Shown here: positions 1 to 64,000 of the stretch, piece after piece
How the letters are laid out: the number at the start of each line of letters is the position of its first letter
How positions within the stretch are numbered: the first letter of the stretch is position 1
NCBI GenBank assembly: GCA_903882645.1
Contig: CAIRXZ010000148.1
Coordinates: 6,554 to 70,553, forward strand
DNA length: 64,000 bases
Source: an uncultured Acidobacteriia bacterium
Lineage (GTDB): Bacteria; Acidobacteriota; Terriglobia; Bryobacterales; Bryobacteraceae
Reading direction: 5' to 3'
The notes under the pieces: model-generated
What the model saw: only the letters and a program-made list of their open reading frames with translations
Told to the model about the DNA's origin: nothing
Databases searched by the model: none
Made by a program: the position numbers and the translations under genes

Positions 1-621
1 CCGGGCGTCGGATCGTTCTTCGTTCGCGGCGCCGATTTCAGCCTTCCGAAGAGCTTCCGGACGGTCTGGCGGACGCGGTCGCCGGCGAAGTGAGTGCGGA
101 AAGCGCGTTGAGGTTGGACTGACTTGGGGCTAGCCGGACTTTACTCGAAAGCAGGTAAAGAAACGGGCAAGTAGTTGTGTTTCGTGAGGCTTGGAGGGAT
201 CGGGGCGTATTACCCACGTTGGGTGCTACAGAGCTGCTCCAGTCCAGGCGATTCGGCAAGAGCTTGTTGAGCAAGGGTCTGCGTGGATAGCACTGCGGCC
301 ACGCGATTCGGTCCCTTGTCGCCGAGTGGTGGGTAGAGGAGGGCCAACCGCCGCACCGCCTCCGCAAGCGAGGGATCCCCCAGTGAAGGTCCCCACTCAC
401 CCGGCTATTCGAGATCTCTCATTGTCTGAGCCGTTCCCAGTTTGCCACGTCTGGCTTGCGCGCGGAGACCGGCTCGCGCTCCAAATCGAAACCTGGAACG
501 GAGTTCGGCGCGGGAACACGCGCGACGCTTTGCTGGCCGGCGGCGCATTCCATTCCGTTGCCCGGCGAGAGCCGAATTCCGGATTGACGGCGGGTGGCAA
601 GCTGGCGGAGGTCGGCCGGCC

Positions 622-1020
622 CTATCGGGTTTCCTGGAACTCGCCGGCGTATTCGCCGAGCGCAACGCGGTTGGCGATGGCTTCCTGGCAGGCTACGCAG
701 TGGCGGGCCCAGGGCACCGCATCCAGGCGCTTGGGCGAAATCGGTTCCTCGCACTCCATGCACGTGCCGTAGCCTCCGGCGTCGATGCGGTGCAGCGCGT
801 CCGCGATTTCTCGCAGCAACTTCATGTCGATGGTATTCCGGTTGAGGAAGATCCATTCTTCGTGATGCTGCTGGCTGAGGTCGCCCTCGTCGGAGGGGAC
901 GTCTAAACGGGCCACCACCTGGGCCGCCTTTTGGGCGGACATGCTGCGACGGACTTCCTCCGCCTTCTTCTCGAGTATCTTGCGGTAGGCGGCGAACTTC
1001 GGCCTGGGTCCGATTTTCAT
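622..1020 (-). CDS. DksA/TraR-family C4 zinc-finger protein
   Basis: Inner ATG at 1020 of ORF 622..1212 (MKIGPRPK...). C-terminal four-Cys motif CMECEEPISPKRLDAVPWARHCVAC follows a helical region, as in DksA/TraR. The 64 upstream codons are Arg/Ser-rich junk. Confidence 0.75.
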   Translation of the reverse strand: MKIGPRPKFAAYRKILEKKAEEVRRSMSAQKAAQVVARLDVPSDEGDLSQQHHEEWIFLNRNTIDMKLLREIADALHRIDAGGYGTCMECEEPISPKRLDAVPWARHCVACQEAIANRVALGEYAGEFQETR

Positions 1021-1384
1021 CTTCGTTTCGTTTCTCTCTAAGAGTGCGGGCCAACTTCGGCCAGACCTTAATGACGCAATTCCCGCACCAAAGGTTGCAC
1101 CACTTTCGAGGGGCGCTGCGCGAGAGATTTTGGAAGTATAGCCAATCGCGGAGCGGGAAGTCAAACATTCTCGCAATTCAAGAGTCCGGCCCGGTACCCG
1201 CCGGACAAGCACCCGGCTAGAGTGTCTTTTCTTGAGGAAAGCTGCTAATGCAAACTGTTATTTGGACTTGCGGACCGCCTCGATAAGCTCCGGCAAGACC
1301 TGGAACAGGCCCCCGGCGAGGCCGCAATCGGCCGCGTCGAAGATGGGCGCGCTGAAATCCTTCCTGGCGGCGGCCCCTCGCGGC

Positions 1385-2590
1385 TCATTCGTAGCGTAGC
1401 GCCTCGCTCGGGTTCAACCGGGCCGCGCGGTTGGCGGGCAACAGCCCGAACACCAGGCCGACCAGGCAGGAGACGCCCAGCGCCACCACGATCGAAACCG
1501 GCGAGATGGGAATGTCCACTCCCTCCAGGAAGTACCGCGCGCTCAGCGGTATCGAAATCCCCACGAGAATGCCAATCAGCCCGCCGGACAGGCTGAGCGT
1601 CATGGCTTCCAGGACGAATTGCCGCAACACCTCGCGCCGCGCGGCCCCGATCGCCATGCGCAGGCCGATCTCCCGCGTCCGCTCGGTCACGGTCACCAGC
1701 ATGATATTCATGATCCCGATGCCGGATATGATCAGCGCGATGGCCGAAATCAGAATCAGGACGACGGTGAGGATGAGCGACACCTGCTTCGCCGTTTCGA
1801 GAATGGCCGTCAGGTTCTCCACCAGGTAACGGGCTCTCGGGTTGTGACGGCTCCGCAGAATCCGGCGCACGGCCGCGGTAACCGCCTCCACGTCGTCCGC
1901 GCTCCGCGCCTGCACGTACATGGGGTCGATCCGCTCCACCGGGGTGAAGTAACGGATCACGGTCACCGGAATCAGCACCGTCTCTCCGGAGAGTTCCGAC
2001 AGCCCGAAGCTGGCGACCCTCTCCTTGAACACCCCAACCACGGTGAATTGGAGGCCATGCACCTTCAGGACCTGCCCGATGGCGGCGTGGGGACCACCGT
2101 AAAGACGCAGCGCCAGTTTTTCGGTCAGCAGCGCCACTTTGCCGCGGAGCAGGATGTCGCCCGGAACCAGGAAGCGGCCCGCTACCACCGCCAGGTTCCG
2201 CACGGGAGCGTATTGCTCATCGGAGCCGATTACCTGAATGTTCTCTTCCCTGCCGCCGATGCGCATGAGGTCGAACTGGGTCATCACCCCGGTTGCGGCC
2301 ACGATTCGCGGCCCCAGTTGTTCGCGGACCGCGTCGATATCGGCCAGCTTCACGAAGTCCGCCTCGATTTCGGCGCCCTGTGGTCCGGCGTTTTCGCAGT
2401 ATGCGTAGACGATGTTGGAGCCGATGCCGCGCACTTGTTGCAGGACGTAGTCGCGGCTGGTGAGGGCTATGGTGACCACCAGGATTACGGACGCGTTACC
2501 GATCACCATGCCCAGGGCGGTCAGAACCGAGCGCAGTTTGTTGGCGCTAAGGGCGCGGATGCTGAACTGGAAGGCCTCGCCTATGTTCAT
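1385..2590 (-). CDS. ABC transporter permease, MacB/FtsX family
   Basis: 401 aa with an N-terminal TM helix, a large periplasmic segment and a C-terminal FtsX-type TM bundle (MacB/LolE layout). No ATPase or membrane-fusion partner gene is adjacent. Confidence 0.8.
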   Translation of the reverse strand: MNIGEAFQFSIRALSANKLRSVLTALGMVIGNASVILVVTIALTSRDYVLQQVRGIGSNIVYAYCENAGPQGAEIEADFVKLADIDAVREQLGPRIVAATGVMTQFDLMRIGGREENIQVIGSDEQYAPVRNLAVVAGRFLVPGDILLRGKVALLTEKLALRLYGGPHAAIGQVLKVHGLQFTVVGVFKERVASFGLSELSGETVLIPVTVIRYFTPVERIDPMYVQARSADDVEAVTAAVRRILRSRHNPRARYLVENLTAILETAKQVSLILTVVLILISAIALIISGIGIMNIMLVTVTERTREIGLRMAIGAARREVLRQFVLEAMTLSLSGGLIGILVGISIPLSARYFLEGVDIPISPVSIVVALGVSCLVGLVFGLLPANRAARLNPSEALRYE

Positions 2591-2622
2591 GACGGCGTTG
2601 AAGTTGAAATAGTCCAGCTAAT

Positions 2623-4104
2623 GTGCGGTTGGTTACAATATTGCCTGTGCTGTCCCAGACCCGATTGTACCGTCTCCGCGGCATTCTGGGCATCTCCCTG
2701 CTGATCCTGGCGGTACACGGGTACCACTACGGCATCGAAGACGAATCGATTTACCTCCCCGCCGTGAAGCTGCATCTGAACGGCGCGCTTTATCCCTTCG
2801 ATTCCGCTTTCTTTCAGCCCCAAAGCGGGCTCACGGCGTTCCCCTGGCTCATGGCCCGGCTCGCCGCAGTGACGCGTCTGCCGGTCCCGTGGACCTTTTT
2901 TGCGGCTTACTGCGTTTCGATTGTCGCGCTGGTGCTGGCTTTGCGGCGGATTGCGGAACGCTTCTTCCCCGGCGAGCGGTCGCGCTGGGCAGCGGTCCTG
3001 CTGCCCGCCGCGCTGTTGACCATCCCGGTCGCCGGGACCGCCCTGTTCCTCGTGGATCAGCACCTGCACCCGCGGAACCTGGCGACCATTTGCCTGCTCT
3101 TCGCGTTTGCGGCGGCGCTCGACCGGCGCGTCGTGTCCGCCGCGGCGCTTACGGCGGTGGCAGCCGCATTCCATCCGTTGATGGCGCTTTACGGCGCTTC
3201 GTTGCTGAGCATGGTCCTGTGGCGAACCGTGCGCCTCCACTTCGTGGCGCTGGGCGTCTTTCTGGCGGCGGCGTGGTACCTGCTGCCGCCTCCCTCGCCA
3301 GCCTGGCAGTCCGCGGCGCAAGATTACTACTTCCTTCCGAAGTGGGCGTGGTATGAATGGGTCGGGATCTTCGCCCCGCTGGCGGGGCTGGCGGGATGCG
3401 CGGCTTGGGCGTCCTCGCGGAACCTGTCGCTGCTGGCCCGCGCCGCGCGAAGAATCTCGGTGTTTGGCTGGTTCTACTTCGCGGCGGCGGTGGCGGTGAC
3501 CTTCGCGCCCCGTTTCGCCCAGCTTGCCCCGTTGCAGCCGATGCGCTGCCTGCAACTGGTCTACCTGTTTTTGTTCGTGGCTGCGGCCGGGCTGGCGGCA
3601 GACGCGTTTCCGCGCTGGTGGAAGCCCGCCGGCGTCCTGTACCTCGCGCTCTGCGGCGGGATGTGCTACGCGCAAAGGCGGGAGTTTCCAGCCAGCCCGC
3701 ACATCGAGTGGCCGGGGCGCACGCCCGCCAACGACTGGCTCCGCGCCTTCGACTGGATCCGCCTCAACACGCCCGTCCGGGCGTATTTCGTCATGGACCC
3801 CCGCTACATGGACCGTCCCGGCGAAGACTTCCACGGCTTCCGGGGCCTGGCCGAGAGGAGCATGCTGGCCGACCTGATCGAGGACCGCTCCGTGGCGTCC
3901 GTCCGTCCCGAAGTGGCCGGCGAGTGGCGGCGCCAGTCCGAGGCCCTGCGCAACTGGCGCGCCATGGACTTCGCCGCCCTCCGCGATCTCAAGCGCCGCT
4001 TCGGCGTGGATTGGGTATTGCTCGAGCGCAGCGTTCCGCCGGCATCCGAGAGTTTGGTCTGCCCGTATGAGAATGCGCGATTGAGGGTCTGCCGCCTGGA
4101 CTGA
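2623..4104 (+). CDS. Polytopic integral membrane protein with soluble C-terminal domain, function unknown (GT-C-like topology)
   Basis: 493-aa ORF with a GTG start. About 10 or more hydrophobic helices are followed by a ~130-aa hydrophilic tail. No motif was recognised with confidence. Confidence 0.5.
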   Translation: MRLVTILPVLSQTRLYRLRGILGISLLILAVHGYHYGIEDESIYLPAVKLHLNGALYPFDSAFFQPQSGLTAFPWLMARLAAVTRLPVPWTFFAAYCVSIVALVLALRRIAERFFPGERSRWAAVLLPAALLTIPVAGTALFLVDQHLHPRNLATICLLFAFAAALDRRVVSAAALTAVAAAFHPLMALYGASLLSMVLWRTVRLHFVALGVFLAAAWYLLPPPSPAWQSAAQDYYFLPKWAWYEWVGIFAPLAGLAGCAAWASSRNLSLLARAARRISVFGWFYFAAAVAVTFAPRFAQLAPLQPMRCLQLVYLFLFVAAAGLAADAFPRWWKPAGVLYLALCGGMCYAQRREFPASPHIEWPGRTPANDWLRAFDWIRLNTPVRAYFVMDPRYMDRPGEDFHGFRGLAERSMLADLIEDRSVASVRPEVAGEWRRQSEALRNWRAMDFAALRDLKRRFGVDWVLLERSVPPASESLVCPYENARLRVCRLD

Positions 4105-4134
4105 GCCGCAACCGCCGGCGCCGAGCGGCGGCTT

Positions 4135-5376
4135 CTATTCGCGGTAGCGTTTGAAAATCAGACAGCCATTGGTGCCGCCGAAGCCGAAACTGTTCGACAG
4201 CGCGTACTCGATCGTCATGGGCCGCGCCTGGTTCGGCACATAGTCGAGGTCGCATTCCGGATCGGGAGTCTCGTAGTTGATGGTGGGGGGCGCGATCTGA
4301 TCGCGAATGGCCAGCACGGTAATGCCCGCCTCGATCCCCCCGGCGCCGCCGAGCAAGTGGCCGGTCATGGACTTGGTGGAACTCACCGCCAGCTTATAGG
4401 CGTGGGGGCCGAAGGCGCGCTTGATGGCGGCGGTTTCGGCGCGATCCCCCACGTCGGTGGAGGTGCCGTGGGCGTTGATGTAGTCCACCTGTTCAGGCTC
4501 GATGCGGGCATCGCGCAGAGCGTTGCGCACCACGCGGTACGCTCCATCGCCGTTGTCCGGCGGCGCGGTCACGTGGAACGCATCCGCGCTCATGCCGTAC
4601 CCGGCAACCTCGGCCAGCACGCGCGCGCCGCGCTTCCGGGCGAACTCCAACTCCTCGAGAACCAGGATGCCGGCGCCTTCCCCCACCACGAACCCATCGC
4701 GGTCCTTGTCCCAGGGGCGCGAAGCGCGCTCCGGCTCGTCGTTGCGCGTGGAAAGGGCGCGCATGGCCGCGAATCCGCCGATCCCCATGGGCGTGACGGC
4801 CGCTTCCGCCCCGCCGCAAATCATGGCGTCCGCGTCGCCGCGCTCGATCATGCGGTAGGAATCGCCGATGGAGTGCGCGCTGGTGGTGCATGCGGTGGCG
4901 GTGGCCGAGTTCGGCCCCTTGGCGCCGCTGCGGATGGAGACCTGACCGGAAGCCAGGTTGATGATGGTCGCGGTAATAAAAAACGGGGAGATGCGCCGGG
5001 GGCCGTGCTTGAGCAGATTCCGGTGCTCCCGCTCGATCACCTCGAACCCGCCGATGCCGCTGCCGATATACACGCCTACGCGTTCTTCATTTTCTTCGAC
5101 GATCTTCAGGCCGGAGTCCGCCAGGGCGAAGTCCGCCGCCGCGATGGCGAACTGAATGAAGCGCCCCATCTTCTTGATTTCTTTCTTCTCGATGTAGTCG
5201 GCCGGGTCGAATCCCTTGACCTCTCCGGCGATCCGGCAGGAGAAGGCGGCGGCGTCGAACTGGGTGATCGGACCGATGCCGGACTTGCCGGCGCGGATCG
5301 CCTCCCAGGACGTCTCCGAGCCTATCCCGACCGGCGTTAGCAGCCCGACGCCGGTCACCATCACTCTTCGCGACAA
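4135..5376 (-). CDS. fabF: Beta-ketoacyl-ACP synthase II
   Basis: MSRRVMVTGVGLLTPVG N-terminus, active-site context ATACTTSAHSIG and the C-terminal HGTST / SNSFGFGGTN motifs typical of FabF. TTG start at 5376 (alternatives 5364 and 5361). Confidence 0.93.
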   Translation of the reverse strand: MSRRVMVTGVGLLTPVGIGSETSWEAIRAGKSGIGPITQFDAAAFSCRIAGEVKGFDPADYIEKKEIKKMGRFIQFAIAAADFALADSGLKIVEENEERVGVYIGSGIGGFEVIEREHRNLLKHGPRRISPFFITATIINLASGQVSIRSGAKGPNSATATACTTSAHSIGDSYRMIERGDADAMICGGAEAAVTPMGIGGFAAMRALSTRNDEPERASRPWDKDRDGFVVGEGAGILVLEELEFARKRGARVLAEVAGYGMSADAFHVTAPPDNGDGAYRVVRNALRDARIEPEQVDYINAHGTSTDVGDRAETAAIKRAFGPHAYKLAVSSTKSMTGHLLGGAGGIEAGITVLAIRDQIAPPTINYETPDPECDLDYVPNQARPMTIEYALSNSFGFGGTNGCLIFKRYRE

Positions 5377-5403
5377 AACGAGTCTCCCTGGTGAAAAACG
5401 CGG

Positions 5404-5646
5404 CTACTTCTTGGAGGTTTTGTTCTCGATGTACTCGACGGCGTCCTTGACGGTCGTGATCTTTTCGGCGTCCTCGTCGGGGATTTCCAGCTCGAAAGCT
5501 TCCTCGAACGCCATGACCAACTCGACGATGTCCAAAGAGTCGGCGCCCAGGTCGTCAACGAACGACGCGTTGGCGTCCACTTGGCTCTCATCGACGCCCA
5601 GTTGCTCCACAATGATCTGCTTCACCTTTTGCTCTACCGCTGCCAT
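5404..5646 (-). CDS. acpP: Acyl carrier protein
   Basis: Inner ATG at 5646 preceded by a GGAGG-type SD. Contains the phosphopantetheine attachment motif [16 protein letters not shown]. The 80-aa size is typical. Confidence 0.93.
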
Positions 5647-5812
5647 GATTCCTCCTGGGATATTGTGCGAACGGGTTGATTTTAGCGACTTACGCGAGCG
5701 TTTCGCAACAACCGCGGCGGCGCACACGAAGACCGCTGCCCCCCGTTACGAGTCCAGAACATCCATTCTGCCACGGAATCGGTCCGTTGCGCTTGGGGGG
5801 GGGTGGGTCCCC

Positions 5813-7369
5813 TCACCCGGTCGGGGGTTCGCCCGGCGCATCCAGCACCTCGCGCACCTTGCGGGCGAGGGCGTCGGGGAGGAACGGCTTCCTGAGGAAC
5901 GAGGCGCTCGACTCCGGGATTCCATGTTGCAGGACGGCTTCCTCGGTGTACCCGGAGATGTAAAGCACGCGCATCCCCGGACGGAGCGGCGCGATCCGCC
6001 GGATCAGGTCCGGTCCGCTCATTTCCGGCATCACCACATCCACCAACGCCAGGTGGAGCGGCGCCGAGTGATCACTGGCAAGGCGCAGAGCCTCTTCGCC
6101 GCGCGTGGCCTCGATCACATGATAGCCGCGCGTCCTCAGCAGATCGGCGATGAGCGTGCGCACGCGAGCATCGTCTTCCACCAGCAGGATTGTCTCGTCG
6201 CCGGTTGGGGACGCCGACTCCGCGGTCCGCTCCGCGCCGGTCCCGGGCGAAGCTTCCTTCACCGGAAGGTAGATCCGCGCGGTGGTTCCCTTGCCTGGCT
6301 CGCTGATGATGGCGATCGCGCCGCCGCTCTGGCGGACAATGCCGTAGGCTGTGGCCAAGCCCAGCCCGGTACCGCGGCCCGGGGCTTTGGTGGTGAAAAA
6401 AGGCTCGAAAGCGTGGCTCAACGTCTCGTCGTCCATGCCGGCGCCGGTGTCCGTGATGGAAACGGCCACATGCACCCCCGGCTGTACGCCCAGTTGCCGG
6501 GCGGAGAAGCTCTCGCCGAGATGGAACGTCGCGGTTTCGATGGTGAGCTTGCCGCCGCCGGGCATGGCGTCACGGGCGTTCACCACCAGGTTCATGATGA
6601 CCTGCTCGAGGCGGCCGGCGTCCACCTCGACGGCATCCTGGGAAGCCGCCGGGATGGCAACCAGTTCGATATCCTCGCCGATCAGCCGGCGAAGCATTTG
6701 TTCCATCCGAATGATGAGTTCGTTGACGCGCACGACGCGGGGTTCGAGCGGCTGGCGGCGGCTGAAGGCGAGCAATTGCTGGGTCAGTTGACCGCCGCGC
6801 TCGGCCGACCGCCGGATCTCCTCGAGCGCGGCGCGTTGCGAATCCTTCAAATCGGGGCTGGCCAGGAGGAGGTCGCTGTACCCGGTGATGACGGTCAGCA
6901 GGTTATTGAAATCGTGGGCCACCCCGCCCGCCAGACGGCCCACCGCCTCCATCTTTTGGGCTTGCTGGAACTGCTCCTCGAGGCGCGCGCGGTCGCGGCG
7001 CATGCTGGCGGCGCCGATTTCGCGCTCGACCGCGGCGTTGAGCCGCATGAGGTTGCCGCGCCCCAGATGGTCGGCCGCTCCGGCCTTGAGCGCGGCCAGG
7101 ATATCCACCTCCGCGATTTCTCCGGACACCACGATGAGGGGCAGGTCGATGCCCTTCTCGCGAACGATCTTGAGGGCCTCGAGCGCGCCGAGATCGCCCG
7201 CGGCGAAGTCGCCGATGGCGATGTCGCAGCCGGTTCCGAGCGCCGCAATCAGCTCTTCCCGCGAGGCGGCGCGCTCAAAAGCCGGATCGTAACCACCCCG
7301 CCGCAGTTCGGCGGCCACGGAATCCACGCCGCACTCCCCGATAAACAGGATCCGCAGGGGTTGAGACAT
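5813..7369 (-). CDS. Cytoplasmic hybrid histidine kinase (degenerate N-terminal receiver-like domain, HisKA, HATPase_c, C-terminal receiver)
   Basis: Inner ATG at 7369 ([12 protein letters not shown]). H-box [19 protein letters not shown] boxes ([24 protein letters not shown]) and a C-terminal REC (ILLVEDD...[10 protein letters not shown]). No TM segment. Confidence 0.85.
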
Positions 7370-7385
7370 GAATTTCCGCGCCCGG

Positions 7386-8045
7386 TTAGAGTGGCAGTTG
7401 ATTTGAAAGAGCGGGGTACGCGGCCTGCAGGAACGCGACAGCGGTCCGGACGGCGGCGGCCGAATCGCCTTCGCCAACCGGAATCTGGACCTTAATCAGC
7501 GCCGTGTCGCTACGCCGATAGCGAATCGAATCGGCGATCAGCCAGAACTTGGCCGAGAACTCGTTGGCGATGGTGCGTCCATGGCCCTGGTACCAGTAGA
7601 GCACCGCGAGCTTCTGGTCGCCCCGGCCCACGACGTACCGATTCGCCACCAGCGGGGTCTCGCGTCCAGCGATTTTGACGGAGATGGTTTGCGGACTCTC
7701 CACCGGCTCCCAACCCGAGCCGGGCAGGCAGTTCTTCGGGGAGTGGGGCGTGGCGCCGGTGCGCTGGGTCTTGAAATAAGCGATGAAGAAGTACGCCAGC
7801 GCGTTCCGCGAGGGGGTGGCATACAACCTGTTCAGGGTATCGTCGGCTTTCAAGACGGCCTGTATCTCCGGATCGACTGGAAAGTCCTGGACCATAAGCC
7901 AGCCCGGAAGCGCGGCCGGAAACGAAACCAGGGGGCCGACGGGCGGCGTAAGTTCCGGACGTGAAGCAGTGGCGTAATAAACCGCGCCTTGAAGCGCCAG
8001 CAGGGCGCTCAGCCACAGGGCGTACCGGCTATTGAGAAAGCGCAC
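7386..8045 (-). CDS. EpsI-family exosortase-associated protein
   Basis: 219 aa with an N-terminal anchor helix. Motifs DDTLNRLY and HSPKNCLPGSGW match the EpsI family. GTG start overlaps the exosortase stop by 17 nt. Confidence 0.8.
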   Translation of the reverse strand: MRFLNSRYALWLSALLALQGAVYYATASRPELTPPVGPLVSFPAALPGWLMVQDFPVDPEIQAVLKADDTLNRLYATPSRNALAYFFIAYFKTQRTGATPHSPKNCLPGSGWEPVESPQTISVKIAGRETPLVANRYVVGRGDQKLAVLYWYQGHGRTIANEFSAKFWLIADSIRYRRSDTALIKVQIPVGEGDSAAAVRTAVAFLQAAYPALSNQLPL

Positions 8046-8910
8046 GGTTTCTCCTTTTTTCGGCGTAGCGGCAAGTCCGGACCACGGCTTGGTGGAAAAC
8101 CATCAGAATGATCAGGGCTACCATGAAAATCACCCAGCCGGAAGCCGTGTGGAAGGCGCCTTCGGCATATTCCGGCTTGATTTCAGTCATGATTCCCGCG
8201 AAGGTGACGCGGCTGCCGTTAGCCACGATCGCGATGGGAACGGTGGCCAGGAACAACACCACCCGCAGCCAAATCCGGTTCTCAAAGAAGTACCCGTAGA
8301 CGAGAGACAGGAAGGTGAGGGAGAGCAGCGAACGAATGCCGCTGCAAGCCTCCACCACGGAGAGTTCCTGATTGGGCAGCACGAGGACGTTCCCCTCGCG
8401 CAAAACCGGCACCGACAGGAGCGTCAGCGCGTTCTCCGCCAGCCGGCTGGCGAGAAGCTGGAGGGGAAACGTGATGCTGTTGTAAATCACAGCCGGAATC
8501 GGAACCATGAAAAAGAGCAGGAACAGCGGGAAGGCGAGCTTGCGCAGAATGGCTGTTCCACCAAGCAGCCACACGGCGCCGATGAGGGTAATCACAAAAG
8601 CCGTGCGGGTCAGAAATAACTCGACGGCGAGAGTCCCGATCCAAAGCTGGAAGGCGCCGTAGCCGGCCACCGCCAAGCCCCACCAGTTCGGCCGGACCTC
8701 GATGGCCAGCAACTCCTTCCGCCGCTGCCAAACGATGAATCCGGCCACGAGCGGCACGAAAAAACCGTGGCTCATGTCCGGGTCGGCGTTCCACTGGCGT
8801 CCCAGCGCGGCCAGGACGGGGGCGTAGCAGGCGACCGCCAGCGCGCCGAACCAAGCGACCTGACTCCATGGGAAATGGGATTTTGGGGGCGTTTCCGCAG
8901 CCGTCGTCAT
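8029..8910 (-). CDS. Exosortase (EpsH/Xrt family)
   Basis: 293-aa multi-TM protein with the exosortase signature segments (WNADPDMSHGFFVP, VVEACSGIRSL, ANGSRV). Sits immediately upstream of EpsI. Confidence 0.85.
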   Translation of the reverse strand: MTTAAETPPKSHFPWSQVAWFGALAVACYAPVLAALGRQWNADPDMSHGFFVPLVAGFIVWQRRKELLAIEVRPNWWGLAVAGYGAFQLWIGTLAVELFLTRTAFVITLIGAVWLLGGTAILRKLAFPLFLLFFMVPIPAVIYNSITFPLQLLASRLAENALTLLSVPVLREGNVLVLPNQELSVVEACSGIRSLLSLTFLSLVYGYFFENRIWLRVVLFLATVPIAIVANGSRVTFAGIMTEIKPEYAEGAFHTASGWVIFMVALIILMVFHQAVVRTCRYAEKRRNRALSQ

Positions 8911-9068
8911 AAGCTAAGCTACCGATATCATAGCAGCGCGGCCGCCGCCGAAGGGACGCGGCGCCGGTGCTGTCGCGGCGCCGGTGCGCATAACCGTCTG
9001 GGAGGTGCTTTCGCGAAAGGCTTGGGCAGGCGAAAGGGCCGTTCTCACCTTGCCGCGGAACGATGCGC

Positions 9069-9518
9069 TCAGGGTTCGAGGCGGCCCGACCCCCGGCCGC
9101 GCTGAGGCGGCGTCGGATCCCGCCGAAGCTCGAGCACGAGTTGGACCACCAGGCTCTCAATCCGGTCGCGAACCGCGCAGTGATCGTCGTAGGCCATCGA
9201 GACGGGGTCGTCCACGTCCCAGTCGCGCACAGGGGCATCTACCCGGTCCGCGATGGGGACGCCGCTCATGTTGACGACGAGATCGAACCGGGCGCGCGCC
9301 AGATGGCGGATGGTCTTGGGGAAATGATCGCGCAGATCGAGGTTCTTCTCGGCCATGGCGAGGATCGTCTGCGGCGCCACGCGGGCGGCGGGGCTGAGGC
9401 CCGCGCTGGCGGCCACCAGGACGTCGCGGCCATAGGCGTGCGCGAAGGCTTCCGCCATCTGGCTGCGGCAGGCGTTGCCGACGCACACGAACAGGACTCG
9501 TTTCAAATCGTCGTTCAC
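9069..9518 (-). CDS. Low-molecular-weight phosphotyrosine phosphatase family protein
   Basis: P-loop CVGNACRSQMAE and a DP general-acid motif (DVDDPV). GTG at 9518 overlaps the pdxT stop (GTGA). Lacks the Cys82/Cys89 relay of thioredoxin-coupled ArsC. Confidence 0.7.
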   Translation of the reverse strand: MNDDLKRVLFVCVGNACRSQMAEAFAHAYGRDVLVAASAGLSPAARVAPQTILAMAEKNLDLRDHFPKTIRHLARARFDLVVNMSGVPIADRVDAPVRDWDVDDPVSMAYDDHCAVRDRIESLVVQLVLELRRDPTPPQRGRGSGRLEP

Positions 9519-10093
9519 AGCTTCTCCAGAAACAGCGCGTGCACGCGCGAATCGGCGGTCAGTTCCGGGTGGAAGGTGGCCGCAAGATGCGCGCCCTGCT
9601 CGACCAGCACGGGGTCGCCCGCGTACCACGCCAGGACCGTCGCGCCGCGGCCCACGCTCCGGATCACGGGCGCGCGGATGAACACGGCTTCGAGCCTGCC
9701 GGGCGCGGTGCGCCGCTCGAACTCGGGGGCCGGGTCGAGCGGGGCGATGCGGCTATCCACCTGCCGGCCGTAGGCGTTCCGCTCGACTTCGATATCCATC
9801 AGCGAGAGGCTCTCCTGCTCCGGGCTCAGAACGCGAGTGGCGAGCAGGATGGCGCCGGCGCAGGTCCCGAAAATGGGCCTGGCGCGGCCGAACTCGACGA
9901 GCGCATCCAGAAGGCCGTCTTCGCGGAGGAGCTTGAGCATGGTGGTGCTTTCGCCGCCGGGGATGACCAGGCCGTCGATGGCGGCGAACTGCTCGCGCTC
10001 GCGCACGAAGACCGCCGCGGCGCCGGCGCGTTCCAGAGCCGCGCCGTGCGCCGCGAAATCTCCCTGCAAGGCGAGGATTCCGACCCGCTTCAT
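9515..10093 (-). CDS. pdxT: Pyridoxal 5'-phosphate synthase glutaminase subunit
   Basis: Inner ATG at 10093 ([13 protein letters not shown]). GTCAG nucleophile context and HPEL C-terminal motif. ATGA overlap with the pdxS stop. Confidence 0.92.
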   Translation of the reverse strand: MKRVGILALQGDFAAHGAALERAGAAAVFVREREQFAAIDGLVIPGGESTTMLKLLREDGLLDALVEFGRARPIFGTCAGAILLATRVLSPEQESLSLMDIEVERNAYGRQVDSRIAPLDPAPEFERRTAPGRLEAVFIRAPVIRSVGRGATVLAWYAGDPVLVEQGAHLAATFHPELTADSRVHALFLEKL

Positions 10094-10983
10094 CACCAGC
10101 CCCGGGTTTGCAGCAACTCCGATTCGGGCAGCTTGGCGATGTCCAACCCCGGCATGGCGTCGCCCAGCGCGCGGCTGGCGTCGAGCAATTTCTGAGGGTT
10201 GTCGAAATTCTTGGCCGCCAGTACGATGGCGTTGGCGCGCGCGACCGGGTCGGAGGATTTGAAGATTCCGGAACCGACGAACACCGCCTCGGCGCCGAGT
10301 TGCATGACCAGCGCCGCGTCGGCCGGGGTGGCGATGCCGCCGGCGGAGAAGTTCGGGACCGGCAGCTTGCCGTTTTGGGCGACCCACTCGACCAGGTCGA
10401 GGGGAGCCCCGAGGTTCTTGGCCTGATGCACCAGCTCTTCCTTTCCGAGCACGGTGAGCTGCTTCATCTCCTTAACTATGGTACGGATGTGGCGCACGGC
10501 CTCGACGATGTTCCCGGACCCGGCCTCGCCCTTGGTGCGGATCATGGCGGCGCCTTCGGCGATGCGGCGGAGCGCTTCGCCCAGGTTGCGCGCGCCGCAG
10601 ACGAACGGAACCGTGAAGCCGGTCTTATCGATGTGGTGCTCTTCGTCGGCGGGCGTCAGGACTTCGCTTTCGTCGATGAAGTCCACCTTGAGGATTTCCA
10701 GGATGCGCGCCTCCATGAAATGGCCGATGCGCGCTTTGGCCATGACCGGGATGTGGACCGTCTTCATGATCTCTTCGATCCTGGCGATGCTGGCCATGCG
10801 GGCGACGCCGCCTTCCTTGCGGATATCGGCCGGCACGCGCTCGAGCGCCATGACGGCCGAAGCGCCGGCATCTTCGGCGATCTTAGCCTGTTCGGCGTTG
10901 GTGACGTCCATGATGACGCCGCCCTTCAGCATCTCCGCGAGACCGACTTTCAACCGGAACTGCTCGTCTGAAAACTGAAACAT
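10093..10983 (-). CDS. pdxS: Pyridoxal 5'-phosphate synthase lyase subunit
   Basis: Inner ATG at 10983. Highly conserved PdxS sequence ([45 protein letters not shown]). Confidence 0.95.
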
Positions 10984-11071
10984 TGCGTTCTCCTCAAAAT
11001 CGCATCGGGCAGGCCGGGAGGCCTGCCCCACCACTGAAACACTGCGCTTCTCAAATAACCTTCAACTTCTC

Positions 11072-11095
11072 GGGCCGGGCATGCCCGGCCCCTAC
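11072..11095 (+). repeat. REP-like palindrome ending in CTAC
   Basis: gggccgggcatgcccggcccctac is identical to 24851..24874. A 20-nt perfect palindrome plus a CTAC tetranucleotide. Confidence 0.85.
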
Positions 11096-11122
11096 GGGCG
11101 AGGCGTCGCGCCGCCCCACGCA

Positions 11123-12610
11123 TTACACTAATGCGGGCGCGGGATCGAAACTGCGCCGGGAGTCCTCCAGCCCTGCTTCGACGATCCGGCCCAGCGCCCG
11201 AAGACCCGTGCGGATCTCGTCGGGCGCCAGGCCCGCAAAACTCAACCGCAAGGCGCCCGGCTCGGGGCGCGACACCGCGAAGTAGCGGCCCGGCACGTAC
11301 GCGACGCCTTCCTTGCGGGCGCGGGGCAGGAGCTCGCCCGCGTCGAGCGGCTCCGGCAGACGAACCCAAACGTTCATCCCCCCTTCCGGCTGCGTCCAGC
11401 GCGCGGCCGCGGGCAGATACCGGCGGCACGCGTCGAGCGTGGCGGCGAGGCGCTCGGCGCCGGCGCGCAGCACGCGCTGGCGGTGAGCTTCCAGGCGGCC
11501 CGAGATCGAGAATTCCAGGAGGACGGCCTGGGAAAGCTGGTCGGTGTGCAGGTCCGACGCCTCCTTGGCGTGGCGGAGGCGATCGATTAGCGGCTTCGGC
11601 CCGACCGCCCAGCCCACCCGGAGGCCGGGGAAACTCACCTTGGAGAAACTGCGCACCAGGACCGTGCTCCCGCTGTCGTCCAATTCCTTGATGGCGGGCA
11701 GCGGCTCGCCGTGGTACCGAAGCTCGCCATAGGAATCGTTCTCCACCACGGGAACGCCGGCCGAGCGCGCCATGTCGAGAAGCGCGCGGCGCGCGGCCAG
11801 GGGCAGAGTGGCGCCGGTGGGGTTCTGAAAGTTCGAAGTCACCACGATGAAGCGCGGCTTTTCGCGGCTGAGCGCGCGCTCCAGCCGATCCGTATCTAGC
11901 CCGTCGGGACCGACGGGAATTCCCACGAGCTGAGCGCCCATGCCGGCGAGCAGGTTCTTCAGGCCGGTGTACACGGGGTCCTCGACCACCACCCGGTCTC
12001 CCGGCCGGAGCAGCACGCGGCCGACGAGGTCGAGCGCCTGCTGGCAGCCGTTGGTAACGATGAGGTCGTCGCCGGGGCCGGCGAGGCGCTGGCGGCGGGC
12101 CTCGTCGAGAAGCCGGCGGCGCAACGGCTCATAGCCGCTGGGCGATCCGAGCTGGAGGATATCGGCGAGGTCGGAGCGGGCCAGAACCGCGGCGCAGCTC
12201 GCGCGAAAGTCGTCGAGCGGAAACAGCTCGCGCGAAGGGCGCGACATCACGAAGCTAATAAGCTCCCCGGCGGGCCCAAAGGGGGCACCGCCGGCAGGCC
12301 CGGAAGCCTCTTGGCCGGCGTGCCCGAGCAGGGCGGTCCAGTCGGTTCCGGCGCCGGTTGTGGAGCCGTTGCCCGTCACGAAGCTACCGCGCCCGACGTG
12401 ACCGGCGATCAAGCCCTCGGATTCCAGGATTTCGTAGGCGGCTGCGATGGTGGTCCGGTTCAGTCCAAGCAGGCCAGCCAATTCCCGAGTGGCTGGCATG
12501 CGTTCTCCTCGCCCCAGCTCGCCGGAACGAATCCTTGAGGCAAATTGCTCATAGACTTGCCGGTATAGTGGCGCTTCGGAACTCTGGTCGAGGCTGGGGG
12601 TGAACTCCAT
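11123..12610 (-). CDS. MocR-family (GntR HTH + PLP aminotransferase-fold) regulator, possible PdxR
   Basis: Inner ATG at 12610. N-terminal GntR wHTH (PLYRQVYEQFASRIRSGEL...PATRELAGLLGLNRTT) and a C-terminal fold-type-I aminotransferase domain with SFSK lysine. Lies directly upstream of pdxST. Confidence 0.8.
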   Translation of the reverse strand: MEFTPSLDQSSEAPLYRQVYEQFASRIRSGELGRGERMPATRELAGLLGLNRTTIAAAYEILESEGLIAGHVGRGSFVTGNGSTTGAGTDWTALLGHAGQEASGPAGGAPFGPAGELISFVMSRPSRELFPLDDFRASCAAVLARSDLADILQLGSPSGYEPLRRRLLDEARRQRLAGPGDDLIVTNGCQQALDLVGRVLLRPGDRVVVEDPVYTGLKNLLAGMGAQLVGIPVGPDGLDTDRLERALSREKPRFIVVTSNFQNPTGATLPLAARRALLDMARSAGVPVVENDSYGELRYHGEPLPAIKELDDSGSTVLVRSFSKVSFPGLRVGWAVGPKPLIDRLRHAKEASDLHTDQLSQAVLLEFSISGRLEAHRQRVLRAGAERLAATLDACRRYLPAAARWTQPEGGMNVWVRLPEPLDAGELLPRARKEGVAYVPGRYFAVSRPEPGALRLSFAGLAPDEIRTGLRALGRIVEAGLEDSRRSFDPAPALV

Positions 12611-12638
12611 CCATCCATACCATACCACAAGGAAGAGA

Positions 12639-12672
12639 GCCATCAGCGTCAAGCCATCAGCCTTCAGCTTGG
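12639..12672 (+). repeat. CAGC-rich repeat family (…CATCAGCCTTCAGCTTGG)
   Basis: Shares the catcagc/ttcagc units with 12855, 15525, 17196 and 29487. Confidence 0.7.
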
Positions 12673-12854
12673 AAGTGTGCGGAAACGGGATTGGGTTCGT
12701 TCCGCAGTTTCGGCGATTCCGAGGGCTGGGAGCTTGGGGAAGACGGCTCCTCAGGGCCGCTCGCGGAGCGATCACGCGGTGGATCGGACCCATTTTCGCA
12801 GAGGTGAAGGGCTTCGCTTTCTTGAGGTTAGGTACGAAAGTGGGTTCGTTCGGT

Positions 12855-12893
12855 AAAAAGCTGTCAGCCATCAGGCTTGAGCCTTCAGGCTGA
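12855..12893 (+). repeat. AAAAAGCTGTCAGC repeat family copy
   Basis: aaaaagctgtcagccatcaggcttgagccttcaggctga has the same 5' 15-mer as 17196..17234. Confidence 0.8.
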
Positions 12894-13100
12894 GAGCGCC
12901 CGGGGGCGCGTGCGCGGATTCGAGATTGCGGCTTTGAGGACATGGCTCCCTACTCCAGGATAGAACCGGGGTGTGCGGGGGATATAGTCAAGTGCTTTGT
13001 TTTGAGAGTGAAATTGGTTGTGAACGGGTTTTTCGGGGTGCCACATTTCAGCGGACAACGGGGGAGCAACGGCATACAATCGTAGAGATTCATCGCGATT

Positions 13101-13348
13101 ATGGCCAAGAAGCAGAAGCCGGCGAGCGCGCCCGCGGACGACGCACTGAAGAACGTCAGCGACTACCGTTTCCCGGAGGCGACGCGGAAGAACCGCCCGC
13201 CAAGATCGCAGCCGAAGGCTACGTTCCGCTGGTCCCGAAGGCCGAGTATTTGTACAGTCCGCGGCACCCGCCGGGGCTCCGGTTCGATCCGTCGGGCAGC
13301 GCCGATGAATTGGGTATTTCCAGAGGGCGACAACATTCAACCACGTAG
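13101..13348 (+). pseudogene. Frameshifted N-terminal remnant of a DNA methyltransferase (type III/N6-N4 methylase-like)
   Basis: Frame 1 reads MAKKQKPASAPADDALKNVSDYRFPEATRKNRPP. After a 1-nt shift the next frame reads KIAAEGYVPLVPKAEYLYSPRHPPGLRFDPSGSADEL. Joined, this follows the Y-R-H-x-E/A-T-R-K-N-x-P-P...Y-x-Y-D-P-H-L-D-P-Q-L N-terminal pattern I recall from such methylases. No catalytic domain follows, and the reading ends at a repeat. Confidence 0.5.
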
Positions 13349-13411
13349 CCGGGCTGCCGCCCGGCTGATGACGCCAGAAGGCGTCACCGCGGGCCGGAAG
13401 GCCCAGCCCCA
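13349..13411 (+). repeat. 63-nt triple-hairpin repeat (copy a)
   Basis: 58 of 63 nt identical to 34223..34285. Three consecutive stem-loops: ccgggc/gcccgg, tgacgcc/ggcgtca, gggcc/ggccc. Confidence 0.9.
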
Positions 13412-13447
13412 TGTGGGAGACCCCTGAAAGCAAACCAAATTTAGCCC

Positions 13448-13492
13448 TTGACAAATAATTGCAAATTGCAATATTATAATCACAGATTGCGA
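13448..13492 (+). promoter_or_regulatory. Sigma70-like promoter with ATTGCAA operator-like repeats
   Basis: TTGACA 13448-13453, then an 18-nt spacer, then TATTAT 13472-13477 (TATAAT 13475-13480 is the alternative). Tandem ATTGCAA ATTGCAA at 13458-13471 fills the spacer, and ATTGCGA at 13486-13492 lies 21 nt downstream. This is an AT-rich island in GC-rich DNA, ~150 nt upstream of the PspA module. Confidence 0.45.
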
Positions 13493-13634
13493 TATGCTGA
13501 ATGACGCCCAGTCAACGACGTTTCACGGACCGCATGGTATCGTAATCGAGGCGAGCGACGCGCCGCCGTGGCGGCCGGACGGGGGAACTTCCAGCCGGCG
13601 GAACGCGTACCCAAAAGGAGTACACTCCAAACCT

Positions 13635-14054
13635 ATGACAGACACAACCAGCCCGCAACTGGGGCAAATTCACGCCCTCTTGGCGGAGGCCGGCTACGAG
13701 GTCTCCGAATCGGGGCAAGATACACTGAGAATCCGGGAGGTGCAAAGCGGGGTCGCCATCCAGGCGGTGCTGCAGGGCGAGATCATGTTCTTCTCGCTCA
13801 CGTGCACGGTCGTGCCGCGCGCCGCCATCACTCCCGCGATCATGGAGGCGATGCTGGCGGCCGACAACGGCATCTCGACTTCGCACTTCCAAATCTACGA
13901 CGCCGGCGGCGGCAACGTGGCCGTGACGTTGAACAATTTCTGCAAGCTTCAGGAGATGGGCCCGGACGATGAGGACGATATCCTTTCGTGCGTCCATTTT
14001 CTGATGGTGGACGTGATGAGCGCGCGGCGCCTTGTGGGCGGCCTCGAACAGTAA
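13635..14054 (+). CDS. Small cytosolic YjfI/YbjN-like protein (PspA-associated)
   Basis: Inner ATG at 13635 (MTDTTSPQL...). 139-aa acidic protein. Its position directly upstream of PspA mirrors E. coli yjfI-yjfJ. The family assignment rests on resemblance only. Confidence 0.45.
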   Translation: MTDTTSPQLGQIHALLAEAGYEVSESGQDTLRIREVQSGVAIQAVLQGEIMFFSLTCTVVPRAAITPAIMEAMLAADNGISTSHFQIYDAGGGNVAVTLNNFCKLQEMGPDDEDDILSCVHFLMVDVMSARRLVGGLEQ

Positions 14055-14069
14055 CGGAGGACAACGAAC

Positions 14070-14864
14070 ATGGGATTTCTATCCGATATTTTCAGCCGCA
14101 CCGGCCGCGTGGTCCGCGGACAGGCCAATCAGGGCGTGGACGCCCTCGAGGACGCCACCTTCGAAGCCACGGTAAAGCAGACCGTGGCCGACATGAAGAC
14201 CGAGTTGAACAACGTGGTCCGGGCTTCGGCCGTGGCCATGAGCAACTACAACCAACTGGACGCCGAATACCAGAAGTACGTCCGCCAGTCGCAGGAGTGG
14301 AAGGACCGCGCCGGAATGGCGCTCGACGCGGGCAACGAGGACCTGGCGCGCAAGGCGCTGGCGAAGAAGTCCGAGTGCGACCGCCAGGTGGCTTCCATGC
14401 AGCAAGCGGTCGAGGCGGCCCAGCAGACCAGCGAAAAGCTCAAGCAGCAGGTGGCCGATCTCAAGCGCAAGATCGAGGAAGGCGAGCGCACCGCCACCAC
14501 TCTGGTGGCGCGGAAGAACGCGGCCGTGGCGCAGCGGAAAGTCTCCGAGGCCATGGCGGGAGTGGGCAGCGCCGATAACGCGTTCGCCGCGCTCAACCGA
14601 TTCGAGGACACGGTCTCCAAGGAAGAGGCCACGGCCAAGGCCTTCGACCAACTCGCCAACGCCGGGAAGGACGACGACCTCGAGGCGCAGTTCGCCCAGA
14701 TCGGCGCTCACAGCGTGGACGCGGATCTCGAAGCGCTCAAGCTGGAGCGCAAGGGCGGCGCGCTCGAAAAGACGCCGCAGCCGCCTCCGCCGTACCTGCC
14801 CAAGGAGCTTGCGCCGGGCGCGCCCGTTCCGGCGGCGCGGGAAGCCGAGAAGGCGAAGGCGTAA
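14070..14864 (+). CDS. PspA/IM30 family protein
   Basis: MGFLSDIFSR... N-terminus with long heptad-rich helices (NYNQLDAEYQKYVRQSQEWKDRAGMAL, LARKALAKK) typical of PspA/Vipp1/YjfJ. GGAGGA SD 9 nt upstream. Confidence 0.88.
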   Translation: MGFLSDIFSRTGRVVRGQANQGVDALEDATFEATVKQTVADMKTELNNVVRASAVAMSNYNQLDAEYQKYVRQSQEWKDRAGMALDAGNEDLARKALAKKSECDRQVASMQQAVEAAQQTSEKLKQQVADLKRKIEEGERTATTLVARKNAAVAQRKVSEAMAGVGSADNAFAALNRFEDTVSKEEATAKAFDQLANAGKDDDLEAQFAQIGAHSVDADLEALKLERKGGALEKTPQPPPPYLPKELAPGAPVPAAREAEKAKA

Positions 14865-14870
14865 CGCCGC

Positions 14871-15521
14871 ATGATTACGCTCACGTTGGTGGTCATTCTT
14901 GGCGTATTGCTGGTGATTGTGCTGATGCAACTTTTCAAGCAGCCGGACGTTCCGGCGCCGCGCCGGTACGCGGCGAAGCCGCAGCCGCAGCAGGACCTAG
15001 CGAACCTGAAGGTCTCGGACGCCCTCCCCGGAGACGTGCTCTCGATCTCCGGGGCGGGCGACAACATGAGCGACCTGGATTTCACGGCCGACCGCCTGAC
15101 CCACGTCGAAGCCGGCGCGCGCCGCTGGTTCGAGCTGGCCGGTCCCTACCGGGAACGCCGCGTGGCGTTGCGGGTGGCCGGCGACGAGGAAATCGAGGTG
15201 GCGCTCCACTCCGACGCGCGCAAGATCACGCTCGAGGACCTGGGGCTGTCCGAAGACGATTTGGCGCAGATGGACGAGCGGCAGAACACCGCCGATTCGT
15301 TCGAATTCGACGGCAAGGTCTGGCTCTACCGCCTCAGCCGCGAAGCGCGTTCCTGGCGCGACGACGGCCAGCGGCCCGCGGGTTTCTACTACTGGGAATT
15401 CCAGGAGGAAGGCGGCAGCCGACTGATCGCCGTTCGCAAGGCCGAAGGCGAGCCTTTCACGGTCACCCTCTACGCCGGGATTCCGGCGGGCGACGTGACG
15501 GTTTACCGGGGCGGGAGGTAG
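14871..15521 (+). CDS. DUF4178-like protein with N-terminal TM anchor
   Basis: Starts 6 nt after PspA. One TM helix is followed by two beta-rich halves (RRWFELAG...; FYYWEFQEEGGSRLIAVRKAEGEPFTVTLYAG) resembling DUF4178. Confidence 0.55.
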   Translation: MITLTLVVILGVLLVIVLMQLFKQPDVPAPRRYAAKPQPQQDLANLKVSDALPGDVLSISGAGDNMSDLDFTADRLTHVEAGARRWFELAGPYRERRVALRVAGDEEIEVALHSDARKITLEDLGLSEDDLAQMDERQNTADSFEFDGKVWLYRLSREARSWRDDGQRPAGFYYWEFQEEGGSRLIAVRKAEGEPFTVTLYAGIPAGDVTVYRGGR

Positions 15522-15524
15522 GAA

Positions 15525-15549
15525 GAAAGCCTTCAGCCATCAGCTTTGG
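15525..15549 (+). repeat. CAGC-rich repeat family copy
   Basis: gaaagccttcagccatcagctttgg. Confidence 0.65.
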
Positions 15550-15608
15550 CGGCGCCGCTTCGCGGCATGCCGCTGGGGTTGGCTGAAGGCCCGGTGTGCT
15601 AATGGGCA

Positions 15609-15633
15609 GGGGTCGGGCATGCCCGACCCCTAC
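15609..15633 (+). repeat. REP-like palindrome ending in CTAC
   Basis: ggggtcgggcatgcccgacccctac is a variant of the 11072 and 24851 element. Confidence 0.8.
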
Positions 15634-15658
15634 GGGGTCCCCATAGGAGTCGGTTTTT

Positions 15659-17194
15659 ATGAGCAGATCCGGTTTGAAGTTTCTCGCAGTCGTTCTTTCT
15701 CTCTCGATTGTGGCGGTGCTGTTTGCCCGGCTCGACAATCTGCCGCGCAGCCTGCGCAAGCAGGTCGATGGCGAGCGCGCCGCGCTGGTTGGAGCGCGCA
15801 GCCAGGTCCAGTCCGCGCGGGACGAGGTCAACCGAGATCTCCAGTCGGAAGCCGTCTTGTTCCACAGCATTCCCTCGACGCGGCAGTGGCCGGACCGCTT
15901 CACCAAGTCGGACGGCCTGCTGCAATCCGCGGCGCGCGACATGGACGAGCTCGTGCGCCTCGAGAAGCAGGACCGCCGGAAGGACCGGCAGCGCGTCGAA
16001 TCTCTGCTCTCCGAGGAGCGCGGCGCGCGCGCCAACGCGGTGGCGGAAGCCTCCGGCGTCCATACAGAGGCTGCGCACTGGATCGACCTCAAGCAACATC
16101 TGCCCGAAACGCTTCAGGAGATGGAACGCGACCACGGCGTCATCCACGATTACGATTTCGCCTCCGTTAGCGCGGCGGTACAGAAAGCCGAAACCGATTG
16201 GCCCGAAAAGAAGGCCGATCTCGACGCGCGTCTGGCGGCGGACCGCGATCTGGTCTCCGAGAGCGACCGCCTTTGGGAATCCACCGCCGGCGCGCGCCGC
16301 CAGGCCGCGTCCGGCAATCCGGCCAACCTGGATTATGGGACTTTGCTCGGCGCGGCTGACCGGTTGAAATCGTCCGCCGCCGAATTGCCCGCCAAAGCCG
16401 GCGAACTGCAATCGCTGAGCGGCCAATTGTACACGTCGTGGGACAAGCTGCTGGTCGATATGGAAACCCGCGGGATCGGGACCTCAAAGGAATACGACCA
16501 GAAGATCCGCACCGTGAAGACGCGCGTCGCGGACGCCGCGGCCAAGGGCGGGGAGACCTCATCGGAAGACCGCTGGGGGCCAGTGCCACGCCCGACATAC
16601 GAGGCCATGGAGAAGGACCTCGGCATGGCCATCGAGCACAAGCCGGCCGGGAAATACGATTCCGAGTCCGAGCGTATGGCGCAACCGGCGGGGTTCGCCT
16701 ACATGGCGCCGCCGGGCCAAGGATCGAATCAGTACGGCTACTGGGAGCATCGCGACGGCCGCGATTTCTGGGTTTTCTACGGCCAATACGCGCTGATGCG
16801 GGACCTGCTCTTCAACCACGATTACCGGCCGCTCGACCGCGGCGAGTGGGATGGATACCGCAACTCCCGAAGCCGCGGCCAGACCTATTACGGCAACGAT
16901 TCAGGCGGACAAAAATACGGCACCGGGAGCGCGGCTACGCAGCAACGCTACTCCGGCAGTTCCTACGCCCAAAGCGGAGGCTTCCGCGATTCGAGATTCG
17001 CGAGCAAGAGCGGTTCCTACGGCGGCTCGCAGTATGCGACGCCCTCGCCGCGCGAACCCGGGGGCAGCGCGCCGAAGACCTTCGGCCGCAACAGTTCGCC
17101 GGCGCCGCCGCCGGCGCGCAGTTTTCACCCGGCCCCCGCGCCGAGGTCGTTCCACATGCCCAGCGGCGCGGGGCGGAGATTCGGCAGACACTGA
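15659..17194 (+). CDS. Membrane-anchored coiled-coil protein with Gly/Ser/Tyr-rich tail, unknown function
   Basis: AGGAG SD, N-terminal TM helix and ~280 aa of charged helical sequence. Then a conserved-looking core (YGYWEHRDGRDFWVFYGQYALMRDLLFNHDY) and a low-complexity G/S/Y/R tail. Confidence 0.6.
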   Translation: MSRSGLKFLAVVLSLSIVAVLFARLDNLPRSLRKQVDGERAALVGARSQVQSARDEVNRDLQSEAVLFHSIPSTRQWPDRFTKSDGLLQSAARDMDELVRLEKQDRRKDRQRVESLLSEERGARANAVAEASGVHTEAAHWIDLKQHLPETLQEMERDHGVIHDYDFASVSAAVQKAETDWPEKKADLDARLAADRDLVSESDRLWESTAGARRQAASGNPANLDYGTLLGAADRLKSSAAELPAKAGELQSLSGQLYTSWDKLLVDMETRGIGTSKEYDQKIRTVKTRVADAAAKGGETSSEDRWGPVPRPTYEAMEKDLGMAIEHKPAGKYDSESERMAQPAGFAYMAPPGQGSNQYGYWEHRDGRDFWVFYGQYALMRDLLFNHDYRPLDRGEWDGYRNSRSRGQTYYGNDSGGQKYGTGSAATQQRYSGSSYAQSGGFRDSRFASKSGSYGGSQYATPSPREPGGSAPKTFGRNSSPAPPPARSFHPAPAPRSFHMPSGAGRRFGRH

Positions 17195-17195
17195 G

Positions 17196-17234
17196 AAAAA
17201 GCTGTCAGCTTTCAGCAATCAGCTTTCAGCTTGG
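17196..17234 (+). repeat. AAAAAGCTGTCAGC repeat family copy
   Basis: aaaaagctgtcagctttcagcaatcagctttcagcttgg. Confidence 0.8.
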
Positions 17235-17262
17235 CGGCTCGCGGCTTCGCGGCCGCGCAACT

Positions 17263-17292
17263 CAAGAAGGCAGACCGGGAGGTCCGCCCCAC
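17263..17292 (+). repeat. Hairpin-GCCCCAC repeat
   Basis: caagaaggcagaccgggaggtccgccccac is an identical 30-mer to 37906..37935. Confidence 0.9.
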
Positions 17293-17296
17293 TGGC

Positions 17297-18469
17297 CTAC
17301 GAGCGGAAGAGGACGTCTTCGCGCTTGAAGATGCGCACGGCCACGACGAACGCCACGGCGGCGTAGGCGAGGTTGGATGCGAAGGGCAGCAGGAACGAAG
17401 ACAGGGTGTAATCGCCAGTGAAGATCGACTTGATGAGCTGCGTCACGTTGAAGACGGGCAGCAGCGCCAGCTTCGGACCAGCCTCCACGCCCGGCATCAT
17501 CCCGATCATGGCCGGGAAGACCACCAGCAGGATCAGCGGGGTCAGATAGCTCTGGCCTTCCTTGAAGCTCTTGGCGAAGAGAGAGATCGTAATCATGACG
17601 GCGGCGGCGGTGACGGCCGTGGGAAACACGGCCACCAGCACCAGCAGGACGGCGCTGGCGTTTATGTGGACGCCTTCCAACAGCTTGTGCATCTCCGGTC
17701 CCATCATCCCGGATTGGAAGGCCCAGGTAAGGCTCAGGACGTTGAGCAGCGCGGTGAGAAACGCGGCGGTGGTGGCGGCGAGGATCTTGCCGAGCACGAT
17801 TTCGTTGCGGCCCGCCGGAGAGCACAGCAGGATCTCGAGCGTGCGCCGCTCTTTTTCCCCCGCGGTCATGTCGATGGCCGGATACATGCAGCCCGAGAAC
17901 ATCAGCAGGATGACCATGTAGCCGATCATCCCGCCTATCAGCGATTTGGCCATCTTGCCTTTGGGGGCAACGTCCACCTGTTCGACGCCGAAGGGCGTAA
18001 GGACTTTCTCGGGGACGCCCGAGCCGGCCAGCGCTTCGCGGATCGCCGCCGCCTTCAACCCGTCCAGGGCCGCCCGGATCTTGTTGGCCGCCACCAGCGA
18101 GCCGGGGCGCGAAGCGTCCACGTACAGCCGGACGACCGGCTCACCCTTGTCGGACTGCCCTTCCACGGCGGCGGCCGCGACTTGCTTGCGCTCGACGGCG
18201 CCGCGCGGGTCGGCCGAGGGCGTCAGCTTGAACCCGGCGGCGCTCAAGGCCCGTTCCAGGCCGGGCATGGCGGATTGCCGGGCCACGGCGATGTGGAGCG
18301 CCTCTTGCTCCGCCTGCTTCTGGCTGGAGGAAACAAAGAAGGTCGCCACGCCCAGCAGAGCGGGAATCGCAATGATCGGCACCAGCACCATGCTGATCAA
18401 GGTACGGCGGTCGCGCGTCATCTCGAGAAGTTCCTTGCGGTAAACGGTAAAGACCACCGCCGGTTTCAT
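17297..18469 (-). CDS. ABC-2 type transporter permease (NatB-like)
   Basis: 390 aa with an N-terminal TM helix, a large extracytoplasmic loop and a C-terminal multi-TM ABC-2 domain. ATGA overlap with the upstream ATPase. Confidence 0.8.
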   Translation of the reverse strand: MKPAVVFTVYRKELLEMTRDRRTLISMVLVPIIAIPALLGVATFFVSSSQKQAEQEALHIAVARQSAMPGLERALSAAGFKLTPSADPRGAVERKQVAAAAVEGQSDKGEPVVRLYVDASRPGSLVAANKIRAALDGLKAAAIREALAGSGVPEKVLTPFGVEQVDVAPKGKMAKSLIGGMIGYMVILLMFSGCMYPAIDMTAGEKERRTLEILLCSPAGRNEIVLGKILAATTAAFLTALLNVLSLTWAFQSGMMGPEMHKLLEGVHINASAVLLVLVAVFPTAVTAAAVMITISLFAKSFKEGQSYLTPLILLVVFPAMIGMMPGVEAGPKLALLPVFNVTQLIKSIFTGDYTLSSFLLPFASNLAYAAVAFVVAVRIFKREDVLFRS

Positions 18470-19224
18470 GCCTTCGCCTCCATGGGTTCCTCACGGATAT
18501 TCAGCAGGTCGAGGAAGATTTCGCGAAGCCGCGTTTTGCCGGTGGCGGCGCGCAGGTCCTCCATCGTGCCGGTGATTCGCACCTTTCCTTCATGAATCAC
18601 CACGATGCGGTCGCAAAGGTACTCGGCCTCCTCCATGACGTGCGTCGAAAACAGGATGCACTTGCCGCCGCGGCGCGCCTCCAGGATGAAGTTCTCGATG
18701 AGCCGCGCGGTGGGAACGTCGAGGCCGTAGCTGGGCTCGTCGAGAATGAGGACCGGCGGATCGTGGACGATGGTGCGTCCTATGGCCGCGCGCTGGCGCA
18801 TGCCCGTGGAGAGCTTGTCGGTGCGCGTATCGGCGTAGGCGGCCATGCCGAGCATGGAGACGACTTCATCCGACCGGCGTTTCAGGGCGGCGGGCTCCAT
18901 GCCGCTGAGCCGGCCGAAGAAGGCGAGGATCTCCCGCGGCGTCAGGCGCCCGTACAGCCCCATGTCGCCGGACAGGAATCCGATCCTGGACCGCACCATT
19001 TCCGGCTCCCGGACGATATCGTAGCCCGCCACCACGGCCGTCCCCTGGGTTGGCTTGAGCACCGTGGCGAGCAGCCGCAGAGCGGTAGTTTTCCCGGCGC
19101 CGTTCGGCCCGAGAATGCCCACAATCTCGCCGGGCTTCACCTCGAACGAGACCTGGTCCAGCGCGCGAACGGCGCCGCGCTTCTTATCCTGGAAGACCTT
19201 TGTGAGTCCTTCGACGCGAATCAT
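18466..19224 (-). CDS. ABC transporter ATP-binding protein (NatA-like)
   Basis: Walker A GPNGAGKTT, signature LSTGMRQR and Walker B LILDEPSYGLD. Confidence 0.92.
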   Translation of the reverse strand: MIRVEGLTKVFQDKKRGAVRALDQVSFEVKPGEIVGILGPNGAGKTTALRLLATVLKPTQGTAVVAGYDIVREPEMVRSRIGFLSGDMGLYGRLTPREILAFFGRLSGMEPAALKRRSDEVVSMLGMAAYADTRTDKLSTGMRQRAAIGRTIVHDPPVLILDEPSYGLDVPTARLIENFILEARRGGKCILFSTHVMEEAEYLCDRIVVIHEGKVRITGTMEDLRAATGKTRLREIFLDLLNIREEPMEAKA

Positions 19225-19322
19225 GTTGTTCGATCCGTTCCAGACAGGCTAACACGGAGAGCCGGACCAGGGGGATCCGGCGAGGGCTCGAGGGCGCCCG
19301 GGCCATCGGGGCCGGGCTGATG

Positions 19323-20255
19323 TTAGAAGAACCGGAACGCAACCAACCCGAAAATGGTCAGCAGGAACGAAGAAACCAGCGGGACGCGCCAGGGACGGCC
19401 CGGCTTTCTCAGCTCCGTGAAGGCCGGCGGCGGGAATTCGACAGGCGGGTCCGTGGCCGGCTCGTGGCTTGTCCCGGCCCATAGCCCGACCGGCGCCGCC
19501 TCATTCGGCTCCGCGGCCGGCGGCGGAGCTTCCGCGCCGGCCGCCAATTCCGGCTGGAGGGCGGGTCTGGCCGGCGCCGGCGGCGGCGTTGCCACAGCCG
19601 GCTGCGGGATCCGCCCGGCGGACTCGCGGCAGGCCTCGCCGATCGCCAGCAGCAGGGCGTGGGACGCGGAGTCGCTCCCGGCGACGCGCCGTCTCAGTTC
19701 GGCGATTTCGCCGTTGGCGGCCGCGAGTTGCGCGCGCAAGACCTCGAATTGTTCCTCGATGCCGGCCGCGGGGCCGGCCGGCCGTTGCTCCCGGACCGCG
19801 CCGATTTCCTCGGCGAGATCGCCGCGCACGGCGTCGATCCGCTCCCGGCACCAAGCTTGGACCTCATCCACGCGGGACTGCGCCGCCGAGATCACCGCCT
19901 GGTCCTGCTGGCGCAGGGACTTCAGCTCCAGCGCGACCTTGGCCTCCATCTCGGCGAGGCGGCGTTCCACCTGCCCGGCGTGTTCCTTGAGGCGGGCGTC
20001 GACGGCGCCGACCACGGCTTCGAGAACCTTGCGGTCGAAGGGCGCCGCCGGGGGCGCCTGTTCGATGCGCGAGATTCGCTGTTCGATCTGGCCGAGGCGG
20101 CCGGCCACGGGCGCCGGTTCGGGCAGCGGTTCCGTTTCCGGATGCCGCGCGGCGCTCTGCGTTAGTTTCATGCCCACGCCAAAAGCCAGCCCGTCCCCAA
20201 AGGCGACGGCCAGGCTCTTCCAAACAGAAGAATCGCGGCTGCTCTGCATAAACAT
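19323..20255 (-). CDS. Tail-anchored coiled-coil protein, unknown function
   Basis: Long helical repeats (ERRLAEMEAKVALELKSLRQQDQ...), a Pro/Ala-rich linker and a C-terminal TM helix (VPLVSSFLLTIFGLVAFRFF). Start is uncertain (ATG 20255 or 20249, TTG 20267). Confidence 0.5.
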   Translation of the reverse strand: MFMQSSRDSSVWKSLAVAFGDGLAFGVGMKLTQSAARHPETEPLPEPAPVAGRLGQIEQRISRIEQAPPAAPFDRKVLEAVVGAVDARLKEHAGQVERRLAEMEAKVALELKSLRQQDQAVISAAQSRVDEVQAWCRERIDAVRGDLAEEIGAVREQRPAGPAAGIEEQFEVLRAQLAAANGEIAELRRRVAGSDSASHALLLAIGEACRESAGRIPQPAVATPPPAPARPALQPELAAGAEAPPPAAEPNEAAPVGLWAGTSHEPATDPPVEFPPPAFTELRKPGRPWRVPLVSSFLLTIFGLVAFRFF

Positions 20256-20756
20256 AATGTACAGCAAATGTTTTGGGCTGGAAAGAGAAATCGTACGGGG
20301 GTCAGGCCTTCAGAGACTGCCGACAAGGCCAAAACACGACTGGCCGCCGATGAACGCCGATAAATGCGGATTGAAAAGAACGGTCCTATCTTCAGATGGA
20401 TTGAAGGCCATCGCCTCAAGGCCGGTGGATTCGGGCCGAGCTGAAAGCTGCCTGAGGCGCGGGTGGTGCGTTTGTGGAGCGAGCCTCCAGCTTGCCATGC
20501 CGCCATTCCCGGCGGCATCCTCTCAATGGCCGGCAGAATGCCCGCTCCTCGAACGGGGCAAGGGAGTCCGGACCCCACCCGGCACGCGGACGCAGTGAGC
20601 GGCATGCAGGGGCCGGCCGCCGCGCCCAAGCGCGTTCGGGCGCTGGACCGGCCTGGGTTGATATTGGGAGCGGGATCTCTTATACTCCTGGAACAGTGGG
20701 TCAGGCGCCGGACCCGAGATTCCGGCGAGCCACTATCGTGGCTGGAAGGAGAACAG

Positions 20757-22364
20757 ATGGAGAAAGAAGTGGACAAGGCCCGCACAACGCGGCGAGCGTT
20801 TTTGGGCGCGGCCGCGCTGACGGCAGCCTCTTACAACCGGGTGCTTGGCGCCAATGACCGCATCGGCGTCGGGGTCATCGGGTTCGGATTGATCGGGAAA
20901 CAGCACATCGCCGATCTCAAGACGCAGAAGGACGTCGATATCGTGGGCCTCTGCGATACCTACGCGCCACGCGTGGAAGAAGGTCTGAAGTACATCGGGA
21001 ACGGGACCACCAAAGGCTACGGCGACTTCCGGAAGATGTACGAAAACAAGGACATTCAGGGAGTGGTGGTGGCGACGCCGGACCACTGGCACGCGCTGCT
21101 CACCATCATGGCCTGCCACGCGGGCAAGGATGTTTACGTCGAAAAGCCGATGACGGTGTTTATCGACGAAGGCAAGTGGATGGTGCAGGCGGCCCGCCAG
21201 TACAAACGCATCGTGACCGTGGGTACGCAGCGGCGCCAGGGCGCGGGCGTCAAGGCGGCGAAGGAAGTAATCAAGGCCGGCACGCTCGGCAAGATCCACA
21301 CCGTCAAGTTCGCCTCGTGCCGCAACATCTACCCCGGTTTTGGCAAGACGCCGGTTACCGATCCGCCCAAGGAGTTCGACTATGACATGTGGCTGGGGCC
21401 GGCTCCGAAGAAGCCCTACCAGGCGCACCGCGGCCTGTACCATTTCCGGTGGTTCTGGGACTACTCCGGCGGCCAGATGACCAACCTGGGAGCGCACATC
21501 ATCGACCAGATTCTGTGGCTCATGGACGCCAAAGGCCCGACCAGGGTGATGTCGCTGGGCGGCCGGTACGCGCTGGAAGACGATGGCGAGACGCCCGACC
21601 TGCAGGATGCAATTTGGGAATTCGCCGGGAAAAACGGCGAGCCGGGATTCACCATGACCTGCAATATCCGGGAGGCGAACGCCGGCCAGATGGCTCAGAA
21701 CCCGGGCCAGCTTTACGTGGGCACCAAGGGGTCCATGAGCGTGTCCGGGAACTATCAAATCACCTCGGAGAGGAAGATCGACCCGGTGAACGACATTCCG
21801 CGTTTTCAGGGTCATCCCATTGGCGGTCCAGTATATACGAATGTCCCGGCGACGAATTGGCTGCCGGACTCCGTCCTCACGGCCGCGCCGGCGGGCCGGG
21901 GAGCCGGCGGGGCAGGACGCGGCGCCGTGGCGCTCGCGCCGGGCGGCGCTCCGGCGCAGGCCGCCCGCGGGAATATGGTTGTACTCGGGGAAGCCGGCGC
22001 GCCGGGCGCACCGGCGCAGGGCAGAGGAGTGGCGGCCGGCGCAGCGACGGATTCCCGTTACGGTCTCACTGCCTCGGGCGCCGATCCCACCATGGTGCTG
22101 AACGAGCGCGATTGGCTGGATTGCATCAAGAGCCGAAACCGTCCGTTCTGCGAAGTGGAAGACGGCCACCACGTTGCCACTACCTGCAACCTGGCCAACA
22201 TGTCCTTGCTCTTGAAGCGCTCCATCAAGTGGGACCCAGAGAAGGAAGAAGTGGTCGGGGATAAGGAAGCCGCCAACATGGCGGCCGGTTTGACTCGCAG
22301 CGGGACCAGCCGCGCCTACCGCGCTCCGTGGGACGCGGCGCTGCGGGCCTGCGTCAAGGTATAA
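20757..22364 (+). CDS. Gfo/Idh/MocA-family oxidoreductase with twin-arginine signal
   Basis: Inner ATG at 20757 with an AAGGAG SD. Tat motif TTRRAFLGAAA and Rossmann GVGVIGFGLIGKQH. A Gly/Ala-rich low-complexity insertion sits near the C-terminus. Confidence 0.85.
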   Translation: MEKEVDKARTTRRAFLGAAALTAASYNRVLGANDRIGVGVIGFGLIGKQHIADLKTQKDVDIVGLCDTYAPRVEEGLKYIGNGTTKGYGDFRKMYENKDIQGVVVATPDHWHALLTIMACHAGKDVYVEKPMTVFIDEGKWMVQAARQYKRIVTVGTQRRQGAGVKAAKEVIKAGTLGKIHTVKFASCRNIYPGFGKTPVTDPPKEFDYDMWLGPAPKKPYQAHRGLYHFRWFWDYSGGQMTNLGAHIIDQILWLMDAKGPTRVMSLGGRYALEDDGETPDLQDAIWEFAGKNGEPGFTMTCNIREANAGQMAQNPGQLYVGTKGSMSVSGNYQITSERKIDPVNDIPRFQGHPIGGPVYTNVPATNWLPDSVLTAAPAGRGAGGAGRGAVALAPGGAPAQAARGNMVVLGEAGAPGAPAQGRGVAAGAATDSRYGLTASGADPTMVLNERDWLDCIKSRNRPFCEVEDGHHVATTCNLANMSLLLKRSIKWDPEKEEVVGDKEAANMAAGLTRSGTSRAYRAPWDAALRACVKV

Positions 22365-22389
22365 ACGCTGGAATTTCCCGAACCTCCTC

Positions 22390-22427
22390 GCGGCGGCCAT
22401 GGCAAGCGCCATGGCCGCCGCTTTTTT
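22390..22427 (+). terminator. Rho-independent terminator
   Basis: 14-bp perfect stem gcggcggccatggc / gccatggccgccgc, a 4-nt loop and then TTTTTT, 26 nt after the oxidoreductase stop. Confidence 0.8.
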
Positions 22428-22499
22428 GCCGACGCGCAGGTTTCGCGAAAAAGGGCCGTATCGCGGATAGAATGGAATCGAACGGCAAAGGACAGGTTT

Positions 22500-24770
22500 A
22501 TGCCCTCAAGCGAACCCGTGGTTTCGGAGAAGCGCATCATTTCGGCGAAGGAGGCGCTTGAGGCGCTGCGCTCCGGCGCGCCCGAGCGATTCCACTACCA
22601 CGGCGAGGGAGGCGCGTACCTCGACCTCAGGGGAGCGCCGCTTCCGGCCCTGCCGGACGTCGGCGAGGAGAAGATCGCCTCACTCTGCCGCATTGTTCGC
22701 GGCCTGGTTTTCGCCGCGGTGGACGGCGCCAGGTCGGGGCACCCGGGCGGCTCTTCGTCGAAGGCGGAGATGGTTGTGACGCTGCTCGCGAGCGGCGTTC
22801 TGGGCTTCGACCCGCTGAATCCCAAGCATCCCGGCCGCGACCGCGTGGTCTGGTCCGCCGGCCATTGCTCGCCGCTGTTTCACGCGCTGGTGGCGCTGGT
22901 CTACGAAACCCTGCGAAGAAAAGGGCTGGGCCTGGCGCCGGAGGCGCGTGGAGCGGCGGTTTTCCCGGAAGATCTGGCCCGCTTCCGCAGGTTCGGCGGG
23001 CCCAGCGGGCACGTGGAGTCTTACGCCGCGCTGGCCGATACTTCCACGGGATCTTCCGGGCATGGCATCTCGGCGGGCCTCGGATTCGCCGTTCTGCACC
23101 GCTCGTGCGGTCTCCCGGCGCGGGCTTTCGTCATCGCCGGCGACGCGGAAACCGAAGAGGGCATGACGTATGAAGCGCGCAACGTCGCTTCGGCTCTGGG
23201 AGTCCGCAATCTCATCGTGATGCTCGACTACAACGGCTTCGGCATCGACGGACCGATCACGGACGCCATGCCCTATCCGTACCTCAACCACTGGTCATCG
23301 CTGGGGTGGAACGCGATTGAGGCGGGCGGCCACAACGTCCGGGAGTTGGCGTACGCGCTTCGGCTGGCCGATGAGGGCTTCGGCGCGGAAAAACCCACCG
23401 TCATCGTCTGCCACACAACCAAGGGAAAGCACTACGGCAAGCTCGAAGGCGCCGCGGACTCTCACGGCACGCCTCTTCCGCACCCGGAGTACGTCGAAGC
23501 GATGCGCAAGCTGGGGTTCGACATTCCCGGCGAGGAGGGGAACGTGGCGGCGGACATCGCGCTGGTGGCGTCGGCCCTGCACGACGAGGAGGCCGGCTAC
23601 CTCGAAGAGCGGCTGCGCGCCGCAGCCGCCCGGCTCAAGCCGGAGGCGGAGTTGCGGGCGCGTATGGCAGCCGCCCTGCGGGGCCGGCCCATGGCCGATT
23701 ACCGCAGCTTCGAACGGCCCGCCGCGCTGCCGCCGGAGCTGGTATTTCCGGAAGGCGGCGCCGTCCCAACCAGGAAGGCCACGGAAGCGTGGTTCCATTG
23801 GGCGATGCGGAACTCGGCGTTCTTCTACGTGGGCTGCGGCGATCTGATGAAGTCCATCCTCACGGGAAAGGCCGAGAACGTCTACGGGGTCATCGGCAAG
23901 GATAATGCGCTTGGGCGCGGGCTGCGTTTCGGCATCGCGGAACAGAACATGGCCATGATGTCGGCCGCCATGGCGCAGGACACGCTTCCCGGGGGCTTCC
24001 GCCCCATGAGCGCCTTCGCCTCCTACGGAGTGTTCGCTCCCATGATGGCGAACTCCGTCCGCATGACTCTGATCAACAACGATGTGAATCCCGCGGCCAA
24101 GGCCTTTTTTATCGTGCTGGCGGCGCACGATGGGCCGGAAACGGGAGAGGATGGGCCGACGCATCACGGCTTATTCTGGATGTCGCTGTTCACCGCGTAT
24201 CCCGGAATCAAGGTGTACAAGCCGCTGGACGCGAACGAGGCCGTCGAGATGCTGTTCCAAGCGGCCCGCCTGGGCGATCCGGTGGCTTTCTCGGTGGCCC
24301 GGCCGCCGACGCCCGTGCTCCGGCGCGGCGATAGCGTCCCGCCGGCCATCGAAGCCATCCACGGCGCGTACGTGTTCAAGCCATACCGGGAAAACGGCAG
24401 GCGCAAACTGGCGGTGGCGGTGAGCGGCGGGCAGGTGATGGCCAATTTGCTGGAGATCGTCCCCGAGATCGAGGAGACGGCCGACCTCAAGATCGTCGCC
24501 GTGACATCGCCCCAACTCTACGAGGACCTGCGGAGGCGCGACCCGTTGAGGGCGAGCCGCGTACTCTCGGACCAGGAGCGGCAATCCGTGATTACGCTGC
24601 ACAACGGGTGGCCGGGGTTCCTGTACCCGTTGGCTCTGCCGGGAGACTATCCCGCGCGGGTTTTCGGCATGGACCGGTTCTCGCGGTCCGGGAGACCGCC
24701 GGAGATCTATCGCGACGCGGGCTTCGACGCCGCCGGAATCAGGGAGAAGATCCTGGGCCTGACGAAATAG
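22500..24770 (+). CDS. Transketolase-family TPP enzyme
   Basis: 756 aa. TPP-binding region SGHPGGSSS, GHCSP and GDAETEEG, followed by pyrimidine-binding and C-terminal domains. Longer than canonical Tkt. Confidence 0.8.
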   Translation: MPSSEPVVSEKRIISAKEALEALRSGAPERFHYHGEGGAYLDLRGAPLPALPDVGEEKIASLCRIVRGLVFAAVDGARSGHPGGSSSKAEMVVTLLASGVLGFDPLNPKHPGRDRVVWSAGHCSPLFHALVALVYETLRRKGLGLAPEARGAAVFPEDLARFRRFGGPSGHVESYAALADTSTGSSGHGISAGLGFAVLHRSCGLPARAFVIAGDAETEEGMTYEARNVASALGVRNLIVMLDYNGFGIDGPITDAMPYPYLNHWSSLGWNAIEAGGHNVRELAYALRLADEGFGAEKPTVIVCHTTKGKHYGKLEGAADSHGTPLPHPEYVEAMRKLGFDIPGEEGNVAADIALVASALHDEEAGYLEERLRAAAARLKPEAELRARMAAALRGRPMADYRSFERPAALPPELVFPEGGAVPTRKATEAWFHWAMRNSAFFYVGCGDLMKSILTGKAENVYGVIGKDNALGRGLRFGIAEQNMAMMSAAMAQDTLPGGFRPMSAFASYGVFAPMMANSVRMTLINNDVNPAAKAFFIVLAAHDGPETGEDGPTHHGLFWMSLFTAYPGIKVYKPLDANEAVEMLFQAARLGDPVAFSVARPPTPVLRRGDSVPPAIEAIHGAYVFKPYRENGRRKLAVAVSGGQVMANLLEIVPEIEETADLKIVAVTSPQLYEDLRRRDPLRASRVLSDQERQSVITLHNGWPGFLYPLALPGDYPARVFGMDRFSRSGRPPEIYRDAGFDAAGIREKILGLTK

Positions 24771-24783
24771 GCGCTTGCAGCGC

Positions 24784-24811
24784 CAACATCGACAAGAGCT
24801 TGTCGATGTTG
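24784..24811 (+). terminator. Stem-loop after transketolase (no U-tract)
   Basis: caacatcgacaa gagc ttgtcgatgttg is a 12-13 bp perfect inverted repeat 14 nt after the stop codon. Confidence 0.4.
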
Positions 24812-24850
24812 AGAAGCCGGAAGGCAGGAGCTGGTAGCGGCTCAGGAGGC

Positions 24851-24906
24851 GGGCCGGGCATGCCCGGCCCCTACAAACCCCCGTAGGGGCGAGGCATACC
24901 CCGCCC
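24851..24906. repeat. REP-like inverted doublet (REPIN-like)
   Basis: gggccgggcatgcccggcccCTAC, an 8-nt spacer, then GTAGgggcgaggcataccccgccc. Two GTAG-flanked palindromes in opposite orientation. Confidence 0.8.
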
Positions 24907-25035
24907 GCTGGTCCGGTGGTAAGGATACGTCACGGTATCCGCGAATAGGAGCACGAAGCAAACGATCTACCGTCGCACGGGAGAGAGAATGCGGCCGCTC
25001 ACGCACCCGCTCCCCCGGTCCCGGGCGTAGCGGGC

Positions 25036-25866
25036 TTATTCCGCCGCGGTCCAATACCCCTGAGAGTGGTTGTCGGCGGCGGCGTACTCGTGGTAGAAGC
25101 GCGCCGAGAAGAACATGTCGCCGTACGGGCCCGAGAGCGAGTAATTCTCCGGGAGAAACGCCCAGGCGCCGAGAAACGGGTTCCAATACCAGTCGGGCCC
25201 ATGCCAGTTATCGGGGTTGCACGCCACCAGGACTTGCGCGGTATTCACGCTGGCATCGGCGGCGGCCTGCGAGCGCTCTTGGCTCCAGGCGTACAGGCTG
25301 CCGTCGCCGGTGCGTTCGTGGGCGGCGGACTTCGCCGCGTCGCCGGCGGCATCCCCGTTCCAGGTCAGCTCCCTGCCCTTGCCCAGCTCGACGGAACGGT
25401 CGTTCTCTTCGATGCGAGCCTTGCCAGCGATGACGGCCACGGAAGGCTGGCCGGCGTGGAACTCATAGATTCCGGCGCGCTCGATGCGGGCGTGTTCCTG
25501 GCCGTCGAGCACCTCCAAGCGGCCGGCGCCGAGCTGCACAACCTCGAGAGACGCTTCCCCGCGCACCAGCTCGACGCGGGGATCCGCCGCGGATTGCGAC
25601 AACATCTTGATCGCGCTATGGTCTCCCAGACGCAGGAAAGCGCCCGGCGTGAGCAGCACTTCGGCGTTGCCTTGCCCGGTGGAGAGCGTCTGCCCGGCGC
25701 CCACTTCGGTTCCTTCGAGCGAGCCTGCCGCCAGCGGCTGGCCTTCCAGGGCCACTTGGCCTTCGATGAAGTTGACCGCGCCCGGCCGCGCGACGGTCTC
25801 CTGACCGGCGGCAACCGCGATGGCAAGCAGCATGCCGGCGGCGCTTCCCCAAACGACTCGGGACAT
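25036..25866 (-). CDS. Secreted FecR-domain-like protein
   Basis: Signal peptide, then a beta-rich region with the FecR-like pattern (GAGQTLSTGQGNAEVLLTPGAFLRLGDHSAIKM). Confidence 0.55.
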   Translation of the reverse strand: MSRVVWGSAAGMLLAIAVAAGQETVARPGAVNFIEGQVALEGQPLAAGSLEGTEVGAGQTLSTGQGNAEVLLTPGAFLRLGDHSAIKMLSQSAADPRVELVRGEASLEVVQLGAGRLEVLDGQEHARIERAGIYEFHAGQPSVAVIAGKARIEENDRSVELGKGRELTWNGDAAGDAAKSAAHERTGDGSLYAWSQERSQAAADASVNTAQVLVACNPDNWHGPDWYWNPFLGAWAFLPENYSLSGPYGDMFFSARFYHEYAAADNHSQGYWTAAE

Positions 25867-25987
25867 TTTGAATATCCTCCTGGCTGATCCGATGCGAACG
25901 CGGGACGAAGTGTTACTGGCCCCTTAGGGCCTTTTCAGACCGCGCGCCGCCCGGCGCGCTTCGGGCCTGGGCCGTACAATAGGGACT

Positions 25988-27181
25988 GTGGCTCCGCTGA
26001 CATTCGAGGAAGCGCGGGAGCGCGTCGTTTCCACGGTGCGCGCCTCGCGCGCCGCCTGCGCGGTCGAAGAAGTTCCTCTGGAGAGCGCCGCGGGGCGCGT
26101 GCTGGCTGAGAATGTGGCGGCGGACCGCGACGTTCCGGCGCTGCCGCGTTCGGTGCGCGATGGGTACGCCGTGCGGGCGGCCGAACTGCCGGGCGAACTG
26201 CGCGTGACCGGCGAAGTGCGCGCCGGGGAGCGCTTCGCCGGCGAGGTGGGACCAGGCGAGGCGGTCGAGATCATGACCGGGGCCCCCATGCCGGCCGGGG
26301 CCGACGCGGTGGTGATGGTGGAGCACACGCTGCGCGCGGGAGGCCGCGTGCGCATCGGCCGGACCGCCGAACCCGGGCAGTTCATCAACCGGCGCGGCTG
26401 CGAGGCGGCCGCGGGCGAGGTGGTGCTGCGGGCCGGCGCCAGGCTGGACTATAGCGGCGTGGCCGCGCTGGCGGCATTCGGCCGGGAGAGCGTCCGCGTG
26501 TTCCGCAAGCCCGTGGCGGCGATCGTCGCGACGGGCGACGAAATCGTGGAGGCGGGCCGGACGCCGGAGGAATTCCAGATTCGCAACTCGAACTCGTACT
26601 CGCTGGCGGCGCAGGCGGCGCGGGCGGGCGGCGCGCCGCTTGTGCTGCCGGTCGCGCGCGATAACGGGGAAGACGCGCGGCGGATCGTCGAACGCGGCCT
26701 GAGCGCGGATCTGCTGCTGCTTTCGGGCGGCGTGTCGGCGGGCAAGTACGACATCGTGGAGAGAACGCTGGCCGGCCTCGGCGCCGAATTCTATTTCGAC
26801 CGCGTTCTGATTCAACCCGGGCAGCCGCTGGTTTTCGGGCGGGCGCGCGGGAAGTTCTTCTTCGGGCTGCCGGGCAACCCGGCGTCCACCATGGTCACCT
26901 TCGAACTATTCGCGCGCGCGGCGCTCGAGCTGCTGGGCGGGCAGGAGGAGACCGTACTGCACATGCCTTATGCCCGTCTCACGGGCGCGTTTCGCCACCG
27001 CGCGGGGATCGCGCGATTCCTGCCCGCGCGCCTGGGGGCCGGCGGGGCCGAGGTGACGCCATTGACGTGGAGCGGCTCGGGGGACATCCCCGCGCTGACG
27101 CGCGCCAACGCCTACCTGGCCGCCGAGGCCGGCCGCGCCGAATACGCGGGCGGCGACCTCATCCGGGTGCTGCTGAAATGA
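25988..27181 (+). CDS. moeA: Molybdopterin molybdenumtransferase
   Basis: GTG start. MoeA motifs (SVRDGYAV, IMTGAPMP, LSGGVSAGKYD, QPGQPLVFG, GLPGNPAS). Confidence 0.9.
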   Translation: MAPLTFEEARERVVSTVRASRAACAVEEVPLESAAGRVLAENVAADRDVPALPRSVRDGYAVRAAELPGELRVTGEVRAGERFAGEVGPGEAVEIMTGAPMPAGADAVVMVEHTLRAGGRVRIGRTAEPGQFINRRGCEAAAGEVVLRAGARLDYSGVAALAAFGRESVRVFRKPVAAIVATGDEIVEAGRTPEEFQIRNSNSYSLAAQAARAGGAPLVLPVARDNGEDARRIVERGLSADLLLLSGGVSAGKYDIVERTLAGLGAEFYFDRVLIQPGQPLVFGRARGKFFFGLPGNPASTMVTFELFARAALELLGGQEETVLHMPYARLTGAFRHRAGIARFLPARLGAGGAEVTPLTWSGSGDIPALTRANAYLAAEAGRAEYAGGDLIRVLLK

Positions 27182-27684
27182 AGAAGTTGCCGCACTACGA
27201 TTCCGCGGGCAGCCCGCGCATGGTGGACGTGTCCGCGAAACCGGCCACGCGGCGCATGGCGCGGGCCCACGCTTTTGTGCGCATCGCGCCGGCGGCCCTG
27301 AAGAAGCTGCCCGGGAATCCCAAGGGGAACCCGCTCGAAATCGCGCGCATCGCGGGGATCGCCGCCGCCAAGCGCGCCTCGGAGCTGATCCCGTTGTGCC
27401 ACCCGCTGGCGCTTTCGCACGCCGACGTGGAGATTGCGGTGGAGAAACGTGGCGTGCGCATCGTGGCCAGCGCCGCCACGACCGCTCAGACCGGCGTCGA
27501 GATGGAGGCGCTGACGGCAGCCGCCGTGGCCGCGCTCACCGTTTACGATATGATCAAAGGGATCGACAAGTCGATCGAGATCCAAGACGTTTACCTGCTG
27601 GAGAAAACCGGGGGGAAGAGCGGCGATTTTCGCCGCGCGGGAACCGGCGGCGCGGGCGCCATGCGGAGGGGGAGGCATGATTAA
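27178..27684 (+). CDS. moaC: Cyclic pyranopterin monophosphate synthase
   Basis: Inner ATG at 27178 (ATGA overlap with moeA). MVDVSAKP, LIPLCHPL, GVEMEALTA and YDMIKGID. Confidence 0.92.
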   Translation: MKKLPHYDSAGSPRMVDVSAKPATRRMARAHAFVRIAPAALKKLPGNPKGNPLEIARIAGIAAAKRASELIPLCHPLALSHADVEIAVEKRGVRIVASAATTAQTGVEMEALTAAAVAALTVYDMIKGIDKSIEIQDVYLLEKTGGKSGDFRRAGTGGAGAMRRGRHD

Positions 27685-28174
27685 CGCCGCGGTGGTAACC
27701 ATCAGCGATTCCGTTAGCGCCGGAGCGCGTCCGGATCGCTCGGGTCCGGCGGTGCGTGAACGGCTGGAACAACTGGGCTGGAGAGTCTCGGTGGTAGAGG
27801 TCATCCCGGACGAGCCGGCCGAGATTACAAATCGTCTCGCCACCCTCGCCGACGGCGGACAGATCTCGGCGATTTTCACCACGGGCGGCACGGGCGTCGC
27901 GCAGCGGGACGTAACGCCGGAAGCCACTCGGGCCGTGCTCGATCGCGAAATTCCCGGCATGGCGGAGCTGATGCGCCTGCGCGGCAGGGAAGCCACGCCC
28001 CTGGCGGCGCTTTCGCGGTCCGTGGCCGGCACGCGCGGGCTGGTGCTGATCGTCAATCTGCCGGGATCGCCCAAGGGCGCGGTGGAATCGCTGGACGCCA
28101 TCGTGGAATTGGCGCCGCACGTGCTAGAATTGCTCCGGGGGCAAACGGAACACGCTGCGGACCGGCAGGAGTAG
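27677..28174 (+). CDS. MogA/MoaB-family molybdenum cofactor biosynthesis protein
   Basis: 8-nt overlap with moaC. TISDS, TTGGTG and LPGSPKG motifs. Confidence 0.88.
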   Translation: MINAAVVTISDSVSAGARPDRSGPAVRERLEQLGWRVSVVEVIPDEPAEITNRLATLADGGQISAIFTTGGTGVAQRDVTPEATRAVLDREIPGMAELMRLRGREATPLAALSRSVAGTRGLVLIVNLPGSPKGAVESLDAIVELAPHVLELLRGQTEHAADRQE

Positions 28175-28175
28175 C

Positions 28176-29273
28176 ATGCGAATTCTCTCATTCACGCTCC
28201 TATGCGGATTGTTGGCCGGGCAGCAGACCGCCCGGCCGCCGCAATCGCAGGATCCCGCGGCCAGCCAGCCCGCCGAAGAGCTGCCGAAGTTTACGGCCAC
28301 GGTGCAGCATGTGCAGGTGCCGGTGACGGTGTTCGACCGAGACGGCGGGTACGTCAACAACGTCCGGCCCGAGCAGTTCCACCTGTATGACAGCGACAAG
28401 GAGCAGAACTTCAAAATGGACGTCACCTACACGCCCATTTCGCTGGTGCTGCTGATCCAGTCGAGCGCGCACGTGGAAGGATTGTTGCCGCAGGTGAACA
28501 AGATCGGCAACCTGATCGGACCGCAGGTGATCGGAGAAGCCGGCGAAACGGCCGTGATCGCCTTCGACTCGCGCATCCGCGTCCTGCAGGAGTTTACAAC
28601 CGACTCGAGCAAGGTTTCCGCGGCCGTCAAGAAGATTCAGCCGGGCAGCGAAAGCAACCGCATGGTGGATGCCGTCGTGGATGGCGCCCGGCTGCTGCGC
28701 TCGCGTCCCAGCGACCGCCGGCGCATCATGCTTCTGATCGGCGAAACGCGCGATCTGGGCAGCCAGACCAGCAAGAAGGAAGCCCTGGCCAACCTGATGG
28801 CGAACAGCATAGCGTTCTACTCGGTGGACATGTCCCGCTTTATCACCACCTTGACGGCGCCTCCCAAGTTGGCGCGTCCCGATCCCCTGCCGCCGGCCAT
28901 GCATCCCCTGCCGCCGAACGTGGTGGCAACCCCCAACAACGTGGAGCAGATGTATGGGACCAATTCGCGAGCCGAGATCATCCCCCTGATGCTCGAGATC
29001 TTCCGCGACGTGAAGGCGATTTTCATAGACAACCCGGTGGAGGCTTTCACGAAGGGTACCGGCGGCACGGAATTCGGCTTTCACAGCCAGCGGACGCTGG
29101 AGAATGCGCTGTCCGCGCTCGGGGAACAGTTGCACAGCGAGTATACGCTCTCATACAGCCCCAGCAATCCGGACGAAGCCGGCTTCCACCAGATCCGAGT
29201 CGAGATCGAGGGCCACCCCGAGGTAGGCAAGATCGTGACGCGGCCCGGATACTATCTGGGACCGAGACGGTAA
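28176..29273 (+). CDS. Secreted VWA-domain protein (acidobacterial VWFA-related type)
   Basis: Signal peptide, then FxxxVxxVxVxVxVxD N-terminal strand pattern, then a VWA-like core. Starts 1 nt after the mog stop. Confidence 0.75.
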   Translation: MRILSFTLLCGLLAGQQTARPPQSQDPAASQPAEELPKFTATVQHVQVPVTVFDRDGGYVNNVRPEQFHLYDSDKEQNFKMDVTYTPISLVLLIQSSAHVEGLLPQVNKIGNLIGPQVIGEAGETAVIAFDSRIRVLQEFTTDSSKVSAAVKKIQPGSESNRMVDAVVDGARLLRSRPSDRRRIMLLIGETRDLGSQTSKKEALANLMANSIAFYSVDMSRFITTLTAPPKLARPDPLPPAMHPLPPNVVATPNNVEQMYGTNSRAEIIPLMLEIFRDVKAIFIDNPVEAFTKGTGGTEFGFHSQRTLENALSALGEQLHSEYTLSYSPSNPDEAGFHQIRVEIEGHPEVGKIVTRPGYYLGPRR

Positions 29274-29486
29274 GCCGAACAGCCGCACGCAGCCAAGGAA
29301 CCTCCTTTGACGCGGAGGCACGGAGTAAAACAAGGAATCACCGCCGAGACGCCGAGCCGCTGAGGAAACCGTAATGGGGTCCGGATTGACTGATCGGACG
29401 TGTGCTTCCCCCGTCGTTCGGGCGCGGAGGGAGCGGAGAAATGCGCTCGGCCGGACGAACGAGACCTTGCAGGCAGCATTAAGAGC

Positions 29487-29519
29487 AAGCTGAGCGCTGA
29501 AAGCTGATAGCTGACAGCT
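29487..29519 (-). repeat. AGCTGTCAGC repeat family copy (inverted)
   Basis: The reverse complement agctgtcagctatcagctttcagcgctcagctt matches 17201..17230. Confidence 0.75.
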
Positions 29520-29862
29520 ACTTCTTGGCGGGCGGACGGACGATCACGTAGATTGCCCGGTCGCCATCCTCGGTGGCGACGTAGCGGACGGTCACGCGCG
29601 AGTTCACCTTGGGCTTCTTACCCTCCTCGAATCGCGTTGCGGACGTGATGGCGAAGGTCTTGGAGTCCTTCGGGCCGGTGCGGCTCGCAGTCAGGCTGGA
29701 CTCGCTAATCGCCGTGACGATCCCAGAGAACATCTGGTCCTTGGGCGCGCTCTGGGATCCCTTCTCCTGCGCCGCGCAAGGCAGGACCGAACCAAAGGCG
29801 AGCGCCGCAATCAGCATTCCGGACCGGATAAGCCGCACCATATCAGTGTATTGGAGAGCCAT
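29518..29862 (-). CDS. Small secreted protein, unknown function
   Basis: Signal peptide (MVRLIRSGMLIAALAFGSVLPCAAQ; alternative ATG at 29841) and a beta-rich ~85-aa mature part. Last gene of the RR-HK operon. Confidence 0.55.
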   Translation of the reverse strand: MALQYTDMVRLIRSGMLIAALAFGSVLPCAAQEKGSQSAPKDQMFSGIVTAISESSLTASRTGPKDSKTFAITSATRFEEGKKPKVNSRVTVRYVATEDGDRAIYVIVRPPAKK

Positions 29863-29894
29863 GAAGCGTAGGTAAAGGCGCGATTAAAGTTCGT

Positions 29895-31463
29895 TCATGA
29901 TTGGCTTACCGCCTGGCCGGCAGTCTCCACAGCGCCCGATCCAAGCCCTGGGGCGGGCAGCTTGACGGTAAAGCGGGTGCCCTTTCCCGGGGCACTTTCC
30001 ACATCGATCTTGCCCCGGTGGGCCTTGACGATCCAGGCGACGAAACTCAACCCCAGGCCTAGTCCCTGCTCCGGCGCGGGCGCCGCGCCCGGGCCTGGGA
30101 CGCGATAGAAGCGGTCGAAGATGTGCGGCAGGTGCTCGGTGGCGATGCCGCGGCCGGTGTCCTCGACCACGATCTCGATACGCTCCGGTCCCTGTTCCGC
30201 GGTCTGGCGGCGCAGCGCCACGTTCACCCGGCCGCCCTCCCCGGTGAACTTAATGGCATTTGAGAGCAGGTTGGAGATCAGGCGCTCGATCTGGACGCGG
30301 TCCAACTCGACGGGACATTCCGCGGGCAAGTCCGACGTGAGCCGCACGCCCGCCGCTTCGGCGGGAATCTGAAACTGTTCCACCAAGTCCCGCGCCATCG
30401 CGGACAAATCCACGTGCGACTTCTGCAAGACCAGTTGCCCGGATTCGGCTTGCGAAAGGAGAAGCATGGCGCGCACGATCTGCGACAGACGGTCGATATC
30501 CTGAAGCGCGTTAAACATGGCTTCGCGGTATTGCTCGGTGGTCTGGGCCGTGAACAAGGCGACCTCCAGTTGCCCGCGGATGGCGGTGATGGGCGTGCGC
30601 AGTTCGTGCGAAACGTCGGCGGAAAACTGCTTCATCTGCTGGAACGACGCTTCCAGGCGGTCGATCATGCGGTTGAAGGTGCGGATCAGGTAGTCCAGTT
30701 CATCGCCGGCGTTGCGCGCGGGGATGCGGAGGCTCAGGTTCGAGCTGGAAATGCGCGCCGCCGCCTGGGCCGCGGCGCGCACCGGCGCGAGAGCGCGTCC
30801 CGCCATGATCCAACCGAGCAGCGACCCCAGAATCAGAGACCCCGGAATGACGGCGATGTAGAGCAGGGAGAACTCCCGCAGGGTGTTGCTGCTGGCCGCC
30901 AGCGAAGACCCCAGCGCGACATAGTACGGGGACCGGCGGCCGCCGGTGAAATGGCCTTCATCGTAGACGATGCCGGAGCGGATGAGGTAGTCCACTCCCT
31001 GCCGGCTGCGCTTGACGGTCCAGAACGGACGTGAATTCGCGAGCGCGCCTCGCACCAATTTCTTGATGTCCGCCGGGGAATCGACGCCGATGTCCAAGTA
31101 CGTCTGGGACACGGCGGGCTGGCCGTCGAGGTCCGGGACGGTGTTTCCGTTGGAGTCCGTGATGAGGTAGACCGACCTGATCCCGAGTACGATGCGGCTC
31201 TCGTCCGGATCCTCTTTGTCGTAGTACCAGATGGCCTTCATCGGGTCGGTTTCGGAGTCGCGTTCGATCCGCAGGTACCCCTTCATGGCGGCCCACCGCT
31301 GATCGAGGACCGAGTGAACCTGGTTGTCGAGCGAACTCGCCAGGCGTTCATGAAACACGCCGGTCACGCCGATGAGCAGCAAGGCGAAGAACAGCGCGTA
31401 GGTCGCCGTGAGCCGGAAGCGCAGCCCGCGGCTGAGACGCCGGATGTCACGCGCGCGGATCAC
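29895..31463 (-). CDS. Sensor histidine kinase (2 TM, periplasmic domain, HAMP, HisKA, HATPase_c)
   Basis: H-box FSADVSHELRTPITAI, N box LLSNAIKFT and G boxes DTGRGI / GLGLGLS. GTG start overlaps the RR gene by 17 nt. Confidence 0.9.
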   Translation of the reverse strand: MIRARDIRRLSRGLRFRLTATYALFFALLLIGVTGVFHERLASSLDNQVHSVLDQRWAAMKGYLRIERDSETDPMKAIWYYDKEDPDESRIVLGIRSVYLITDSNGNTVPDLDGQPAVSQTYLDIGVDSPADIKKLVRGALANSRPFWTVKRSRQGVDYLIRSGIVYDEGHFTGGRRSPYYVALGSSLAASSNTLREFSLLYIAVIPGSLILGSLLGWIMAGRALAPVRAAAQAAARISSSNLSLRIPARNAGDELDYLIRTFNRMIDRLEASFQQMKQFSADVSHELRTPITAIRGQLEVALFTAQTTEQYREAMFNALQDIDRLSQIVRAMLLLSQAESGQLVLQKSHVDLSAMARDLVEQFQIPAEAAGVRLTSDLPAECPVELDRVQIERLISNLLSNAIKFTGEGGRVNVALRRQTAEQGPERIEIVVEDTGRGIATEHLPHIFDRFYRVPGPGAAPAPEQGLGLGLSFVAWIVKAHRGKIDVESAPGKGTRFTVKLPAPGLGSGAVETAGQAVSQS

Positions 31464-32169
31464 TGGAAACCTGCCGCTCGGCGGCCGTTTCGGCGGGCTT
31501 TTCGGGCGCCTCGATCATGTACCCGATGCCGCGCACGGTTTGGATGAGCTTCTGCGGAAAGCGGTCGTCGATCTTGCTGCGGAGATGCCGGATGTAGACG
31601 TCCACAATGTTGGTGAGGCCGTCGTAATCCATGTCCCAGACGTGCTCCACGATCATGGTGCGGCTGAGCGGGCGGCCCTTGTTCCGCATCATGTATTCGA
31701 GGATGCCGAATTCCTTGGGCGCCAGGTCGATGCTGTCGCCCGCGCGCGTCACCCTGCGGCGCGTGCAATCGACGGTGAGATCGGCCACCTGGAGTTTCTC
31801 GGGGGCCGGCTGGCCGCGCCGGAGAAGCGCGCGGACGCGCGCCAGCAGCTCGACGAAAGCGAAGGGCTTGACGAGGTAATCGTCGGCCCCCTGCTCGAGA
31901 CCCTTGACGCGGTCTTCCAGCCCGCCCCGGGCGCTCAGGATCAGCACCGGTGGACCGGCCTTGCGGTTGCGGATTCTCTCGAGCACCTTCATGCCGTCCA
32001 TGTCCGGCAGCATGAGGTCCAGAACCACCAGGTCGTAATCGGCGGAGTGGATGTGATCCAGCGCCGAGATGCCGTCGAGCGCCGCATCCACGGCGTACCC
32101 CGCTCCTTGCAGGCCGCGGCACAGAAAGTCCGCGATTCGCTTCTCGTCCTCGACCACCAGGATTCTCAT
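31447..32169 (-). CDS. OmpR-family response regulator
   Basis: MRILVVEDE...DLVVLDLMLPDMDG receiver domain plus a winged-helix output domain (LAPKEFGILEYMM...VRGIGY). Confidence 0.93.
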   Translation of the reverse strand: MRILVVEDEKRIADFLCRGLQGAGYAVDAALDGISALDHIHSADYDLVVLDLMLPDMDGMKVLERIRNRKAGPPVLILSARGGLEDRVKGLEQGADDYLVKPFAFVELLARVRALLRRGQPAPEKLQVADLTVDCTRRRVTRAGDSIDLAPKEFGILEYMMRNKGRPLSRTMIVEHVWDMDYDGLTNIVDVYIRHLRSKIDDRFPQKLIQTVRGIGYMIEAPEKPAETAAERQVSSDPRA

Positions 32170-32215
32170 TTGCTTTCAGCTTACCGCAACGCCGCCCCAG
32201 GGCCGGACCCGCGGG

Positions 32216-32914
32216 TTACTTGAATCTCAGCGTGATCCTGTTCTCCCTGCCGCCATAGGTCAGTTCCAGATCCTTCATCTTCTGCTTCTCCATGACGAAG
32301 TAGAGCAGGCCGGCGAGCGGCTGATCGGTTTTCTTCGCGGGGAGCTGCTTGTCGGTCAGCGTGCGCAAGAGCGGGTTGTCCTTGTCACCGGCCCCCGTCT
32401 CCGCGGTCGCGGCGGTCCCGCCTGCATTGCCCTCGTTCCACGTGCCGCTCTGGACGCCGCCGCCGGAATTAGGCGGGTAACCCCCCGGCGGATAGCCGGC
32501 GCCCGGCCCGCTTCCCGGAGGATATCTGCCGGGGTAGGATCCGGGCGGGCCTGGGCCAGCCGATGCGCCGGTCCGGTCCGCCTGCTGGTGAATGATCAGC
32601 GCGTCGCGCCCGGCGATCTGGCTGGGCGCGTACGGCGTGGCCTTCTCGCCATCCACGTCGGTGCGGATCTGAAAATCGTCGCGATCGATAACGACCTCTT
32701 TGCCGTACTTCGGCTCGATCTTCACATCGGCCACGATATAGTGCCCGCCCAGGTCGTCGCCGACCATCCCCTTGACGCCCGCGGGATCGATGTAAAGCGT
32801 TACCGTGAGCGCCACATCCAGGTTCTCGCCCTTCGCCGTAGCTACCGTCCTCGGGGCCGCGGAGACCAGCAGCGCGGAGAGCGGCAGACACGCGAACAAG
32901 CGGGCGTAGATCAT
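32216..32914 (-). CDS. Secreted protein with Gly/Pro/Tyr-rich linker, unknown function
   Basis: Inner ATG at 32914 with a signal peptide (MIYARLFACLPLSALLVSAAP). Two beta-rich halves are joined by PGPPGSYPGRYPPGSGPGAGYPPGGYPPNSGG. Confidence 0.55.
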   Translation of the reverse strand: MIYARLFACLPLSALLVSAAPRTVATAKGENLDVALTVTLYIDPAGVKGMVGDDLGGHYIVADVKIEPKYGKEVVIDRDDFQIRTDVDGEKATPYAPSQIAGRDALIIHQQADRTGASAGPGPPGSYPGRYPPGSGPGAGYPPGGYPPNSGGGVQSGTWNEGNAGGTAATAETGAGDKDNPLLRTLTDKQLPAKKTDQPLAGLLYFVMEKQKMKDLELTYGGRENRITLRFK

Positions 32915-33071
32915 GACGCAGCCTCTGGCCACAATTATATGCCCACGGGAACGGCCGGCACGGACCTTTATGAAGCCGTATTCCTCGGTGGACTCGGCGC
33001 GCTGGATCACTGCGGCCGGTACAGCCCGAGAGCCTGGCAGGCGCGGACCTGCTGATCTTCTTTAATTGCCC

Positions 33072-33791
33072 TCAGGATGCAGTTTCTGGCTTGACCGCGC
33101 GGATGATTTCTCCGCCACAGCCATTGCAATAGTTCGCATCGGCCATCACGACCCGGCCACAGTGGTTGCAGAATCGCTGATCGACCGCGGCGATGAAAAT
33201 GTACCCGCAGAAGCGGCATTTGCGGGCTTCGGCTCGGATCTCTTCCGCGCAATCGGGGCATTTCTTTAGGGCGGCTTTGAATAGGCCGCCACAACCGGGG
33301 CATTCCTTGGCATCCTTTTCCACTGGGGTCTTGCACTTTGGGCAATGGACGCCGCTATCCAGCGCCGCGCGGACGCCATACCCGCAGGCGGGGCATCGGA
33401 CGGCGCCGGGTTTCACGTTTGCGTGGCAGGACGGGCAGAGCATGGCTGCGCAGGTCGGGCAGGATGTGACGCCAGGGGGAATGATCGTGTGGCACTGGAG
33501 GCATCGGCGCACGTCAATCGACGCCCGGGCGGAGATCGGCTGCCGAGTGGACTCTGCCTCGGGGCCAAGATCGGCCTGGCATTTCGGGCAGCGCTCCGCC
33601 TTCGCGGGGATCGTTTGCTTGCAGTGCGGGCACTGGCGACCCTCGAATACCGCAAAGGCAAGGGCCAGTCCAATTGGGCCGAGAGAGAATCCCAAAGCAA
33701 GGCCCGCGCACCCGCTTCCGCCGCGCTGTTGGGCGACGGCCATCGCGCCGAAGCCGCAAAGAAGCCACAGCAGAATTACGACTATTTCCAT
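33072..33791 (-). CDS. Membrane-anchored protein with six tandem zinc-ribbon (CxxC-x10-12-CxxC) units
   Basis: Two N-terminal TM helices, then CPHC..CPKC, CLQC..CPTC, CPSC..CPAC, CPKC..CPGC, CPDC..CRFC and CNHC..CNGC. Confidence 0.7.
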   Translation of the reverse strand: MEIVVILLWLLCGFGAMAVAQQRGGSGCAGLALGFSLGPIGLALAFAVFEGRQCPHCKQTIPAKAERCPKCQADLGPEAESTRQPISARASIDVRRCLQCHTIIPPGVTSCPTCAAMLCPSCHANVKPGAVRCPACGYGVRAALDSGVHCPKCKTPVEKDAKECPGCGGLFKAALKKCPDCAEEIRAEARKCRFCGYIFIAAVDQRFCNHCGRVVMADANYCNGCGGEIIRAVKPETAS

Positions 33792-33812
33792 TTGCTCATG
33801 TCCCTGTTCCGT

Positions 33813-34124
33813 CTAAACGTCCTCGCCGGCGCCGACGTGGTCTCCGGGTTGGGCCGGGGCCCCGCGTTCGGCGAGCAGCAGGCGGCGGAGGGTTCTGAGA
33901 TCGTTTAGAATACGGCGGCCGGAAGTGATGTGGACGTGCAATTTCGCGAGATTGTAGGAAACCAGCAGGAGCGCCTCTTTGCGCCGGTCCGCGTGGTCGC
34001 GGTCGGCGGCGGCAATCTCCTCTTCTACTTCGCGGCGGGCCTCGGCCACCGCATCGGCCAGGAGCGCGACGTACTCGTGGGATCCTTCGATGCTGTCAAA
34101 CGGCGTTTCGGGCGTGTAACCCAC
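33813..34124 (-). CDS. Small helical hypothetical protein
   Basis: Only the C-terminal ~100 codons of ORF 33813..34316 look protein-like (EYVALLADAVAEARREVEEEIAAADRDH...). A GTG at 34124 is a possible start. The upstream part is translated repeat. Confidence 0.3.
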   Translation of the reverse strand: MGYTPETPFDSIEGSHEYVALLADAVAEARREVEEEIAAADRDHADRRKEALLLVSYNLAKLHVHITSGRRILNDLRTLRRLLLAERGAPAQPGDHVGAGEDV

Positions 34125-34222
34125 AGGACGCGCCTTTCCGGCCAGCCTGCCTCGGCTCGGTCCCAGACTGTTACATTCTCGCACAACGCGCGGGATGTGG
34201 GCGCATTCCCCAGCGCTTTGAA

Positions 34223-34285
34223 CCGGGCTGACGCCCGGCTGATGACGCCAGAAGGCGTCATCGCGGGCCAAAAGGCCCGGCCCCA
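34223..34285 (+). repeat. 63-nt triple-hairpin repeat (copy b)
   Basis: 58 of 63 nt identical to 13349..13411, in the same orientation. Overlaps the last 28 nt, including the stop codon, of gene 34258..36282. Confidence 0.9.
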
Positions 34286-36282
34286 CGGCTCCGGACGCGC
34301 CGCGCGATCGGCCCAATGAATCGCCAGCACGCCGCCAAGACCACCGTCAGGAACGACATTCCCCACATGATTTTCATCTCCGCGCCGCCGTCGTAGGAGA
34401 GACGCACCTCGCAGGTTCCGGAGCAATGTGGCGAGATCGTGAGGAACCCCAGGCCGTCGGATTCCACGGCCCGGCTGGAGCCGCCGACCGAGGCGCGCCA
34501 CCCGGGATGATAGGATACCTGCACGCTGATCAGATCCTTCGGGCCAAGCGGGCCGGTGATGACCGCTTCCGACGGGTTCGTCCAACGCTCCTCGAGCTTC
34601 GGTTTGGCGGGGTCTTCAATCGCGGCGACGTACGGCGCCAGCGCGGCGATATCCAGGCCGTTCTCCGGAAACCGGGTGATCAGGTCCTTGACTTCCACCG
34701 CGTGCGCGAGCGCGGGAGAGCGCTGCGGAACCTCGTAGATCACATCGTCGCCATCGCGCCACAGCTCGCGCAGGCGCCCCTCGAATTTTGCGGGGTGATG
34801 ATAGTCGTGGTATTCGTCGGTGCTGCGCGGGCCGTTGACGGCGACGGTGGTGGCGCCCAGGGCCTGCATCCACGCCAGCGAGATCTCGAACTCGCGGCCG
34901 GCGGCGTTATCGTCGCTGCCCACCTGGTAGTGTGCGAGCACGCCTCCGTTCTTGAGAATCCCCTGCAAGCAGCAGCCGGCCACTTGGGGCGTATCGGTGA
35001 AGGCGTTGAGCCACCAGGCGGTGGATCCCAGGAGAAACGTCCGTCCGCCGGGGCTGTGGGCGTCGATCCAGCGGGCGATCTTGTACTGGCTCGTCTTGGC
35101 GACGTCGATGCGCTGGATCAGGTCGTGCGCGTAGGCGCGATAGGCGGGGACCTGAAATGCGCAGAACGCTACGAAAACCCCGAAGGCCGCGTTCCGCGCG
35201 TACGTCCGTCCCCCGATAAGCCACTCGGCGCCGAGGACAAGCGTTCCGGCCATCCCCATCTCCATGGCGACCTGAAAGCGGGTTGGCTGCGCGAGCAGGG
35301 TAAGACCGAACCAGAAACTGCCGAGCGCGATGCAGCCCGTGAAGAAGAACAGCAGGAGAAAGAACCGGACAGCGCGGGGAATCGCGAATCGTTCGCACAT
35401 CCGGGACAACGCCACGGTCAGCCCGGCGACGATCGCGAGAGCGACCAGGTGGCGCAGACCGAACGCGTTCTGCGGCTGCATCCGCTGAGTGTTGTCAAGC
35501 AGCGTGAACACGGTGGATGGCGGCATCGCCGGGCCGATGAGAAGGTACCCGCCAACCGCCAGCGCCGCCGCCGCGATGCAGCGCCGGCGCGCGTCCACGG
35601 CCCCGCATGCCACCACATAAGCGACCACGGCGAAAGCGAGGACGATGGCGGCGGGAATGTTGGTCAGCGGCACGGCGGCCATCGCGCAGGCAGCCAAAGC
35701 GTAGGCCGGCAGAGTGCGCCGTTCGAGCGCGAAATCGAGAGCCAGAATCGCCAGCGGCACAAGCGTCAATCCGGCCATGTGAGGCGAATCGGCGTAATGC
35801 ACAGCAGCGTGCAGACGGCTGGCGTGAAACGGCCCGCCTATGTCGGCTCGGATCGCGCCAGCAAGCCAGGCGGAGGGCGATGCCAGCGAGTACAGCAGCC
35901 CCGTGGCAAGACTCGCCCATAGGTTCCGGCTCAAACGCAGGGCCAGCCAGAAGAGCGTAACCGGTCCAAGGCAATAGGCGCAGCCGGTTGCCATGTGGTA
36001 GGCCCGCGCCGCATTCATTCCGCCCAATCCGGTGAGCGCCGCCGTGACGAGATGCAGCGCAGGCTCGTACACATTGCCGATGGGCATTCCGCCGAACCAC
36101 AGCGGCCACCACGCGATATGCGGCCAGTGCGCGGCGGCATAACGGCCCATGGCGATGTAGATGCCCGCTATCGAGCTCATCTCGTCCAGGTATTGGGAGT
36201 TGAACAGGCGCCACGCGATCCAGACGTTGAGAGCCAGCAAACCCGCGCTCAGAACGGCGACGCGCTTCGGGGAGAGCATCAC
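34258..36282 (-). CDS. Large polytopic membrane protein with C-terminal extracytoplasmic domain (GT-C-like), unknown function
   Basis: 674 aa with ~14 hydrophobic helices, including WWPLWFGGMPIGNVYEPALH near the N-terminus, and a ~270-aa soluble C-terminal domain. GTG at 36282 and ATG at 36279 are adjacent starts. Confidence 0.6.
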   Translation of the reverse strand: MMLSPKRVAVLSAGLLALNVWIAWRLFNSQYLDEMSSIAGIYIAMGRYAAAHWPHIAWWPLWFGGMPIGNVYEPALHLVTAALTGLGGMNAARAYHMATGCAYCLGPVTLFWLALRLSRNLWASLATGLLYSLASPSAWLAGAIRADIGGPFHASRLHAAVHYADSPHMAGLTLVPLAILALDFALERRTLPAYALAACAMAAVPLTNIPAAIVLAFAVVAYVVACGAVDARRRCIAAAALAVGGYLLIGPAMPPSTVFTLLDNTQRMQPQNAFGLRHLVALAIVAGLTVALSRMCERFAIPRAVRFFLLLFFFTGCIALGSFWFGLTLLAQPTRFQVAMEMGMAGTLVLGAEWLIGGRTYARNAAFGVFVAFCAFQVPAYRAYAHDLIQRIDVAKTSQYKIARWIDAHSPGGRTFLLGSTAWWLNAFTDTPQVAGCCLQGILKNGGVLAHYQVGSDDNAAGREFEISLAWMQALGATTVAVNGPRSTDEYHDYHHPAKFEGRLRELWRDGDDVIYEVPQRSPALAHAVEVKDLITRFPENGLDIAALAPYVAAIEDPAKPKLEERWTNPSEAVITGPLGPKDLISVQVSYHPGWRASVGGSSRAVESDGLGFLTISPHCSGTCEVRLSYDGGAEMKIMWGMSFLTVVLAACWRFIGPIARRVRSRGAGPFGPR

Positions 36283-36307
36283 CGTCGATTATAACCGCGA
36301 GGTCGTT

Positions 36308-36392
36308 GTGGGGGCAGACCATCGTTCTGGATGGTCTGCCGCCGGCGCGTCACAACAGCCGGCAGACGACAAAAAACGATCGTCTGCCCCAC
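36308..36392. repeat. Inverted pair of hairpin-GCCCCAC repeats
   Basis: 36308..36340 (inverted: ggcagaccatccagaacgatggtctgccccac) and 36361..36392 (ggcagacgacaaaaaacgatcgtctgccccac). Confidence 0.85.
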
Positions 36393-36567
36393 TGCTCGCT
36401 CAGACGCGGATATCAGAGGATCGAGCATCGAAACGACCCGGTAAGACTGCCAGCCAGCGGCCCAATATCGACGTAGATGCGGTCCAAACCATTGGCGGCC
36501 GGTGACGCACGGCGAAAAGTCCGAGAGCCCCGACCGCCGCAACGAAGTTCTCAGCTCGCCCATCCCC

Positions 36568-36591
36568 GTAGGGGTCGGGCCTGCCCGACCC
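36568..36591 (-). repeat. REP-like palindrome starting with GTAG
   Basis: gtaggggtcgggcctgcccgaccc is the inverse orientation of the 15609 element. Confidence 0.75.
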
Positions 36592-36656
36592 TGGGCGCCA
36601 ACCTCAACTCGACCATACCCTCAAGCCCGTAGCGTCTCCATCCTTCGCCTCTTGAC

Positions 36657-37865
36657 ATGCTAAAGAATCAGCACTATAAGTCGGGTATGCAAGCTCTTGC
36701 CCGAGCCTCCGCCGCCACCCTGATCGTGTGTGCCTGCCTTGGGCCTCTGCCCGCCCAGGAACCGGCCGCGCCAGACCCAACGGCGCTGGTCCGCACGGCC
36801 GATGCCAGCTATTTGCGTGGCGATTACGAAGCGGCCCGGCAGTCGCTTGCGGCGGCCTGGGATCTTCTGCAACAGACGCCGCCCGAAAACCCCGCGCGCT
36901 ACGACGTCCTGAAGCGCCTCGCGTCGGTGCGCGCCGCGGCCGGAGACCTCACCGACGCCGGCAAGTATCTCCAACTGGCCATCGACTGGCGCAAGAGCGC
37001 GCTCGGTCCGGACGATCCTAAGATCGCCGACGATCTGCTCGTTTCCGTGGCGCTCCTCCGGGGCGCAAAGCAGTTCGACCGGGCGTTTGCGCTCTTCCCG
37101 AACATCATCGCCACCCACGCCCGCGCCTACGGGTTCGACAGCCCGCCGGTGGCCGACGACTACTCCCGCATGGCGCAGATTCTCATAGACCAGAAGCAGC
37201 CCGGCGACGCCGCCGCCGCACTCGATGTGGCCCTCGGAGTCCGCACCCGGCTGGCCGGCCCGCTTGACGTTTCTTTGATTCCGATTCTCGACCGGCAGGG
37301 CGAGATTCAGATCGCGCTGCGAGATTATGAGAAAGCCGAGGCGACCTACCGGCATGCGCTGGCCATTCGGGAGACGCTGTATGGAAAGGACGATGCCGAT
37401 CTCATCGCCACGCTCGATGGTCTCGCCTTCTCCTGCTTCAGCGAGAACAAGTTCGACCTTGCAGAGCCGATCTACAAGAGGCTGCTCGCGCTGTGGATCC
37501 AGTCGGCCGGCAACGGCCACCCCATGATCGCCATCACGCTGGACAAGATCTCCGCATTCTACGTAGCGTGGAGGAAATTCGGCCGGGCCAAGGAGTCCGC
37601 CGATCGGGCCAACGTGGTTCGCGCCAGCTTCCTGGCCAACGGGCTGGCCGCGGAGGCTTCCGAGCAGGTGGCGGAGGAAAACACCGGCGCCGCCAAGGCC
37701 CTCTACCAGCGCGTCATCAAGGTCCTCGACCCGCCCGATCCCATGTACGAAAAACTGCGCGCCGATACCGCGCTCATCCTGCAAAAAATGGACGAGCTGA
37801 CGCCGCCGCGCCCTCAGCCCAAGAAGCCCTCCGCGGCCGGCAAGAAGCCCGGCGCGGGTTTGTAG
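36657..37865 (+). CDS. Secreted tetratricopeptide-repeat protein
   Basis: Signal peptide plus repeated TPR_12-like units (Y..A...Y..AL.I....LG..HP). Confidence 0.75.
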   Translation: MLKNQHYKSGMQALARASAATLIVCACLGPLPAQEPAAPDPTALVRTADASYLRGDYEAARQSLAAAWDLLQQTPPENPARYDVLKRLASVRAAAGDLTDAGKYLQLAIDWRKSALGPDDPKIADDLLVSVALLRGAKQFDRAFALFPNIIATHARAYGFDSPPVADDYSRMAQILIDQKQPGDAAAALDVALGVRTRLAGPLDVSLIPILDRQGEIQIALRDYEKAEATYRHALAIRETLYGKDDADLIATLDGLAFSCFSENKFDLAEPIYKRLLALWIQSAGNGHPMIAITLDKISAFYVAWRKFGRAKESADRANVVRASFLANGLAAEASEQVAEENTGAAKALYQRVIKVLDPPDPMYEKLRADTALILQKMDELTPPRPQPKKPSAAGKKPGAGL

Positions 37866-37905
37866 ACTTAGCGAAAGGGCGGCGGTCCCCTACCGGGAGC
37901 GGACC

Positions 37906-37935
37906 CAAGAAGGCAGACCGGGAGGTCCGCCCCAC
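37906..37935 (+). repeat. Hairpin-GCCCCAC repeat
   Basis: Identical 30-mer to 17263..17292. Confidence 0.9.
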
Positions 37936-37951
37936 AGGTTGCTAAGATTGA

Positions 37952-38827
37952 ATGAGGTTCCCTATGGACCGTCCGGCCACCGCCAATCCCGCCACAGCCC
38001 GGGAGATCATCCTCGAAATCGTGCGGAATATGCGTGAGGGTCTGGAGCCGCTGCATTACTCGACCCTCGCGCCGGCCATCTACCATGTGTACCTGCATCC
38101 CGGAGACATGGAGCGTCTTCGCGGCATCTTTCCCCGCATCGCCGATGAGGCGCGCCGGGCCCTCGACGCGGAGCTGGACTCGCTCAACCGCGCCTCGTTC
38201 GCGGAGCGCTTGAAGCTCGCCCGCCGCTCCGAGCCTCGTATCGCGCCGCCGGAGGGCGGCTGGCAGGTCCAAATTCTGGAAAACACCGACGACGACGCCG
38301 AGCCCGGCGACATCGTGATCTATTCGGAGCTGGCCATGCCCGCCAAACCCGAGTTCGGTGGCGGAGCGATGACCAAGCGCATCGCCACGCGCCGTTTGGG
38401 CGGCGCGCAAACCGCCGCGCAGCCGGTCTATGAACAGGCCCCCAGCCCCGAGGCCGCGCCGCAAGGCGCCTGCGCCGTGATCGAGTACGAAGACAACGGC
38501 GGCAAGAAGACCTACCGCATGACCAAGGACGAAATCGTGGCCGGGCGCGGCGGGCGCGACTATTGGACCGACCTCAAGTTCGACACGCTGCCCGACGTTT
38601 CGCGCGAGCATTTCCGGCTGCGGCGCGATCCCGCGAGCGGCAGGTTTTTCCTCAAGGACCTGAGCCGTCTCGGCACTACCGTCAATGGCGAGAAGGCCCC
38701 CTCGAGCGTCGAGTTCGTCGAGGGCGAGAAGCGCGACCGCAACCTCGAAGCGCCGGTCCCGGACCGGGCGCGCATCGGCTTGGCGGATGTGCTCTTTCTC
38801 GATTTCCGAAGCGCATCGAATGGCTAA
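37952..38827 (+). CDS. FhaA-like protein (DUF3662-like N-terminus + C-terminal FHA domain)
   Basis: N-terminal LAPAIYHVYLHPGDMERL pattern. C-terminal FHA core IVAGRG...VSREHFRL...FLKDLSRLGTTVNGE. Confidence 0.8.
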   Translation: MRFPMDRPATANPATAREIILEIVRNMREGLEPLHYSTLAPAIYHVYLHPGDMERLRGIFPRIADEARRALDAELDSLNRASFAERLKLARRSEPRIAPPEGGWQVQILENTDDDAEPGDIVIYSELAMPAKPEFGGGAMTKRIATRRLGGAQTAAQPVYEQAPSPEAAPQGACAVIEYEDNGGKKTYRMTKDEIVAGRGGRDYWTDLKFDTLPDVSREHFRLRRDPASGRFFLKDLSRLGTTVNGEKAPSSVEFVEGEKRDRNLEAPVPDRARIGLADVLFLDFRSASNG

Positions 38828-40337
38828 GACAAAGGTAAAGTGCGCGGGGGCGAGCGATCTGGGCCTGATGCGCCGGAACAACGAAGACGCGTTTTACATC
38901 GACGCCGACCGCGGCATTTTCCTGGTGGTGGACGGCATCGGAGGGCAGGCGGCCGGCGAAAAGGCCGCGGAGATCGCGATCGAGCGCGTGCGCGCGCGCC
39001 TGGAGCGGCGAACCGGCGCGGCGGAGCAGCGCGTTCGCGAAGCCATCGCCGTGGCGAACAACGAAATCCTGCGCGTGGCGCGCTCCAACAAGGAGTGGGA
39101 AGGCATGGCCTGCGTGCTCACGCTGGCGGTGCTGGAAAATGGCTCGGCCGTGGCGGGGCACGTGGGCGATTCGCGCCTGTACCACGTTCGCGGCGGCCAG
39201 ATCCGCAAGATCACGCACGACCATTCGCCGGTGGGCGAGCGCGAAGACAGCGGCGAGCTGACCGAAACCGAGGCCATGCGCCACCCCCGCCGCAACGAGG
39301 TGTTCCGCGACGTAGGCTCGGAAGAGCACGCCCCCGACGACCCCGACTTCATCGAGATCCAGCGCTTTCCCTTCGAGCCGGACAGCGCACTGGTACTGTG
39401 CAGCGACGGACTGAGCGACCAGGTGGCTTCGCAGCGGATTTGCGACGAGGTAATTCGCAACGCCGGATCTCCCGATTCGGCGGCGCGCCAGTTGATCGGA
39501 CTGGCGAACCGCGCCGGCGGCAAGGATAATGTCACCGTCGTGGTGGTGGAAGGCGAGGAGTTCGCGGATGCGGCGCGTCCCGAGATGGGCGGCCGCGGGG
39601 CCTTTCCCCGCTGGGCGCAACTGGCGGCCGGATGCGTCCTCTCGCTGGGTCTGGGATTTCTGGCGGGCCGGATGTCGGCGCCCAAGCCGCCCAAGCCGGC
39701 GCCGCCCGCGCGCGTCCTGACGGCCGGCCCCGGCGCGGCGTTCGGGAGCATTTCCGAGGCCCTGGCGCAGGCCCGCCCAGGCGATGCGGTCGAGGTATTG
39801 GCCGGGGAGTACGCCGAACAGGTGCGGCTCAAGAGCGGCGTGACCTTGCGCGCCCGCGACGCCATTCTCCGCGCCGCGCCGATGGGCAACGGCCCCGCCG
39901 TCATCGCGGAGCGGGTTGCGAACGCCCGCGTCACGGGCTTCCGTATTGAAGCCGGCGACGACGCGCCGCTACCGGTGGGAATCCTCCTGACCGATTCGGA
40001 CGTGGAGTTGGAGGACATCGAGGTGTCCGGCGCGGGTGTCGGAATCGAGATCCGCGGCGCCGCCAAACCCGTGCTGCGCGCCAACTCGATCCACGATTGC
40101 ACGGACGTTGGCATCCTGATTTCCGGCCCGTCGGAGCCCTGGATCTCGCACAATACGCTGCGCGGCAACACCATCGGGCTGGCCGCCCGCGACGGCGCGC
40201 GGCCCGCCTTGTCCGGGAACGTTTTCGACGGGAACGGCGCGACCCTGCCGCCGGAGATTTCCATGGCCGATGTGCGCGCGCGCAATTTGTTCGTGAACAT
40301 CAAACCCGCCCGCTCCCGAGGCCGCAAGAAGCCATGA
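38820..40337 (+). CDS. PP2C Ser/Thr phosphatase fused to a TM helix and an extracytoplasmic parallel beta-helix domain
   Basis: Inner ATG at 38820 (8-nt overlap with the FHA gene). PP2C motifs RRNNEDAF, VVDGIGG, GDSRLY and GGKDNVTVVVV. TM helix WAQLAAGCVLSLGLGFLAG. Then repeated 22-25-aa beta-helix turns (VTGFRIEAG, VELEDIEVSGAGVGIEIRG, NSIHDCTDVGILISG, NTLRGNTIGLAA). Confidence 0.8.
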   Translation: MAKTKVKCAGASDLGLMRRNNEDAFYIDADRGIFLVVDGIGGQAAGEKAAEIAIERVRARLERRTGAAEQRVREAIAVANNEILRVARSNKEWEGMACVLTLAVLENGSAVAGHVGDSRLYHVRGGQIRKITHDHSPVGEREDSGELTETEAMRHPRRNEVFRDVGSEEHAPDDPDFIEIQRFPFEPDSALVLCSDGLSDQVASQRICDEVIRNAGSPDSAARQLIGLANRAGGKDNVTVVVVEGEEFADAARPEMGGRGAFPRWAQLAAGCVLSLGLGFLAGRMSAPKPPKPAPPARVLTAGPGAAFGSISEALAQARPGDAVEVLAGEYAEQVRLKSGVTLRARDAILRAAPMGNGPAVIAERVANARVTGFRIEAGDDAPLPVGILLTDSDVELEDIEVSGAGVGIEIRGAAKPVLRANSIHDCTDVGILISGPSEPWISHNTLRGNTIGLAARDGARPALSGNVFDGNGATLPPEISMADVRARNLFVNIKPARSRGRKKP

Positions 40338-42346
40338 TCGCCCCGGCCGGCCGCAGACTCGGCAAGTACGAGATCCGCCGCAAGCTCGGCCGCGGCGGAA
40401 TGGCCGATGTCTACCTGGCGGAGGACGCGGAAAGCAGAGGCCTGGTCGCGCTGAAGCTCATCGAACACAGCGAGGACGCCGATACGCGCGATTTCATCGA
40501 CGCCGAGCGCCGCGGCGCGGGATTGCAGGCGCGCCTGGCGGCGGTCGATTCGCGCGTGACCCGCGTCTACGACGTGGGCGACATCGACGGCTTCTTCTTC
40601 GTCGCCATGGAATACATCGATGGCCAGGATCTCGCGGACCTGATGCGGCGCGGCCCGCTGGCGGTGGAGTTCGCCGCGGATGTGGCCATCGCGGTGGCCG
40701 GAGCGCTGGAGAGCGCACACGGTTTGCACGTGGCCATCGAGGGCAAGGACTTTCAGGGCATCGTGCACGGCGATATCAAGCCGAAGAACATCCGCATCGA
40801 TTCCCACGGCGAAGTGCGCGTGCTCGATTTCGGTATCGCCAAGGCGCTCTCACTGTCGCGCCGGCTCACGCGCAACGAATTCGGCAGCGTCCCGTACGCT
40901 TCGCCGGAGCGCCTGGATTCGGGCCAGGTGGACGCCCAGTGCGATCTTTGGTCGCTGGCCGTGATGTTCTACGAGATGGTCACGGGCCTGCAGCCCTACC
41001 AGGCCGCGAACACCGAACACCTGGAGCGCATGATCCGTTCGCGGATTCCGCCGCCTCCCGCCCCCGACCCTTGCCCGGAGCCGCTGCGCCGCATCCTGGC
41101 GAAGGCCATGGCGCCGGATCCCGCCCTGCGCTATGCCACCGCGGGCGACCTTGCCGCCGACCTCGGCGCCTTCCGCCGCGGCGAGCCGGTGCGGGCCATG
41201 ACCGAGGATCTCGAGGCCACCGGCCGCACCCCGGCGATAGGGGACGATGCCACCCGCCGCACCGCGCCACGCCCAGGCGCGCCGGGGGAAGAGACGCGCC
41301 AAACCGCGCCGGCGGGGCAGAGCATCGTTTCTCGTGGTCCGCCGCCGCCCGTGGCCCGCGCCGAATGGCCGTACGCCAGCGGCCGCGAGCCGCCCGGCGC
41401 TTTGACCGTCATGACCATGCGCGGGGTCGCGGCGTTGGCAGTGGCCGCGGCGATCTTCCTTGCGTGGTCGGCGGTTTCCGCCTATCGGCTGTACGGGCGC
41501 GGCCAGGATTTCGAGCGCCAGGTGGAGACCGAACAGCTCACCGACCTGGACCAGATCTGGGGCAGGTGGACGGAACTTTCCAAGGGGCATTCCTCGTCTT
41601 GGCTGTTACGGGGACCGGGAGACGCGATGAAGCGGAAATTCGCCGAGGCGGCCGGACGCGTGATTGACTCCTACCGCAACGACGCGCAGCAGTTGTACGA
41701 GGCCGATTGGCGCCGCGCCCGCACGTACCTGACCCGCGCCTTGGCGGCCGGACCCGATGGAACCGTCCTCGGAGATCTGCGCCTGTGCGACGGGCACCTC
41801 GCGCGCATCAATGGCACGGCCCATCGCAGCCCCGCGGCGTTGAACGAGGCGGTTCAGGACTTCAACGAAGCCCAAAGCCTGATGCCGAACTCGCCCGACC
41901 CGGAGCTGGGCTTGGCGCGCGTCTACGTCTACGGCCTCAAGGACATCGACAAAGCCAACGAGGCGCTTCAGCAAGCCGCCAAGCGCGGATACACGCCCGG
42001 CAACCGCGACAAGGCGCAGCTTGCGGACGGATATTGCGACCGGGCCGACCGGCTTTGGTGGGACTCCCGCAACGTGCGCGGTTTGCCTCAGGAGAAGGAC
42101 CGGATCGGGCGCGCGGCCGCGGATTATCGAACCGCCCTCGGACTGTACCAGAGCGTCGCGCCCTATGGAAACGCGAACGCCCGGATCGTGCGCATCCAGA
42201 ACGACCTCGAGAGCGTGAACACGCGGTTGCAGCAGATCGAGCTGAGCGAGGCCGGAGGGCCGGCGGTGGGATCCGCCATCAACGCCGTCCGCCGCTTGTT
42301 GCAGCAGATCGCGCCGAGCAAAGCGGGAGGGCCGGTGCAGCAGTGA
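40334..42346 (+). CDS. Hanks-type Ser/Thr protein kinase with TM helix and extracytoplasmic helical (TPR-like) domain
   Basis: ATGA overlap with the PP2C gene. GRGGMADVYLA, ALK, HGDIKPKNI, DFGIAK and APE-like SPE motifs. TM helix VAALAVAAAIFLAWSAV. Confidence 0.88.
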   Translation: MIAPAGRRLGKYEIRRKLGRGGMADVYLAEDAESRGLVALKLIEHSEDADTRDFIDAERRGAGLQARLAAVDSRVTRVYDVGDIDGFFFVAMEYIDGQDLADLMRRGPLAVEFAADVAIAVAGALESAHGLHVAIEGKDFQGIVHGDIKPKNIRIDSHGEVRVLDFGIAKALSLSRRLTRNEFGSVPYASPERLDSGQVDAQCDLWSLAVMFYEMVTGLQPYQAANTEHLERMIRSRIPPPPAPDPCPEPLRRILAKAMAPDPALRYATAGDLAADLGAFRRGEPVRAMTEDLEATGRTPAIGDDATRRTAPRPGAPGEETRQTAPAGQSIVSRGPPPPVARAEWPYASGREPPGALTVMTMRGVAALAVAAAIFLAWSAVSAYRLYGRGQDFERQVETEQLTDLDQIWGRWTELSKGHSSSWLLRGPGDAMKRKFAEAAGRVIDSYRNDAQQLYEADWRRARTYLTRALAAGPDGTVLGDLRLCDGHLARINGTAHRSPAALNEAVQDFNEAQSLMPNSPDPELGLARVYVYGLKDIDKANEALQQAAKRGYTPGNRDKAQLADGYCDRADRLWWDSRNVRGLPQEKDRIGRAAADYRTALGLYQSVAPYGNANARIVRIQNDLESVNTRLQQIELSEAGGPAVGSAINAVRRLLQQIAPSKAGGPVQQ

Positions 42347-42373
42347 AAAGCCGTTGTGGCGCACGCCCGTGGG

Positions 42374-42457
42374 GCAGGCTTTTCAGCCTGCGGACCCGCT
42401 TTCCAGCGGGTCCAGCCGGCCGGAAGGCCGGCTTGCGGGCAAGATTGCCCGCCCCAC
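42374..42457 (+). repeat. Array of four consecutive GC-rich hairpins (last ends in GCCCCAC)
   Basis: gcaggct-tttc-agcctgc; ggacccgc-tttcca-gcgggtcc; gccggcc-ggaa-ggccggc; gcgggca-aga-ttgcccgc+cccac. Lies between the kinase stop and the SEDS::PBP start. Confidence 0.85.
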
Positions 42458-42470
42458 CCAGGTACCGCCC

Positions 42471-45400
42471 ATGGCTATAACTCGCAGCCGAATCACGGAC
42501 CGCGCGGAAATCCGGCGTCCGCGGGGAGGCCGCGCGGCCTGGCGGCGCACCGAGTTTGTGTGGATGCTGGCGGCCGGCATCCTGGCGGGAATCGGCCTGT
42601 TCCAGGTTTACAGGGCCAAGTCCCAGCCGTTCGAGGAGATCTCGAAGGCTCTGGCGGCGAAGCGCGCGATCGATCTGAACGGTCTTTCCGCGCGCGAGGA
42701 CTTGCTGCCCGCGCTCGCCATGTTCCCCGACCCTTCGGAGCGCGAATTCGTGGCGCGCAAGATCTACTACCTCTCCGGCGGGCTTGCGAACGTGGGCGCC
42801 ATCGCGCGCATCCGCGCGACCGCCGATGAAATCGGCCGCGGCCGCGCGTTGCAGGGCCTTCGCGCCCGGCTTGGCGGACGCGATTCGATGCCCCTGCTCA
42901 GCCCCGAGCAGCTTCGCGATCTGAAGCCGATGTTCGTGGTGCGCCGGCCGGAACGGTTCCGGCGCGCGTTCCTGCTGTGGACCGGCATCTTCTTCGCGGC
43001 GTTCCTGCTGGCGCACGCGTGGTGGAGCATCCGCGGGTTTCGCGGCGACCAGTGGATGCTGCCCGCGCTCCTGCTGCTCACCGGCGCCGGGCTGACTCTC
43101 ATGACCGGGATGCGCGACCCGCTTCGCGATAACCTCCTGTTCGTGGATTTCGCCCAAGGCGTGGCGGGCGGCGCGGCGTTGTTGGTGGCCGCCAGCGCGC
43201 TCGATTTCGAACGCCTGCTCGGGAAATTGAGCTTCGTCCCGCTGCTCGGCAGCCTGGCGCTTTCCGTGCTGCTGATCCTGTTTGGCAATGGCCCGGGATC
43301 GAGCGACGCCAAGGTCAACCTCCTGGGCTTTCAGCCGGTGGAGTTGATTCGCATCCTGCTGGTCCTGTTCCTGGCCGGGTATTTCGCGAACCGCTGGGAC
43401 GTGCTGCGGCACGCGCGCGAGACGCGCGCATCCGTCTCCGCGCTGACCAGGCATCTCGATATCCCGCCGCTCGAGTACACCATTCCGGTGCTGGCCTCGG
43501 TCGCGCTGTCGCTGGTCTTCTTCTTCCTGCAAAAGGATATGGGGCCGGCGCTGGTGTTCGGCTGCCTGTTTCTCACGCTCTACGGCATGGCGCGCGGGAG
43601 CGCGTTCGTGCCCGCGGCCGGCCTCGCGCTGCTGGCCGCGGGTTTTGTTGCCGGGTATGCGATCGGCGTTCCGCACACGGTGAGCCAGCGCGTCGCCATG
43701 TGGCTTTCTCCATGGGACAACCTGGTACACGGGGGCGACCAGTTGGCGCACTCGCTGTGGGCGTTCTCCACCGGCGGCTTGTGGGGCGCCGGAATCGGGC
43801 TGGGCAGCCCGCAGCTCGTACCCGCGGCGCACACCGATCTGATCCTCTCCGCGTTGGGCGAGGAACTCGGTTTTTGGGGCGTGGCGGCGGCGTTCGCGCT
43901 CTACGCCATGATCGTCTGGCGCGCGTTTCGCATCGCCCTGCGCGCGCGCACAGACTACGAGTTCTTCCTGGCGGCCGGACTGGCGGCGGCCACGGCGTTG
44001 CAGTTGCTCGTCATCGCCTGCGGCGCGCTGGGCGTCATGCCGCTCACCGGCGTGGTGACGCCGTTCCTGAGCTACGGGCGCTCGGCCATGCTGGCCAATT
44101 TCCTGGTGATTGGAATTCTGCTTTCGATTTCGGACCGGGGCGGGGAAACGGACCGAACCATTCCTTTCCGGCCGGCGGCGATGGTAGCCGGCGCCGTCTT
44201 CGCCGCCGTGGGCGCCGCCGCGCTGGCCAAGGCCGGCTACGTGCAAGTGGCGCGCGACGAGGCGGTGATGGCGCAGGGCACGCTGGTGGTGCAGGCCGAC
44301 GGCGCGAGGCGCTATCAGTACAACCCGCGATTTCAAGAGGTCATGAACGAGATTCCCAAAGGCTCCATTTACGACCGCAACGGCTTGCCACTCGCCAGCA
44401 GCGATTGGAGCGAACTCGAGAAGCACCGCGCCGAGTACCGTCAGCTCGGCATCGATATCGACTTGGCCTGCGCGCGCGCGGAGAGCCGCCACTACCCGTT
44501 CGGCGGGCTGATGTTCGACCTGCTCGGAGACCTGCGCACGCGCGAGCGATGGGGCGCGGGCAATACGTCGTTCGTGGAGCGCGATTCGGCGCGCAGGCTG
44601 CGCGGCTACGACGACCGGCCCACGCTGGTGGAAGTGAGGAATCCCAAGACCAAGGCGATGGAGCGCGTCCTCCGCTACGATTACCGCGAGCTCGTGCCGC
44701 TGCTGCGCCATCGCCACGAGCCCGGCAGCCCCGAGGTGCGCCGCGTGCTCGAACGTCCGCGCGACATCCACATGTCGGTGGACGCGCGGCTTCAAGTGCG
44801 CGTTGGCGAGATCCTGCGCCGGCAGTTGCAGCAGGCCAAGGTGGACAAGGGCGCGGCAGTCGTGCTGGACCCGGCCACGGGCGACCTGCTCGCCGCGGTG
44901 AGCATTCCGCAGCCGGACGAAGCCGCCGCGCAGGGCGCCGGCCAGCGGGCGGACGCCGCCGGCGACGCCGCCAATCCTTATCTCGACCGCGCGCGCTACG
45001 GCCTGTACCCGCCCGGTTCCACGTTCAAAGTAGTGACCGCCATGGCCGCGCTGCGCAAAGATCCGGGGTTGACGCGCAAGACCTACGAGTGCATCCGGCT
45101 GCCCGGCGGGCGCGTGGGCAACACGATCAAGGGATCGAGGCGGCCGATCCGCGACGACGTGGAGGACAAGAACCCTCACGGAACGGTCGACATGGAGCGG
45201 GGCATCGTGGTCTCGTGCAACGCGTACTTCGCCCAACTGGGAACCTACGACGTGGGCGCGGAAGCGCTGCTCGACGCGGCCAACCTGTTGGGCATCGCGG
45301 CCGCCTCGCCGGCGACCGCCGAGCAATTGCGCAAGTCGCTGCCGCAGTCTTCCTACGGTCAGGGGCAGGTGGTGGCGACGCCGTTCCAAATGGCGCGGGT

Positions 45401-45788
45401 GGCGGCCACCGTGGCCAACGGCGGGGCCATGCCGGGGGGCCGCTGGATCACCGATGAAACCAATTCGCGGACCGCCGAGCCGCGCGCCGTGCTGCCGCCC
45501 GAAGCCGCGGGAACCCTGGCGCGCTTCATGCGCGAAGTGGTGACCTCCGGGACGGGACGCCGCGCGGCCGGCGCGAGCGTGGCGATAGCCGGCAAGACCG
45601 GCACGGCCGAGCTTGCCGATGCGCCGTCGCACGCCTGGTTCATCGGTTACGCTCCGTATGGAGCGGGCGCGCGCAAGATCGCCTTCTCCGTGCTGGTGGA
45701 GAATGGAGTATACGGCGGCGCCGCCGCCGCGCCGGCCGGGGCCGCGATCGCCGACGCCGCGGCGAAGTTGGGGCTGATCCAGCCATGA
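42471..45788 (+). CDS. Fused SEDS (FtsW/RodA) glycosyltransferase - class B PBP transpeptidase
   Basis: Inner ATG at 42471. A ~190-aa N-terminal extension, then a SEDS polytopic core (…FQPVELIRILLVLFLAGYF…, …TDLILSALGEELGFWG…, …GVMPLTGVVTPFLSYGRSA…). Then a PBP dimerisation-like region and a transpeptidase with STFK, SCN and KTGT motifs. Confidence 0.85.
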   Translation: MAITRSRITDRAEIRRPRGGRAAWRRTEFVWMLAAGILAGIGLFQVYRAKSQPFEEISKALAAKRAIDLNGLSAREDLLPALAMFPDPSEREFVARKIYYLSGGLANVGAIARIRATADEIGRGRALQGLRARLGGRDSMPLLSPEQLRDLKPMFVVRRPERFRRAFLLWTGIFFAAFLLAHAWWSIRGFRGDQWMLPALLLLTGAGLTLMTGMRDPLRDNLLFVDFAQGVAGGAALLVAASALDFERLLGKLSFVPLLGSLALSVLLILFGNGPGSSDAKVNLLGFQPVELIRILLVLFLAGYFANRWDVLRHARETRASVSALTRHLDIPPLEYTIPVLASVALSLVFFFLQKDMGPALVFGCLFLTLYGMARGSAFVPAAGLALLAAGFVAGYAIGVPHTVSQRVAMWLSPWDNLVHGGDQLAHSLWAFSTGGLWGAGIGLGSPQLVPAAHTDLILSALGEELGFWGVAAAFALYAMIVWRAFRIALRARTDYEFFLAAGLAAATALQLLVIACGALGVMPLTGVVTPFLSYGRSAMLANFLVIGILLSISDRGGETDRTIPFRPAAMVAGAVFAAVGAAALAKAGYVQVARDEAVMAQGTLVVQADGARRYQYNPRFQEVMNEIPKGSIYDRNGLPLASSDWSELEKHRAEYRQLGIDIDLACARAESRHYPFGGLMFDLLGDLRTRERWGAGNTSFVERDSARRLRGYDDRPTLVEVRNPKTKAMERVLRYDYRELVPLLRHRHEPGSPEVRRVLERPRDIHMSVDARLQVRVGEILRRQLQQAKVDKGAAVVLDPATGDLLAAVSIPQPDEAAAQGAGQRADAAGDAANPYLDRARYGLYPPGSTFKVVTAMAALRKDPGLTRKTYECIRLPGGRVGNTIKGSRRPIRDDVEDKNPHGTVDMERGIVVSCNAYFAQLGTYDVGAEALLDAANLLGIAAASPATAEQLRKSLPQSSYGQGQVVATPFQMARVAATVANGGAMPGGRWITDETNSRTAEPRAVLPPEAAGTLARFMREVVTSGTGRRAAGASVAIAGKTGTAELADAPSHAWFIGYAPYGAGARKIAFSVLVENGVYGGAAAAPAGAAIADAAAKLGLIQP

Positions 45789-46552
45789 GCATTTTTTCGG
45801 AGATCGAGAAAACCATCGAGCGCGGCTTCCGCCACTGGACCGAGCGCGTCTTCGGACCGGCCGATGCGGACCAGTTGACGCTGACGCACCGCGCGATTCT
45901 GGCGGAGATCGAAACCAGGATCCAAACCGCGGCGCGCGGCCGGCGCGTGTTCCCGTATCCGCGGATCGCGGTGACGCTGGTCTCGGCGGACGCGGACCGC
46001 CGCGCGCTCTACCGGACGGCGTTCGGCGAAGGCGGGCGGCTGGAGAGCGACGTTCGAGAGGTTCTGGAAGGCTCGCGCTGCGAGGTCCCGCGCGGCTTTT
46101 CCGTGGAGGTGCGCACGGCGGAGAGCGGGCCGCGGGCGTTCGAGATCGAGTACGGCGCGGAGCTGCGCGCGAGCGAGCCGGCCGCGCCGGCCCGCGTGGT
46201 TATCGTTCGCGGCAAGGCGGAGCGCGCCGAGTACGCGCTGGAGAAGCCGCGCACGAACATCGGCCGCACGGCCGAGCTGACCGACGCCGGACAGCGCGTG
46301 GCGCGGCGCAACGACATCGTATTCGAGGAGGGCGCCGACGAAGCCAACGCCACCGTCTCCCGCGGCCACGCGCACATCCGCCTGGAGGCCGGCGAATACC
46401 GCATCCGCGACGACGGCAGCGAATACGGAACGCGGGTTTTCCGCGCCGGCCGTTCGATCGAGGTCCCCGCCGGGAACCGCCGCGGAGAGAAACTTCGTCC
46501 GGACGACGAGATCTACCTGGGCCGCGCCTGCATGCGTTTCGAGCGCGGCTGA
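45785..46552 (+). CDS. Second FhaA-like protein (DUF3662-like N-terminus + FHA)
   Basis: ATGA overlap with the SEDS::PBP gene. MSIFSEIEKTIERGFRHW N-terminus. FHA core NIGRT...VSRGHAHI...YRIRDDGSEYGTRV. Confidence 0.82.
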   Translation: MSIFSEIEKTIERGFRHWTERVFGPADADQLTLTHRAILAEIETRIQTAARGRRVFPYPRIAVTLVSADADRRALYRTAFGEGGRLESDVREVLEGSRCEVPRGFSVEVRTAESGPRAFEIEYGAELRASEPAAPARVVIVRGKAERAEYALEKPRTNIGRTAELTDAGQRVARRNDIVFEEGADEANATVSRGHAHIRLEAGEYRIRDDGSEYGTRVFRAGRSIEVPAGNRRGEKLRPDDEIYLGRACMRFERG

Positions 46553-46621
46553 ACCGGGTCGATTGAATGGCGCGATTTGACACCCGGCATGGCCGTCTGA
46601 CAGAATTAAAAGCGGCGTTGC

Positions 46622-46697
<76 letters not shown>

Positions 46698-46720
46698 GAA
46701 ACATTTTCTCGAAATCTCGT

Positions 46721-48742
46721 TAGCCTGACTTTCGCAGTTGACGACAGTTTTCCGCCATTTTGGGGTGGTTTCGTCGCGCAAGTCCTTGCGCGTCAATGAC
46801 GGCCTCTCGCCACCGCGTGTAGGGCAGACCTACCCTCTTTTCAACGGGCGAAAACTCTGGCATTCTGCCGATAGCGATGCATCTGAAAACGCACCGGCGG
46901 AACAAAGACGGCAAGGAGCATCGCTATTTCAGCGTGGTCGAGAACCGGCGCCTGCGCACCGGGAAGATGGCTCAGCGCCGCGTGCTGTACCTGGGCGAGA
47001 TCAACGACAGCCAGCAAGCCGCGTGGCGCAAGACGCTGGAAGTCTTCGATGAGAGCGAGCAACGGTTCACTGAGCTGAGCCTGTTTCCGGAAGACCGCGA
47101 CCTTCCGCGCGACGCGGTCAACAGCATTCAGATCAAGCTCGACCAGATGGAGCTGCATCGTCCGCGGGCTTGGGGCAACTGTTGGCTGGGCTGCGAGCTC
47201 TGGCGCCAGTTGCGGCTGGACGAGTTTTGGAGTGCGCAGTTGCCATCCCAGCGGGAGGCCGTGCCTTGGGAGAGGGTGTTGCAGTTGCTGGTGGTAAATC
47301 GGCTGATCGATCCTGGCAGCGAGTTCCGGCTGCATCGGCAGTGGTTCGACCAGAGCGCGATGGCGGAGTTGTTGGGGGTGGATTTTGCGGTTGCCGAAAA
47401 GGACCGGCTGTACCGCTGCCTGGACCGCATTGGCGATCGCAAACAGGAGTTGTTCGTGTATCTGCGGCAGCGCTGGCAGGACCTGTTCGGCGCGCACTTC
47501 GACATTCTGCTCTACGATCTGACCAGCACCTATTTTGAGGGCGAGGCGGAGGAGACGCCCAAGGCGAAGCGGGGATATAGCCGGGACCACCGGCCGGATT
47601 GCCTGCAGGTGGTGCTGGCGCTGGTGATCACGCCGGAGGGGCTTCCCCTGGCCTACGAGGTAATGGACGGCAACACCTCGGATCGCACGACGCTGCGCGG
47701 ATTTCTGGAGCAGGTCGAGAAGATCCACGGCAAGGCGCGGCGCGTGTGGCTGATGGATCGCGGCATCCCGACCGAGGAGGTCCTGGGAGAGATGCGCGCC
47801 GCCGGCGACGTGTTCTATCTGGTGGGAACGCCGCGGGGCAAGATTCAACGGTACGAGAAGAAGTGGCTGGCCTTGCCCTGGCAGAAGGTGCGCGATTCGG
47901 TGGAGGTGAAGTTGTCCGCCGAAGACGGCGAGTTGTACGTGCTGGCCAAGAGCGAGGGGCGGCGCGCCAAGGAGAGGGCGATCCGGAGGCGCAAGCTGGC
48001 GCGGCTGTTGTGGAAGCTGCGCGCGATGCGGAGAAGTTGTCCGGCGCGCGACCAGTTGCTGCTGCGCATCGGCGCGGCCAAGAAAGAGGCCGGCCGGGCG
48101 TATGGCTTCGTGCGGATTTCGTTGCCCAAGGACGGCGCGGAAGTCACCCGCCGCAGTTTCACTTTCGCCGTGGACCGGGACAAACTTGGGAAGGCAGAAC
48201 GGCGGGACGGCCATTACCTGCTGCGTTCGAATCTGGCGGGCGAGGATCCGGCCGTGCTGTGGGATCGTTACGTTCAGCTGACGCAGGTGGAGGCCGCGTT
48301 CAAAACTATGAAAAGCGAGTTGGGCCTGCGTCCAATCTATCACCAGGTCGCACAGCGCGTGGAGGCGCACATCCTGGTGGCGTTTCTGGCGTACTGTCTG
48401 ACGGTGACTCTGAGGCAGCGGCTGCAAGCGCTGGCGCCTGGTTTGACGCCGAAGGCGGTGCTGGAAAAGCTGGCCGCGATCCAGATGTTGGATGTGTGCT
48501 TCCCGACCACCGACGGGCGGTGGCTGATCATGCCGCGCTATACGCAACCCACGCCGGAACAGCAGGTCCTGTTCCACACGCTCAAGCTCAATCTGCCTTC
48601 CCAGCCGCCACCCAAAATCAAGGTCCGCGCCGAGAGCGAGCCTGCCCAAAGGCTCCGTTTGTAGGGCAGACCTTTTCGATGTCTCCGCTGAAAAACAAGG
48701 AGTTAAGCTGCCCCCGACCCCCGAACTGCGAAAGATCGGTTA
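46721..48742 (+). mobile_element. IS1634-family (IS4-related) insertion sequence, ~2.0 kb
   Basis: Imperfect terminal inverted repeats TAgCCtgaCTTTCGCAGTT (46721-46739) and AACTGCGAAAGatcGGtTA (48724-48742) flank a single transposase ORF. Inserted 25 nt after tRNA-Asn. No target duplication is obvious. Confidence 0.7.
46877..48664 (+). CDS. IS1634-family DDE transposase
   Basis: 595 aa. The N-terminus MHLKTHRRNKDGKEHRYFSVVENRRLRTGKMAQRRVLYLGEI matches the family-typical K-x-H-x-Y-W/F-S-L/V-V-E...R-Q/R-R-V-x-Y-LGE opening. Confidence 0.85.
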   Translation: MHLKTHRRNKDGKEHRYFSVVENRRLRTGKMAQRRVLYLGEINDSQQAAWRKTLEVFDESEQRFTELSLFPEDRDLPRDAVNSIQIKLDQMELHRPRAWGNCWLGCELWRQLRLDEFWSAQLPSQREAVPWERVLQLLVVNRLIDPGSEFRLHRQWFDQSAMAELLGVDFAVAEKDRLYRCLDRIGDRKQELFVYLRQRWQDLFGAHFDILLYDLTSTYFEGEAEETPKAKRGYSRDHRPDCLQVVLALVITPEGLPLAYEVMDGNTSDRTTLRGFLEQVEKIHGKARRVWLMDRGIPTEEVLGEMRAAGDVFYLVGTPRGKIQRYEKKWLALPWQKVRDSVEVKLSAEDGELYVLAKSEGRRAKERAIRRRKLARLLWKLRAMRRSCPARDQLLLRIGAAKKEAGRAYGFVRISLPKDGAEVTRRSFTFAVDRDKLGKAERRDGHYLLRSNLAGEDPAVLWDRYVQLTQVEAAFKTMKSELGLRPIYHQVAQRVEAHILVAFLAYCLTVTLRQRLQALAPGLTPKAVLEKLAAIQMLDVCFPTTDGRWLIMPRYTQPTPEQQVLFHTLKLNLPSQPPPKIKVRAESEPAQRLRL

Positions 48743-49143
48743 AGAGAATCCTGTAATCCATTGAACCAGTGTGGCTTACCTACATTTTCCATGCGATTTC
48801 GCATGCGTCCCGAGGACCGGCGTCACCCACAGATTCTCCAGACGAGGCAAAACTACTGCCAAGCAGAAGAGGGGGCTTCATACAGACTTTGTGGCGATGA
48901 CCCTTCCGGCTCTTCGGCAGATTACGGACATTGTGGCAACAGCCTTCAAGCAACTATGCTTCATTGAGATCCATTTCGGTGAGCAGTCGGAAGGCGTCAA
49001 ACCACAAGCGGACCGTAAAGAGCACGATAAGCAAACATGAGAAACGGAATCGAGCCGCTGCCTAACCAGTCTGCTGCAGGCGACGGCCAAAACCGGGCTG
49101 CGCCTGAAAGTTCGAGTCGTTAGACTCAACACTGGGGAGACAT

Positions 49144-49632
49144 ATGGTCAAGGTGCATGACAGGCTTTACGTCGGCGACGAAGCGACCTGCCGATTCGGG
49201 TCCGCTCAACTGGCGGTCGTGCACGCGTGCAAGTCCCCCTGCCATCAGCGTGCCGTTGGGTACAGAGGAAGCCTCTCGCCTCAGCATCCCTACTATCTCG
49301 TTCTCCGGCACCCGTACGACCTGTACCTGAACATCATCGATCCACCCGTGCCCCTCTTCAAGATCGAGACGTTCGCACAGTTCCTGCTGTTCGCAAGGGA
49401 ACACCACGACCGTGGCGGCTCGCTACTGATTCACTGCAACCAGGGCGAGTCCCGGGCGCCAACGCTGGCGCTCCTGTTCCTTGCGAAGCATCTCCGAGCG
49501 ATTCCCAGTGATTCGCTTTTGGCTGCTCAGGCGGCGTTCGCACCTCTGTACGCTGGATACCGCCCCGGGACGGGCATTCAGCGGTTTCTCGCCACGAACT
49601 GGGCTCTGGTCGGCGCAACAAGTGGAGTCTAA
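49144..49632 (+). CDS. Dual-specificity / Cys-based protein phosphatase-like protein
   Basis: HCX5R signature IHCNQGESRAP with an upstream Asp-containing loop. Lies in the lower-GC islet. Confidence 0.6.
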   Translation: MVKVHDRLYVGDEATCRFGSAQLAVVHACKSPCHQRAVGYRGSLSPQHPYYLVLRHPYDLYLNIIDPPVPLFKIETFAQFLLFAREHHDRGGSLLIHCNQGESRAPTLALLFLAKHLRAIPSDSLLAAQAAFAPLYAGYRPGTGIQRFLATNWALVGATSGV

Positions 49633-49985
49633 CAGGCGGTTGCAGCCGACGGGAGCGGGGCGCTGAATCGCCCGCGGCTGAAGCGCTGTCGTTGGACTTC
49701 GACATCGGGAAGCGGCCATGTTGGGCATAGCCCTCGCATCTCTATCGCGAAATCCCCATGCCACCAGTGATGGGCCGGCGCTCGCAGTCAACTTGCTGAT
49801 TCGCTGAGCCTTACGTACCATTTCTCTGGATAGATCCCGGGAAGTCCCGTCACGCCAGGAACGCGCCACTTGGCCGTAGAACGCCCTAGCCATAGAAAGG
49901 GACCGCCGGGCTTTCTCGACAACGTCGGCCTGGAACGCAACGTTGGCCGCACCGCCGATGCGATGTGCGACGTCATTACGAGCGT

Positions 49986-50342
49986 CTATTCTACCCTTGG
50001 ATCGCGGCGTTGCGGGTTCGGAACCGACTCGGAAACGAAAGGCGGCTCGGGCGGCGCATTCGCGGAGGGGCCGTTCACCACGTCTTTCAGTTCCTTGCTG
50101 GGCTTGAAGTAGGGGATCTTCCTGGCGGGCACGTCCACCCGCGCCCCGGTCTTCGGGTTGCGACCGATCCGGGGTTGCCGCTGGCGCGTACGGAAACTTC
50201 CGAACCCACGGATCTCGATCTTGTCGCCCGCGCGCAGGGAGCGGACGATGCGGTCGAAGATGGCATCCACGATGACCTCGGAGTCTTTCCTGCTCATCTC
50301 CACCACGCGGGAGACTTCTTCAATCAGATCGGCCTTCAGCAT
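49986..50342 (-). CDS. IHF/HU-family DNA-bending protein
   Basis: Inner ATG at 50342 with an AGGAGA SD. IEIRGFGSFRTRQRQPRIGRNPKTGARVDVPARKIPYFKPSKELK is the canonical IHF-beta/HU arm. Has a Pro-rich C-terminal extension. Confidence 0.85.
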   Translation of the reverse strand: MLKADLIEEVSRVVEMSRKDSEVIVDAIFDRIVRSLRAGDKIEIRGFGSFRTRQRQPRIGRNPKTGARVDVPARKIPYFKPSKELKDVVNGPSANAPPEPPFVSESVPNPQRRDPRVE

Positions 50343-50712
50343 CGCGTTCTCCTGAATTTCTAATGTTTTGTGATTTTCCGCGACTGCCCAGAATAGCAAT
50401 GCTGGGAACCAAAAGCGGCTCTTCCTCATGTTTGCGCGCGGAGAAGGGGCGATTCTGACGATTCGGTCATTCGATCCGGTCCTTTGCTTTCGCCGCAGCC
50501 GCCGTCTGCCACTGCATATTCTCCGGCTTGTCGGCACCGCCGCGCTTCAACGGCACGATGTGACCGTGGCAGGCACCGACCGTCTTCCCGGTCGCCGGGC
50601 AAGGGTGCTGCCTCTGGAACTCGCGACAGGCGGCCGGGTCGCCTCCATCCAGAACAAGATTTCACTGAAACCCGGTAGCGGGTTGCCGATAGGAACTCAC
50701 GGCACACATAAA

Positions 50713-51000
50713 ATGCAAACCAACTCTCCTGGTACATCCCAGGCTTTACTGGACGGCGTCGTAGCCGTCATCCGGCAGCAGGTCATCGCAGACATGCAGG
50801 CCGACGATGCGAAGAGCAACCCGAAGACGCCGCCGTCCCGCCTGCTAACCGCGGCCCAGGCCGGCGCATACATCGGCCGCACCCCTGGTGCGATCCGGCA
50901 GTTGATCCACAAGCGCCAGATCCCGATCGTGCGCTTCGGGCGCAACGTGAGGATCGACGTGCGCGACCTCGACAAAATGATCGCCGACAACAAGGTGTAG
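50713..51000 (+). CDS. Excisionase-family helix-turn-helix DNA-binding protein
   Basis: Inner ATG at 50713. C-terminal LLTAAQAGAYIGRTPGAIRQLIHKRQIPIVRFGRNVRIDVRDLDKMI matches the Xis/MerR-like HTH_17 pattern. Ends 1 nt before the integrase. Confidence 0.65.
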   Translation: MQTNSPGTSQALLDGVVAVIRQQVIADMQADDAKSNPKTPPSRLLTAAQAGAYIGRTPGAIRQLIHKRQIPIVRFGRNVRIDVRDLDKMIADNKV

Positions 51001-51001
51001 G

Positions 51002-52159
51002 ATGAGGCGTATGGCGCGTGGCGGCAGCATTTTCAAGACCGGCAAGATTTGGCACGTGCAGATCTACGTGGACGGTCGACAGATCAAGCGGAGTTCGCGC
51101 TCCTCGGATTACCAGGTCGCGGTCAAATTGCGCGACAAACTGCTGGGCCAGCGCGCGCGGGGCGAGCTCGGCGGTAGGAATGCCAAGCTCACGATCAGCG
51201 CCGTCCTCGATAACTTCCTGAAGGTGCTTCCGACGCGGGTAGGCGCCGAGACGCTCAAGATCCAGACGCTGGTGATTGAGGCGAACCTGCGCCCGTTCTT
51301 CGCAGAGAAGCGTGCGGAGAGGATCACCACCAACGATCTTCTGGCATACCGGGCGCACCGTACCAAACAGAAGACGAAGAAGGGCACCCTCATGACCGCC
51401 TCGACCGTCAACAGGGAATTGTCTCTTCTCAGGAACGCGATGCGCACCGCGGCGTTCTCTACCCCGCCCATGATCCCCCTTGCCTGCATTCCGCGGTTCC
51501 CCATCACCAACGAAGACGAGTGCGCCCGTCAGGGCTTCATCACGGACGCGGAGTTCGATACTCTGGTGGTCGAGGTCCCCTCGTATCTGATCCCTCTTGC
51601 CGTCGTCGGCTACCAGACTGGCATACGCCTTGGCGAGCTGACCCAGATTGAGTGGTCGCAGATTGACTTCGACGCGCGGGTGATTCGCTTGAGGGCCGGC
51701 CGCACGAAAGGCGGCAAGCCTCGGACGTGCCCATTTCTCGGGAACATGGAAGAGGTGCTCCTGACAGCCAAACAGGACCGCGACACCCACTGGCCGGACT
51801 GCCCGTGGGCCTTCCATCGTTTAGGACAGCCGATTCTGGACTTCCGCGGCGCCTGGTATTCGGCCTGCCAGCGGGCCGGGCTGCCGGATCTGGAGTTCCA
51901 CGATCTGCGGCGCTCCGGAGTTCGTAACCTGTCGAGAGCTGGGGTACCGGAGTCTGTGATCATGAGAATCACAGGTCACAAGACCCGGGCAATGTTCGAC
52001 CGCTACAACATTACGAGCGAGGCGGATCTTGCCGACGCGGCGGAGCGTCTTGCGGCCTTTCGTCTGTCGAAGACCTCTACGGCGACCGTCTCAACCACTC
52101 CAAAAACCACTCCAGTCTCCGAAAACACCGATGGCTCCGGATCGCTCCAGAGCCATTAA
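51002..52159 (+). CDS. Tyrosine-type site-specific integrase
   Basis: N-terminal SAM-like domain. Catalytic region with R (GIRLGEL), HDLRRSG, ITGHKT and a terminal Y (FDRYNI). Its 3' end lies 16 nt from the 3' end of tRNA-Leu. Confidence 0.88.
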   Translation: MRRMARGGSIFKTGKIWHVQIYVDGRQIKRSSRSSDYQVAVKLRDKLLGQRARGELGGRNAKLTISAVLDNFLKVLPTRVGAETLKIQTLVIEANLRPFFAEKRAERITTNDLLAYRAHRTKQKTKKGTLMTASTVNRELSLLRNAMRTAAFSTPPMIPLACIPRFPITNEDECARQGFITDAEFDTLVVEVPSYLIPLAVVGYQTGIRLGELTQIEWSQIDFDARVIRLRAGRTKGGKPRTCPFLGNMEEVLLTAKQDRDTHWPDCPWAFHRLGQPILDFRGAWYSACQRAGLPDLEFHDLRRSGVRNLSRAGVPESVIMRITGHKTRAMFDRYNITSEADLADAAERLAAFRLSKTSTATVSTTPKTTPVSENTDGSGSLQSH

Positions 52160-52174
52160 GTGTTTTATTATGAT

Positions 52175-52261
52175 TGGTGCGGAGAGGGGGACTTGAACCC
52201 CCACGAGATTGCTCCCGCTAGCACCTCAAGCTAGTGCGTCTGCCAATTCCGCCACCTCCGC
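52175..52261 (-). tRNA. tRNA-Leu (GAG)
   Basis: Reverse complement GCGGAGGTGGCGGAATTGGCAGACGCACTAGCTTGAGGTGCTAGCGGGAGCAATCTCGTGGGGGTTCAAGTCCCCCTCTCCGCACCA. Has a long variable arm, anticodon loop TTGAGGT and encoded CCA. Sits directly downstream of secG, as leuU does in E. coli. Confidence 0.9.
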
Positions 52262-52270
52262 GCGGCGAAC

Positions 52271-52675
52271 TTACTTCCGGGGCGCCGGCTGAGGTTGCGC
52301 CGGAGCCGGGCTGGGCTGCGTTGGACCGGGCAACGGTATCGGGGTTCCGGCCGGTACGGATGAACCCGGCGCCGGAACCGGCGCGCTCTTCACTGGGGCG
52401 CTGACGGGCTTCGTTTCCAACACCGTCGTTCCCAATCCCGCCCTCTTGGTAGCCAGGATGGAAAGCGAAAGCGAAGTGATCATGAAGACCACCGCCGAAA
52501 TCGTGGTCGCCTTCGAGAGCAGCGTCGCCGAACCGCGCGGGCCAAAAGCCGTTTGCGAACCCATGCCGCCGAAGGCGCCTGCCAGGTCCGCCGCCTTCCC
52601 GCTTTGCAGCAACACCACAATGATCAGGAAGACGCAGACCAGTATGTGAACCAACAGAACCGCAATATAGAACAT
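52271..52675 (-). CDS. secG: Preprotein translocase subunit SecG
   Basis: MFYIAVLLVHILVCVFLIIVVLLQSGKAADLAGAFGG is the canonical SecG opening. Followed by a Pro/Ala-rich tail. Confidence 0.88.
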   Translation of the reverse strand: MFYIAVLLVHILVCVFLIIVVLLQSGKAADLAGAFGGMGSQTAFGPRGSATLLSKATTISAVVFMITSLSLSILATKRAGLGTTVLETKPVSAPVKSAPVPAPGSSVPAGTPIPLPGPTQPSPAPAQPQPAPRK

Positions 52676-52726
52676 CGTAGTATGTCCAGTGGGAAACTCC
52701 AGTATAGGGGAGCGGGCCGGCGCGCG

Positions 52727-53542
52727 TCAAACCGCCGTTTCGCTGTTTTCCCGCCGCTCCTCGCCGCGCGCGGTTTCGCGCGCGTAGCTCAAGAACAGGT
52801 TCATGCCTTCGTAATCGCGCGGTCCTAGTTCGTGCACGATGCGCTGGGTCAGGTACTCCCGAACCAAGCCGGGCGGTAAATGCCGCGGCGGAGCCTCGCG
52901 CTCGGCTATCTCGCCGATTCGCTGACGGCCGTACCGGCAAGACTCGCGAAAAGCCGCCTCCACTTCCGGCGTCACTACCTCTTTGCGCCCCGCCCATACC
53001 GCGAACACCATCGGGAGGCCGGTCATCTCCACCCACTCGGCGCCCAGATCGTAGACCCGGCAAGGCTCGTGCTCGACGTCGACGCGCAACGCCGGGTCGC
53101 CGATCAGCAGGGCGGCATCCGCGGCATCGAGCATCGGCCGCAGCGCGGGCGGGTGCGGCGCAATCGCCGGTGTCGCCCCGTAGCGCCGCTCCAGGACGAT
53201 CCTCGCCAGTTGCACCGACGTGCGCGAGCTCGAATCGGCCGCCAGGGTGCGGATTTCAGCCGGGGGCCGCGAGGAGATCAGCAGAATGCTGCGCACCGGT
53301 CCATGGCAGGCGATGCCCGCTCCGGGAACCACCACCAGTTCCTGCCGGGTCAGCTCGAAGGACGGCGCCAGCCCCAAGTCCGCGCGGCCCGACGCCAGCC
53401 GGTCCGCGCACTCGGCGGGAATCTGGAAATCCAGGTCGAAGAGACCGCGCTGCCGCCCGTGCAGCATGCCCCAAACCAGCGGAAGGGTGTTCAGATAGCT
53501 GACCGCGCAGACGCGCAACCGGGGGAGTACACTGTGGCTCAA
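52727..53542 (-). CDS. mqnA: Chorismate dehydratase (futalosine pathway)
   Basis: VSYLNTLPLVWG, LLIGDPAL and MVFAVW motifs of the MqnA family. TTG start, so the exact start is uncertain. Confidence 0.8.
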   Translation of the reverse strand: MSHSVLPRLRVCAVSYLNTLPLVWGMLHGRQRGLFDLDFQIPAECADRLASGRADLGLAPSFELTRQELVVVPGAGIACHGPVRSILLISSRPPAEIRTLAADSSSRTSVQLARIVLERRYGATPAIAPHPPALRPMLDAADAALLIGDPALRVDVEHEPCRVYDLGAEWVEMTGLPMVFAVWAGRKEVVTPEVEAAFRESCRYGRQRIGEIAEREAPPRHLPPGLVREYLTQRIVHELGPRDYEGMNLFLSYARETARGEERRENSETAV

Positions 53543-53737
53543 GGCTCAGTGTAGCAGGCGCGCGCTCTCCAACCCACCCCGGCGTGGGGTGGACCGCGGC
53601 CGGTTGCCGCGAGTTTCCGTCCGGCCGGGACTAGTGCGGTAATGGGACTGACGTGACGGCGAAATCCCCCCGCGGGGCGATGATTTTGCTAATATGCTGA
53701 AGTAGCGGTATTTCCGCGTTTCTTGCTGCAAACTCGT

Positions 53738-56700
53738 ATGATGCGCCGTCATTTTCCGATTCTCCTTCTGGCCCTTTTCGGGGCCTCGGCGGCTTGGCCG
53801 CAGCTTCTTCTCAATCCGGTCCCGTCGCGCACGGTGGGACACCCCAAGACGCCCCTGCTCGAGCAGAACTCGCTCTACTCGGTGAGCCCTAACCTGGTGG
53901 AAGGGCGTGAGTTGAGCGCGCCCCAGGGCATCGCGGTCGATACCTCGCTTTCGCCGCCCGCCATATACGTCGCCGATACGGGCAACAATCGGGTGCTCGG
54001 CTGGAAGAACGCCGCCAGTTTCACTAACGGCCAGATGGCCGATATCGTTGTCGGCCAGGTCGATTTCTTTACCACCTGGGCGCAGGGCCCCAGCAGTGCG
54101 GCCCATGCGCCAGGCCAAGGCAGCCCGTTACAGTCCGGCCTGAACGGCCCGGTCGGCCTGGCGGTCTTTAACGGCGACCTCTACGTGGCCGACGCCGGGA
54201 ACAACCGCGTGCTGCGGTATCCCCAACCCTTCGTCAACACGAACGAAATACCGAATCTGGTAATCGGCCAGCCGGGCATGAGCACGACCGCGGCCAACTT
54301 CGGCGCCAGCGCCACCACCGGCCCGGTCAGCCCCTATGGACTCTCTTTGAGCGGAACCCGGCCCAATATCGCCTTCGATTCGAGCGGCAACCTGTGGATG
54401 ACGGACCCAGGCAACCGGCGCGTGCTCGAGTTCGCCGCGGCGGACGTGGCCAAGAGCGGCGCCGGCGGGCTGACGGCCATCCTGGAGATCGGGCAAAACG
54501 ATTTCTTCAGTCTGCGTACCAACCTCAACCCGAACGCCGGCGGAGTTAACTTTACGGCGAACCAGTTCGCCGTGCCCTCGGCCCTGGCCTTCGATGCGGC
54601 AGGCCGCCTTTATGTCGCCGACGCGGATGCCAGTTATCCCAGAAACCTGAGCCGCGTGCTGGTTTTCGCGCCGCCCTTCAGCAGCGGCATGTCGGCGGCG
54701 CGCATCATGGGCGTGGCTCAGTCCGGACTCTCCGTCACGGCGATCGACGCCACGATTCTGGCCGATCCCGAAGCAGTCTTTTTCGCCGGCGGCCAGGTTG
54801 GCGTGGTGGATTCACTGGACCACCGGGTTCTGCTCTTTCCGGCCTTCGAGCAGTGGCCGGCCGCGTCGTCGCAAGTCTCGCCGCAGGCGACTTGGGTTGT
54901 GGGCCACAACGGGGATTTCACGAACTTCTACCCGAACAACGCGGCTTTGAACGCCACGTTCGTCCCCGCTCCTTCGGCAAGCGTTTTCTACAGACCGGTT
55001 GGCGCGGCCTTCGCCAACAATCAGGTGTATTTGACCGATGCCAGCAACAACCGCGTCCTGGCGCTTCCGCTTCAAGCGGGGACGTTCGGCCCGGCGACCG
55101 GCGTGCTTGGCCAGTACCAGTTCGACACGAATTCCGTCAACCTGATCGAAGGCAAGGAGCTCCAATTATACTGGGCGGATAGCTCCGGGAACCTCCACGT
55201 GGACGGCGGGCTGGCGATCGATAGCACAGGCTCGCCGCCGCATCTCTACGTCGCCGATACGTACAACAACCGTGTGCTCGGCTTCAAGGACCTGCGCAAC
55301 CTCTCCGCCGGCGCCTCCGCCGATATCGTGATCGGCCAGTCAAGCGGGCTATACGGGGTGTGTAACTCCCCCACCGGCGACGCAAACCAGCCGACCAACG
55401 CGAGCCTCTGCGGCCCGGTGGGCCTGATGGTCGATTCCAACGGCAACCTATGGGTAGCCGACCGGGGCAACGGACGCGTATTGCGATTCCCCGCTCCGTT
55501 CGCGCAAACCGGCCAGCCGCAGGCCGATCTGGTCTTGGGCCAGCAATCGTTCACCGGGCCCAAGGTTTCCGACGCCACCCAGAACACCCTCTCCGCTCCC
55601 AATAGCGTGGCCATGACCCCGAAGGGCTTGCTGCTCGTGTCCGACCAGAACCAGAACCGCGTGTTGGTATTCCAGCCCGTGAACGGAGTTTTCTCAAGCG
55701 GCCAGGCGGCGGGCCTGGTTCTCGGACAGACCGATTTCCGCTCCACCGTCGCCGGCTCCAGCCTGTCTTCTCTGAGCGCCCCGCACGGCATCGCCGTCGA
55801 TAGCAGCGGACGCCCGTACGTGGTGGATACCGGCAACAACCGCGTGTTGGTCTACGACGTCCTCGACAACAATCTGTATTTCCCGACATCCGCCGCTTTG
55901 GCGACCTTCTCGCTCACCGGCTTTAGCACGCCCGAGAGCGTCTACGTAAACCCAACCACAGGCGAAATATGGGTTGCCGACACCAGTAACGGTTATTACA
56001 AGCGTTTCCCCACGTATGTCACCCTGGTGACCAATCAGGCAACAACCGCCCAGATCGCGGCTCCCAGCTATACCCTGGCGGTGGCGCAAGACCAGTGGGG
56101 CAATCTCGTGACGGCCGACGCGACCAACCGGGTGGCTTTCTTTTACCCCGGCCTGACTGCCCAGAACGCGGCCAACAACCTGAGTGCCCTGAGTGCCAGG
56201 GCGTTGGCGCCGGGCGCCATCGCCTCGACGTTTCCTTCCAACGCCGCCGTCGCGTTCGGCGCCACCACCGCCGATTGCGGCGGGCAGATTCCCCTGCCGG
56301 TGACTATAGCTAATATCCAGGTTCTCCTGGACGGCGTCGCGACGCCCCTGTTCATGGTCTCGCCCACGCAGATCAACTTTGTCGTTCCCATGGGCGCCCG
56401 CACCAGCGGCTATTCGAATCTGCAGGTGGTGAATGCCGTCACCGGCCAGGTGTACGGCGCCGGTCTGGTTATGATGGGTCCCGTCTCGCCGGGCCTCTTC
56501 GTGAATCCGTCCACCCAAACCGGAACCTACCGGCACGTGGCCGCGATCAACTATAACGACAGCTCGATCAACGGCCCGGGACACCCCGCTATACGAGGGA
56601 CGTGGGTCGAGCTCTTCGGCACGGGTCAGGGCGTCGTTGCCGGCGCTCCCGCCGACGGCGACGTGCCCACGGGACCGGTCCCGACGTCCTTCCGGCCAAC

Positions 56701-56968
56701 CGTCTACATAAGCGGCGTGTCTGTCGACGATCCCTACTTCAAGGAGTGCTGCAACGCGGATGGGTCGAACATCGATCACATCTACTATTCCGGGCTTGCG
56801 CCCGGACTCGCGGGCGTCTGGCAGATCAACGTGAAGATACCCGTGCTCGCCGGAGTCTCTTTTCAAAACTTCCCCGCCGGTCAGGTGCCCTTGTCCGTGA
56901 TGGTGAACGGCCTGAATTCGTACGACTATAACCAGGGCGGGTACTACACGACAATCTATATTCAGTAA
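53738..56968 (+). CDS. Large secreted NHL-repeat protein with Solibacter-type C-terminal domain
   Basis: ATG at 53738 with a signal peptide. More than 10 repeats of the NHL-like unit (P.G.AVD..G..YVAD.GNNRVL.F). The C-terminal ~230 aa (…VLLDGVATPLFMVSPTQINFVVP…YSGLAPGLAGVWQINVKIP…) match the TIGRFAMs uncharacterised Solibacter C-terminal domain pattern. Confidence 0.8.
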   Translation: MMRRHFPILLLALFGASAAWPQLLLNPVPSRTVGHPKTPLLEQNSLYSVSPNLVEGRELSAPQGIAVDTSLSPPAIYVADTGNNRVLGWKNAASFTNGQMADIVVGQVDFFTTWAQGPSSAAHAPGQGSPLQSGLNGPVGLAVFNGDLYVADAGNNRVLRYPQPFVNTNEIPNLVIGQPGMSTTAANFGASATTGPVSPYGLSLSGTRPNIAFDSSGNLWMTDPGNRRVLEFAAADVAKSGAGGLTAILEIGQNDFFSLRTNLNPNAGGVNFTANQFAVPSALAFDAAGRLYVADADASYPRNLSRVLVFAPPFSSGMSAARIMGVAQSGLSVTAIDATILADPEAVFFAGGQVGVVDSLDHRVLLFPAFEQWPAASSQVSPQATWVVGHNGDFTNFYPNNAALNATFVPAPSASVFYRPVGAAFANNQVYLTDASNNRVLALPLQAGTFGPATGVLGQYQFDTNSVNLIEGKELQLYWADSSGNLHVDGGLAIDSTGSPPHLYVADTYNNRVLGFKDLRNLSAGASADIVIGQSSGLYGVCNSPTGDANQPTNASLCGPVGLMVDSNGNLWVADRGNGRVLRFPAPFAQTGQPQADLVLGQQSFTGPKVSDATQNTLSAPNSVAMTPKGLLLVSDQNQNRVLVFQPVNGVFSSGQAAGLVLGQTDFRSTVAGSSLSSLSAPHGIAVDSSGRPYVVDTGNNRVLVYDVLDNNLYFPTSAALATFSLTGFSTPESVYVNPTTGEIWVADTSNGYYKRFPTYVTLVTNQATTAQIAAPSYTLAVAQDQWGNLVTADATNRVAFFYPGLTAQNAANNLSALSARALAPGAIASTFPSNAAVAFGATTADCGGQIPLPVTIANIQVLLDGVATPLFMVSPTQINFVVPMGARTSGYSNLQVVNAVTGQVYGAGLVMMGPVSPGLFVNPSTQTGTYRHVAAINYNDSSINGPGHPAIRGTWVELFGTGQGVVAGAPADGDVPTGPVPTSFRPTVYISGVSVDDPYFKECCNADGSNIDHIYYSGLAPGLAGVWQINVKIPVLAGVSFQNFPAGQVPLSVMVNGLNSYDYNQGGYYTTIYIQ

Positions 56969-56971
56969 CGC

Positions 56972-57610
56972 TCAAGCGTGCGGCCGCGGCCCGGAAGGGC
57001 CGGCCGCGCGTTCACGCTTCCGGACATACATGTTGCGGTCGGCTTCTTCCAGCGCGTCGCGCAACGGGCGTCCGTTCGCTTCGGCCGTCCCCCAACTGAA
57101 GGAAATCGGGAGCGCCCCCAAACCGCGCGCCTGGAAATCCTGCAAACGCGCTTCGATATCGGCCATGCGCTTGCTCGCCACCTCCGGGCGCTGGTTATGA
57201 AACAGGATCACGAATTCGTCGCCGCCCCAGCGGAAGGCCTCGTCTTCGTCGCGGATGGAAGCGTGCAGGAGGCGCCCGACGTTACGCAGGATTTCGTCTC
57301 CCGTCAGGTGCCCGTGGCGGTCGTTGATTTCCTTGAAATTGTCCATGTCGCAGACCGCCGCCACGCCTTCGAACGCCGCGGGTTCTTCGACGCGCCGCGC
57401 CAGCGCCGCCTGGTTCGACAAGCCCGTGAGGCGGTCCAGGTTGAGGTTCCGCGCGGCCTCGTGGCGCAGGCGCTCCAACTCGGCCTCAAGCCCGCGCATG
57501 CGGCGGGTCCGGCGCCGCCAGAGCAGTAGAAACAGCGTCCCGGCCAGCAGCGTTCCGCACGCCAGCGTGAAAAAGGCGGAGCCGTCGGAGACCGCGCCGG
57601 TCGGACCCAT
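56972..57610 (-). CDS. Membrane-anchored GGDEF diguanylate cyclase
   Basis: One TM helix, a coiled-coil stalk, then DRLTGLSN, DMDNFKEINDRHGH, an intact GGDEF motif and the RXXD-like context. Confidence 0.85.
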   Translation of the reverse strand: MGPTGAVSDGSAFFTLACGTLLAGTLFLLLWRRRTRRMRGLEAELERLRHEAARNLNLDRLTGLSNQAALARRVEEPAAFEGVAAVCDMDNFKEINDRHGHLTGDEILRNVGRLLHASIRDEDEAFRWGGDEFVILFHNQRPEVASKRMADIEARLQDFQARGLGALPISFSWGTAEANGRPLRDALEEADRNMYVRKRERAAGPSGPRPHA

Positions 57611-57613
57611 CCG

Positions 57614-58393
57614 CTAGCCTCCGCCGATAGCGTGGCGCCTCACCGCGCGCGCCTTGCCGCTGGTTTCATCCACGTCCACGATCACGGCGTGCAGCTCGGA
57701 CCCCTGCTTGGAGGCCTCCATGCGCACCGGCAGCGCGGTGAGAAACCGCCGGATGACGATGCCCGGGTCGACGCCGATGACGGAGTGGTACGGCCCCGTC
57801 ATGCCGCAATCCGTCTGGTACGCCGTGCCGCCGGGAAGAATGCGCGTGTCCGCCGTGGGAACGTGGGTGTGCGTGCCGACCACCGCCGAAACGCGGCCGT
57901 CCAGGTACCATCCCATGGCGATCTTCTCGCTCGTGACTTCGGCATGAAAGTCCACGAACCGCACCTTGACGGCCGGGTCCAGCGCCGCCAGGATCTGGTC
58001 GGCCTTGCGGAACGGGCAATCCGTATGGGGCATGTAGGTGCGGCCCTGGAGGTTCAGCACGGCGCACTCGACCCCGTTGTGCGCGCGCACCACCGCCACT
58101 CCGCCGCCCGGCGCGTCCGGGTAGTTGGCCGGCCGCAGCAGGCGGGGCTGGCGGTCCAGGTAGCCGTAGATCTCGCGCTTGTCCCAGATATGGTTTCCAG
58201 TCGTGAGCACGTCCAGCCCGAGCCCGAACAACTCCTCGGCCACCGGGGGCGTGATGCCGAAACCGCCCGCGGCGTTCTCCGCGTTCGCGACGGCCAGCTC
58301 GACGCGGTTCGTCTCCACGATATCCCGCAGGTGGTCGGCCACGATCCGCCGCCCGGAGGAGGCGAAAATATCCCCGACAAACAGAATGTTCAT
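57614..58393 (-). CDS. YmdB-family metallophosphoesterase
   Basis: MNILFVGDI(F)...GNHIWD...GTHTHVPTAD...DCGMTG motifs of the TIGR00282/YmdB family. Confidence 0.88.
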   Translation of the reverse strand: MNILFVGDIFASSGRRIVADHLRDIVETNRVELAVANAENAAGGFGITPPVAEELFGLGLDVLTTGNHIWDKREIYGYLDRQPRLLRPANYPDAPGGGVAVVRAHNGVECAVLNLQGRTYMPHTDCPFRKADQILAALDPAVKVRFVDFHAEVTSEKIAMGWYLDGRVSAVVGTHTHVPTADTRILPGGTAYQTDCGMTGPYHSVIGVDPGIVIRRFLTALPVRMEASKQGSELHAVIVDVDETSGKARAVRRHAIGGG

Positions 58394-58479
58394 GCCAGGA
58401 TTTCACGTTAGCAGGAATGACGCCACGCCAGTGGCGCGATGCCACATACTTTTCCCGTGAACGAACATCCGCATCGCCG

Positions 58480-58503
58480 GTGGGGCGGACCCCCGTGGTC
58501 CGC
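58480..58503 (-). repeat. Hairpin-GCCCCAC repeat (inverted)
   Basis: Reverse complement gcggaccacgggggtccgccccac. Confidence 0.7.
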
Positions 58504-58545
58504 GGCCGACGCACCCGCGGGCCTGCATGACCGCTCTCTTTTCGC

Positions 58546-60354
58546 TCAGCGGAACCCTTCCACCAGCATCAGGTTGGTTTCGCTCTGGTCCACCCGCGGA
58601 TAGAGGATGTACCTGGCGTCCGGCGAGATGGAGATGCCGGAGAGATTCAGTCCCTGCAACTCGAAGACCTGCGTGCTCTTGCGGGAGGTGAAATCGAAGA
58701 AACAGACCGACGGCGAAGCGGACATCAAGGCGCGAATGGCGTTGCGGCCGCCGCCGCCGCGCATGCCCATCCGGCTGCCATCGAATTCGACGTAATAGGC
58801 CCCCTTGGCGGTGACCAGGGCGCCGCCCAGGATCGTGCCGCGCTGGGATTGGAAGGCCTCTTCCTCCGCGCCGCCGCCGGCCGGAACGCGCCAGATGGCG
58901 CCCCACTTGGCGTAGTACACGTACTTCCCATCGGGCGACTCGTCAGGCAGCGAGGCGTTGCCCTGGGCGGTGAGCGCCTGCCCGTCGCCGCCGCCCGCCG
59001 CCGGCGCCTTCCAAATCCCGCCCCGCGACTGGTAGTAAATCGACTTCCCGTCGTGGGACCACGAGGCGCCGCTGCCGTTCAGCAGCACGCGCTTCGGTTC
59101 ACCGCCGGCGGCCGGCACGGTATCGACTTCCGGCACGTCGGCGGCGCGCAGAGTGAAGAGCAGCGTCTGTCCGTCGGGCGACCAGAGTGGGCGGTTTGGA
59201 GCCGCCCTGCCCTTGAAGCGGGTCAACTGCGCGCGATGGCCGCCATCGGCGTCGCTCACCCAGATTTCATCCGCGCCGGTCTGGTCCGAAATGTCTGCGA
59301 TCTTCCGTCCGTCGGGCGAATAAGCGGGCGCGGCCTCGCGGCCCGGGGAGCGGATCAGCGACTGGCATTTTGAGGCATCGCCGCCCAGTTCCGCCCGCCA
59401 GACGGCCGAGACCGACGGGCTGTTGGTGTACGCCAGGCGGCCTCCCGCGGAGGCTGCCGCGGGATACTGCGCATTCTCGCGCGCAAAGCCAAGGTCGCGT
59501 GGGCTGCCGCCGGCCGCCGGGAGCCGCCACAAGCGCCATGATCCCATTCGATAACCGGCGTAAACCAGGTGGCTGCCGTCCGGGGTCCAGGCGATCCCGC
59601 GGATGCCCCGGCCGTCGAAGGTGAGCCGCTGGAGATTGCCGCCCTGGAGATCGCAAGTGAAGATGTCGGCGTCGGCGGCGTCGTTCGCGATGATGGCGCT
59701 GCGCACGAAGGCGACGGTCTTGCCGTCGGGAGAGACAGCCGGCGTCGAATCGCCTTGCGAGCCTTGCGGCGGATTGGTCAGACGCTTTGGAGCGCCGCCT
59801 TCGGCCGGGACCAGCGCGATGGCGGCCAACTGGTCTTCGGCCGCCACCACGACCGCCAGAGACTTGCCATCGGGGGTCCAGGCGGCCGCCGGAAACGGCT
59901 GATCCATACCCGCGGCCGGGGCGCAATCCGCCACTTTCCGTTCCTCGGCGCCCGCCGAGGCGTTCGCCCGCTTGGCCGCCGGGACCACCATGCACGCGCC
60001 GCCTTCTTCCTCCAGGCGCAAGAAGGCGATGCTCGCGCCATCGGGCGACCAGACCGGGCCGATATCGCTGCCGTTCCCAGCGGTCAACTGGCGTTCCTCG
60101 CCGGACGGGAGGTCGCGGATGAACACATGGAAGCCTCCATTCCTGGTGGGCCGGGCGCTGTAGGCTAGGCGCTTGCCATCCGGCGAGAACGAAGGGTACG
60201 CCTCCGCCCCGCGCGCAGCGGCCAGCGGGACGGGTTTCTTCGCCGAATCCGGGCCGCCCGCGAGTCTGCTGAGAATGCTCACCACCGCGGCGACGGCGCA
60301 CAAAGCCAGGATGAGCAGGACTGCCGGGCGGCGGAAGAACGAGCGGGAGGACAT
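58546..60354 (-). CDS. TolB-like WD40 beta-propeller repeat protein, membrane anchored
   Basis: Inner ATG at 60354. TM anchor followed by many PD40-type repeats (P.FSPDGK.LAY / WSPDG..I.F). Confidence 0.8.
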   Translation of the reverse strand: MSSRSFFRRPAVLLILALCAVAAVVSILSRLAGGPDSAKKPVPLAAARGAEAYPSFSPDGKRLAYSARPTRNGGFHVFIRDLPSGEERQLTAGNGSDIGPVWSPDGASIAFLRLEEEGGACMVVPAAKRANASAGAEERKVADCAPAAGMDQPFPAAAWTPDGKSLAVVVAAEDQLAAIALVPAEGGAPKRLTNPPQGSQGDSTPAVSPDGKTVAFVRSAIIANDAADADIFTCDLQGGNLQRLTFDGRGIRGIAWTPDGSHLVYAGYRMGSWRLWRLPAAGGSPRDLGFARENAQYPAAASAGGRLAYTNSPSVSAVWRAELGGDASKCQSLIRSPGREAAPAYSPDGRKIADISDQTGADEIWVSDADGGHRAQLTRFKGRAAPNRPLWSPDGQTLLFTLRAADVPEVDTVPAAGGEPKRVLLNGSGASWSHDGKSIYYQSRGGIWKAPAAGGGDGQALTAQGNASLPDESPDGKYVYYAKWGAIWRVPAGGGAEEEAFQSQRGTILGGALVTAKGAYYVEFDGSRMGMRGGGGRNAIRALMSASPSVCFFDFTSRKSTQVFELQGLNLSGISISPDARYILYPRVDQSETNLMLVEGFR

Positions 60355-60574
60355 GGTTCGATTATCGCAAGGGATACGCGCCGGTGGCCGGTAATGTTCC
60401 CTGGCATGCATGTCTCCGCCGTGGCGGCCGGGCATGCCCGCCTCCCGCCTGGCGACCGAAACGTCCCGGGAAAGACCCGTGACCGCAAGAGAGCGGCGCT
60501 CGCACGCCATGCCGCACTCCCGTTCCGTCCGGGGCCGCCGCGGGCGCCCGGCGGGCGCCTGCTACCATCTAGGC

Positions 60575-61351
60575 ATGGAAGACGACGGACTTTTCTCTCT
60601 GGCGGGCCGGACGGCCGTGGTGATCGGAGGAGGCGGCGTGCTGGCCGGCGCAATGGCGGCGGGCCTGGCGAGAGCCGGGGCCGATATCGTCGTCGTGGAT
60701 GTGAACCTGGAGAACGCCGCGGCCCGCGCCCAATCCATCGCGGCGCTGGGACGCCGGGCTATCGGCGTTCGCTGCGACGCCACCAGCAAGGCGGATCTCG
60801 AGAACGCGCTGGCGGCCGCGATGGCGCGCTTCGGGCGCGTGGACATCCTGATCAACGCGGCGGGCGTGAACTCGGGCACGCCCTTCTTCGAGATCGGCGA
60901 GGCGGAGTGGCAGCGGATTTTGGATATCGACCTGAAGAGCGTCTTTCTGGCGTGCCAAGTGTTCGGCAAGGCCATGGTGGACGCGGGCCGCGGCGGGTCC
61001 ATCATCAACATCTCTTCGGCTTCGGCGGGCCCGCCGTTATCCAAGGTTTTCACCTACGGGATTGCGAAGGCGGGAATCAACCAGATCACGCAGTTCCTGG
61101 CAAGGGACCTGGCGCCGCACAACGTTCGCGTGAACGCCATCCAACCGGGCTTCTTTCCGGCCGAGCAAAACCGCAAGCTGCTCACCGAGGAACGGGTGGC
61201 CAGCATCCTGACGCACACGCCCATGAACCGGTTCGGGGAAAGCGAAGAGTTGGTGGGAGCGGCGGTGTACCTGGCGTCTTCGCGGGCGTCGTCGTTCGTG
61301 ACCGGGTCGATTCTAAGGGTGGACGGCGGATTCCTGGCCATGACGATTTGA
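60575..61351 (+). CDS. SDR-family oxidoreductase (possible mannonate/uronate-pathway dehydrogenase)
   Basis: Inner ATG at 60575. GGGGVLAG cofactor motif, NAAG, and YxxxK (YGIAKAG). Adjacent to UxaC-like and ExuT-like genes. Confidence 0.8.
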   Translation: MEDDGLFSLAGRTAVVIGGGGVLAGAMAAGLARAGADIVVVDVNLENAAARAQSIAALGRRAIGVRCDATSKADLENALAAAMARFGRVDILINAAGVNSGTPFFEIGEAEWQRILDIDLKSVFLACQVFGKAMVDAGRGGSIINISSASAGPPLSKVFTYGIAKAGINQITQFLARDLAPHNVRVNAIQPGFFPAEQNRKLLTEERVASILTHTPMNRFGESEELVGAAVYLASSRASSFVTGSILRVDGGFLAMTI

Positions 61352-61381
61352 AGCCGGGCGCCGGACCGTCCCACGGGTCTG

Positions 61382-61447
61382 GTGGCGCGGACGATCGTTT
61401 TTCGTCGTCTGCGTCGGCAGGCCACAAGAAACGATGGCCTGCCCCAC
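61382..61447. repeat. Inverted pair of hairpin-GCCCCAC repeats
   Basis: 61382..61412 (inverted, degenerate: gcagacgacgaaaaacgatcgtccgcgccac) and 61416..61447 (ggcaggccacaagaaacgatggcctgccccac). Same paired layout as 36308..36392. Confidence 0.8.
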
Positions 61448-61555
61448 TGTCTGGCTGTGTCCTGGACGCTACGCCGGCATCGTTCTCATCCGCTCAACGG
61501 TCCCTTGAGCGATTCTGGTTTGACACGGCCCGCCGGTGGGGACTACAGTGCCGGT

Positions 61556-62842
61556 ATGTCATCTGTCATCGCGGGCGACAAAACCCGCTCCGCAGTTCCG
61601 TTGCCGCCCGGCGAGATGCAGTCCGTTGTGGAGGAAGAACTCTGGGCCGCGGCGTTCATCGACATTCATACCCACCTGTTCATGCCCTCGCTGGGTGAGA
61701 ACGGACTTTGGGGCATCGACAACCTGATCACCTATCACTACCTGGAAGCCGAACTCTTCCGCTCTTCGCCCATCGCGCCGGGAGAGTACTTCCAGCTTTC
61801 CAAGCGCGAGAAGGCCGACACGATCTGGCGCGCGCTGTTCGTGGAGCATGCGCCGGTGTCGGAAGCCACGCGGGGGGTTGTCGCGGTGTTGAATGCGTTC
61901 GGACTCTCCGCGGAGAGCCGCGACCTGACCGAGGCGCGCGAGTTCTTCGAGCACCGGACGCTGGACGCGCACATCAGCCGCGTCTTCCAGTTGGCGGGCA
62001 TTAGCGAGGCGGTGATGACCAACGACCCGCTCGACCCGGACGAGGCCCCCCTGTGGGAGCGCGGAGCGGCCCCCGACTCGCGGTTTTACCCGGTCCTGCG
62101 GCTCGACCGCATCCTGGAGAAATGGCCCGAGCACTGGCAGGCGCTCGAAGGCCGGGGTTACCGCGTGGACGCCAACGCCGGCGGCGGATCGGCGGACGAG
62201 GTGCGGCGATTCCTCGCGGAATGGGTCGAGCGAATGCGCCCCGTGTACATGGCGGTTTCCCTGACCGACACGTTCCAGTTCCCGGAGGACTCGGTGCGCG
62301 CGCGTCTTCTCTCCGGGGCCGTTCTGCCGGCCTGCCGCGAGTTCGGCATCCCGCTTTCGCTGATGATCGGCGTGCGGCGCCTGGTGAACCCGGCCTTGCG
62401 CCTGGCGGGCGACGCGGTGGGAAAGGCCGACCTCCGCGCGGTGGAGTACCTGTGCCGCGAATATCCCGGCAACCGCTTCCTGGTAAGCGCGCTCAGCCGC
62501 GAGAACCAGCACGAGCTGTGCGTCTACGCTCGCAAATTCGCAAACCTCATGCCGTTCGGGTGCTGGTGGTTCCTCAACAACCCGTCGGTCGTAGAGGAGA
62601 TGACCAGGGAGCGCCTGGAGATGCTCGGGACCACCTTCATTCCGCAGCATTCCGACGCGCGTATTCTGGAGCAGGTGATCTATAAGTGGAAGAATACGCG
62701 GCGAACCATGGCGCCGATTCTTGCTAACTGCTACCGTCTTATGTCCGAGGATGGCCGGCCCGCGACGCGCGAGGACATCCGGAGCGATATCGCCCGGCTG
62801 TTCCGCACGAATTTCGAACTCTTCGCCGGGCTTCGGAAATAG
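61556..62842 (+). CDS. Glucuronate isomerase-family amidohydrolase (UxaC-like, divergent)
   Basis: Inner ATG at 61556. IDIHTHL metal-binding opening and FGCWWFLNNP near the C-terminus parallel the UxaC DYHCHL and GSGWWFND motifs. Confidence 0.6.
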   Translation: MSSVIAGDKTRSAVPLPPGEMQSVVEEELWAAAFIDIHTHLFMPSLGENGLWGIDNLITYHYLEAELFRSSPIAPGEYFQLSKREKADTIWRALFVEHAPVSEATRGVVAVLNAFGLSAESRDLTEAREFFEHRTLDAHISRVFQLAGISEAVMTNDPLDPDEAPLWERGAAPDSRFYPVLRLDRILEKWPEHWQALEGRGYRVDANAGGGSADEVRRFLAEWVERMRPVYMAVSLTDTFQFPEDSVRARLLSGAVLPACREFGIPLSLMIGVRRLVNPALRLAGDAVGKADLRAVEYLCREYPGNRFLVSALSRENQHELCVYARKFANLMPFGCWWFLNNPSVVEEMTRERLEMLGTTFIPQHSDARILEQVIYKWKNTRRTMAPILANCYRLMSEDGRPATREDIRSDIARLFRTNFELFAGLRK

Positions 62843-62860
62843 AACGCCCGGAGGATATCC

Positions 62861-64000
62861 ATGACAGCTTCCATGGCCGGGGCCGGGGCGCGCATGTCGC
62901 GCGTCCGCTGGACCGTCTGCGCGCTGCTGTTCTTCGCCACCACTATTAGCTACCTGGACCGCCAGGTCCTCAGCTTTCTTGCAAAGACGCTCGAGACGAG
63001 CCTCGGCTGGAACAGCATTCAGTACGGCTACATCACGGCCGCATTCTCGGCGGCCTACGCCATCGGGCTGCTGATCGCCGGGCGGCTGATGGACAAGCTG
63101 GGCACGCGCCGGGGGTTCGCGCTGGCGATGGGGGTATGGAGCCTGGCCGCCGCCGCGCATGCGGCCGCCGCCACGAAGTTGGCCCTGCGGTCGGCCGCCT
63201 TTGCCGTGCATCTGTGCGACGCGGCCTACGGCTTTGTTTGGGGCCTGTTCCACGGAGGCGGAGGCGCGGGGCACATCGCGGCGTCCCGCGTCGTGCTGGT
63301 CTGCATTACGTTTGGCGCCGCCCGGGTCCTGTTAGGTCTGGGCGAATCGGCCAACTTTCCCGCCTGCATCAAGACCCTGGCCGAGTGGTTTCCCAAGCGC
63401 GAACGCGCGCTGGCGGCGGGCGTGTTCAATTCCGGCTCGAACGTCGGCGCCATTGTCGCGCCGCTCGTGGTTCCCTGGCTGGCCGTTTCATTCGGTTGGC
63501 AATCGGCCTTCATCGCCTCGGGATCTCTGGGCTTCGTCTGGATCGCGTTCTGGCTTGTCGTATACCGCAAACCGGCGCGGCACAAGAAAGTGTCCGCCGC
63601 GGAACTGGCTTACATCGAGAGCGACCCGCCCGACGCGCTGGAATCCGTTCCGTGGCGCAGGCTTTTTCCCAAGAGTGGAACCTGGGCCTACGGGCTGGGC
63701 AAATTCCTGACCGACCCGGTCTGGTGGTTCTATCTCTTCTGGCTGCCCAAGTACCTTCAGGAGACTTTCCACTTGTCTCTGACCCAGGTCATTCTGCCCA
63801 TGATCGTGGTTTACAACATGTCCACCGTGGGCAGCGTCGGAGGCGGATGGCTGTCCTCGGGGCTGATCGAGCGAGGCTGGACGGTGAACTCCGCGCGCAA
63901 GACGGCAATGCTGGGTTGCGCGTTGTGCGTCCTGCCCGTTCTGTACGCGCCTTTCTGCAAAAGCCTGTGGGTGATGCTGGCCCTGGTTGGACTCGGCATG
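62861..64000 (+). CDS. MFS transporter, hexuronate (ExuT)-like; 3'-truncated by the window edge
   Basis: Not in the ORF track because it runs off the window. Hand translation from ATG 62861 (GGAGG SD) gives MTASMAGAGARMSRVRWTVCALLFFATTISYLDRQVLSF...GLGESANFPACIKTLAEWFPKRERALAAGVFNSGSNVGA, which is typical of ExuT/ACS-family MFS. Open for all 380 codons. Confidence 0.8.
   Translation, partial: MTASMAGAGARMSRVRWTVCALLFFATTISYLDRQVLSFLAKTLETSLGWNSIQYGYITAAFSAAYAIGLLIAGRLMDKLGTRRGFALAMGVWSLAAAAHAAAATKLALRSAAFAVHLCDAAYGFVWGLFHGGGGAGHIAASRVVLVCITFGAARVLLGLGESANFPACIKTLAEWFPKRERALAAGVFNSGSNVGAIVAPLVVPWLAVSFGWQSAFIASGSLGFVWIAFWLVVYRKPARHKKVSAAELAYIESDPPDALESVPWRRLFPKSGTWAYGLGKFLTDPVWWFYLFWLPKYLQETFHLSLTQVILPMIVVYNMSTVGSVGGGWLSSGLIERGWTVNSARKTAMLGCALCVLPVLYAPFCKSLWVMLALVGLGM

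Follow-up and report, generated by a model that had tools for sequence, protein, structure and literature searches.

Does the cluster of FHA, phosphatase, kinase, and peptidoglycan synthase genes in an uncultured acidobacterium represent a relative of the actinobacterial fhaA-pknB locus, and what kind of synthase does it serve? The question is of interest because it is not yet clear how SEDS-bPBP synthases are governed by Hanks kinases and FHA proteins, mycobacteria included, where the kinases are pleiotropic and have many targets. The window (i.e., the whole 64,000-nt stretch of DNA that we analyzed) carries five packed genes on the forward strand at 37952-46552, encoding FHA1, a PP2C phosphatase, a Hanks kinase, a SEDS::class-B-PBP fusion, and FHA2. 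We consider it probable, taking these points jointly, that they form a conserved acidobacterial operon for an accessory, phospho-regulated peptidoglycan synthase, and that this module and the actinobacterial fhaA-fhaB-pstP-rodA-pbpA-pknA-pknB locus go back to one common ancestral module. In such an operon, a writer, an eraser, two readers, and a synthase made as a single chain would be encoded together as a coupled unit. The features of the locus are as follows.

37952..38827, + strand: FHA1, FhaA-like cytoplasmic predicted phospho-Thr reader, 291 aa (Pfam, motifs)
38820..40337, + strand: membrane PP2C Ser/Thr phosphatase, 505 aa (Pfam, motifs)
40334..42346, + strand: membrane Hanks-type Ser/Thr kinase, 670 aa (Pfam, motifs)
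41249..41308, + strand: kinase-linker pair of T-R-[RQ]-T motifs, ATRRTA (aa 306-311) and ETRQTA (aa 320-325) (orthologue comparison)
42347..42470, + strand: untranslated gap of 124 nt with a four-hairpin fold, between the kinase and synthase genes (folding and relatives)
42471..45788, + strand: SEDS::class-B PBP fusion, 1105 aa (Pfam, AF2 model, alignments)
42471..42491, + strand: synthase N-terminal motif M-A-I-T-R-S-R, of the family M-A-[VI]-T-[RK]-[ST] (homologue alignment)
45785..46552, + strand: FHA2, second cytoplasmic FHA protein, 255 aa (Pfam, AF2 model)

FHA1 and PP2C overlap by 8 nt (ATGGCTAA at 38820-38827), with the PP2C start lying inside the FHA1 stop, and 4-nt ATGA overlaps join PP2C to the kinase (40334-40337) and the synthase to FHA2 (45785-45788); all three positions match those given in the initial annotation exactly. 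The domains that it had proposed (FHA, PP2C, Pkinase, FTSW_RODA_SPOVE, and Transpeptidase) were all recovered with Pfam at curated cut-offs. The catalytic motifs are intact, namely VALK/HGD/DFG in the kinase, the metal-binding DGIGG/GDSRLY in PP2C, HTD in SEDS, and STFK/SCN/KTG in the PBP. The assignment to an acidobacterial host also holds, as close homologues carry Bryobacteraceae-type acidobacterial source names.

A survey of gene neighborhoods sampled from a genome collection, which had been proposed as a check, recovered the same five-gene order in about 17 independent Acidobacteriota genomes with differing flanks (loci L001-L011, L014-L016, L019, L020, and L082). These loci span Bryobacterales, Acidobacteriaceae-labelled, and Thermoanaerobaculia MAGs. 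L001 has the same order and architectures, with a fusion that is 72% identical and flanks that are different, and therefore the arrangement is not due to chance. In Acidobacteriota, the five genes are found together and translationally coupled down to ~44% fusion identity, and one MAG holds two paralogous modules (L007 and L016), the whole module having been duplicated as a unit. The acidobacterial fusion family is large, with dozens of clusters at 50% identity. The five-gene module in Acidobacteriota is apparently new to the literature, and a homologue in the cultured Solibacter usitatus Ellin6076 (according to its source name) makes experiments feasible.

The fused synthase is a predicted glycosyltransferase and transpeptidase in a single polypeptide, since one ORF carries both FTSW_RODA_SPOVE (PF01098, 174 bits) and Transpeptidase (PF00905, 138 bits), and the continuous fusion ORF is conserved in >120 homologues. 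Its N-terminal part comprises a cytoplasmic tail (aa 1-28), an extra membrane helix (29-47), a ~118-aa outside helical insert (48-165), and a second extra membrane helix (166-184). The SEDS core follows, with its canonical 10 helices (~196-555; HTD at 454-456), and then a cytoplasmic linker, an anchor helix (568-586), a divergent pedestal (~590-790; marginal PBP_dimer match, E=0.17), and the transpeptidase (794-1093; STFK 850, SCN 915, KTG 1042). In a set of 26 diverse fusions, D456, S850, K853, S915, N917, and K1042-T-G show no variation. In the AF2 model, the SEDS region matches RodA (6PL6_A) with a TMt of 0.79, the N-terminal extension has a pLDDT of 75-94, and the transpeptidase half is of low confidence (pLDDT <50). 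T. thermophilus RodA residue 41 aligns to synthase residue 227. When the transpeptidase half was compared by sequence with solved structures, its closest relative was M. tuberculosis PbpA (99.9 bits).

The fusion, used as a probe, retrieves FhaA-FhaB-PP2C-SEDS(RodA)-PbpA-STK loci of Actinomycetota. It also retrieves reduced FHA-linked SEDS/PBP loci in Chloroflexota and Clostridia (L022, L026, L032-L035, L039, L046, L048, L051, L053, L057, L060, L073, L077, and L078), which share the same SEDS and PBP family and have one or two FHA genes directly upstream, but lack an adjacent PP2C or kinase, keep SEDS and PBP unfused, and are without the acidobacterial accessory domains. Two extra N-terminal SEDS helices, preceded by RR-x-x-E-L, are common to the acidobacterial, actinobacterial, chloroflexal, and clostridial cluster SEDS, and the transpeptidase domains group coherently by phylum in an NJ tree. 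Collectively, the probe retrieval, the closeness to PbpA, and the common SEDS extension support the idea, put forward in the initial annotation, of an actinobacterial-style locus that has been rebuilt.

The actinobacterial locus has been described as a strongly conserved operon that serves cell morphology and phospho-regulation (PMC11898655), and its conservation is reported for Actinobacteria and part of the Firmicutes (PMC6554272). The mycobacterial operon has links to growth and cell morphology as well as to phospho-regulation; MviN and CwlM, once phosphorylated by PknB, are bound by FhaA, and PstP dephosphorylates PbpA (PMC11898655, PMC6554272). Like our locus, in which FHA1 is likely of the FhaA type, the M. 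tuberculosis version (Rv0020c-Rv0014c) tightly packs onto one strand the genes for FhaA, for a PP2C and a Hanks kinase that are both membrane proteins, for a two-helix-extended SEDS, and for a PbpA-type transpeptidase. However, the order here is FHA, PP2C, STK, synthase, FHA, and there is one kinase rather than two, located between the PP2C and synthase genes and not at the 3' end. Unlike PknB, this kinase is non-RD (HGD) and has a TPR-like domain in place of PASTA repeats; unlike PstP, the phosphatase has a beta-helix as its outside domain; and the RodA and PbpA counterparts are fused, with the ~118-aa insert separating the pair of extra helices. The place of FhaB is taken by a second FHA protein, which is soluble and has a divergent domain that is likely FhaA_N-like, the FHA loop Asn is not conserved, and the host belongs to a diderm phylum. 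Thus, the altered order, the single kinase, and the absence of an FhaB-like protein are all as previously described. A SEDS-PBP fusion as such is not foreign to Actinomycetota, as Coriobacteriia have independent fusions of their own. The fhaA-pknB type of module, which the literature we found describes only in Actinobacteria and some Firmicutes, is hereby extended to a diderm soil phylum.

FHA1 matches Pfam FHA with 36.2 bits (cut-off 20.7), and it scores against FhaA_N with 22.3 bits as a whole protein and 24.4 bits (E=4e-5) with the N-terminal domain alone, the cut-off being 25. In addition, an iterated profile built from acidobacterial FHA1 N-domains recovers actinobacterial FhaA N-domains. 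FHA2 matches Pfam FHA with 27.0 bits, and the FHA part of its AF2 model (pLDDT 84.3) matches the OdhI, GarA, and FhaA FHA structures. Its N-terminal alpha/beta domain (aa 1-125) is distantly FhaA_N-like: FHA2 of the window gave E=0.12 against FhaA_N, which is nevertheless the sole Pfam family matched by more than one FHA2 orthologue (6 of 20, best E 0.0046), and hhalign of this domain against the FHA1/FhaA N-domain profile gave P=4.7e-4. Judging from these comparisons, the claim of two FhaA-like proteins is likely to hold, with FHA2 resembling FhaA_N weakly. No hydrophobic segment was found in FHA2, which is predicted to be soluble and scored 17 bits with the FhaB model (cut-off 125); a gene for a small membrane-anchored FHA protein of the FhaB/FipA type is absent from the five-gene locus.

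Both FHA domains keep the phosphate-binding Arg (GR) and the Ser-x-x-His motif. In the C-terminal domain of FHA1, these are GR at aa 198-199 and SREH at 217-220, followed by SRLGT at 238-242 with Leu for the usual Asn; in FHA2, they are GR at 160-161 and SRGH at 192-195, followed by SEYGT at 212-216 with Tyr for Asn. This beta6-beta7 loop Asn is variable among Acidobacteriota but kept without exception (STNGT) in other phyla. Given its replacement in both proteins, peptide recognition may be atypical.

The kinase (Pkinase, 129.7 bits) has its catalytic domain at aa 12-268, with VALK at 38-41, the non-RD loop VHGDIKPKN at 144-152, and DFG at 165-167. A disordered juxtamembrane linker, a membrane helix (365-383), and a ~285-aa outside helical TPR-like domain (weak TPR_19 match, E=6e-4) follow. 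No PASTA match was found, and the PASTA-kinase model NF033483 reached 219 bits against a cut-off of 450, covering aa 10-380 only. HGD is conserved in the acidobacterial module kinases, whereas all other cluster kinases have HRD. As for the phosphatase, PstP proteins in general have a PP2C domain, then a membrane helix, and then an outside domain, and the product here is a PstP-type membrane PP2C with a cytoplasmic catalytic domain (aa 12-244; PP2C_2, 60.4 bits), a hydrophobic helix (~265-283), and an outside domain that differs in being a right-handed, NosD-like beta-helix (~310-475; Beta_helix 43.3 bits, NosD 33.8 bits). Its score with the Stp1/IreP family, 199.8 bits, lies under the cut-off of 230. 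The beta-helix is present in most acidobacterial loci and absent from one paralogous subtype and from all non-acidobacterial loci.

Two short threonine motifs recur in the module. In ~9-10 of 18 acidobacterial orthologues, the kinase linker, which is otherwise not conserved, carries two to three [DEA]-T-R-R-T repeats. The pattern T[RK][RKQ]T was found 20 times in 15,154 aa of acidobacterial kinases (background 1.3e-4 per aa) and not once in 37,722 aa of non-acidobacterial cluster kinases. The repeats are missing in paralogous sub-types, where there is a different conserved motif, N-A-T-[IVL]-E. On the synthase side, M-A-x-T-[RK]-[ST] is present in 13 of 20 N-termini of related loci, covering all sub-types, with looser variants in L010, L003, and L013, and it can likewise be made out in representatives of diverse 50%-identity clusters; among 41 close homologues, T4 and S6 show at least 90% conservation. 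Its conservation fixes the predicted start codon of the synthase. We postulate that the synthase tail may accept a phosphate or serve as a dock for FHA proteins, and that the T-R-[RQ]-T motifs of the kinase linker are candidate autophosphorylation or FHA-docking sites. These candidate phospho-motifs provide testable hypotheses at the peptide level.

From this architecture, we infer the substrates, the direction of regulation, and the sensed signal as follows. The membrane kinase, non-RD and with its TPR-like outside domain instead of PASTA, would sense an envelope cue and phosphorylate Thr residues at two places, the T-R-R-T repeats of its juxtamembrane linker and the M-A-x-T-[RK]-[ST] tail of the synthase. 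Once bound to those phosphothreonines, the cytoplasmic FHA proteins would act either as a switch for the synthase or as a scaffold linking it to partners, and the membrane PP2C would erase the marks, its outside beta-helix being a possible glycan sensor.

We further infer that the module could be dedicated to one synthase, as was originally suggested. In its strictest form, this would mean a largely insulated minimal phospho-switch with one kinase, one phosphatase, two readers, and one synthase, with docking at the Thr motifs and antagonistic dual periplasmic sensing, which we put forward only tentatively. The same tentativeness applies to its two parts, taken jointly: that the two Asn-less FHA domains might dock on the tail of the synthase and on the kinase T-R-R-T repeats, and that the TPR-like domain and the beta-helix could possibly be periplasmic sensors of cell-wall state. 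If true, the locus would be a natural one-to-one system for Ser/Thr phosphorylation control of SEDS-bPBP activity.

Bacterial Hanks kinases and PP2Cs are typically pleiotropic, and gene adjacency is thus no proof of a dedicated circuit. The kinase, phosphatase, and FHA proteins might instead be global regulators of the PknB/PstP kind, adjacent to the synthase through shared ancestry, and the synthase need not be a direct target. Indeed, the substrate sets of mycobacterial PstP and PknB are broad, and the partners of FhaA include MviN, CwlM, and many envelope proteins but not demonstrably RodA or PbpA (PMC6554272, PMC11898655). Moreover, the FHA-SEDS-PBP core of Chloroflexota and Clostridia has no kinase or phosphatase next to it, which indicates that the kinase linkage is dispensable. 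We nevertheless regard this alternative as rather unlikely, in view of the coupling of the acidobacterial genes across deep divergence, the duplication of whole modules as units, and the resemblance between the synthase N-terminal Thr motif and the kinase-linker repeats.

In the window, the kinase and synthase genes do not overlap but are separated by the 124-nt gap, whose fold is extremely stable (MFE -89.3 kcal/mol, z=-7.0); of 200 shuffled sequences, none folded as stably. Similar GGGGCAGGC...GCCTGCCCC hairpins lie at other intergenic spots of the window. No Rfam family matched the gap. The initial annotation had singled out this gap as the place where a terminator would speak against co-transcription; a sequence scan of it found no T-run, no intrinsic-terminator-like site, and no promoter-like site. 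The fold, and the recurrence of such hairpins as expected of terminator-like or REP-like elements, could mean that FHA1-PP2C-kinase and synthase-FHA2 are separate transcription units here and not one operon. This is unlikely given the scan, and stable hairpins without a U-tract are more often mRNA stabilizers or processing sites. In addition, close relatives (L004-L007, L013, and L016) have a 10-nt overlap between the kinase and synthase genes, and therefore the unit was ancestrally one operon. The sequence of the gap is not conserved in L001 or L007; it is a lineage-specific insert.

Within the operon that we favor, the synthase would be an accessory one, because it misses the NCBIfam equivalog cut-offs (FtsW, 177.7 vs 337.5; RodA, 131.9 vs 336.7; MrdA, 174.1 vs 455) and because one MAG has two paralogous modules. 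That the fusion is instead the housekeeping elongation (RodA-PBP2) or division (FtsW-FtsI) synthase, its signaling genes tuning normal growth, is very doubtful: its best NCBIfam models are indeed FtsW, PBP2/MrdA, and RodA, its SEDS fold matches RodA and FtsW structures, and all catalytic residues are conserved, but the cut-offs are missed by a factor of ~2, the vicinity is free of mreBCD, rlmH, and dcw genes in both the window and L001, the module occurs twice in one MAG, and similar published fusions are found alongside canonical FtsW/FtsI and RodA/MrdA (PMC12516126).

Those published proteins, termed "bifunctional class B" SEDS-transpeptidase fusions and having Ser/Thr kinase and phosphatase neighbors, were described in a Microlife 2025 survey of 117 InterPro proteins, with examples from Senegalimassilia faecalis (931 aa) and Pedobacter ginsengisoli (1341 aa); no Acidobacteriota example is named there, and FHA proteins are unmentioned (PMC12516126). 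As in our locus, they join FtsW/RodA/SpoVE and transpeptidase in one polypeptide and have kinase and PP2C gene neighbors. SEDS-PBP fusions flanked by a kinase and a phosphatase are thus already known, and the acidobacterial module is a variant of them. The Pedobacter fusion, unlike the acidobacterial synthase, has two SEDS domains. In our tree, the Coriobacteriia fusions nest within the unfused actinobacterial PbpA, which points to independent fusion events, i.e., the SEDS-PBP fusion arose more than once.

The module consists of five ORFs on the + strand of the window (37952-46552), which proved to be real and to lie where the initial annotation had placed them:

37952-38827, +, FHA1 (protein 1), 291 aa
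38820-40337, +, PP2C phosphatase (protein 2), 505 aa
40334-42346, +, kinase (protein 3), 670 aa
42471-45788, +, SEDS::PBP fusion, the synthase (protein 4), 1105 aa
45785-46552, +, FHA2 (protein 5), 255 aa

The junctions also agree with those first described: FHA1 and PP2C share 8 nt (ATGGCTAA at 38820-38827), ATGA overlaps connect PP2C with the kinase (40334-40337) and the synthase with FHA2 (45785-45788), and a 124-nt gap (42347-42470) separates the kinase from the synthase. Pfam searches recovered the anticipated FHA, PP2C, kinase, SEDS, and PBP domains in the five proteins. FHA1 has an FHA domain (36.2 bits) and a FhaA_N match near the Pfam cut-off of 25 bits (22.3 bits for the whole protein; 24.4 bits, E=4e-5, for the N-domain alone). 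The PP2C protein (PP2C_2, 60.4 bits; Stp1/IreP, 199.8 bits) carries a hydrophobic helix (aa 265-283) and then a right-handed beta-helix (Beta_helix, 43.3; NosD, 33.8). The kinase (Pkinase, 129.7 bits) has a membrane helix (aa 365-383) and a C-terminal domain of 285 aa with weak TPR matches; the Pfam search of this protein found no PASTA domain. A full set of catalytic motifs is present across the module enzymes. The catalytic loop reads H-G-D (non-RD) in essentially all acidobacterial module kinases, and H-R-D in every non-acidobacterial cluster kinase sampled. In addition, the phosphate-binding Gly-Arg and Ser-Arg-x-His residues are retained in each of the two FHA domains; the loop Asn, invariant in other phyla as STNGT, is replaced and variable in Acidobacteriota (L/N/F in FHA1; Y/H/C/S in FHA2).

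The fusion combines FTSW_RODA_SPOVE (174 bits) and Transpeptidase (138 bits) within one ORF, with a marginal PBP_dimer match in the pedestal region, and the SEDS and PBP catalytic residues are invariant across 26 diverse fusions. Since residue 41 of Thermus thermophilus RodA aligns with residue 227 of the fusion, the sequence before approximately residue 187 is extra. This part includes two membrane helices (29-47 and 166-184) with a helical outside domain of ~118 aa between them (AF2 pLDDT 75-94). The AF2 model of the whole fusion, built from a shallow alignment (69-83% identity; mean pLDDT 54.7), is informative for the SEDS core and N-extension only, its transpeptidase half being unusable. 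All NCBIfam equivalog cut-offs were missed (score/cut-off: FtsW, 177.7/337.5; RodA, 131.9/336.7; MrdA, 174.1/455), and no mre or dcw genes occur near the module in the window or in L001. We infer that the fusion is an accessory synthase rather than a housekeeping pair, a reading that fits published fusions coexisting with canonical synthases (PMC12516126).

Homologues of the fusion with 69-83% identity carry the source names Bryobacteraceae, Candidatus Sulfopaludibacter, and Solibacter usitatus Ellin6076. Among the related loci from other genomes (numbered with the prefix L), L001 lies on an 8.67-Mb contig and encodes a fusion 72% identical to that of the window; the gene calls supplied by its source show all five genes with identical Pfam architectures and 8/4/4-nt overlaps, among unrelated flanking genes. 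Two Sulfopaludibacter loci (L082 and L083) agree with L001. An all-against-all HMMER comparison of representatives clustered at 50% identity revealed dozens of full-length fusions (1000-1340 aa) down to 35% identity, and the fused synthase therefore constitutes a large family.

We surveyed synteny in one genome per GTDB species using a profile of the 26 diverse fusions, which yielded 80 loci, and annotated them by comparing six-frame ORFs with profiles from the window's own domains. In Acidobacteriota the order was always FhaA-like protein, PP2C, STK carrying the C-terminal domain of the window kinase, N-extended fused synthase, and second FHA protein, as read in L001-L011, L014-L016, L019, L020, and truncated contigs; the surveyed acidobacterial MAGs were from Bryobacterales, Acidobacteriaceae-labelled bins, and Thermoanaerobaculia. 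No non-acidobacterial locus of the survey showed the PP2C beta-helix or the kinase C-terminal domain. A paralogous sub-type (L004, L005, L008, L016, and L017) has a PP2C without the beta-helix. Since L007 and L016 belong to the same MAG (MFD05513.bin.1.7), which thus hosts two paralogous copies of the whole module (fusions 73% and 47% identical to the window's for this pair), one genome can hold two modules. The second module type in this MAG combines a PP2C without the beta-helix and a kinase with N-A-T-[IVL]-E, not T-R-R-T repeats. The fusion genes of L012 (acidobacterial) and L021 (armatimonadotal) have no same-strand FHA, PP2C, or kinase neighbour, so the fused synthase can exist outside the module.

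The fifth protein contains an FHA domain (27 bits, Pfam) preceded by a 125-aa N-terminal domain, for which the window sequence gave no significant Pfam match. Its AF2 model (pLDDT 84.3) shows an alpha-alpha-beta-alpha-beta-beta N-domain and then an FHA sandwich resembling the FHA structures of OdhI, GarA, and FhaA. FhaA_N was the sole Pfam family matched by more than one FHA2 orthologue (6 of 20, best E=0.0046); the window's FHA2 reached E=0.12, in an alignment starting at profile position 1, and hhalign against the FHA1/FhaA N-domain profile gave P=4.7e-4 in a sensible register. Sequence searches against the PDB for the FhaA N-terminal domain (FHA1, FHA2, and the N2-domain profile) returned no match, and Foldseek matches of the full FHA2 model were dominated by the FHA domain and uninformative on the N-domain. 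Judged from these alignments, the N-domain is probably a very divergent FhaA_N. That the module contains two FhaA-like proteins is likely, short of established, with FHA1 near the FhaA_N cut-off and FHA2 more distant; FHA2 is not FhaB-like, and the module has no FhaB-like protein.

The initial annotation had interpreted the module as a rebuilt version of the actinobacterial fhaA-fhaB-pstP-rodA-pbpA-pknA-pknB locus, and our data support this reading: the parts are homologous, and the order and architectures differ. In Actinomycetota the loci read (STK), FhaA, FhaB, PP2C, SEDS, PBP, STK(, STK), with SEDS-PBP fusion restricted to Coriobacteriia-like and a small number of other lineages; Chloroflexota have FhaA, FHA, SEDS, PBP, and Clostridia have FHA, SEDS, PBP. 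The best sequence match of the transpeptidase half among solved structures is Mycobacterium tuberculosis PbpA (3UN7/3LO7, 99.9 bits), with lower scores for T. thermophilus PBP2 (75 bits) and MrdA proteins. The two-helix SEDS extension, preceded by RR-x-x-E-L (WRRTEF in the window fusion), recurs in the SEDS proteins encoded by the clusters of Actinomycetota, Chloroflexota, and Clostridia; in Acidobacteriota, the outside loop joining these helices, originally short, is enlarged to the ~118-aa helical domain. A neighbor-joining tree of the transpeptidase domain, which carries no support values, is phylum-coherent, with Acidobacteriota grouping with Armatimonadota and the fused Coriobacteriia proteins placed inside unfused Actinomycetota. 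Collectively, the PbpA match, the shared extension, and the phylum-coherent tree support common descent of the acidobacterial module and the actinobacterial locus rather than convergence. Given the position of the Coriobacteriia fusions, the tree weakly suggests at least two independent SEDS-PBP fusions, with no sign of recent transfer.

The mycobacterial locus has been described as a highly conserved operon linked to morphology, growth, and phospho-regulation (PMC11898655), and conservation of the cluster has been reported for Actinobacteria and for part of the Firmicutes (PMC6554272). A 2025 survey listed 117 SEDS-transpeptidase fusions, some with flanking kinase and phosphatase genes, but no Acidobacteriota example, and FHA genes were unmentioned (PMC12516126). 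Our full-text searches for Acidobacteria together with module components returned nothing. The module is conserved across a phylum for which the literature searched had no description, and its distinctive features are mechanistically suggestive.

Among these features are short Thr motifs. Of the 20 synthase N-termini listed, 13 read M-A-[VI]-T-[RK]-[ST], with all sub-types represented; across 41 close homologues, conservation of both T4 and S6 is 90% or higher. In roughly half of the loci the kinase juxtamembrane linker, otherwise unconserved, contains two to three [DEA]-T-R-R-T repeats, and the window kinase has two T-R-[RQ]-T motifs there:

aa 306-311, ATRRTA
aa 320-325, ETRQTA

T[RK][RKQ]T occurred 20 times in 15,154 aa of acidobacterial module kinases (background, 1.3e-4 per aa) and was absent from the 37,722 aa of cluster kinases outside Acidobacteriota; other acidobacterial sub-types have the conserved N-A-T-[IVL]-E kinase motif in place of the repeats. 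Such motifs, short and conserved and placed in disordered cytoplasmic segments, are the expected signature of phospho-acceptor/FHA docking sites, and we consider those of the synthase tail and kinase linker candidates for this role.

Readings as a T6SS-type Fha/PpkA/PppA system or as defence-system kinases were rejected, since there are no such neighbours and the NCBIfam similarity is that of a generic kinase, far below cut-off. The main rival explanation is that the kinase and phosphatase are pleiotropic, with a PknB/PstP-like role. In mycobacteria, FhaA binds MviN and CwlM once PknB-phosphorylated (PMC11898655), and the PstP gene is transcribed together with rodA and pbpA, its product removing phosphate from PbpA in vitro (PMC6554272). 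We lean toward a plausible model in which the kinase would phosphorylate its own linker as well as the tail of the synthase; both marks would be read by the FHA proteins and erased by PP2C.

The gap between kinase and synthase is predicted to fold into four GC-rich hairpins inside an outer stem (-89.3 kcal/mol, z=-7.0), contains no U-tract, and matched no Rfam family. No terminator-like site was called at this position. With synthase starts anchored on the conserved N-terminal motif, a 10-nt overlap of the two genes is present in L004-L007, L013, and L016; four further loci have either an overlap or a spacing of 1-34 nt, and long gaps are limited to the window, L001, L008, and L009. On this distribution, the gap is an insertion that arose in certain lineages, at a junction that was ancestrally coupled, and is no argument against an operon. 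It may modulate relative expression; a REP-like element or an mRNA stabiliser is a possible identity. The gap as a dispersed repeat was rejected, as the rest of the window shows short hairpin-stem similarities only. GC-rich hairpins like those of the gap occur in intergenic positions at ~11000-11031, ~61420-61447, and 63650-63666; the stem common to the gap element and other intergenic hairpins, GGGGCAGGC...GCCTGCCCC, could belong to short palindromic elements dispersed through this genome as a family.

The surroundings of the module contain the following genes:

29895-32169, -, HAMP/HisKA histidine kinase and OmpR-type response regulator, upstream of the module
32216-33010, -, 264-aa ORF, no Pfam match (scanned at E<=0.0001)
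33072-33791, -, multiple zinc ribbon (DZR) protein, upstream of the module
34258-36282, -, 674-aa ORF, coding-like (GC3 0.82), no Pfam match at E<=0.001
36657-37865, +, TPR protein (TPR_12, TPR_10), 402 aa, ending 86 nt upstream of FHA1
46622-46696, tRNA-Asn
46877-48664, DDE_Tnp_1 transposase, 595 aa, 3' of tRNA-Asn
53723-56968, +, NHL-repeat protein, 1081 aa
58546-60510, -, PD40/beta-propeller protein, on the strand opposite the NHL-repeat gene
61382-62842, +, 486-aa ORF, no Pfam match (scanned at E<=0.0001)

On the downstream side, the module is bounded by the tRNA-Asn and then the transposase gene, and the difference between this 3' flank and that of L001 suggests an IS-associated rearrangement beside the tRNA. 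The tRNA-Asn(GTT), directly 3' of the module, has a promoter-like site of its own (46577-46606). The DZR protein and the histidine kinase/regulator pair have no evident link to the module, and large secreted-type repeat proteins (NHL, PD40) appear typical of the source genome. L001 has a TPR/TonB_C protein immediately downstream of its module instead of a TPR gene upstream, and TPR proteins may be loosely associated with the module, on its upstream side in the window and its downstream side in L001.

Follow-up and report, generated by a model that had tools for sequence, protein, structure and literature searches.

Peptidoglycan strands are polymerised and cross-linked by enzymes that are usually encoded apart: separate, adjacent SEDS and class-B PBP (bPBP) genes are the common arrangement. 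In the case of the RodA-PBP2 and FtsW-FtsI complexes (6pl5, 8tj3, 8bh1), two genes give two chains. The SEDS chain folds into ten TM helices, carries the catalytic Asp in ECL4, and keeps a Trp in ECL2 along with the motifs QPD and SYGG, while the bPBP chain has a single anchor helix and the motifs SxxK, SxN and KTG.

Single-chain versions are also known. A 2025 Microlife survey presents 117 natural chimeras, called 'bifunctional class B', that unite a SEDS glycosyltransferase (GTase) and a bPBP transpeptidase (TPase) in one polypeptide (PMC12516126). Its examples include a 947-aa chimera of Rhodococcus jostii with the order GTase, pedestal, TPase, and chimeras of Pedobacter ginsengisoli and Senegalimassilia faecalis with flanking Ser/Thr kinase and phosphatase genes; the main text of the survey discusses no acidobacterial members. 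Fusions have been engineered too: B. subtilis SpoVE-SpoVD, and E. coli RodA-(GGGS)3-PBP2, which works in vivo, where it largely restores rod shape, as well as in vitro, where it polymerises lipid II (PMC6207328). A looser association is found in the actinobacterial fhaA-fhaB-pstP-rodA-pbpA-pknA-pknB cluster (M. tuberculosis Rv0014c-Rv0020c; PMC6554272), where one locus links FHA, PP2C, SEDS, PbpA-type bPBP and Hanks kinase genes.

The acidobacterial DNA analysed here, a stretch of 64 kb (the window), carries a gene that combines features of all these systems (Table 1). As the initial annotation had proposed, one frame of 1105 codons, from ATG to TGA, encodes a SEDS module (aa 195-555) and a class-B transpeptidase (aa 791-1100). 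Pfam recognises FTSW_RODA_SPOVE (PF01098) at aa 234-555 (E 6e-51, 174 bits, cut-off 26.4) and Transpeptidase (PF00905) at aa 794-1093 (E 4.5e-40, 138 bits), the whole protein has 13 predicted TM helices, and the AF2 model of the full single chain is confident (mean pLDDT 91.1, pTM 0.82). An alternative, longer frame would begin at a TTG at 42354; the ATG at 42471 is supported as the true start because the N-terminus that it gives, MAVTRS, is conserved in ∼60 orthologues. The domain order and short cytoplasmic linker are those of the engineered fusions, and the order GTase, pedestal, TPase is that of the R. jostii chimera. The single-chain architecture was already known from the surveyed natural chimeras, and the test of SEDS-bPBP stoichiometry for which it had recommended the covalent pair has in effect been done with RodA-(GGGS)3-PBP2. 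Those laboratory constructs join canonical enzymes, whereas the window protein is natural, divergent and equipped with extra N-terminal elements.

Table 1. Features of the fusion gene and its neighbours (window coordinates; residues are those of the fusion protein unless a neighbour is named)
Feature	Position	Strand	Basis
Whole gene, single-chain SEDS + class-B PBP, 1105 aa	42471..45788	+	ORF/translation, Pfam, AF2
N-terminal tail, aa 1-28, Arg-rich, predicted cytoplasmic	42471..42554	+	Motif MA(V/I)TRS....R, conservation
Extra TM helix a, aa 29-47	42555..42611	+	Hydropathy 1.83; AF2 helix 26-51
Soluble insert, aa 48-162, small, all-helical, predicted periplasmic	42612..42956	+	Between two TM helices
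Extra TM helix b, aa 166-184	42966..43022	+	Hydropathy 1.78; AF2 helix 160-188
SEDS (FtsW/RodA/SpoVE) glycosyltransferase core, 10 TM, aa 195-555	43053..44135	+	TIGR02614, PDB matches
Asn283, at site of essential ECL2 Trp (E. coli FtsW W138)	43317..43319	+	MAFFT with E. coli FtsW and RodA
Asp456, equivalent of putative catalytic Asp (T. thermophilus RodA D255, E. coli FtsW D297)	43836..43838	+	HMMER to 6bar, MAFFT
Fusion junction, 12-residue cytoplasmic linker RGGETDRTIPFR, SEDS TM10 to bPBP anchor helix	44136..44171	+	Sequence
bPBP membrane-anchor helix, aa 568-586	44172..44228	+	Hydropathy 1.93; AF2 helix 560-594
Divergent pedestal-like region, aa 587-790, contains IPKGSIYDRNGLPLA	44229..44840	+	Conservation, fold
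DD-transpeptidase, aa 791-1105	44841..45785	+	Pfam PF00905, PDB sequence match
STFK, aa 850-853	45018-45029	+	Motif
SCN, aa 915-917	45213-45221	+	Motif
KTGT, aa 1042-1045	45594-45605	+	Motif
FHA protein 1, 291 aa, FHA domain aa 201-254 of that protein	37952..38827	+	Pfam; syntenic in ∼60 loci
PP2C phosphatase with C-terminal beta-helix/NosD-like domain	38820..40337	+	Pfam, synteny
Hanks-type Ser/Thr kinase, one TM helix, TPR-like ectodomain	40334..42346	+	Pfam, synteny
FHA protein 2, 255 aa, FHA domain aa 159-246 of that protein	45785..46552	+	Pfam, synteny

The bPBP half is the more conventional of the two. All three active-site motifs named in the initial annotation are intact at the expected places, and S850, K853, S915, N917 and K1042 are invariant in 90 relatives. 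The best PDB sequence match is M. tuberculosis PBPA (3un7, E 7.5e-28), and the Foldseek alignment to PBPA spans its whole chain (TMt 0.73-0.75), so that in sequence and in fold this half is most similar to the bPBP of the actinobacterial cluster; the NCBIfam PBP2 equivalog scores far below its cut-off (174.1 vs 455). The pedestal-like region is strongly conserved (mean 0.79). A Pfam search of aa 555-815 gives no match at E<=10, and among 41 relatives PBP_dimer (PF03717) is found in 13 and PBP_dimer_2 (PF21922) in five. The lack of a recognisable PBP_dimer or PBPA_dimer match sets the window fusion apart from the chimeras as the survey describes them (PMC12516126).

The SEDS half aligns over aa 195-555 to profile positions 3-355 of TIGR02614, with RodA (6bar/6pl5) and FtsW (8bh1) as PDB matches, and has ten hydrophobic/AF2 helices in this interval, with both termini probably in the cytoplasm. 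Against the NCBIfam equivalog profiles, its scores fall far short of the cut-offs for FtsW (TIGR02614, 177.7 vs 337.5) and RodA (TIGR02210, 131.9 vs 336.7), and this measure assigns it to neither.

The extension ahead of SEDS TM1 is about 194 residues long, in agreement with the ∼190 first estimated. The single TM helix first counted in this extension becomes two by hydropathy and AF2 (aa 29-47 and 166-184), and exactly two TM-like segments lie ahead of the SEDS core in 217 of 296 related fusions. Topology and structure prediction, which the annotation had advised, give a confident single-chain model and a corrected helix count. With its two additional TM helices and predicted periplasmic insert, the window family departs from the surveyed chimeras as presented in PMC12516126. 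The tail ahead of the first helix holds nine K+R in 28 aa, and its motif MA(V/I)TRS....R is near-invariant in ∼60 orthologues, down to 51% identity. In the wider set of 90, T4 is present in 62 and S6 in 52; the motif is limited to the acidobacterial clade and missing from more distant relatives.

The insert between the two helices (AF2 pLDDT ∼90) is, by profile comparison, probably a degenerate ComEA-like helix-hairpin-helix (HhH) module. Hhalign pairs it with HHH_3-positive inserts of distant relatives (probability 91.9%, E 6.9e-7), Pfam finds HHH_3 at the same position in 11 of 41 relatives, and the insert shares with the ComEA-type HhH (HHH_3, PF12836) the pattern NLN...L..L...A..I and a periplasmic location, in its own case predicted. 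In contrast with ComEA-type modules, it has lost the GIG hairpin and its own sequence has no Pfam match; its fold has no match in the PDB, and nothing points to DNA binding by the insert.

The kinase and FHA neighbours reported for the fusion are borne out by Pfam and synteny, and with kinase and phosphatase genes beside it the fusion resembles the P. ginsengisoli and S. faecalis chimeras. The order FHA, PP2C phosphatase, Hanks kinase, fusion, FHA is conserved in ∼60 of 80 loci, and the genes overlap at start and stop codons: FHA1 and PP2C share 8 nt, from the ATG of the latter to the stop of the former, and ATGA overlaps join the kinase start to the PP2C stop and the FHA2 start to the fusion stop, with the starts of the PP2C and kinase genes checked. 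The cassette is predicted to form one translationally coupled operon that recurs throughout the phylum, with the fusion at its centre. FHA2 adjoins the fusion in nearly every locus with downstream sequence, kinase-less loci included. Its nearest solved FHA domains are those of OdhI and GarA; FhaA_N is weak in FHA1 (22.3 bits, cut-off 25) and gives 13.1 bits (E 0.14) in FHA2, and the FHA domains proper are significant. The cassette resembles the actinobacterial cluster in content but differs in gene order, in the fusion of rodA and pbpA, in having one kinase instead of two, in the beta-helix domain on the phosphatase and in belonging to a Gram-negative phylum. Pfam finds no PASTA match in the kinase, whose ectodomain gives weak TPR matches only; since the PASTA domains are missing, the analogy with PknB is, at the level of domains, incomplete.

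The product of the gene is probably a natural single-chain synthase of peptidoglycan, under phospho-control within its cassette. From helix counts and AF2, the chain would run from the cytoplasmic tail through TM a, the periplasmic HhH module and TM b to the 10-TM SEDS core, and then through the 12-residue cytoplasmic linker and the bPBP anchor helix to the divergent pedestal and the PbpA-like DD-transpeptidase. For this order a short linker suffices, because SEDS ends and bPBP begins in the cytoplasm. The fusion would fix both enzymes at a 1:1 ratio and place glycan polymerisation (SEDS, Asp456) and cross-linking (transpeptidase, Ser850) within one molecule.

Four other readings stand beside this one. 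The first would make the fusion an assembly or sequencing artefact, in which a frameshift or lost stop joined neighbouring rodA-like and pbpA-like genes, as might be suspected where two separate genes are the rule and the source is a low-coverage metagenome assembly (contig word depth 3-6). The identical unbroken frame, short linker included, nevertheless recurs in at least 60 independent Acidobacteriota species genomes (51-79% identity), from Bryobacterales through Acidobacteriaceae (Occallatibacter savannae) to Thermoanaerobaculia. Full-length homologues form >120 clusters at 90% identity (70-81% identical to the window fusion), and at 50% identity ∼100 of the 150 best-matching clusters measure 930-1390 aa. 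Logan contigs from four pond-metagenome runs, assembled independently, span the junction with 0 differences and 0 indels (these being assembled contigs of 3-6x depth rather than raw reads), so that the junction error against which the annotation had cautioned is seen neither there nor in the genome assemblies. Conservation and independent contigs refute a frameshift or lost-stop origin for practical purposes; its probability is close to nil, and the fusion is, by its recurrence, a real gene conserved across Acidobacteria. In a second alternative, the SEDS module has given up polymerisation and now acts as a membrane domain that binds lipid II, scaffolds or senses for the PbpA-like transpeptidase, while the glycan strands come from another enzyme. 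Asn takes the place of the ECL2 Trp in 89 of 90 relatives, the alignment with E. coli FtsW and RodA shows an ECL2 that is shorter by 5 residues, and E. coli FtsW W138A is non-functional and strongly dominant-negative (PMC8765783). Further replacements, numbered by E. coli FtsW, are P196 to K or R (QPD to QKD) and Y242/R243 to T/V; SYGG of ECL5 (Y379, G380, G381) reads SYGR in the window protein, and at the second Gly the 90 relatives have R (57), N (14), K (10) or G (nine). Chloroflexota-type fusions keep Trp and GG in the alignment, and the PBPA_dimer-type relatives of that phylum likewise keep the ECL2 Trp where the window family has Asn. Polymerase activity cannot be taken for granted, because throughout the family other residues stand at the equivalents of W138, P196 and G381, on which E. 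coli FtsW depends. Against its loss, D456 of the ECL4 HTD motif is invariant (90/90), as are Q288, P289, E291, D356, G358, R407 and G536; the SEDS core matches the TPase in conservation (0.79 vs 0.77); and the replaced positions are themselves near-invariant, which suggests a remodelled, selected site and not decay. Alignment had been named as the way to reveal lost SEDS catalytic residues: the catalytic Asp stands, while the ECL2 Trp and two other cavity residues have changed. A module without polymerase function appears quite unlikely.

Where the phospho-control of such a synthase would act depends on the side of the membrane that the extension faces. The initial annotation had proposed the extension, with its soluble segment AAKRAIDLNGLSAREDLL...LKP, as a candidate docking or phosphorylation region for the kinase and FHA proteins, which would make the ∼115 residues of this segment a cytoplasmic platform. 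The kinase and FHA genes do adjoin the fusion, and the segment is rich in Arg and Lys (21 K+R) and flanked by RRPERFRR, which fits the cytoplasm under the positive-inside rule. The hydrophobic helices on both sides argue otherwise: the SEDS core behind them has to begin on the inner side of the membrane, so the insert between the two TM helices should face the periplasm, opposite to the tail, and would therefore be unable to dock cytoplasmic kinase or FHA domains. The tail is placed in the cytoplasm because one relative (P0133) has a PP2C domain fused directly upstream of the fusion N-terminus, giving PP2C + synthase. Inserts homologous to that of the window carry HHH_3, T2SSK or CarboxypepD_reg domains, types usual in the periplasm. 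A cytoplasmic segment is thus very unlikely, and on the predicted topology only the 28-residue tail of the extension is within reach of the cytoplasmic kinase and FHA proteins. A different matter is whether the synthase is a housekeeping enzyme of elongation or an accessory, condition-specific one (stress, morphogenesis, differentiation) that works beside canonical RodA-PBP2 and FtsW-FtsI. The chances of the accessory role are about even, and it would refine, not contradict, the single-chain synthase explanation. In its favour, the chimeras of Pedobacter, Senegalimassilia and others described in the survey coexist with canonical SEDS-bPBP pairs (PMC12516126), some acidobacterial genomes have a second copy accompanied by just the downstream FHA gene (L018 and L027 belong to one MAG), and the SEDS scores stay well short of the FtsW and RodA equivalog cut-offs; on the other side, there is no other SEDS or bPBP gene within the window.

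By analogy with the actinobacterial locus, the activity or placement of the phospho-controlled single-chain synthase most likely depends on reversible phosphorylation of Thr/Ser, with the FHA proteins as its readers. Control would act via the N-terminal tail with MAVTRS, the sole available part of the extension, which makes the tail a candidate phospho-acceptor or FHA-docking peptide; to locate the phospho-site there is pure inference. Relatives with fused domains (P0133; P0356, FHA + SEDS + TPase; P0354, FHA + SEDS) tie the N-terminus, in their domain architecture, to phospho-signalling. On the outer face, the probable partners of the periplasmic module are the pedestal or ECL4, or else a ligand in the envelope.

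SEDS-bPBP fusions, some of them flanked by kinase and phosphatase genes, are already known from the 2025 survey (PMC12516126); the extra, predicted outward-facing domain of this family and its altered polymerase site are undescribed so far. In the most far-reaching version of the model, which we regard as unlikely, the family would be a phylum-wide phospho-switched synthase with a remodelled SEDS site (Trp to Asn, QPD to QKD, SYGG to SYGR), gated from outside by the periplasmic HhH-derived module that the two extra TM helices hold between them, and the co-translated FHA protein would read the N-terminal MAVTRS peptide as a phospho-Thr switch. If true, this would define a SEDS subclass whose substrate, product or activation mechanism is unlike that of RodA and FtsW.

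SEDS-bPBP pairs (bPBP, class-B PBP) are core bacterial cell-wall polymerases and antibiotic targets, and their activation is a subject of current research. In the window both partners lie in one chain, as the initial annotation had proposed: a single open frame of 1105 codons with an ATG start carries the Pfam domains FTSW_RODA_SPOVE (aa 234-555, E 6e-51) and Transpeptidase (aa 794-1093, E 4.5e-40), with the transpeptidase motifs STFK, SCN and KTGT at residues 850-853, 915-917 and 1042-1045. Nearly the whole length of the NCBIfam FtsW model aligns to aa 195-555, and in an alignment of 90 relatives no key residue of the three motifs varies. At the junction, a 12-residue linker, RGGETDRTIPFR, runs from the final SEDS helix to the anchor helix of the bPBP. 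An alternative, longer frame opens with a TTG at 42354; the start is fixed at the ATG because about 60 orthologues share the same N-terminal peptide, MA(V/I)TRS. The 64-kb window holds no SEDS or bPBP paralogue of the fusion.

The fusion gene is real and well conserved, which rests on three independent data sets. The uninterrupted frame recurs in more than 120 protein clusters (70-81% identity) named Bryobacteraceae, Candidatus Sulfopaludibacter and Solibacter usitatus Ellin6076. GTDB species genomes contain 80 fusion loci, 63 of which yield clean full-length proteins at 51-79% identity, from Bryobacterales, Acidobacteriaceae (Occallatibacter savannae), Terriglobales and Thermoanaerobaculia. 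Finally, about 100 of the best 150 representatives clustered at 50% identity are 930-1390 aa long. The junction region (43900-44500) is spanned by Logan contigs, of low depth and distinct from raw reads, from four pond-metagenome runs, with no differences and no indels. The conserved frame and these independent contigs rule out the sequencing frameshift merging two genes against which the initial annotation had advised a check. An antisense ORF of 1117 aa (42279-45632, minus strand) shadows nearly the whole gene; such a frame is usual for sequence of 68-70% GC and is no evidence of a gene.

Features of the fusion locus and membrane helices of its product
Feature	Position	Strand	Remarks
FHA protein 1 (FHA1)	37952-38827	+	heads the run
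PP2C with beta-helix domain	38820-40337	+	start overlaps FHA1 stop by 8 nt
Hanks kinase	40334-42346	+	ATGA overlap with PP2C stop
Spacer	42347-42470		124 nt, structured; kinase stop to fusion start
SEDS-bPBP fusion	42471-45788	+	follows the spacer
FHA protein 2 (FHA2)	45785-46552	+	ATGA overlap with fusion stop
Extra helix a	aa 29-47		hydropathy, AlphaFold2
Extra helix b	aa 166-184		hydropathy, AlphaFold2
Ten SEDS helices	aa 195-555		hydropathy, AlphaFold2
bPBP anchor helix	aa 568-586		hydropathy, AlphaFold2

The same five genes are found by tblastn in the same order at about 60 of the 80 loci, including those at 51-56% identity. A second locus type (L023, L027, L036, L039 and L054, with the fusion at about 10001-13300) encodes a fusion of about 67% identity still bearing the MAVTRS tail; FHA2 lies downstream here too, but FHA1, PP2C and kinase are missing upstream. 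One locus of this type, L027, comes from the same MAG as locus L018, so some genomes have two fusion copies. A link of the kinase-less paralogue to amino-sugar genes was dismissed, as other loci do not share the ROK, SIS and MFS genes that lie upstream of it in L027, and FHA1 and FHA2 are not recent duplicates, having no significant similarity by BLASTP. A 6.3-kb contig binned as Burkholderiales (DASRFY010000069.1, locus L052) bears the acidobacterial cassette at 64% identity and is probably placed in the wrong genome bin. Some 320 nt downstream of the last cassette gene lies a 595-aa DDE_Tnp_1 transposase ORF (46877-48664), for which a rough search revealed no terminal inverted repeat with an exact 14-nt match.

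Besides its single TM helix, the Hanks kinase has an ectodomain of about 280 aa that is TPR-like (weak TPR matches only); no PASTA repeats were found in it, and the catalytic loop of the kinase reads HGD in place of HRD, making it a non-RD kinase. It is unlikely to sense the muropeptide signal proposed for PknB. The PP2C protein ends in a right-handed beta-helix/NosD-like domain preceded by a weakly hydrophobic segment, WAQLAAGCVLSLGLGFLAG; it would thus be a membrane phosphatase of PstP type whose unusual beta-helix ectodomain is probably periplasmic. A direct functional link of the phospho-signalling modules to the synthase is supported by three relatives with extra domains: P0133 (PP2C plus full synthase, 1389 aa), P0356 (FHA, SEDS and transpeptidase, 1328 aa) and P0354 (TM, FHA and SEDS, 631 aa).

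Between kinase and fusion, the spacer folds into four GC-rich hairpins in tandem (stems 7-9 bp, loops 4 nt) within an enclosing outer stem; its MFE is -80.2 kcal/mol (z -5.8), a value that none of 200 shuffles reaches. Rfam offers no credible match (15 bits, cut-off 36). Orthologous loci do not conserve the element at the corresponding site; the gap there is often shorter than 20 nt. Because short pieces of it also match other intergenic spots (L025, L057), the element resembles a palindromic insertion of REP type, which could nevertheless influence the translation or the stability of the fusion mRNA. Elsewhere in the window, three perfect hairpins (7 bp or longer) fall within 130 nt at one place only, 11007-11135; this cluster, apparently at a gene boundary, may be another such palindromic element.

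The AlphaFold2 model of the fusion, built on 90 sequences, has a mean pLDDT of 91.1 and a pTM of 0.82, and together with hydropathy gives 13 membrane helices. Alignment to E. coli RodA and FtsW identifies helices 3-5 as SEDS TM1-3, so the N-terminal extension holds two TM helices and not the one of the initial annotation. The SEDS core begins on the cytoplasmic side. The 28-residue Arg-rich tail is placed on that side too, because in P0133 the PP2C phosphatase is joined directly to it. In the predicted topology the 115-residue insert between helices a and b (aa 48-162) must therefore lie in the periplasm, away from the kinase and FHA proteins for which this soluble segment had been suggested as a docking or phosphorylation region. 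Helices flanking an insert are the rule in the wider fusion family: exactly two TM-like segments precede the core in 217 of 296 related fusions, with inserts of varying length.

Neither the extension nor the region between bPBP anchor and transpeptidase (aa 587-790) has a match in a Pfam scan at E<=10, and Foldseek against the PDB finds no significant fold match for the isolated N-terminal domain; the best hit, the lytic transglycosylase MltE (E 6.4), was dismissed as noise. At the insert position, 11 of 41 diverse relatives carry HHH_3 (ComEA-type helix-hairpin-helix), three T2SSK and eight CarboxypepD_reg. Window-type inserts match HHH_3-type inserts in profile-profile comparison (probability 91.9%, E 6.9e-7), the only tie of distant HHH_3-positive relatives to the window-type extension: by hmmsearch, the extension profile matches 268 of 363 collected relatives and none of 17 distant ones checked by name, including the HHH_3-positive P0243, P0338 and P0247. 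On these sequence comparisons the insert may be read as a degenerate HhH module.

The SEDS module combines kept and replaced residues. Asp456, which corresponds to the putative catalytic residue of E. coli FtsW (D297) and T. thermophilus RodA (D255), is invariant, as are Q288, P289, E291, D356, G358, R407 and G536. Mutating W138, P196 or G381 inactivates E. coli FtsW (PMC8765783). In the window family W138 is replaced by Asn283 (89 of 90 sequences, in an ECL2 shorter by five residues), P196 by Lys or Arg (88 of 90) and G381 by Arg, Asn or Lys (81 of 90), and these replacements are themselves conserved. Chloroflexota fusions with a PBPA_dimer domain, unlike the window family, retain the Trp and the GG. 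The window protein thus belongs to a distinct SEDS subfamily; it scores under both the FtsW and RodA equivalog cut-offs of NCBIfam. The main rival explanation, that the remodelled site no longer polymerises glycan, is improbable: not only the catalytic Asp but also most residues of the cavity are invariant, and the substitutions have become fixed instead of drifting.

For the PBP module, M. tuberculosis PBPA is the top match both in sequence (3un7, E 7.5e-28) and in fold (Foldseek E 1.6e-18, TMt 0.73-0.75 over the whole chain). The 200-residue anchor-to-transpeptidase region is highly conserved; the window sequence matches no pedestal profile there, while some relatives do. The model also matches PDB entries 4r23, 4qjg and 4r1g (Atopobium parvulum) and 4mnr (Eggerthella lenta) at TMt 0.73-0.77. 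These structural-genomics entries are labelled 'peptidoglycan glycosyltransferase' yet are transpeptidase domains, and may be pieces of natural Coriobacteriia SEDS-bPBP fusions.

The best supported reading is that the fusion would act as a peptidoglycan synthase with SEDS and bPBP in one chain at a ratio of 1:1, and that Ser/Thr phosphorylation would control its activity or localisation. Joining the two is topologically trivial, because the SEDS protein ends, and the bPBP begins, on the same cytoplasmic side. An engineered RodA-(GGGS)3-PBP2 with the same domain order is active in vivo and in vitro (PMC6207328). The tail is the sole cytoplasmic part of the extension in the predicted topology, and its near-invariant MAVTRS....R motif is a candidate phospho-acceptor and FHA-binding site.

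The architecture is already known: a 2025 survey describes 117 natural chimeras of transpeptidase and FtsW/RodA/SpoVE, among them examples from Senegalimassilia and Pedobacter that have Ser/Thr kinase and phosphatase genes as neighbours (PMC12516126). The fused synthase as a basic idea is thus not new, which limits the surprise. The cassette has the gene content of the actinobacterial cluster fhaA-fhaB-pstP-rodA-pbpA-pknA-pknB (PMC6554272), but with another gene order, with rodA and pbpA joined in one gene and with a kinase that has no PASTA repeats. The literature available as open-access text yielded no description of this family in Acidobacteria as a group in its own right, of its paired extra helices and periplasmic HhH-derived insert, of a SEDS signature without the Trp, or of the conserved five-gene cassette.

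Being naturally covalent, confidently predicted (pLDDT 91) and plentiful in soil Acidobacteria, this SEDS-bPBP pair may suit single-chain structural work and enzymology. The family also offers a natural experiment: it has kept the catalytic Asp yet lacks the ECL2 Trp that is supposed to be essential. With the cassette, the control by kinase, phosphatase and FHA protein known from Actinobacteria would reach into a Gram-negative phylum, and the PP2C-synthase and FHA-synthase domain fusions suggest that what is regulated is the synthase itself.
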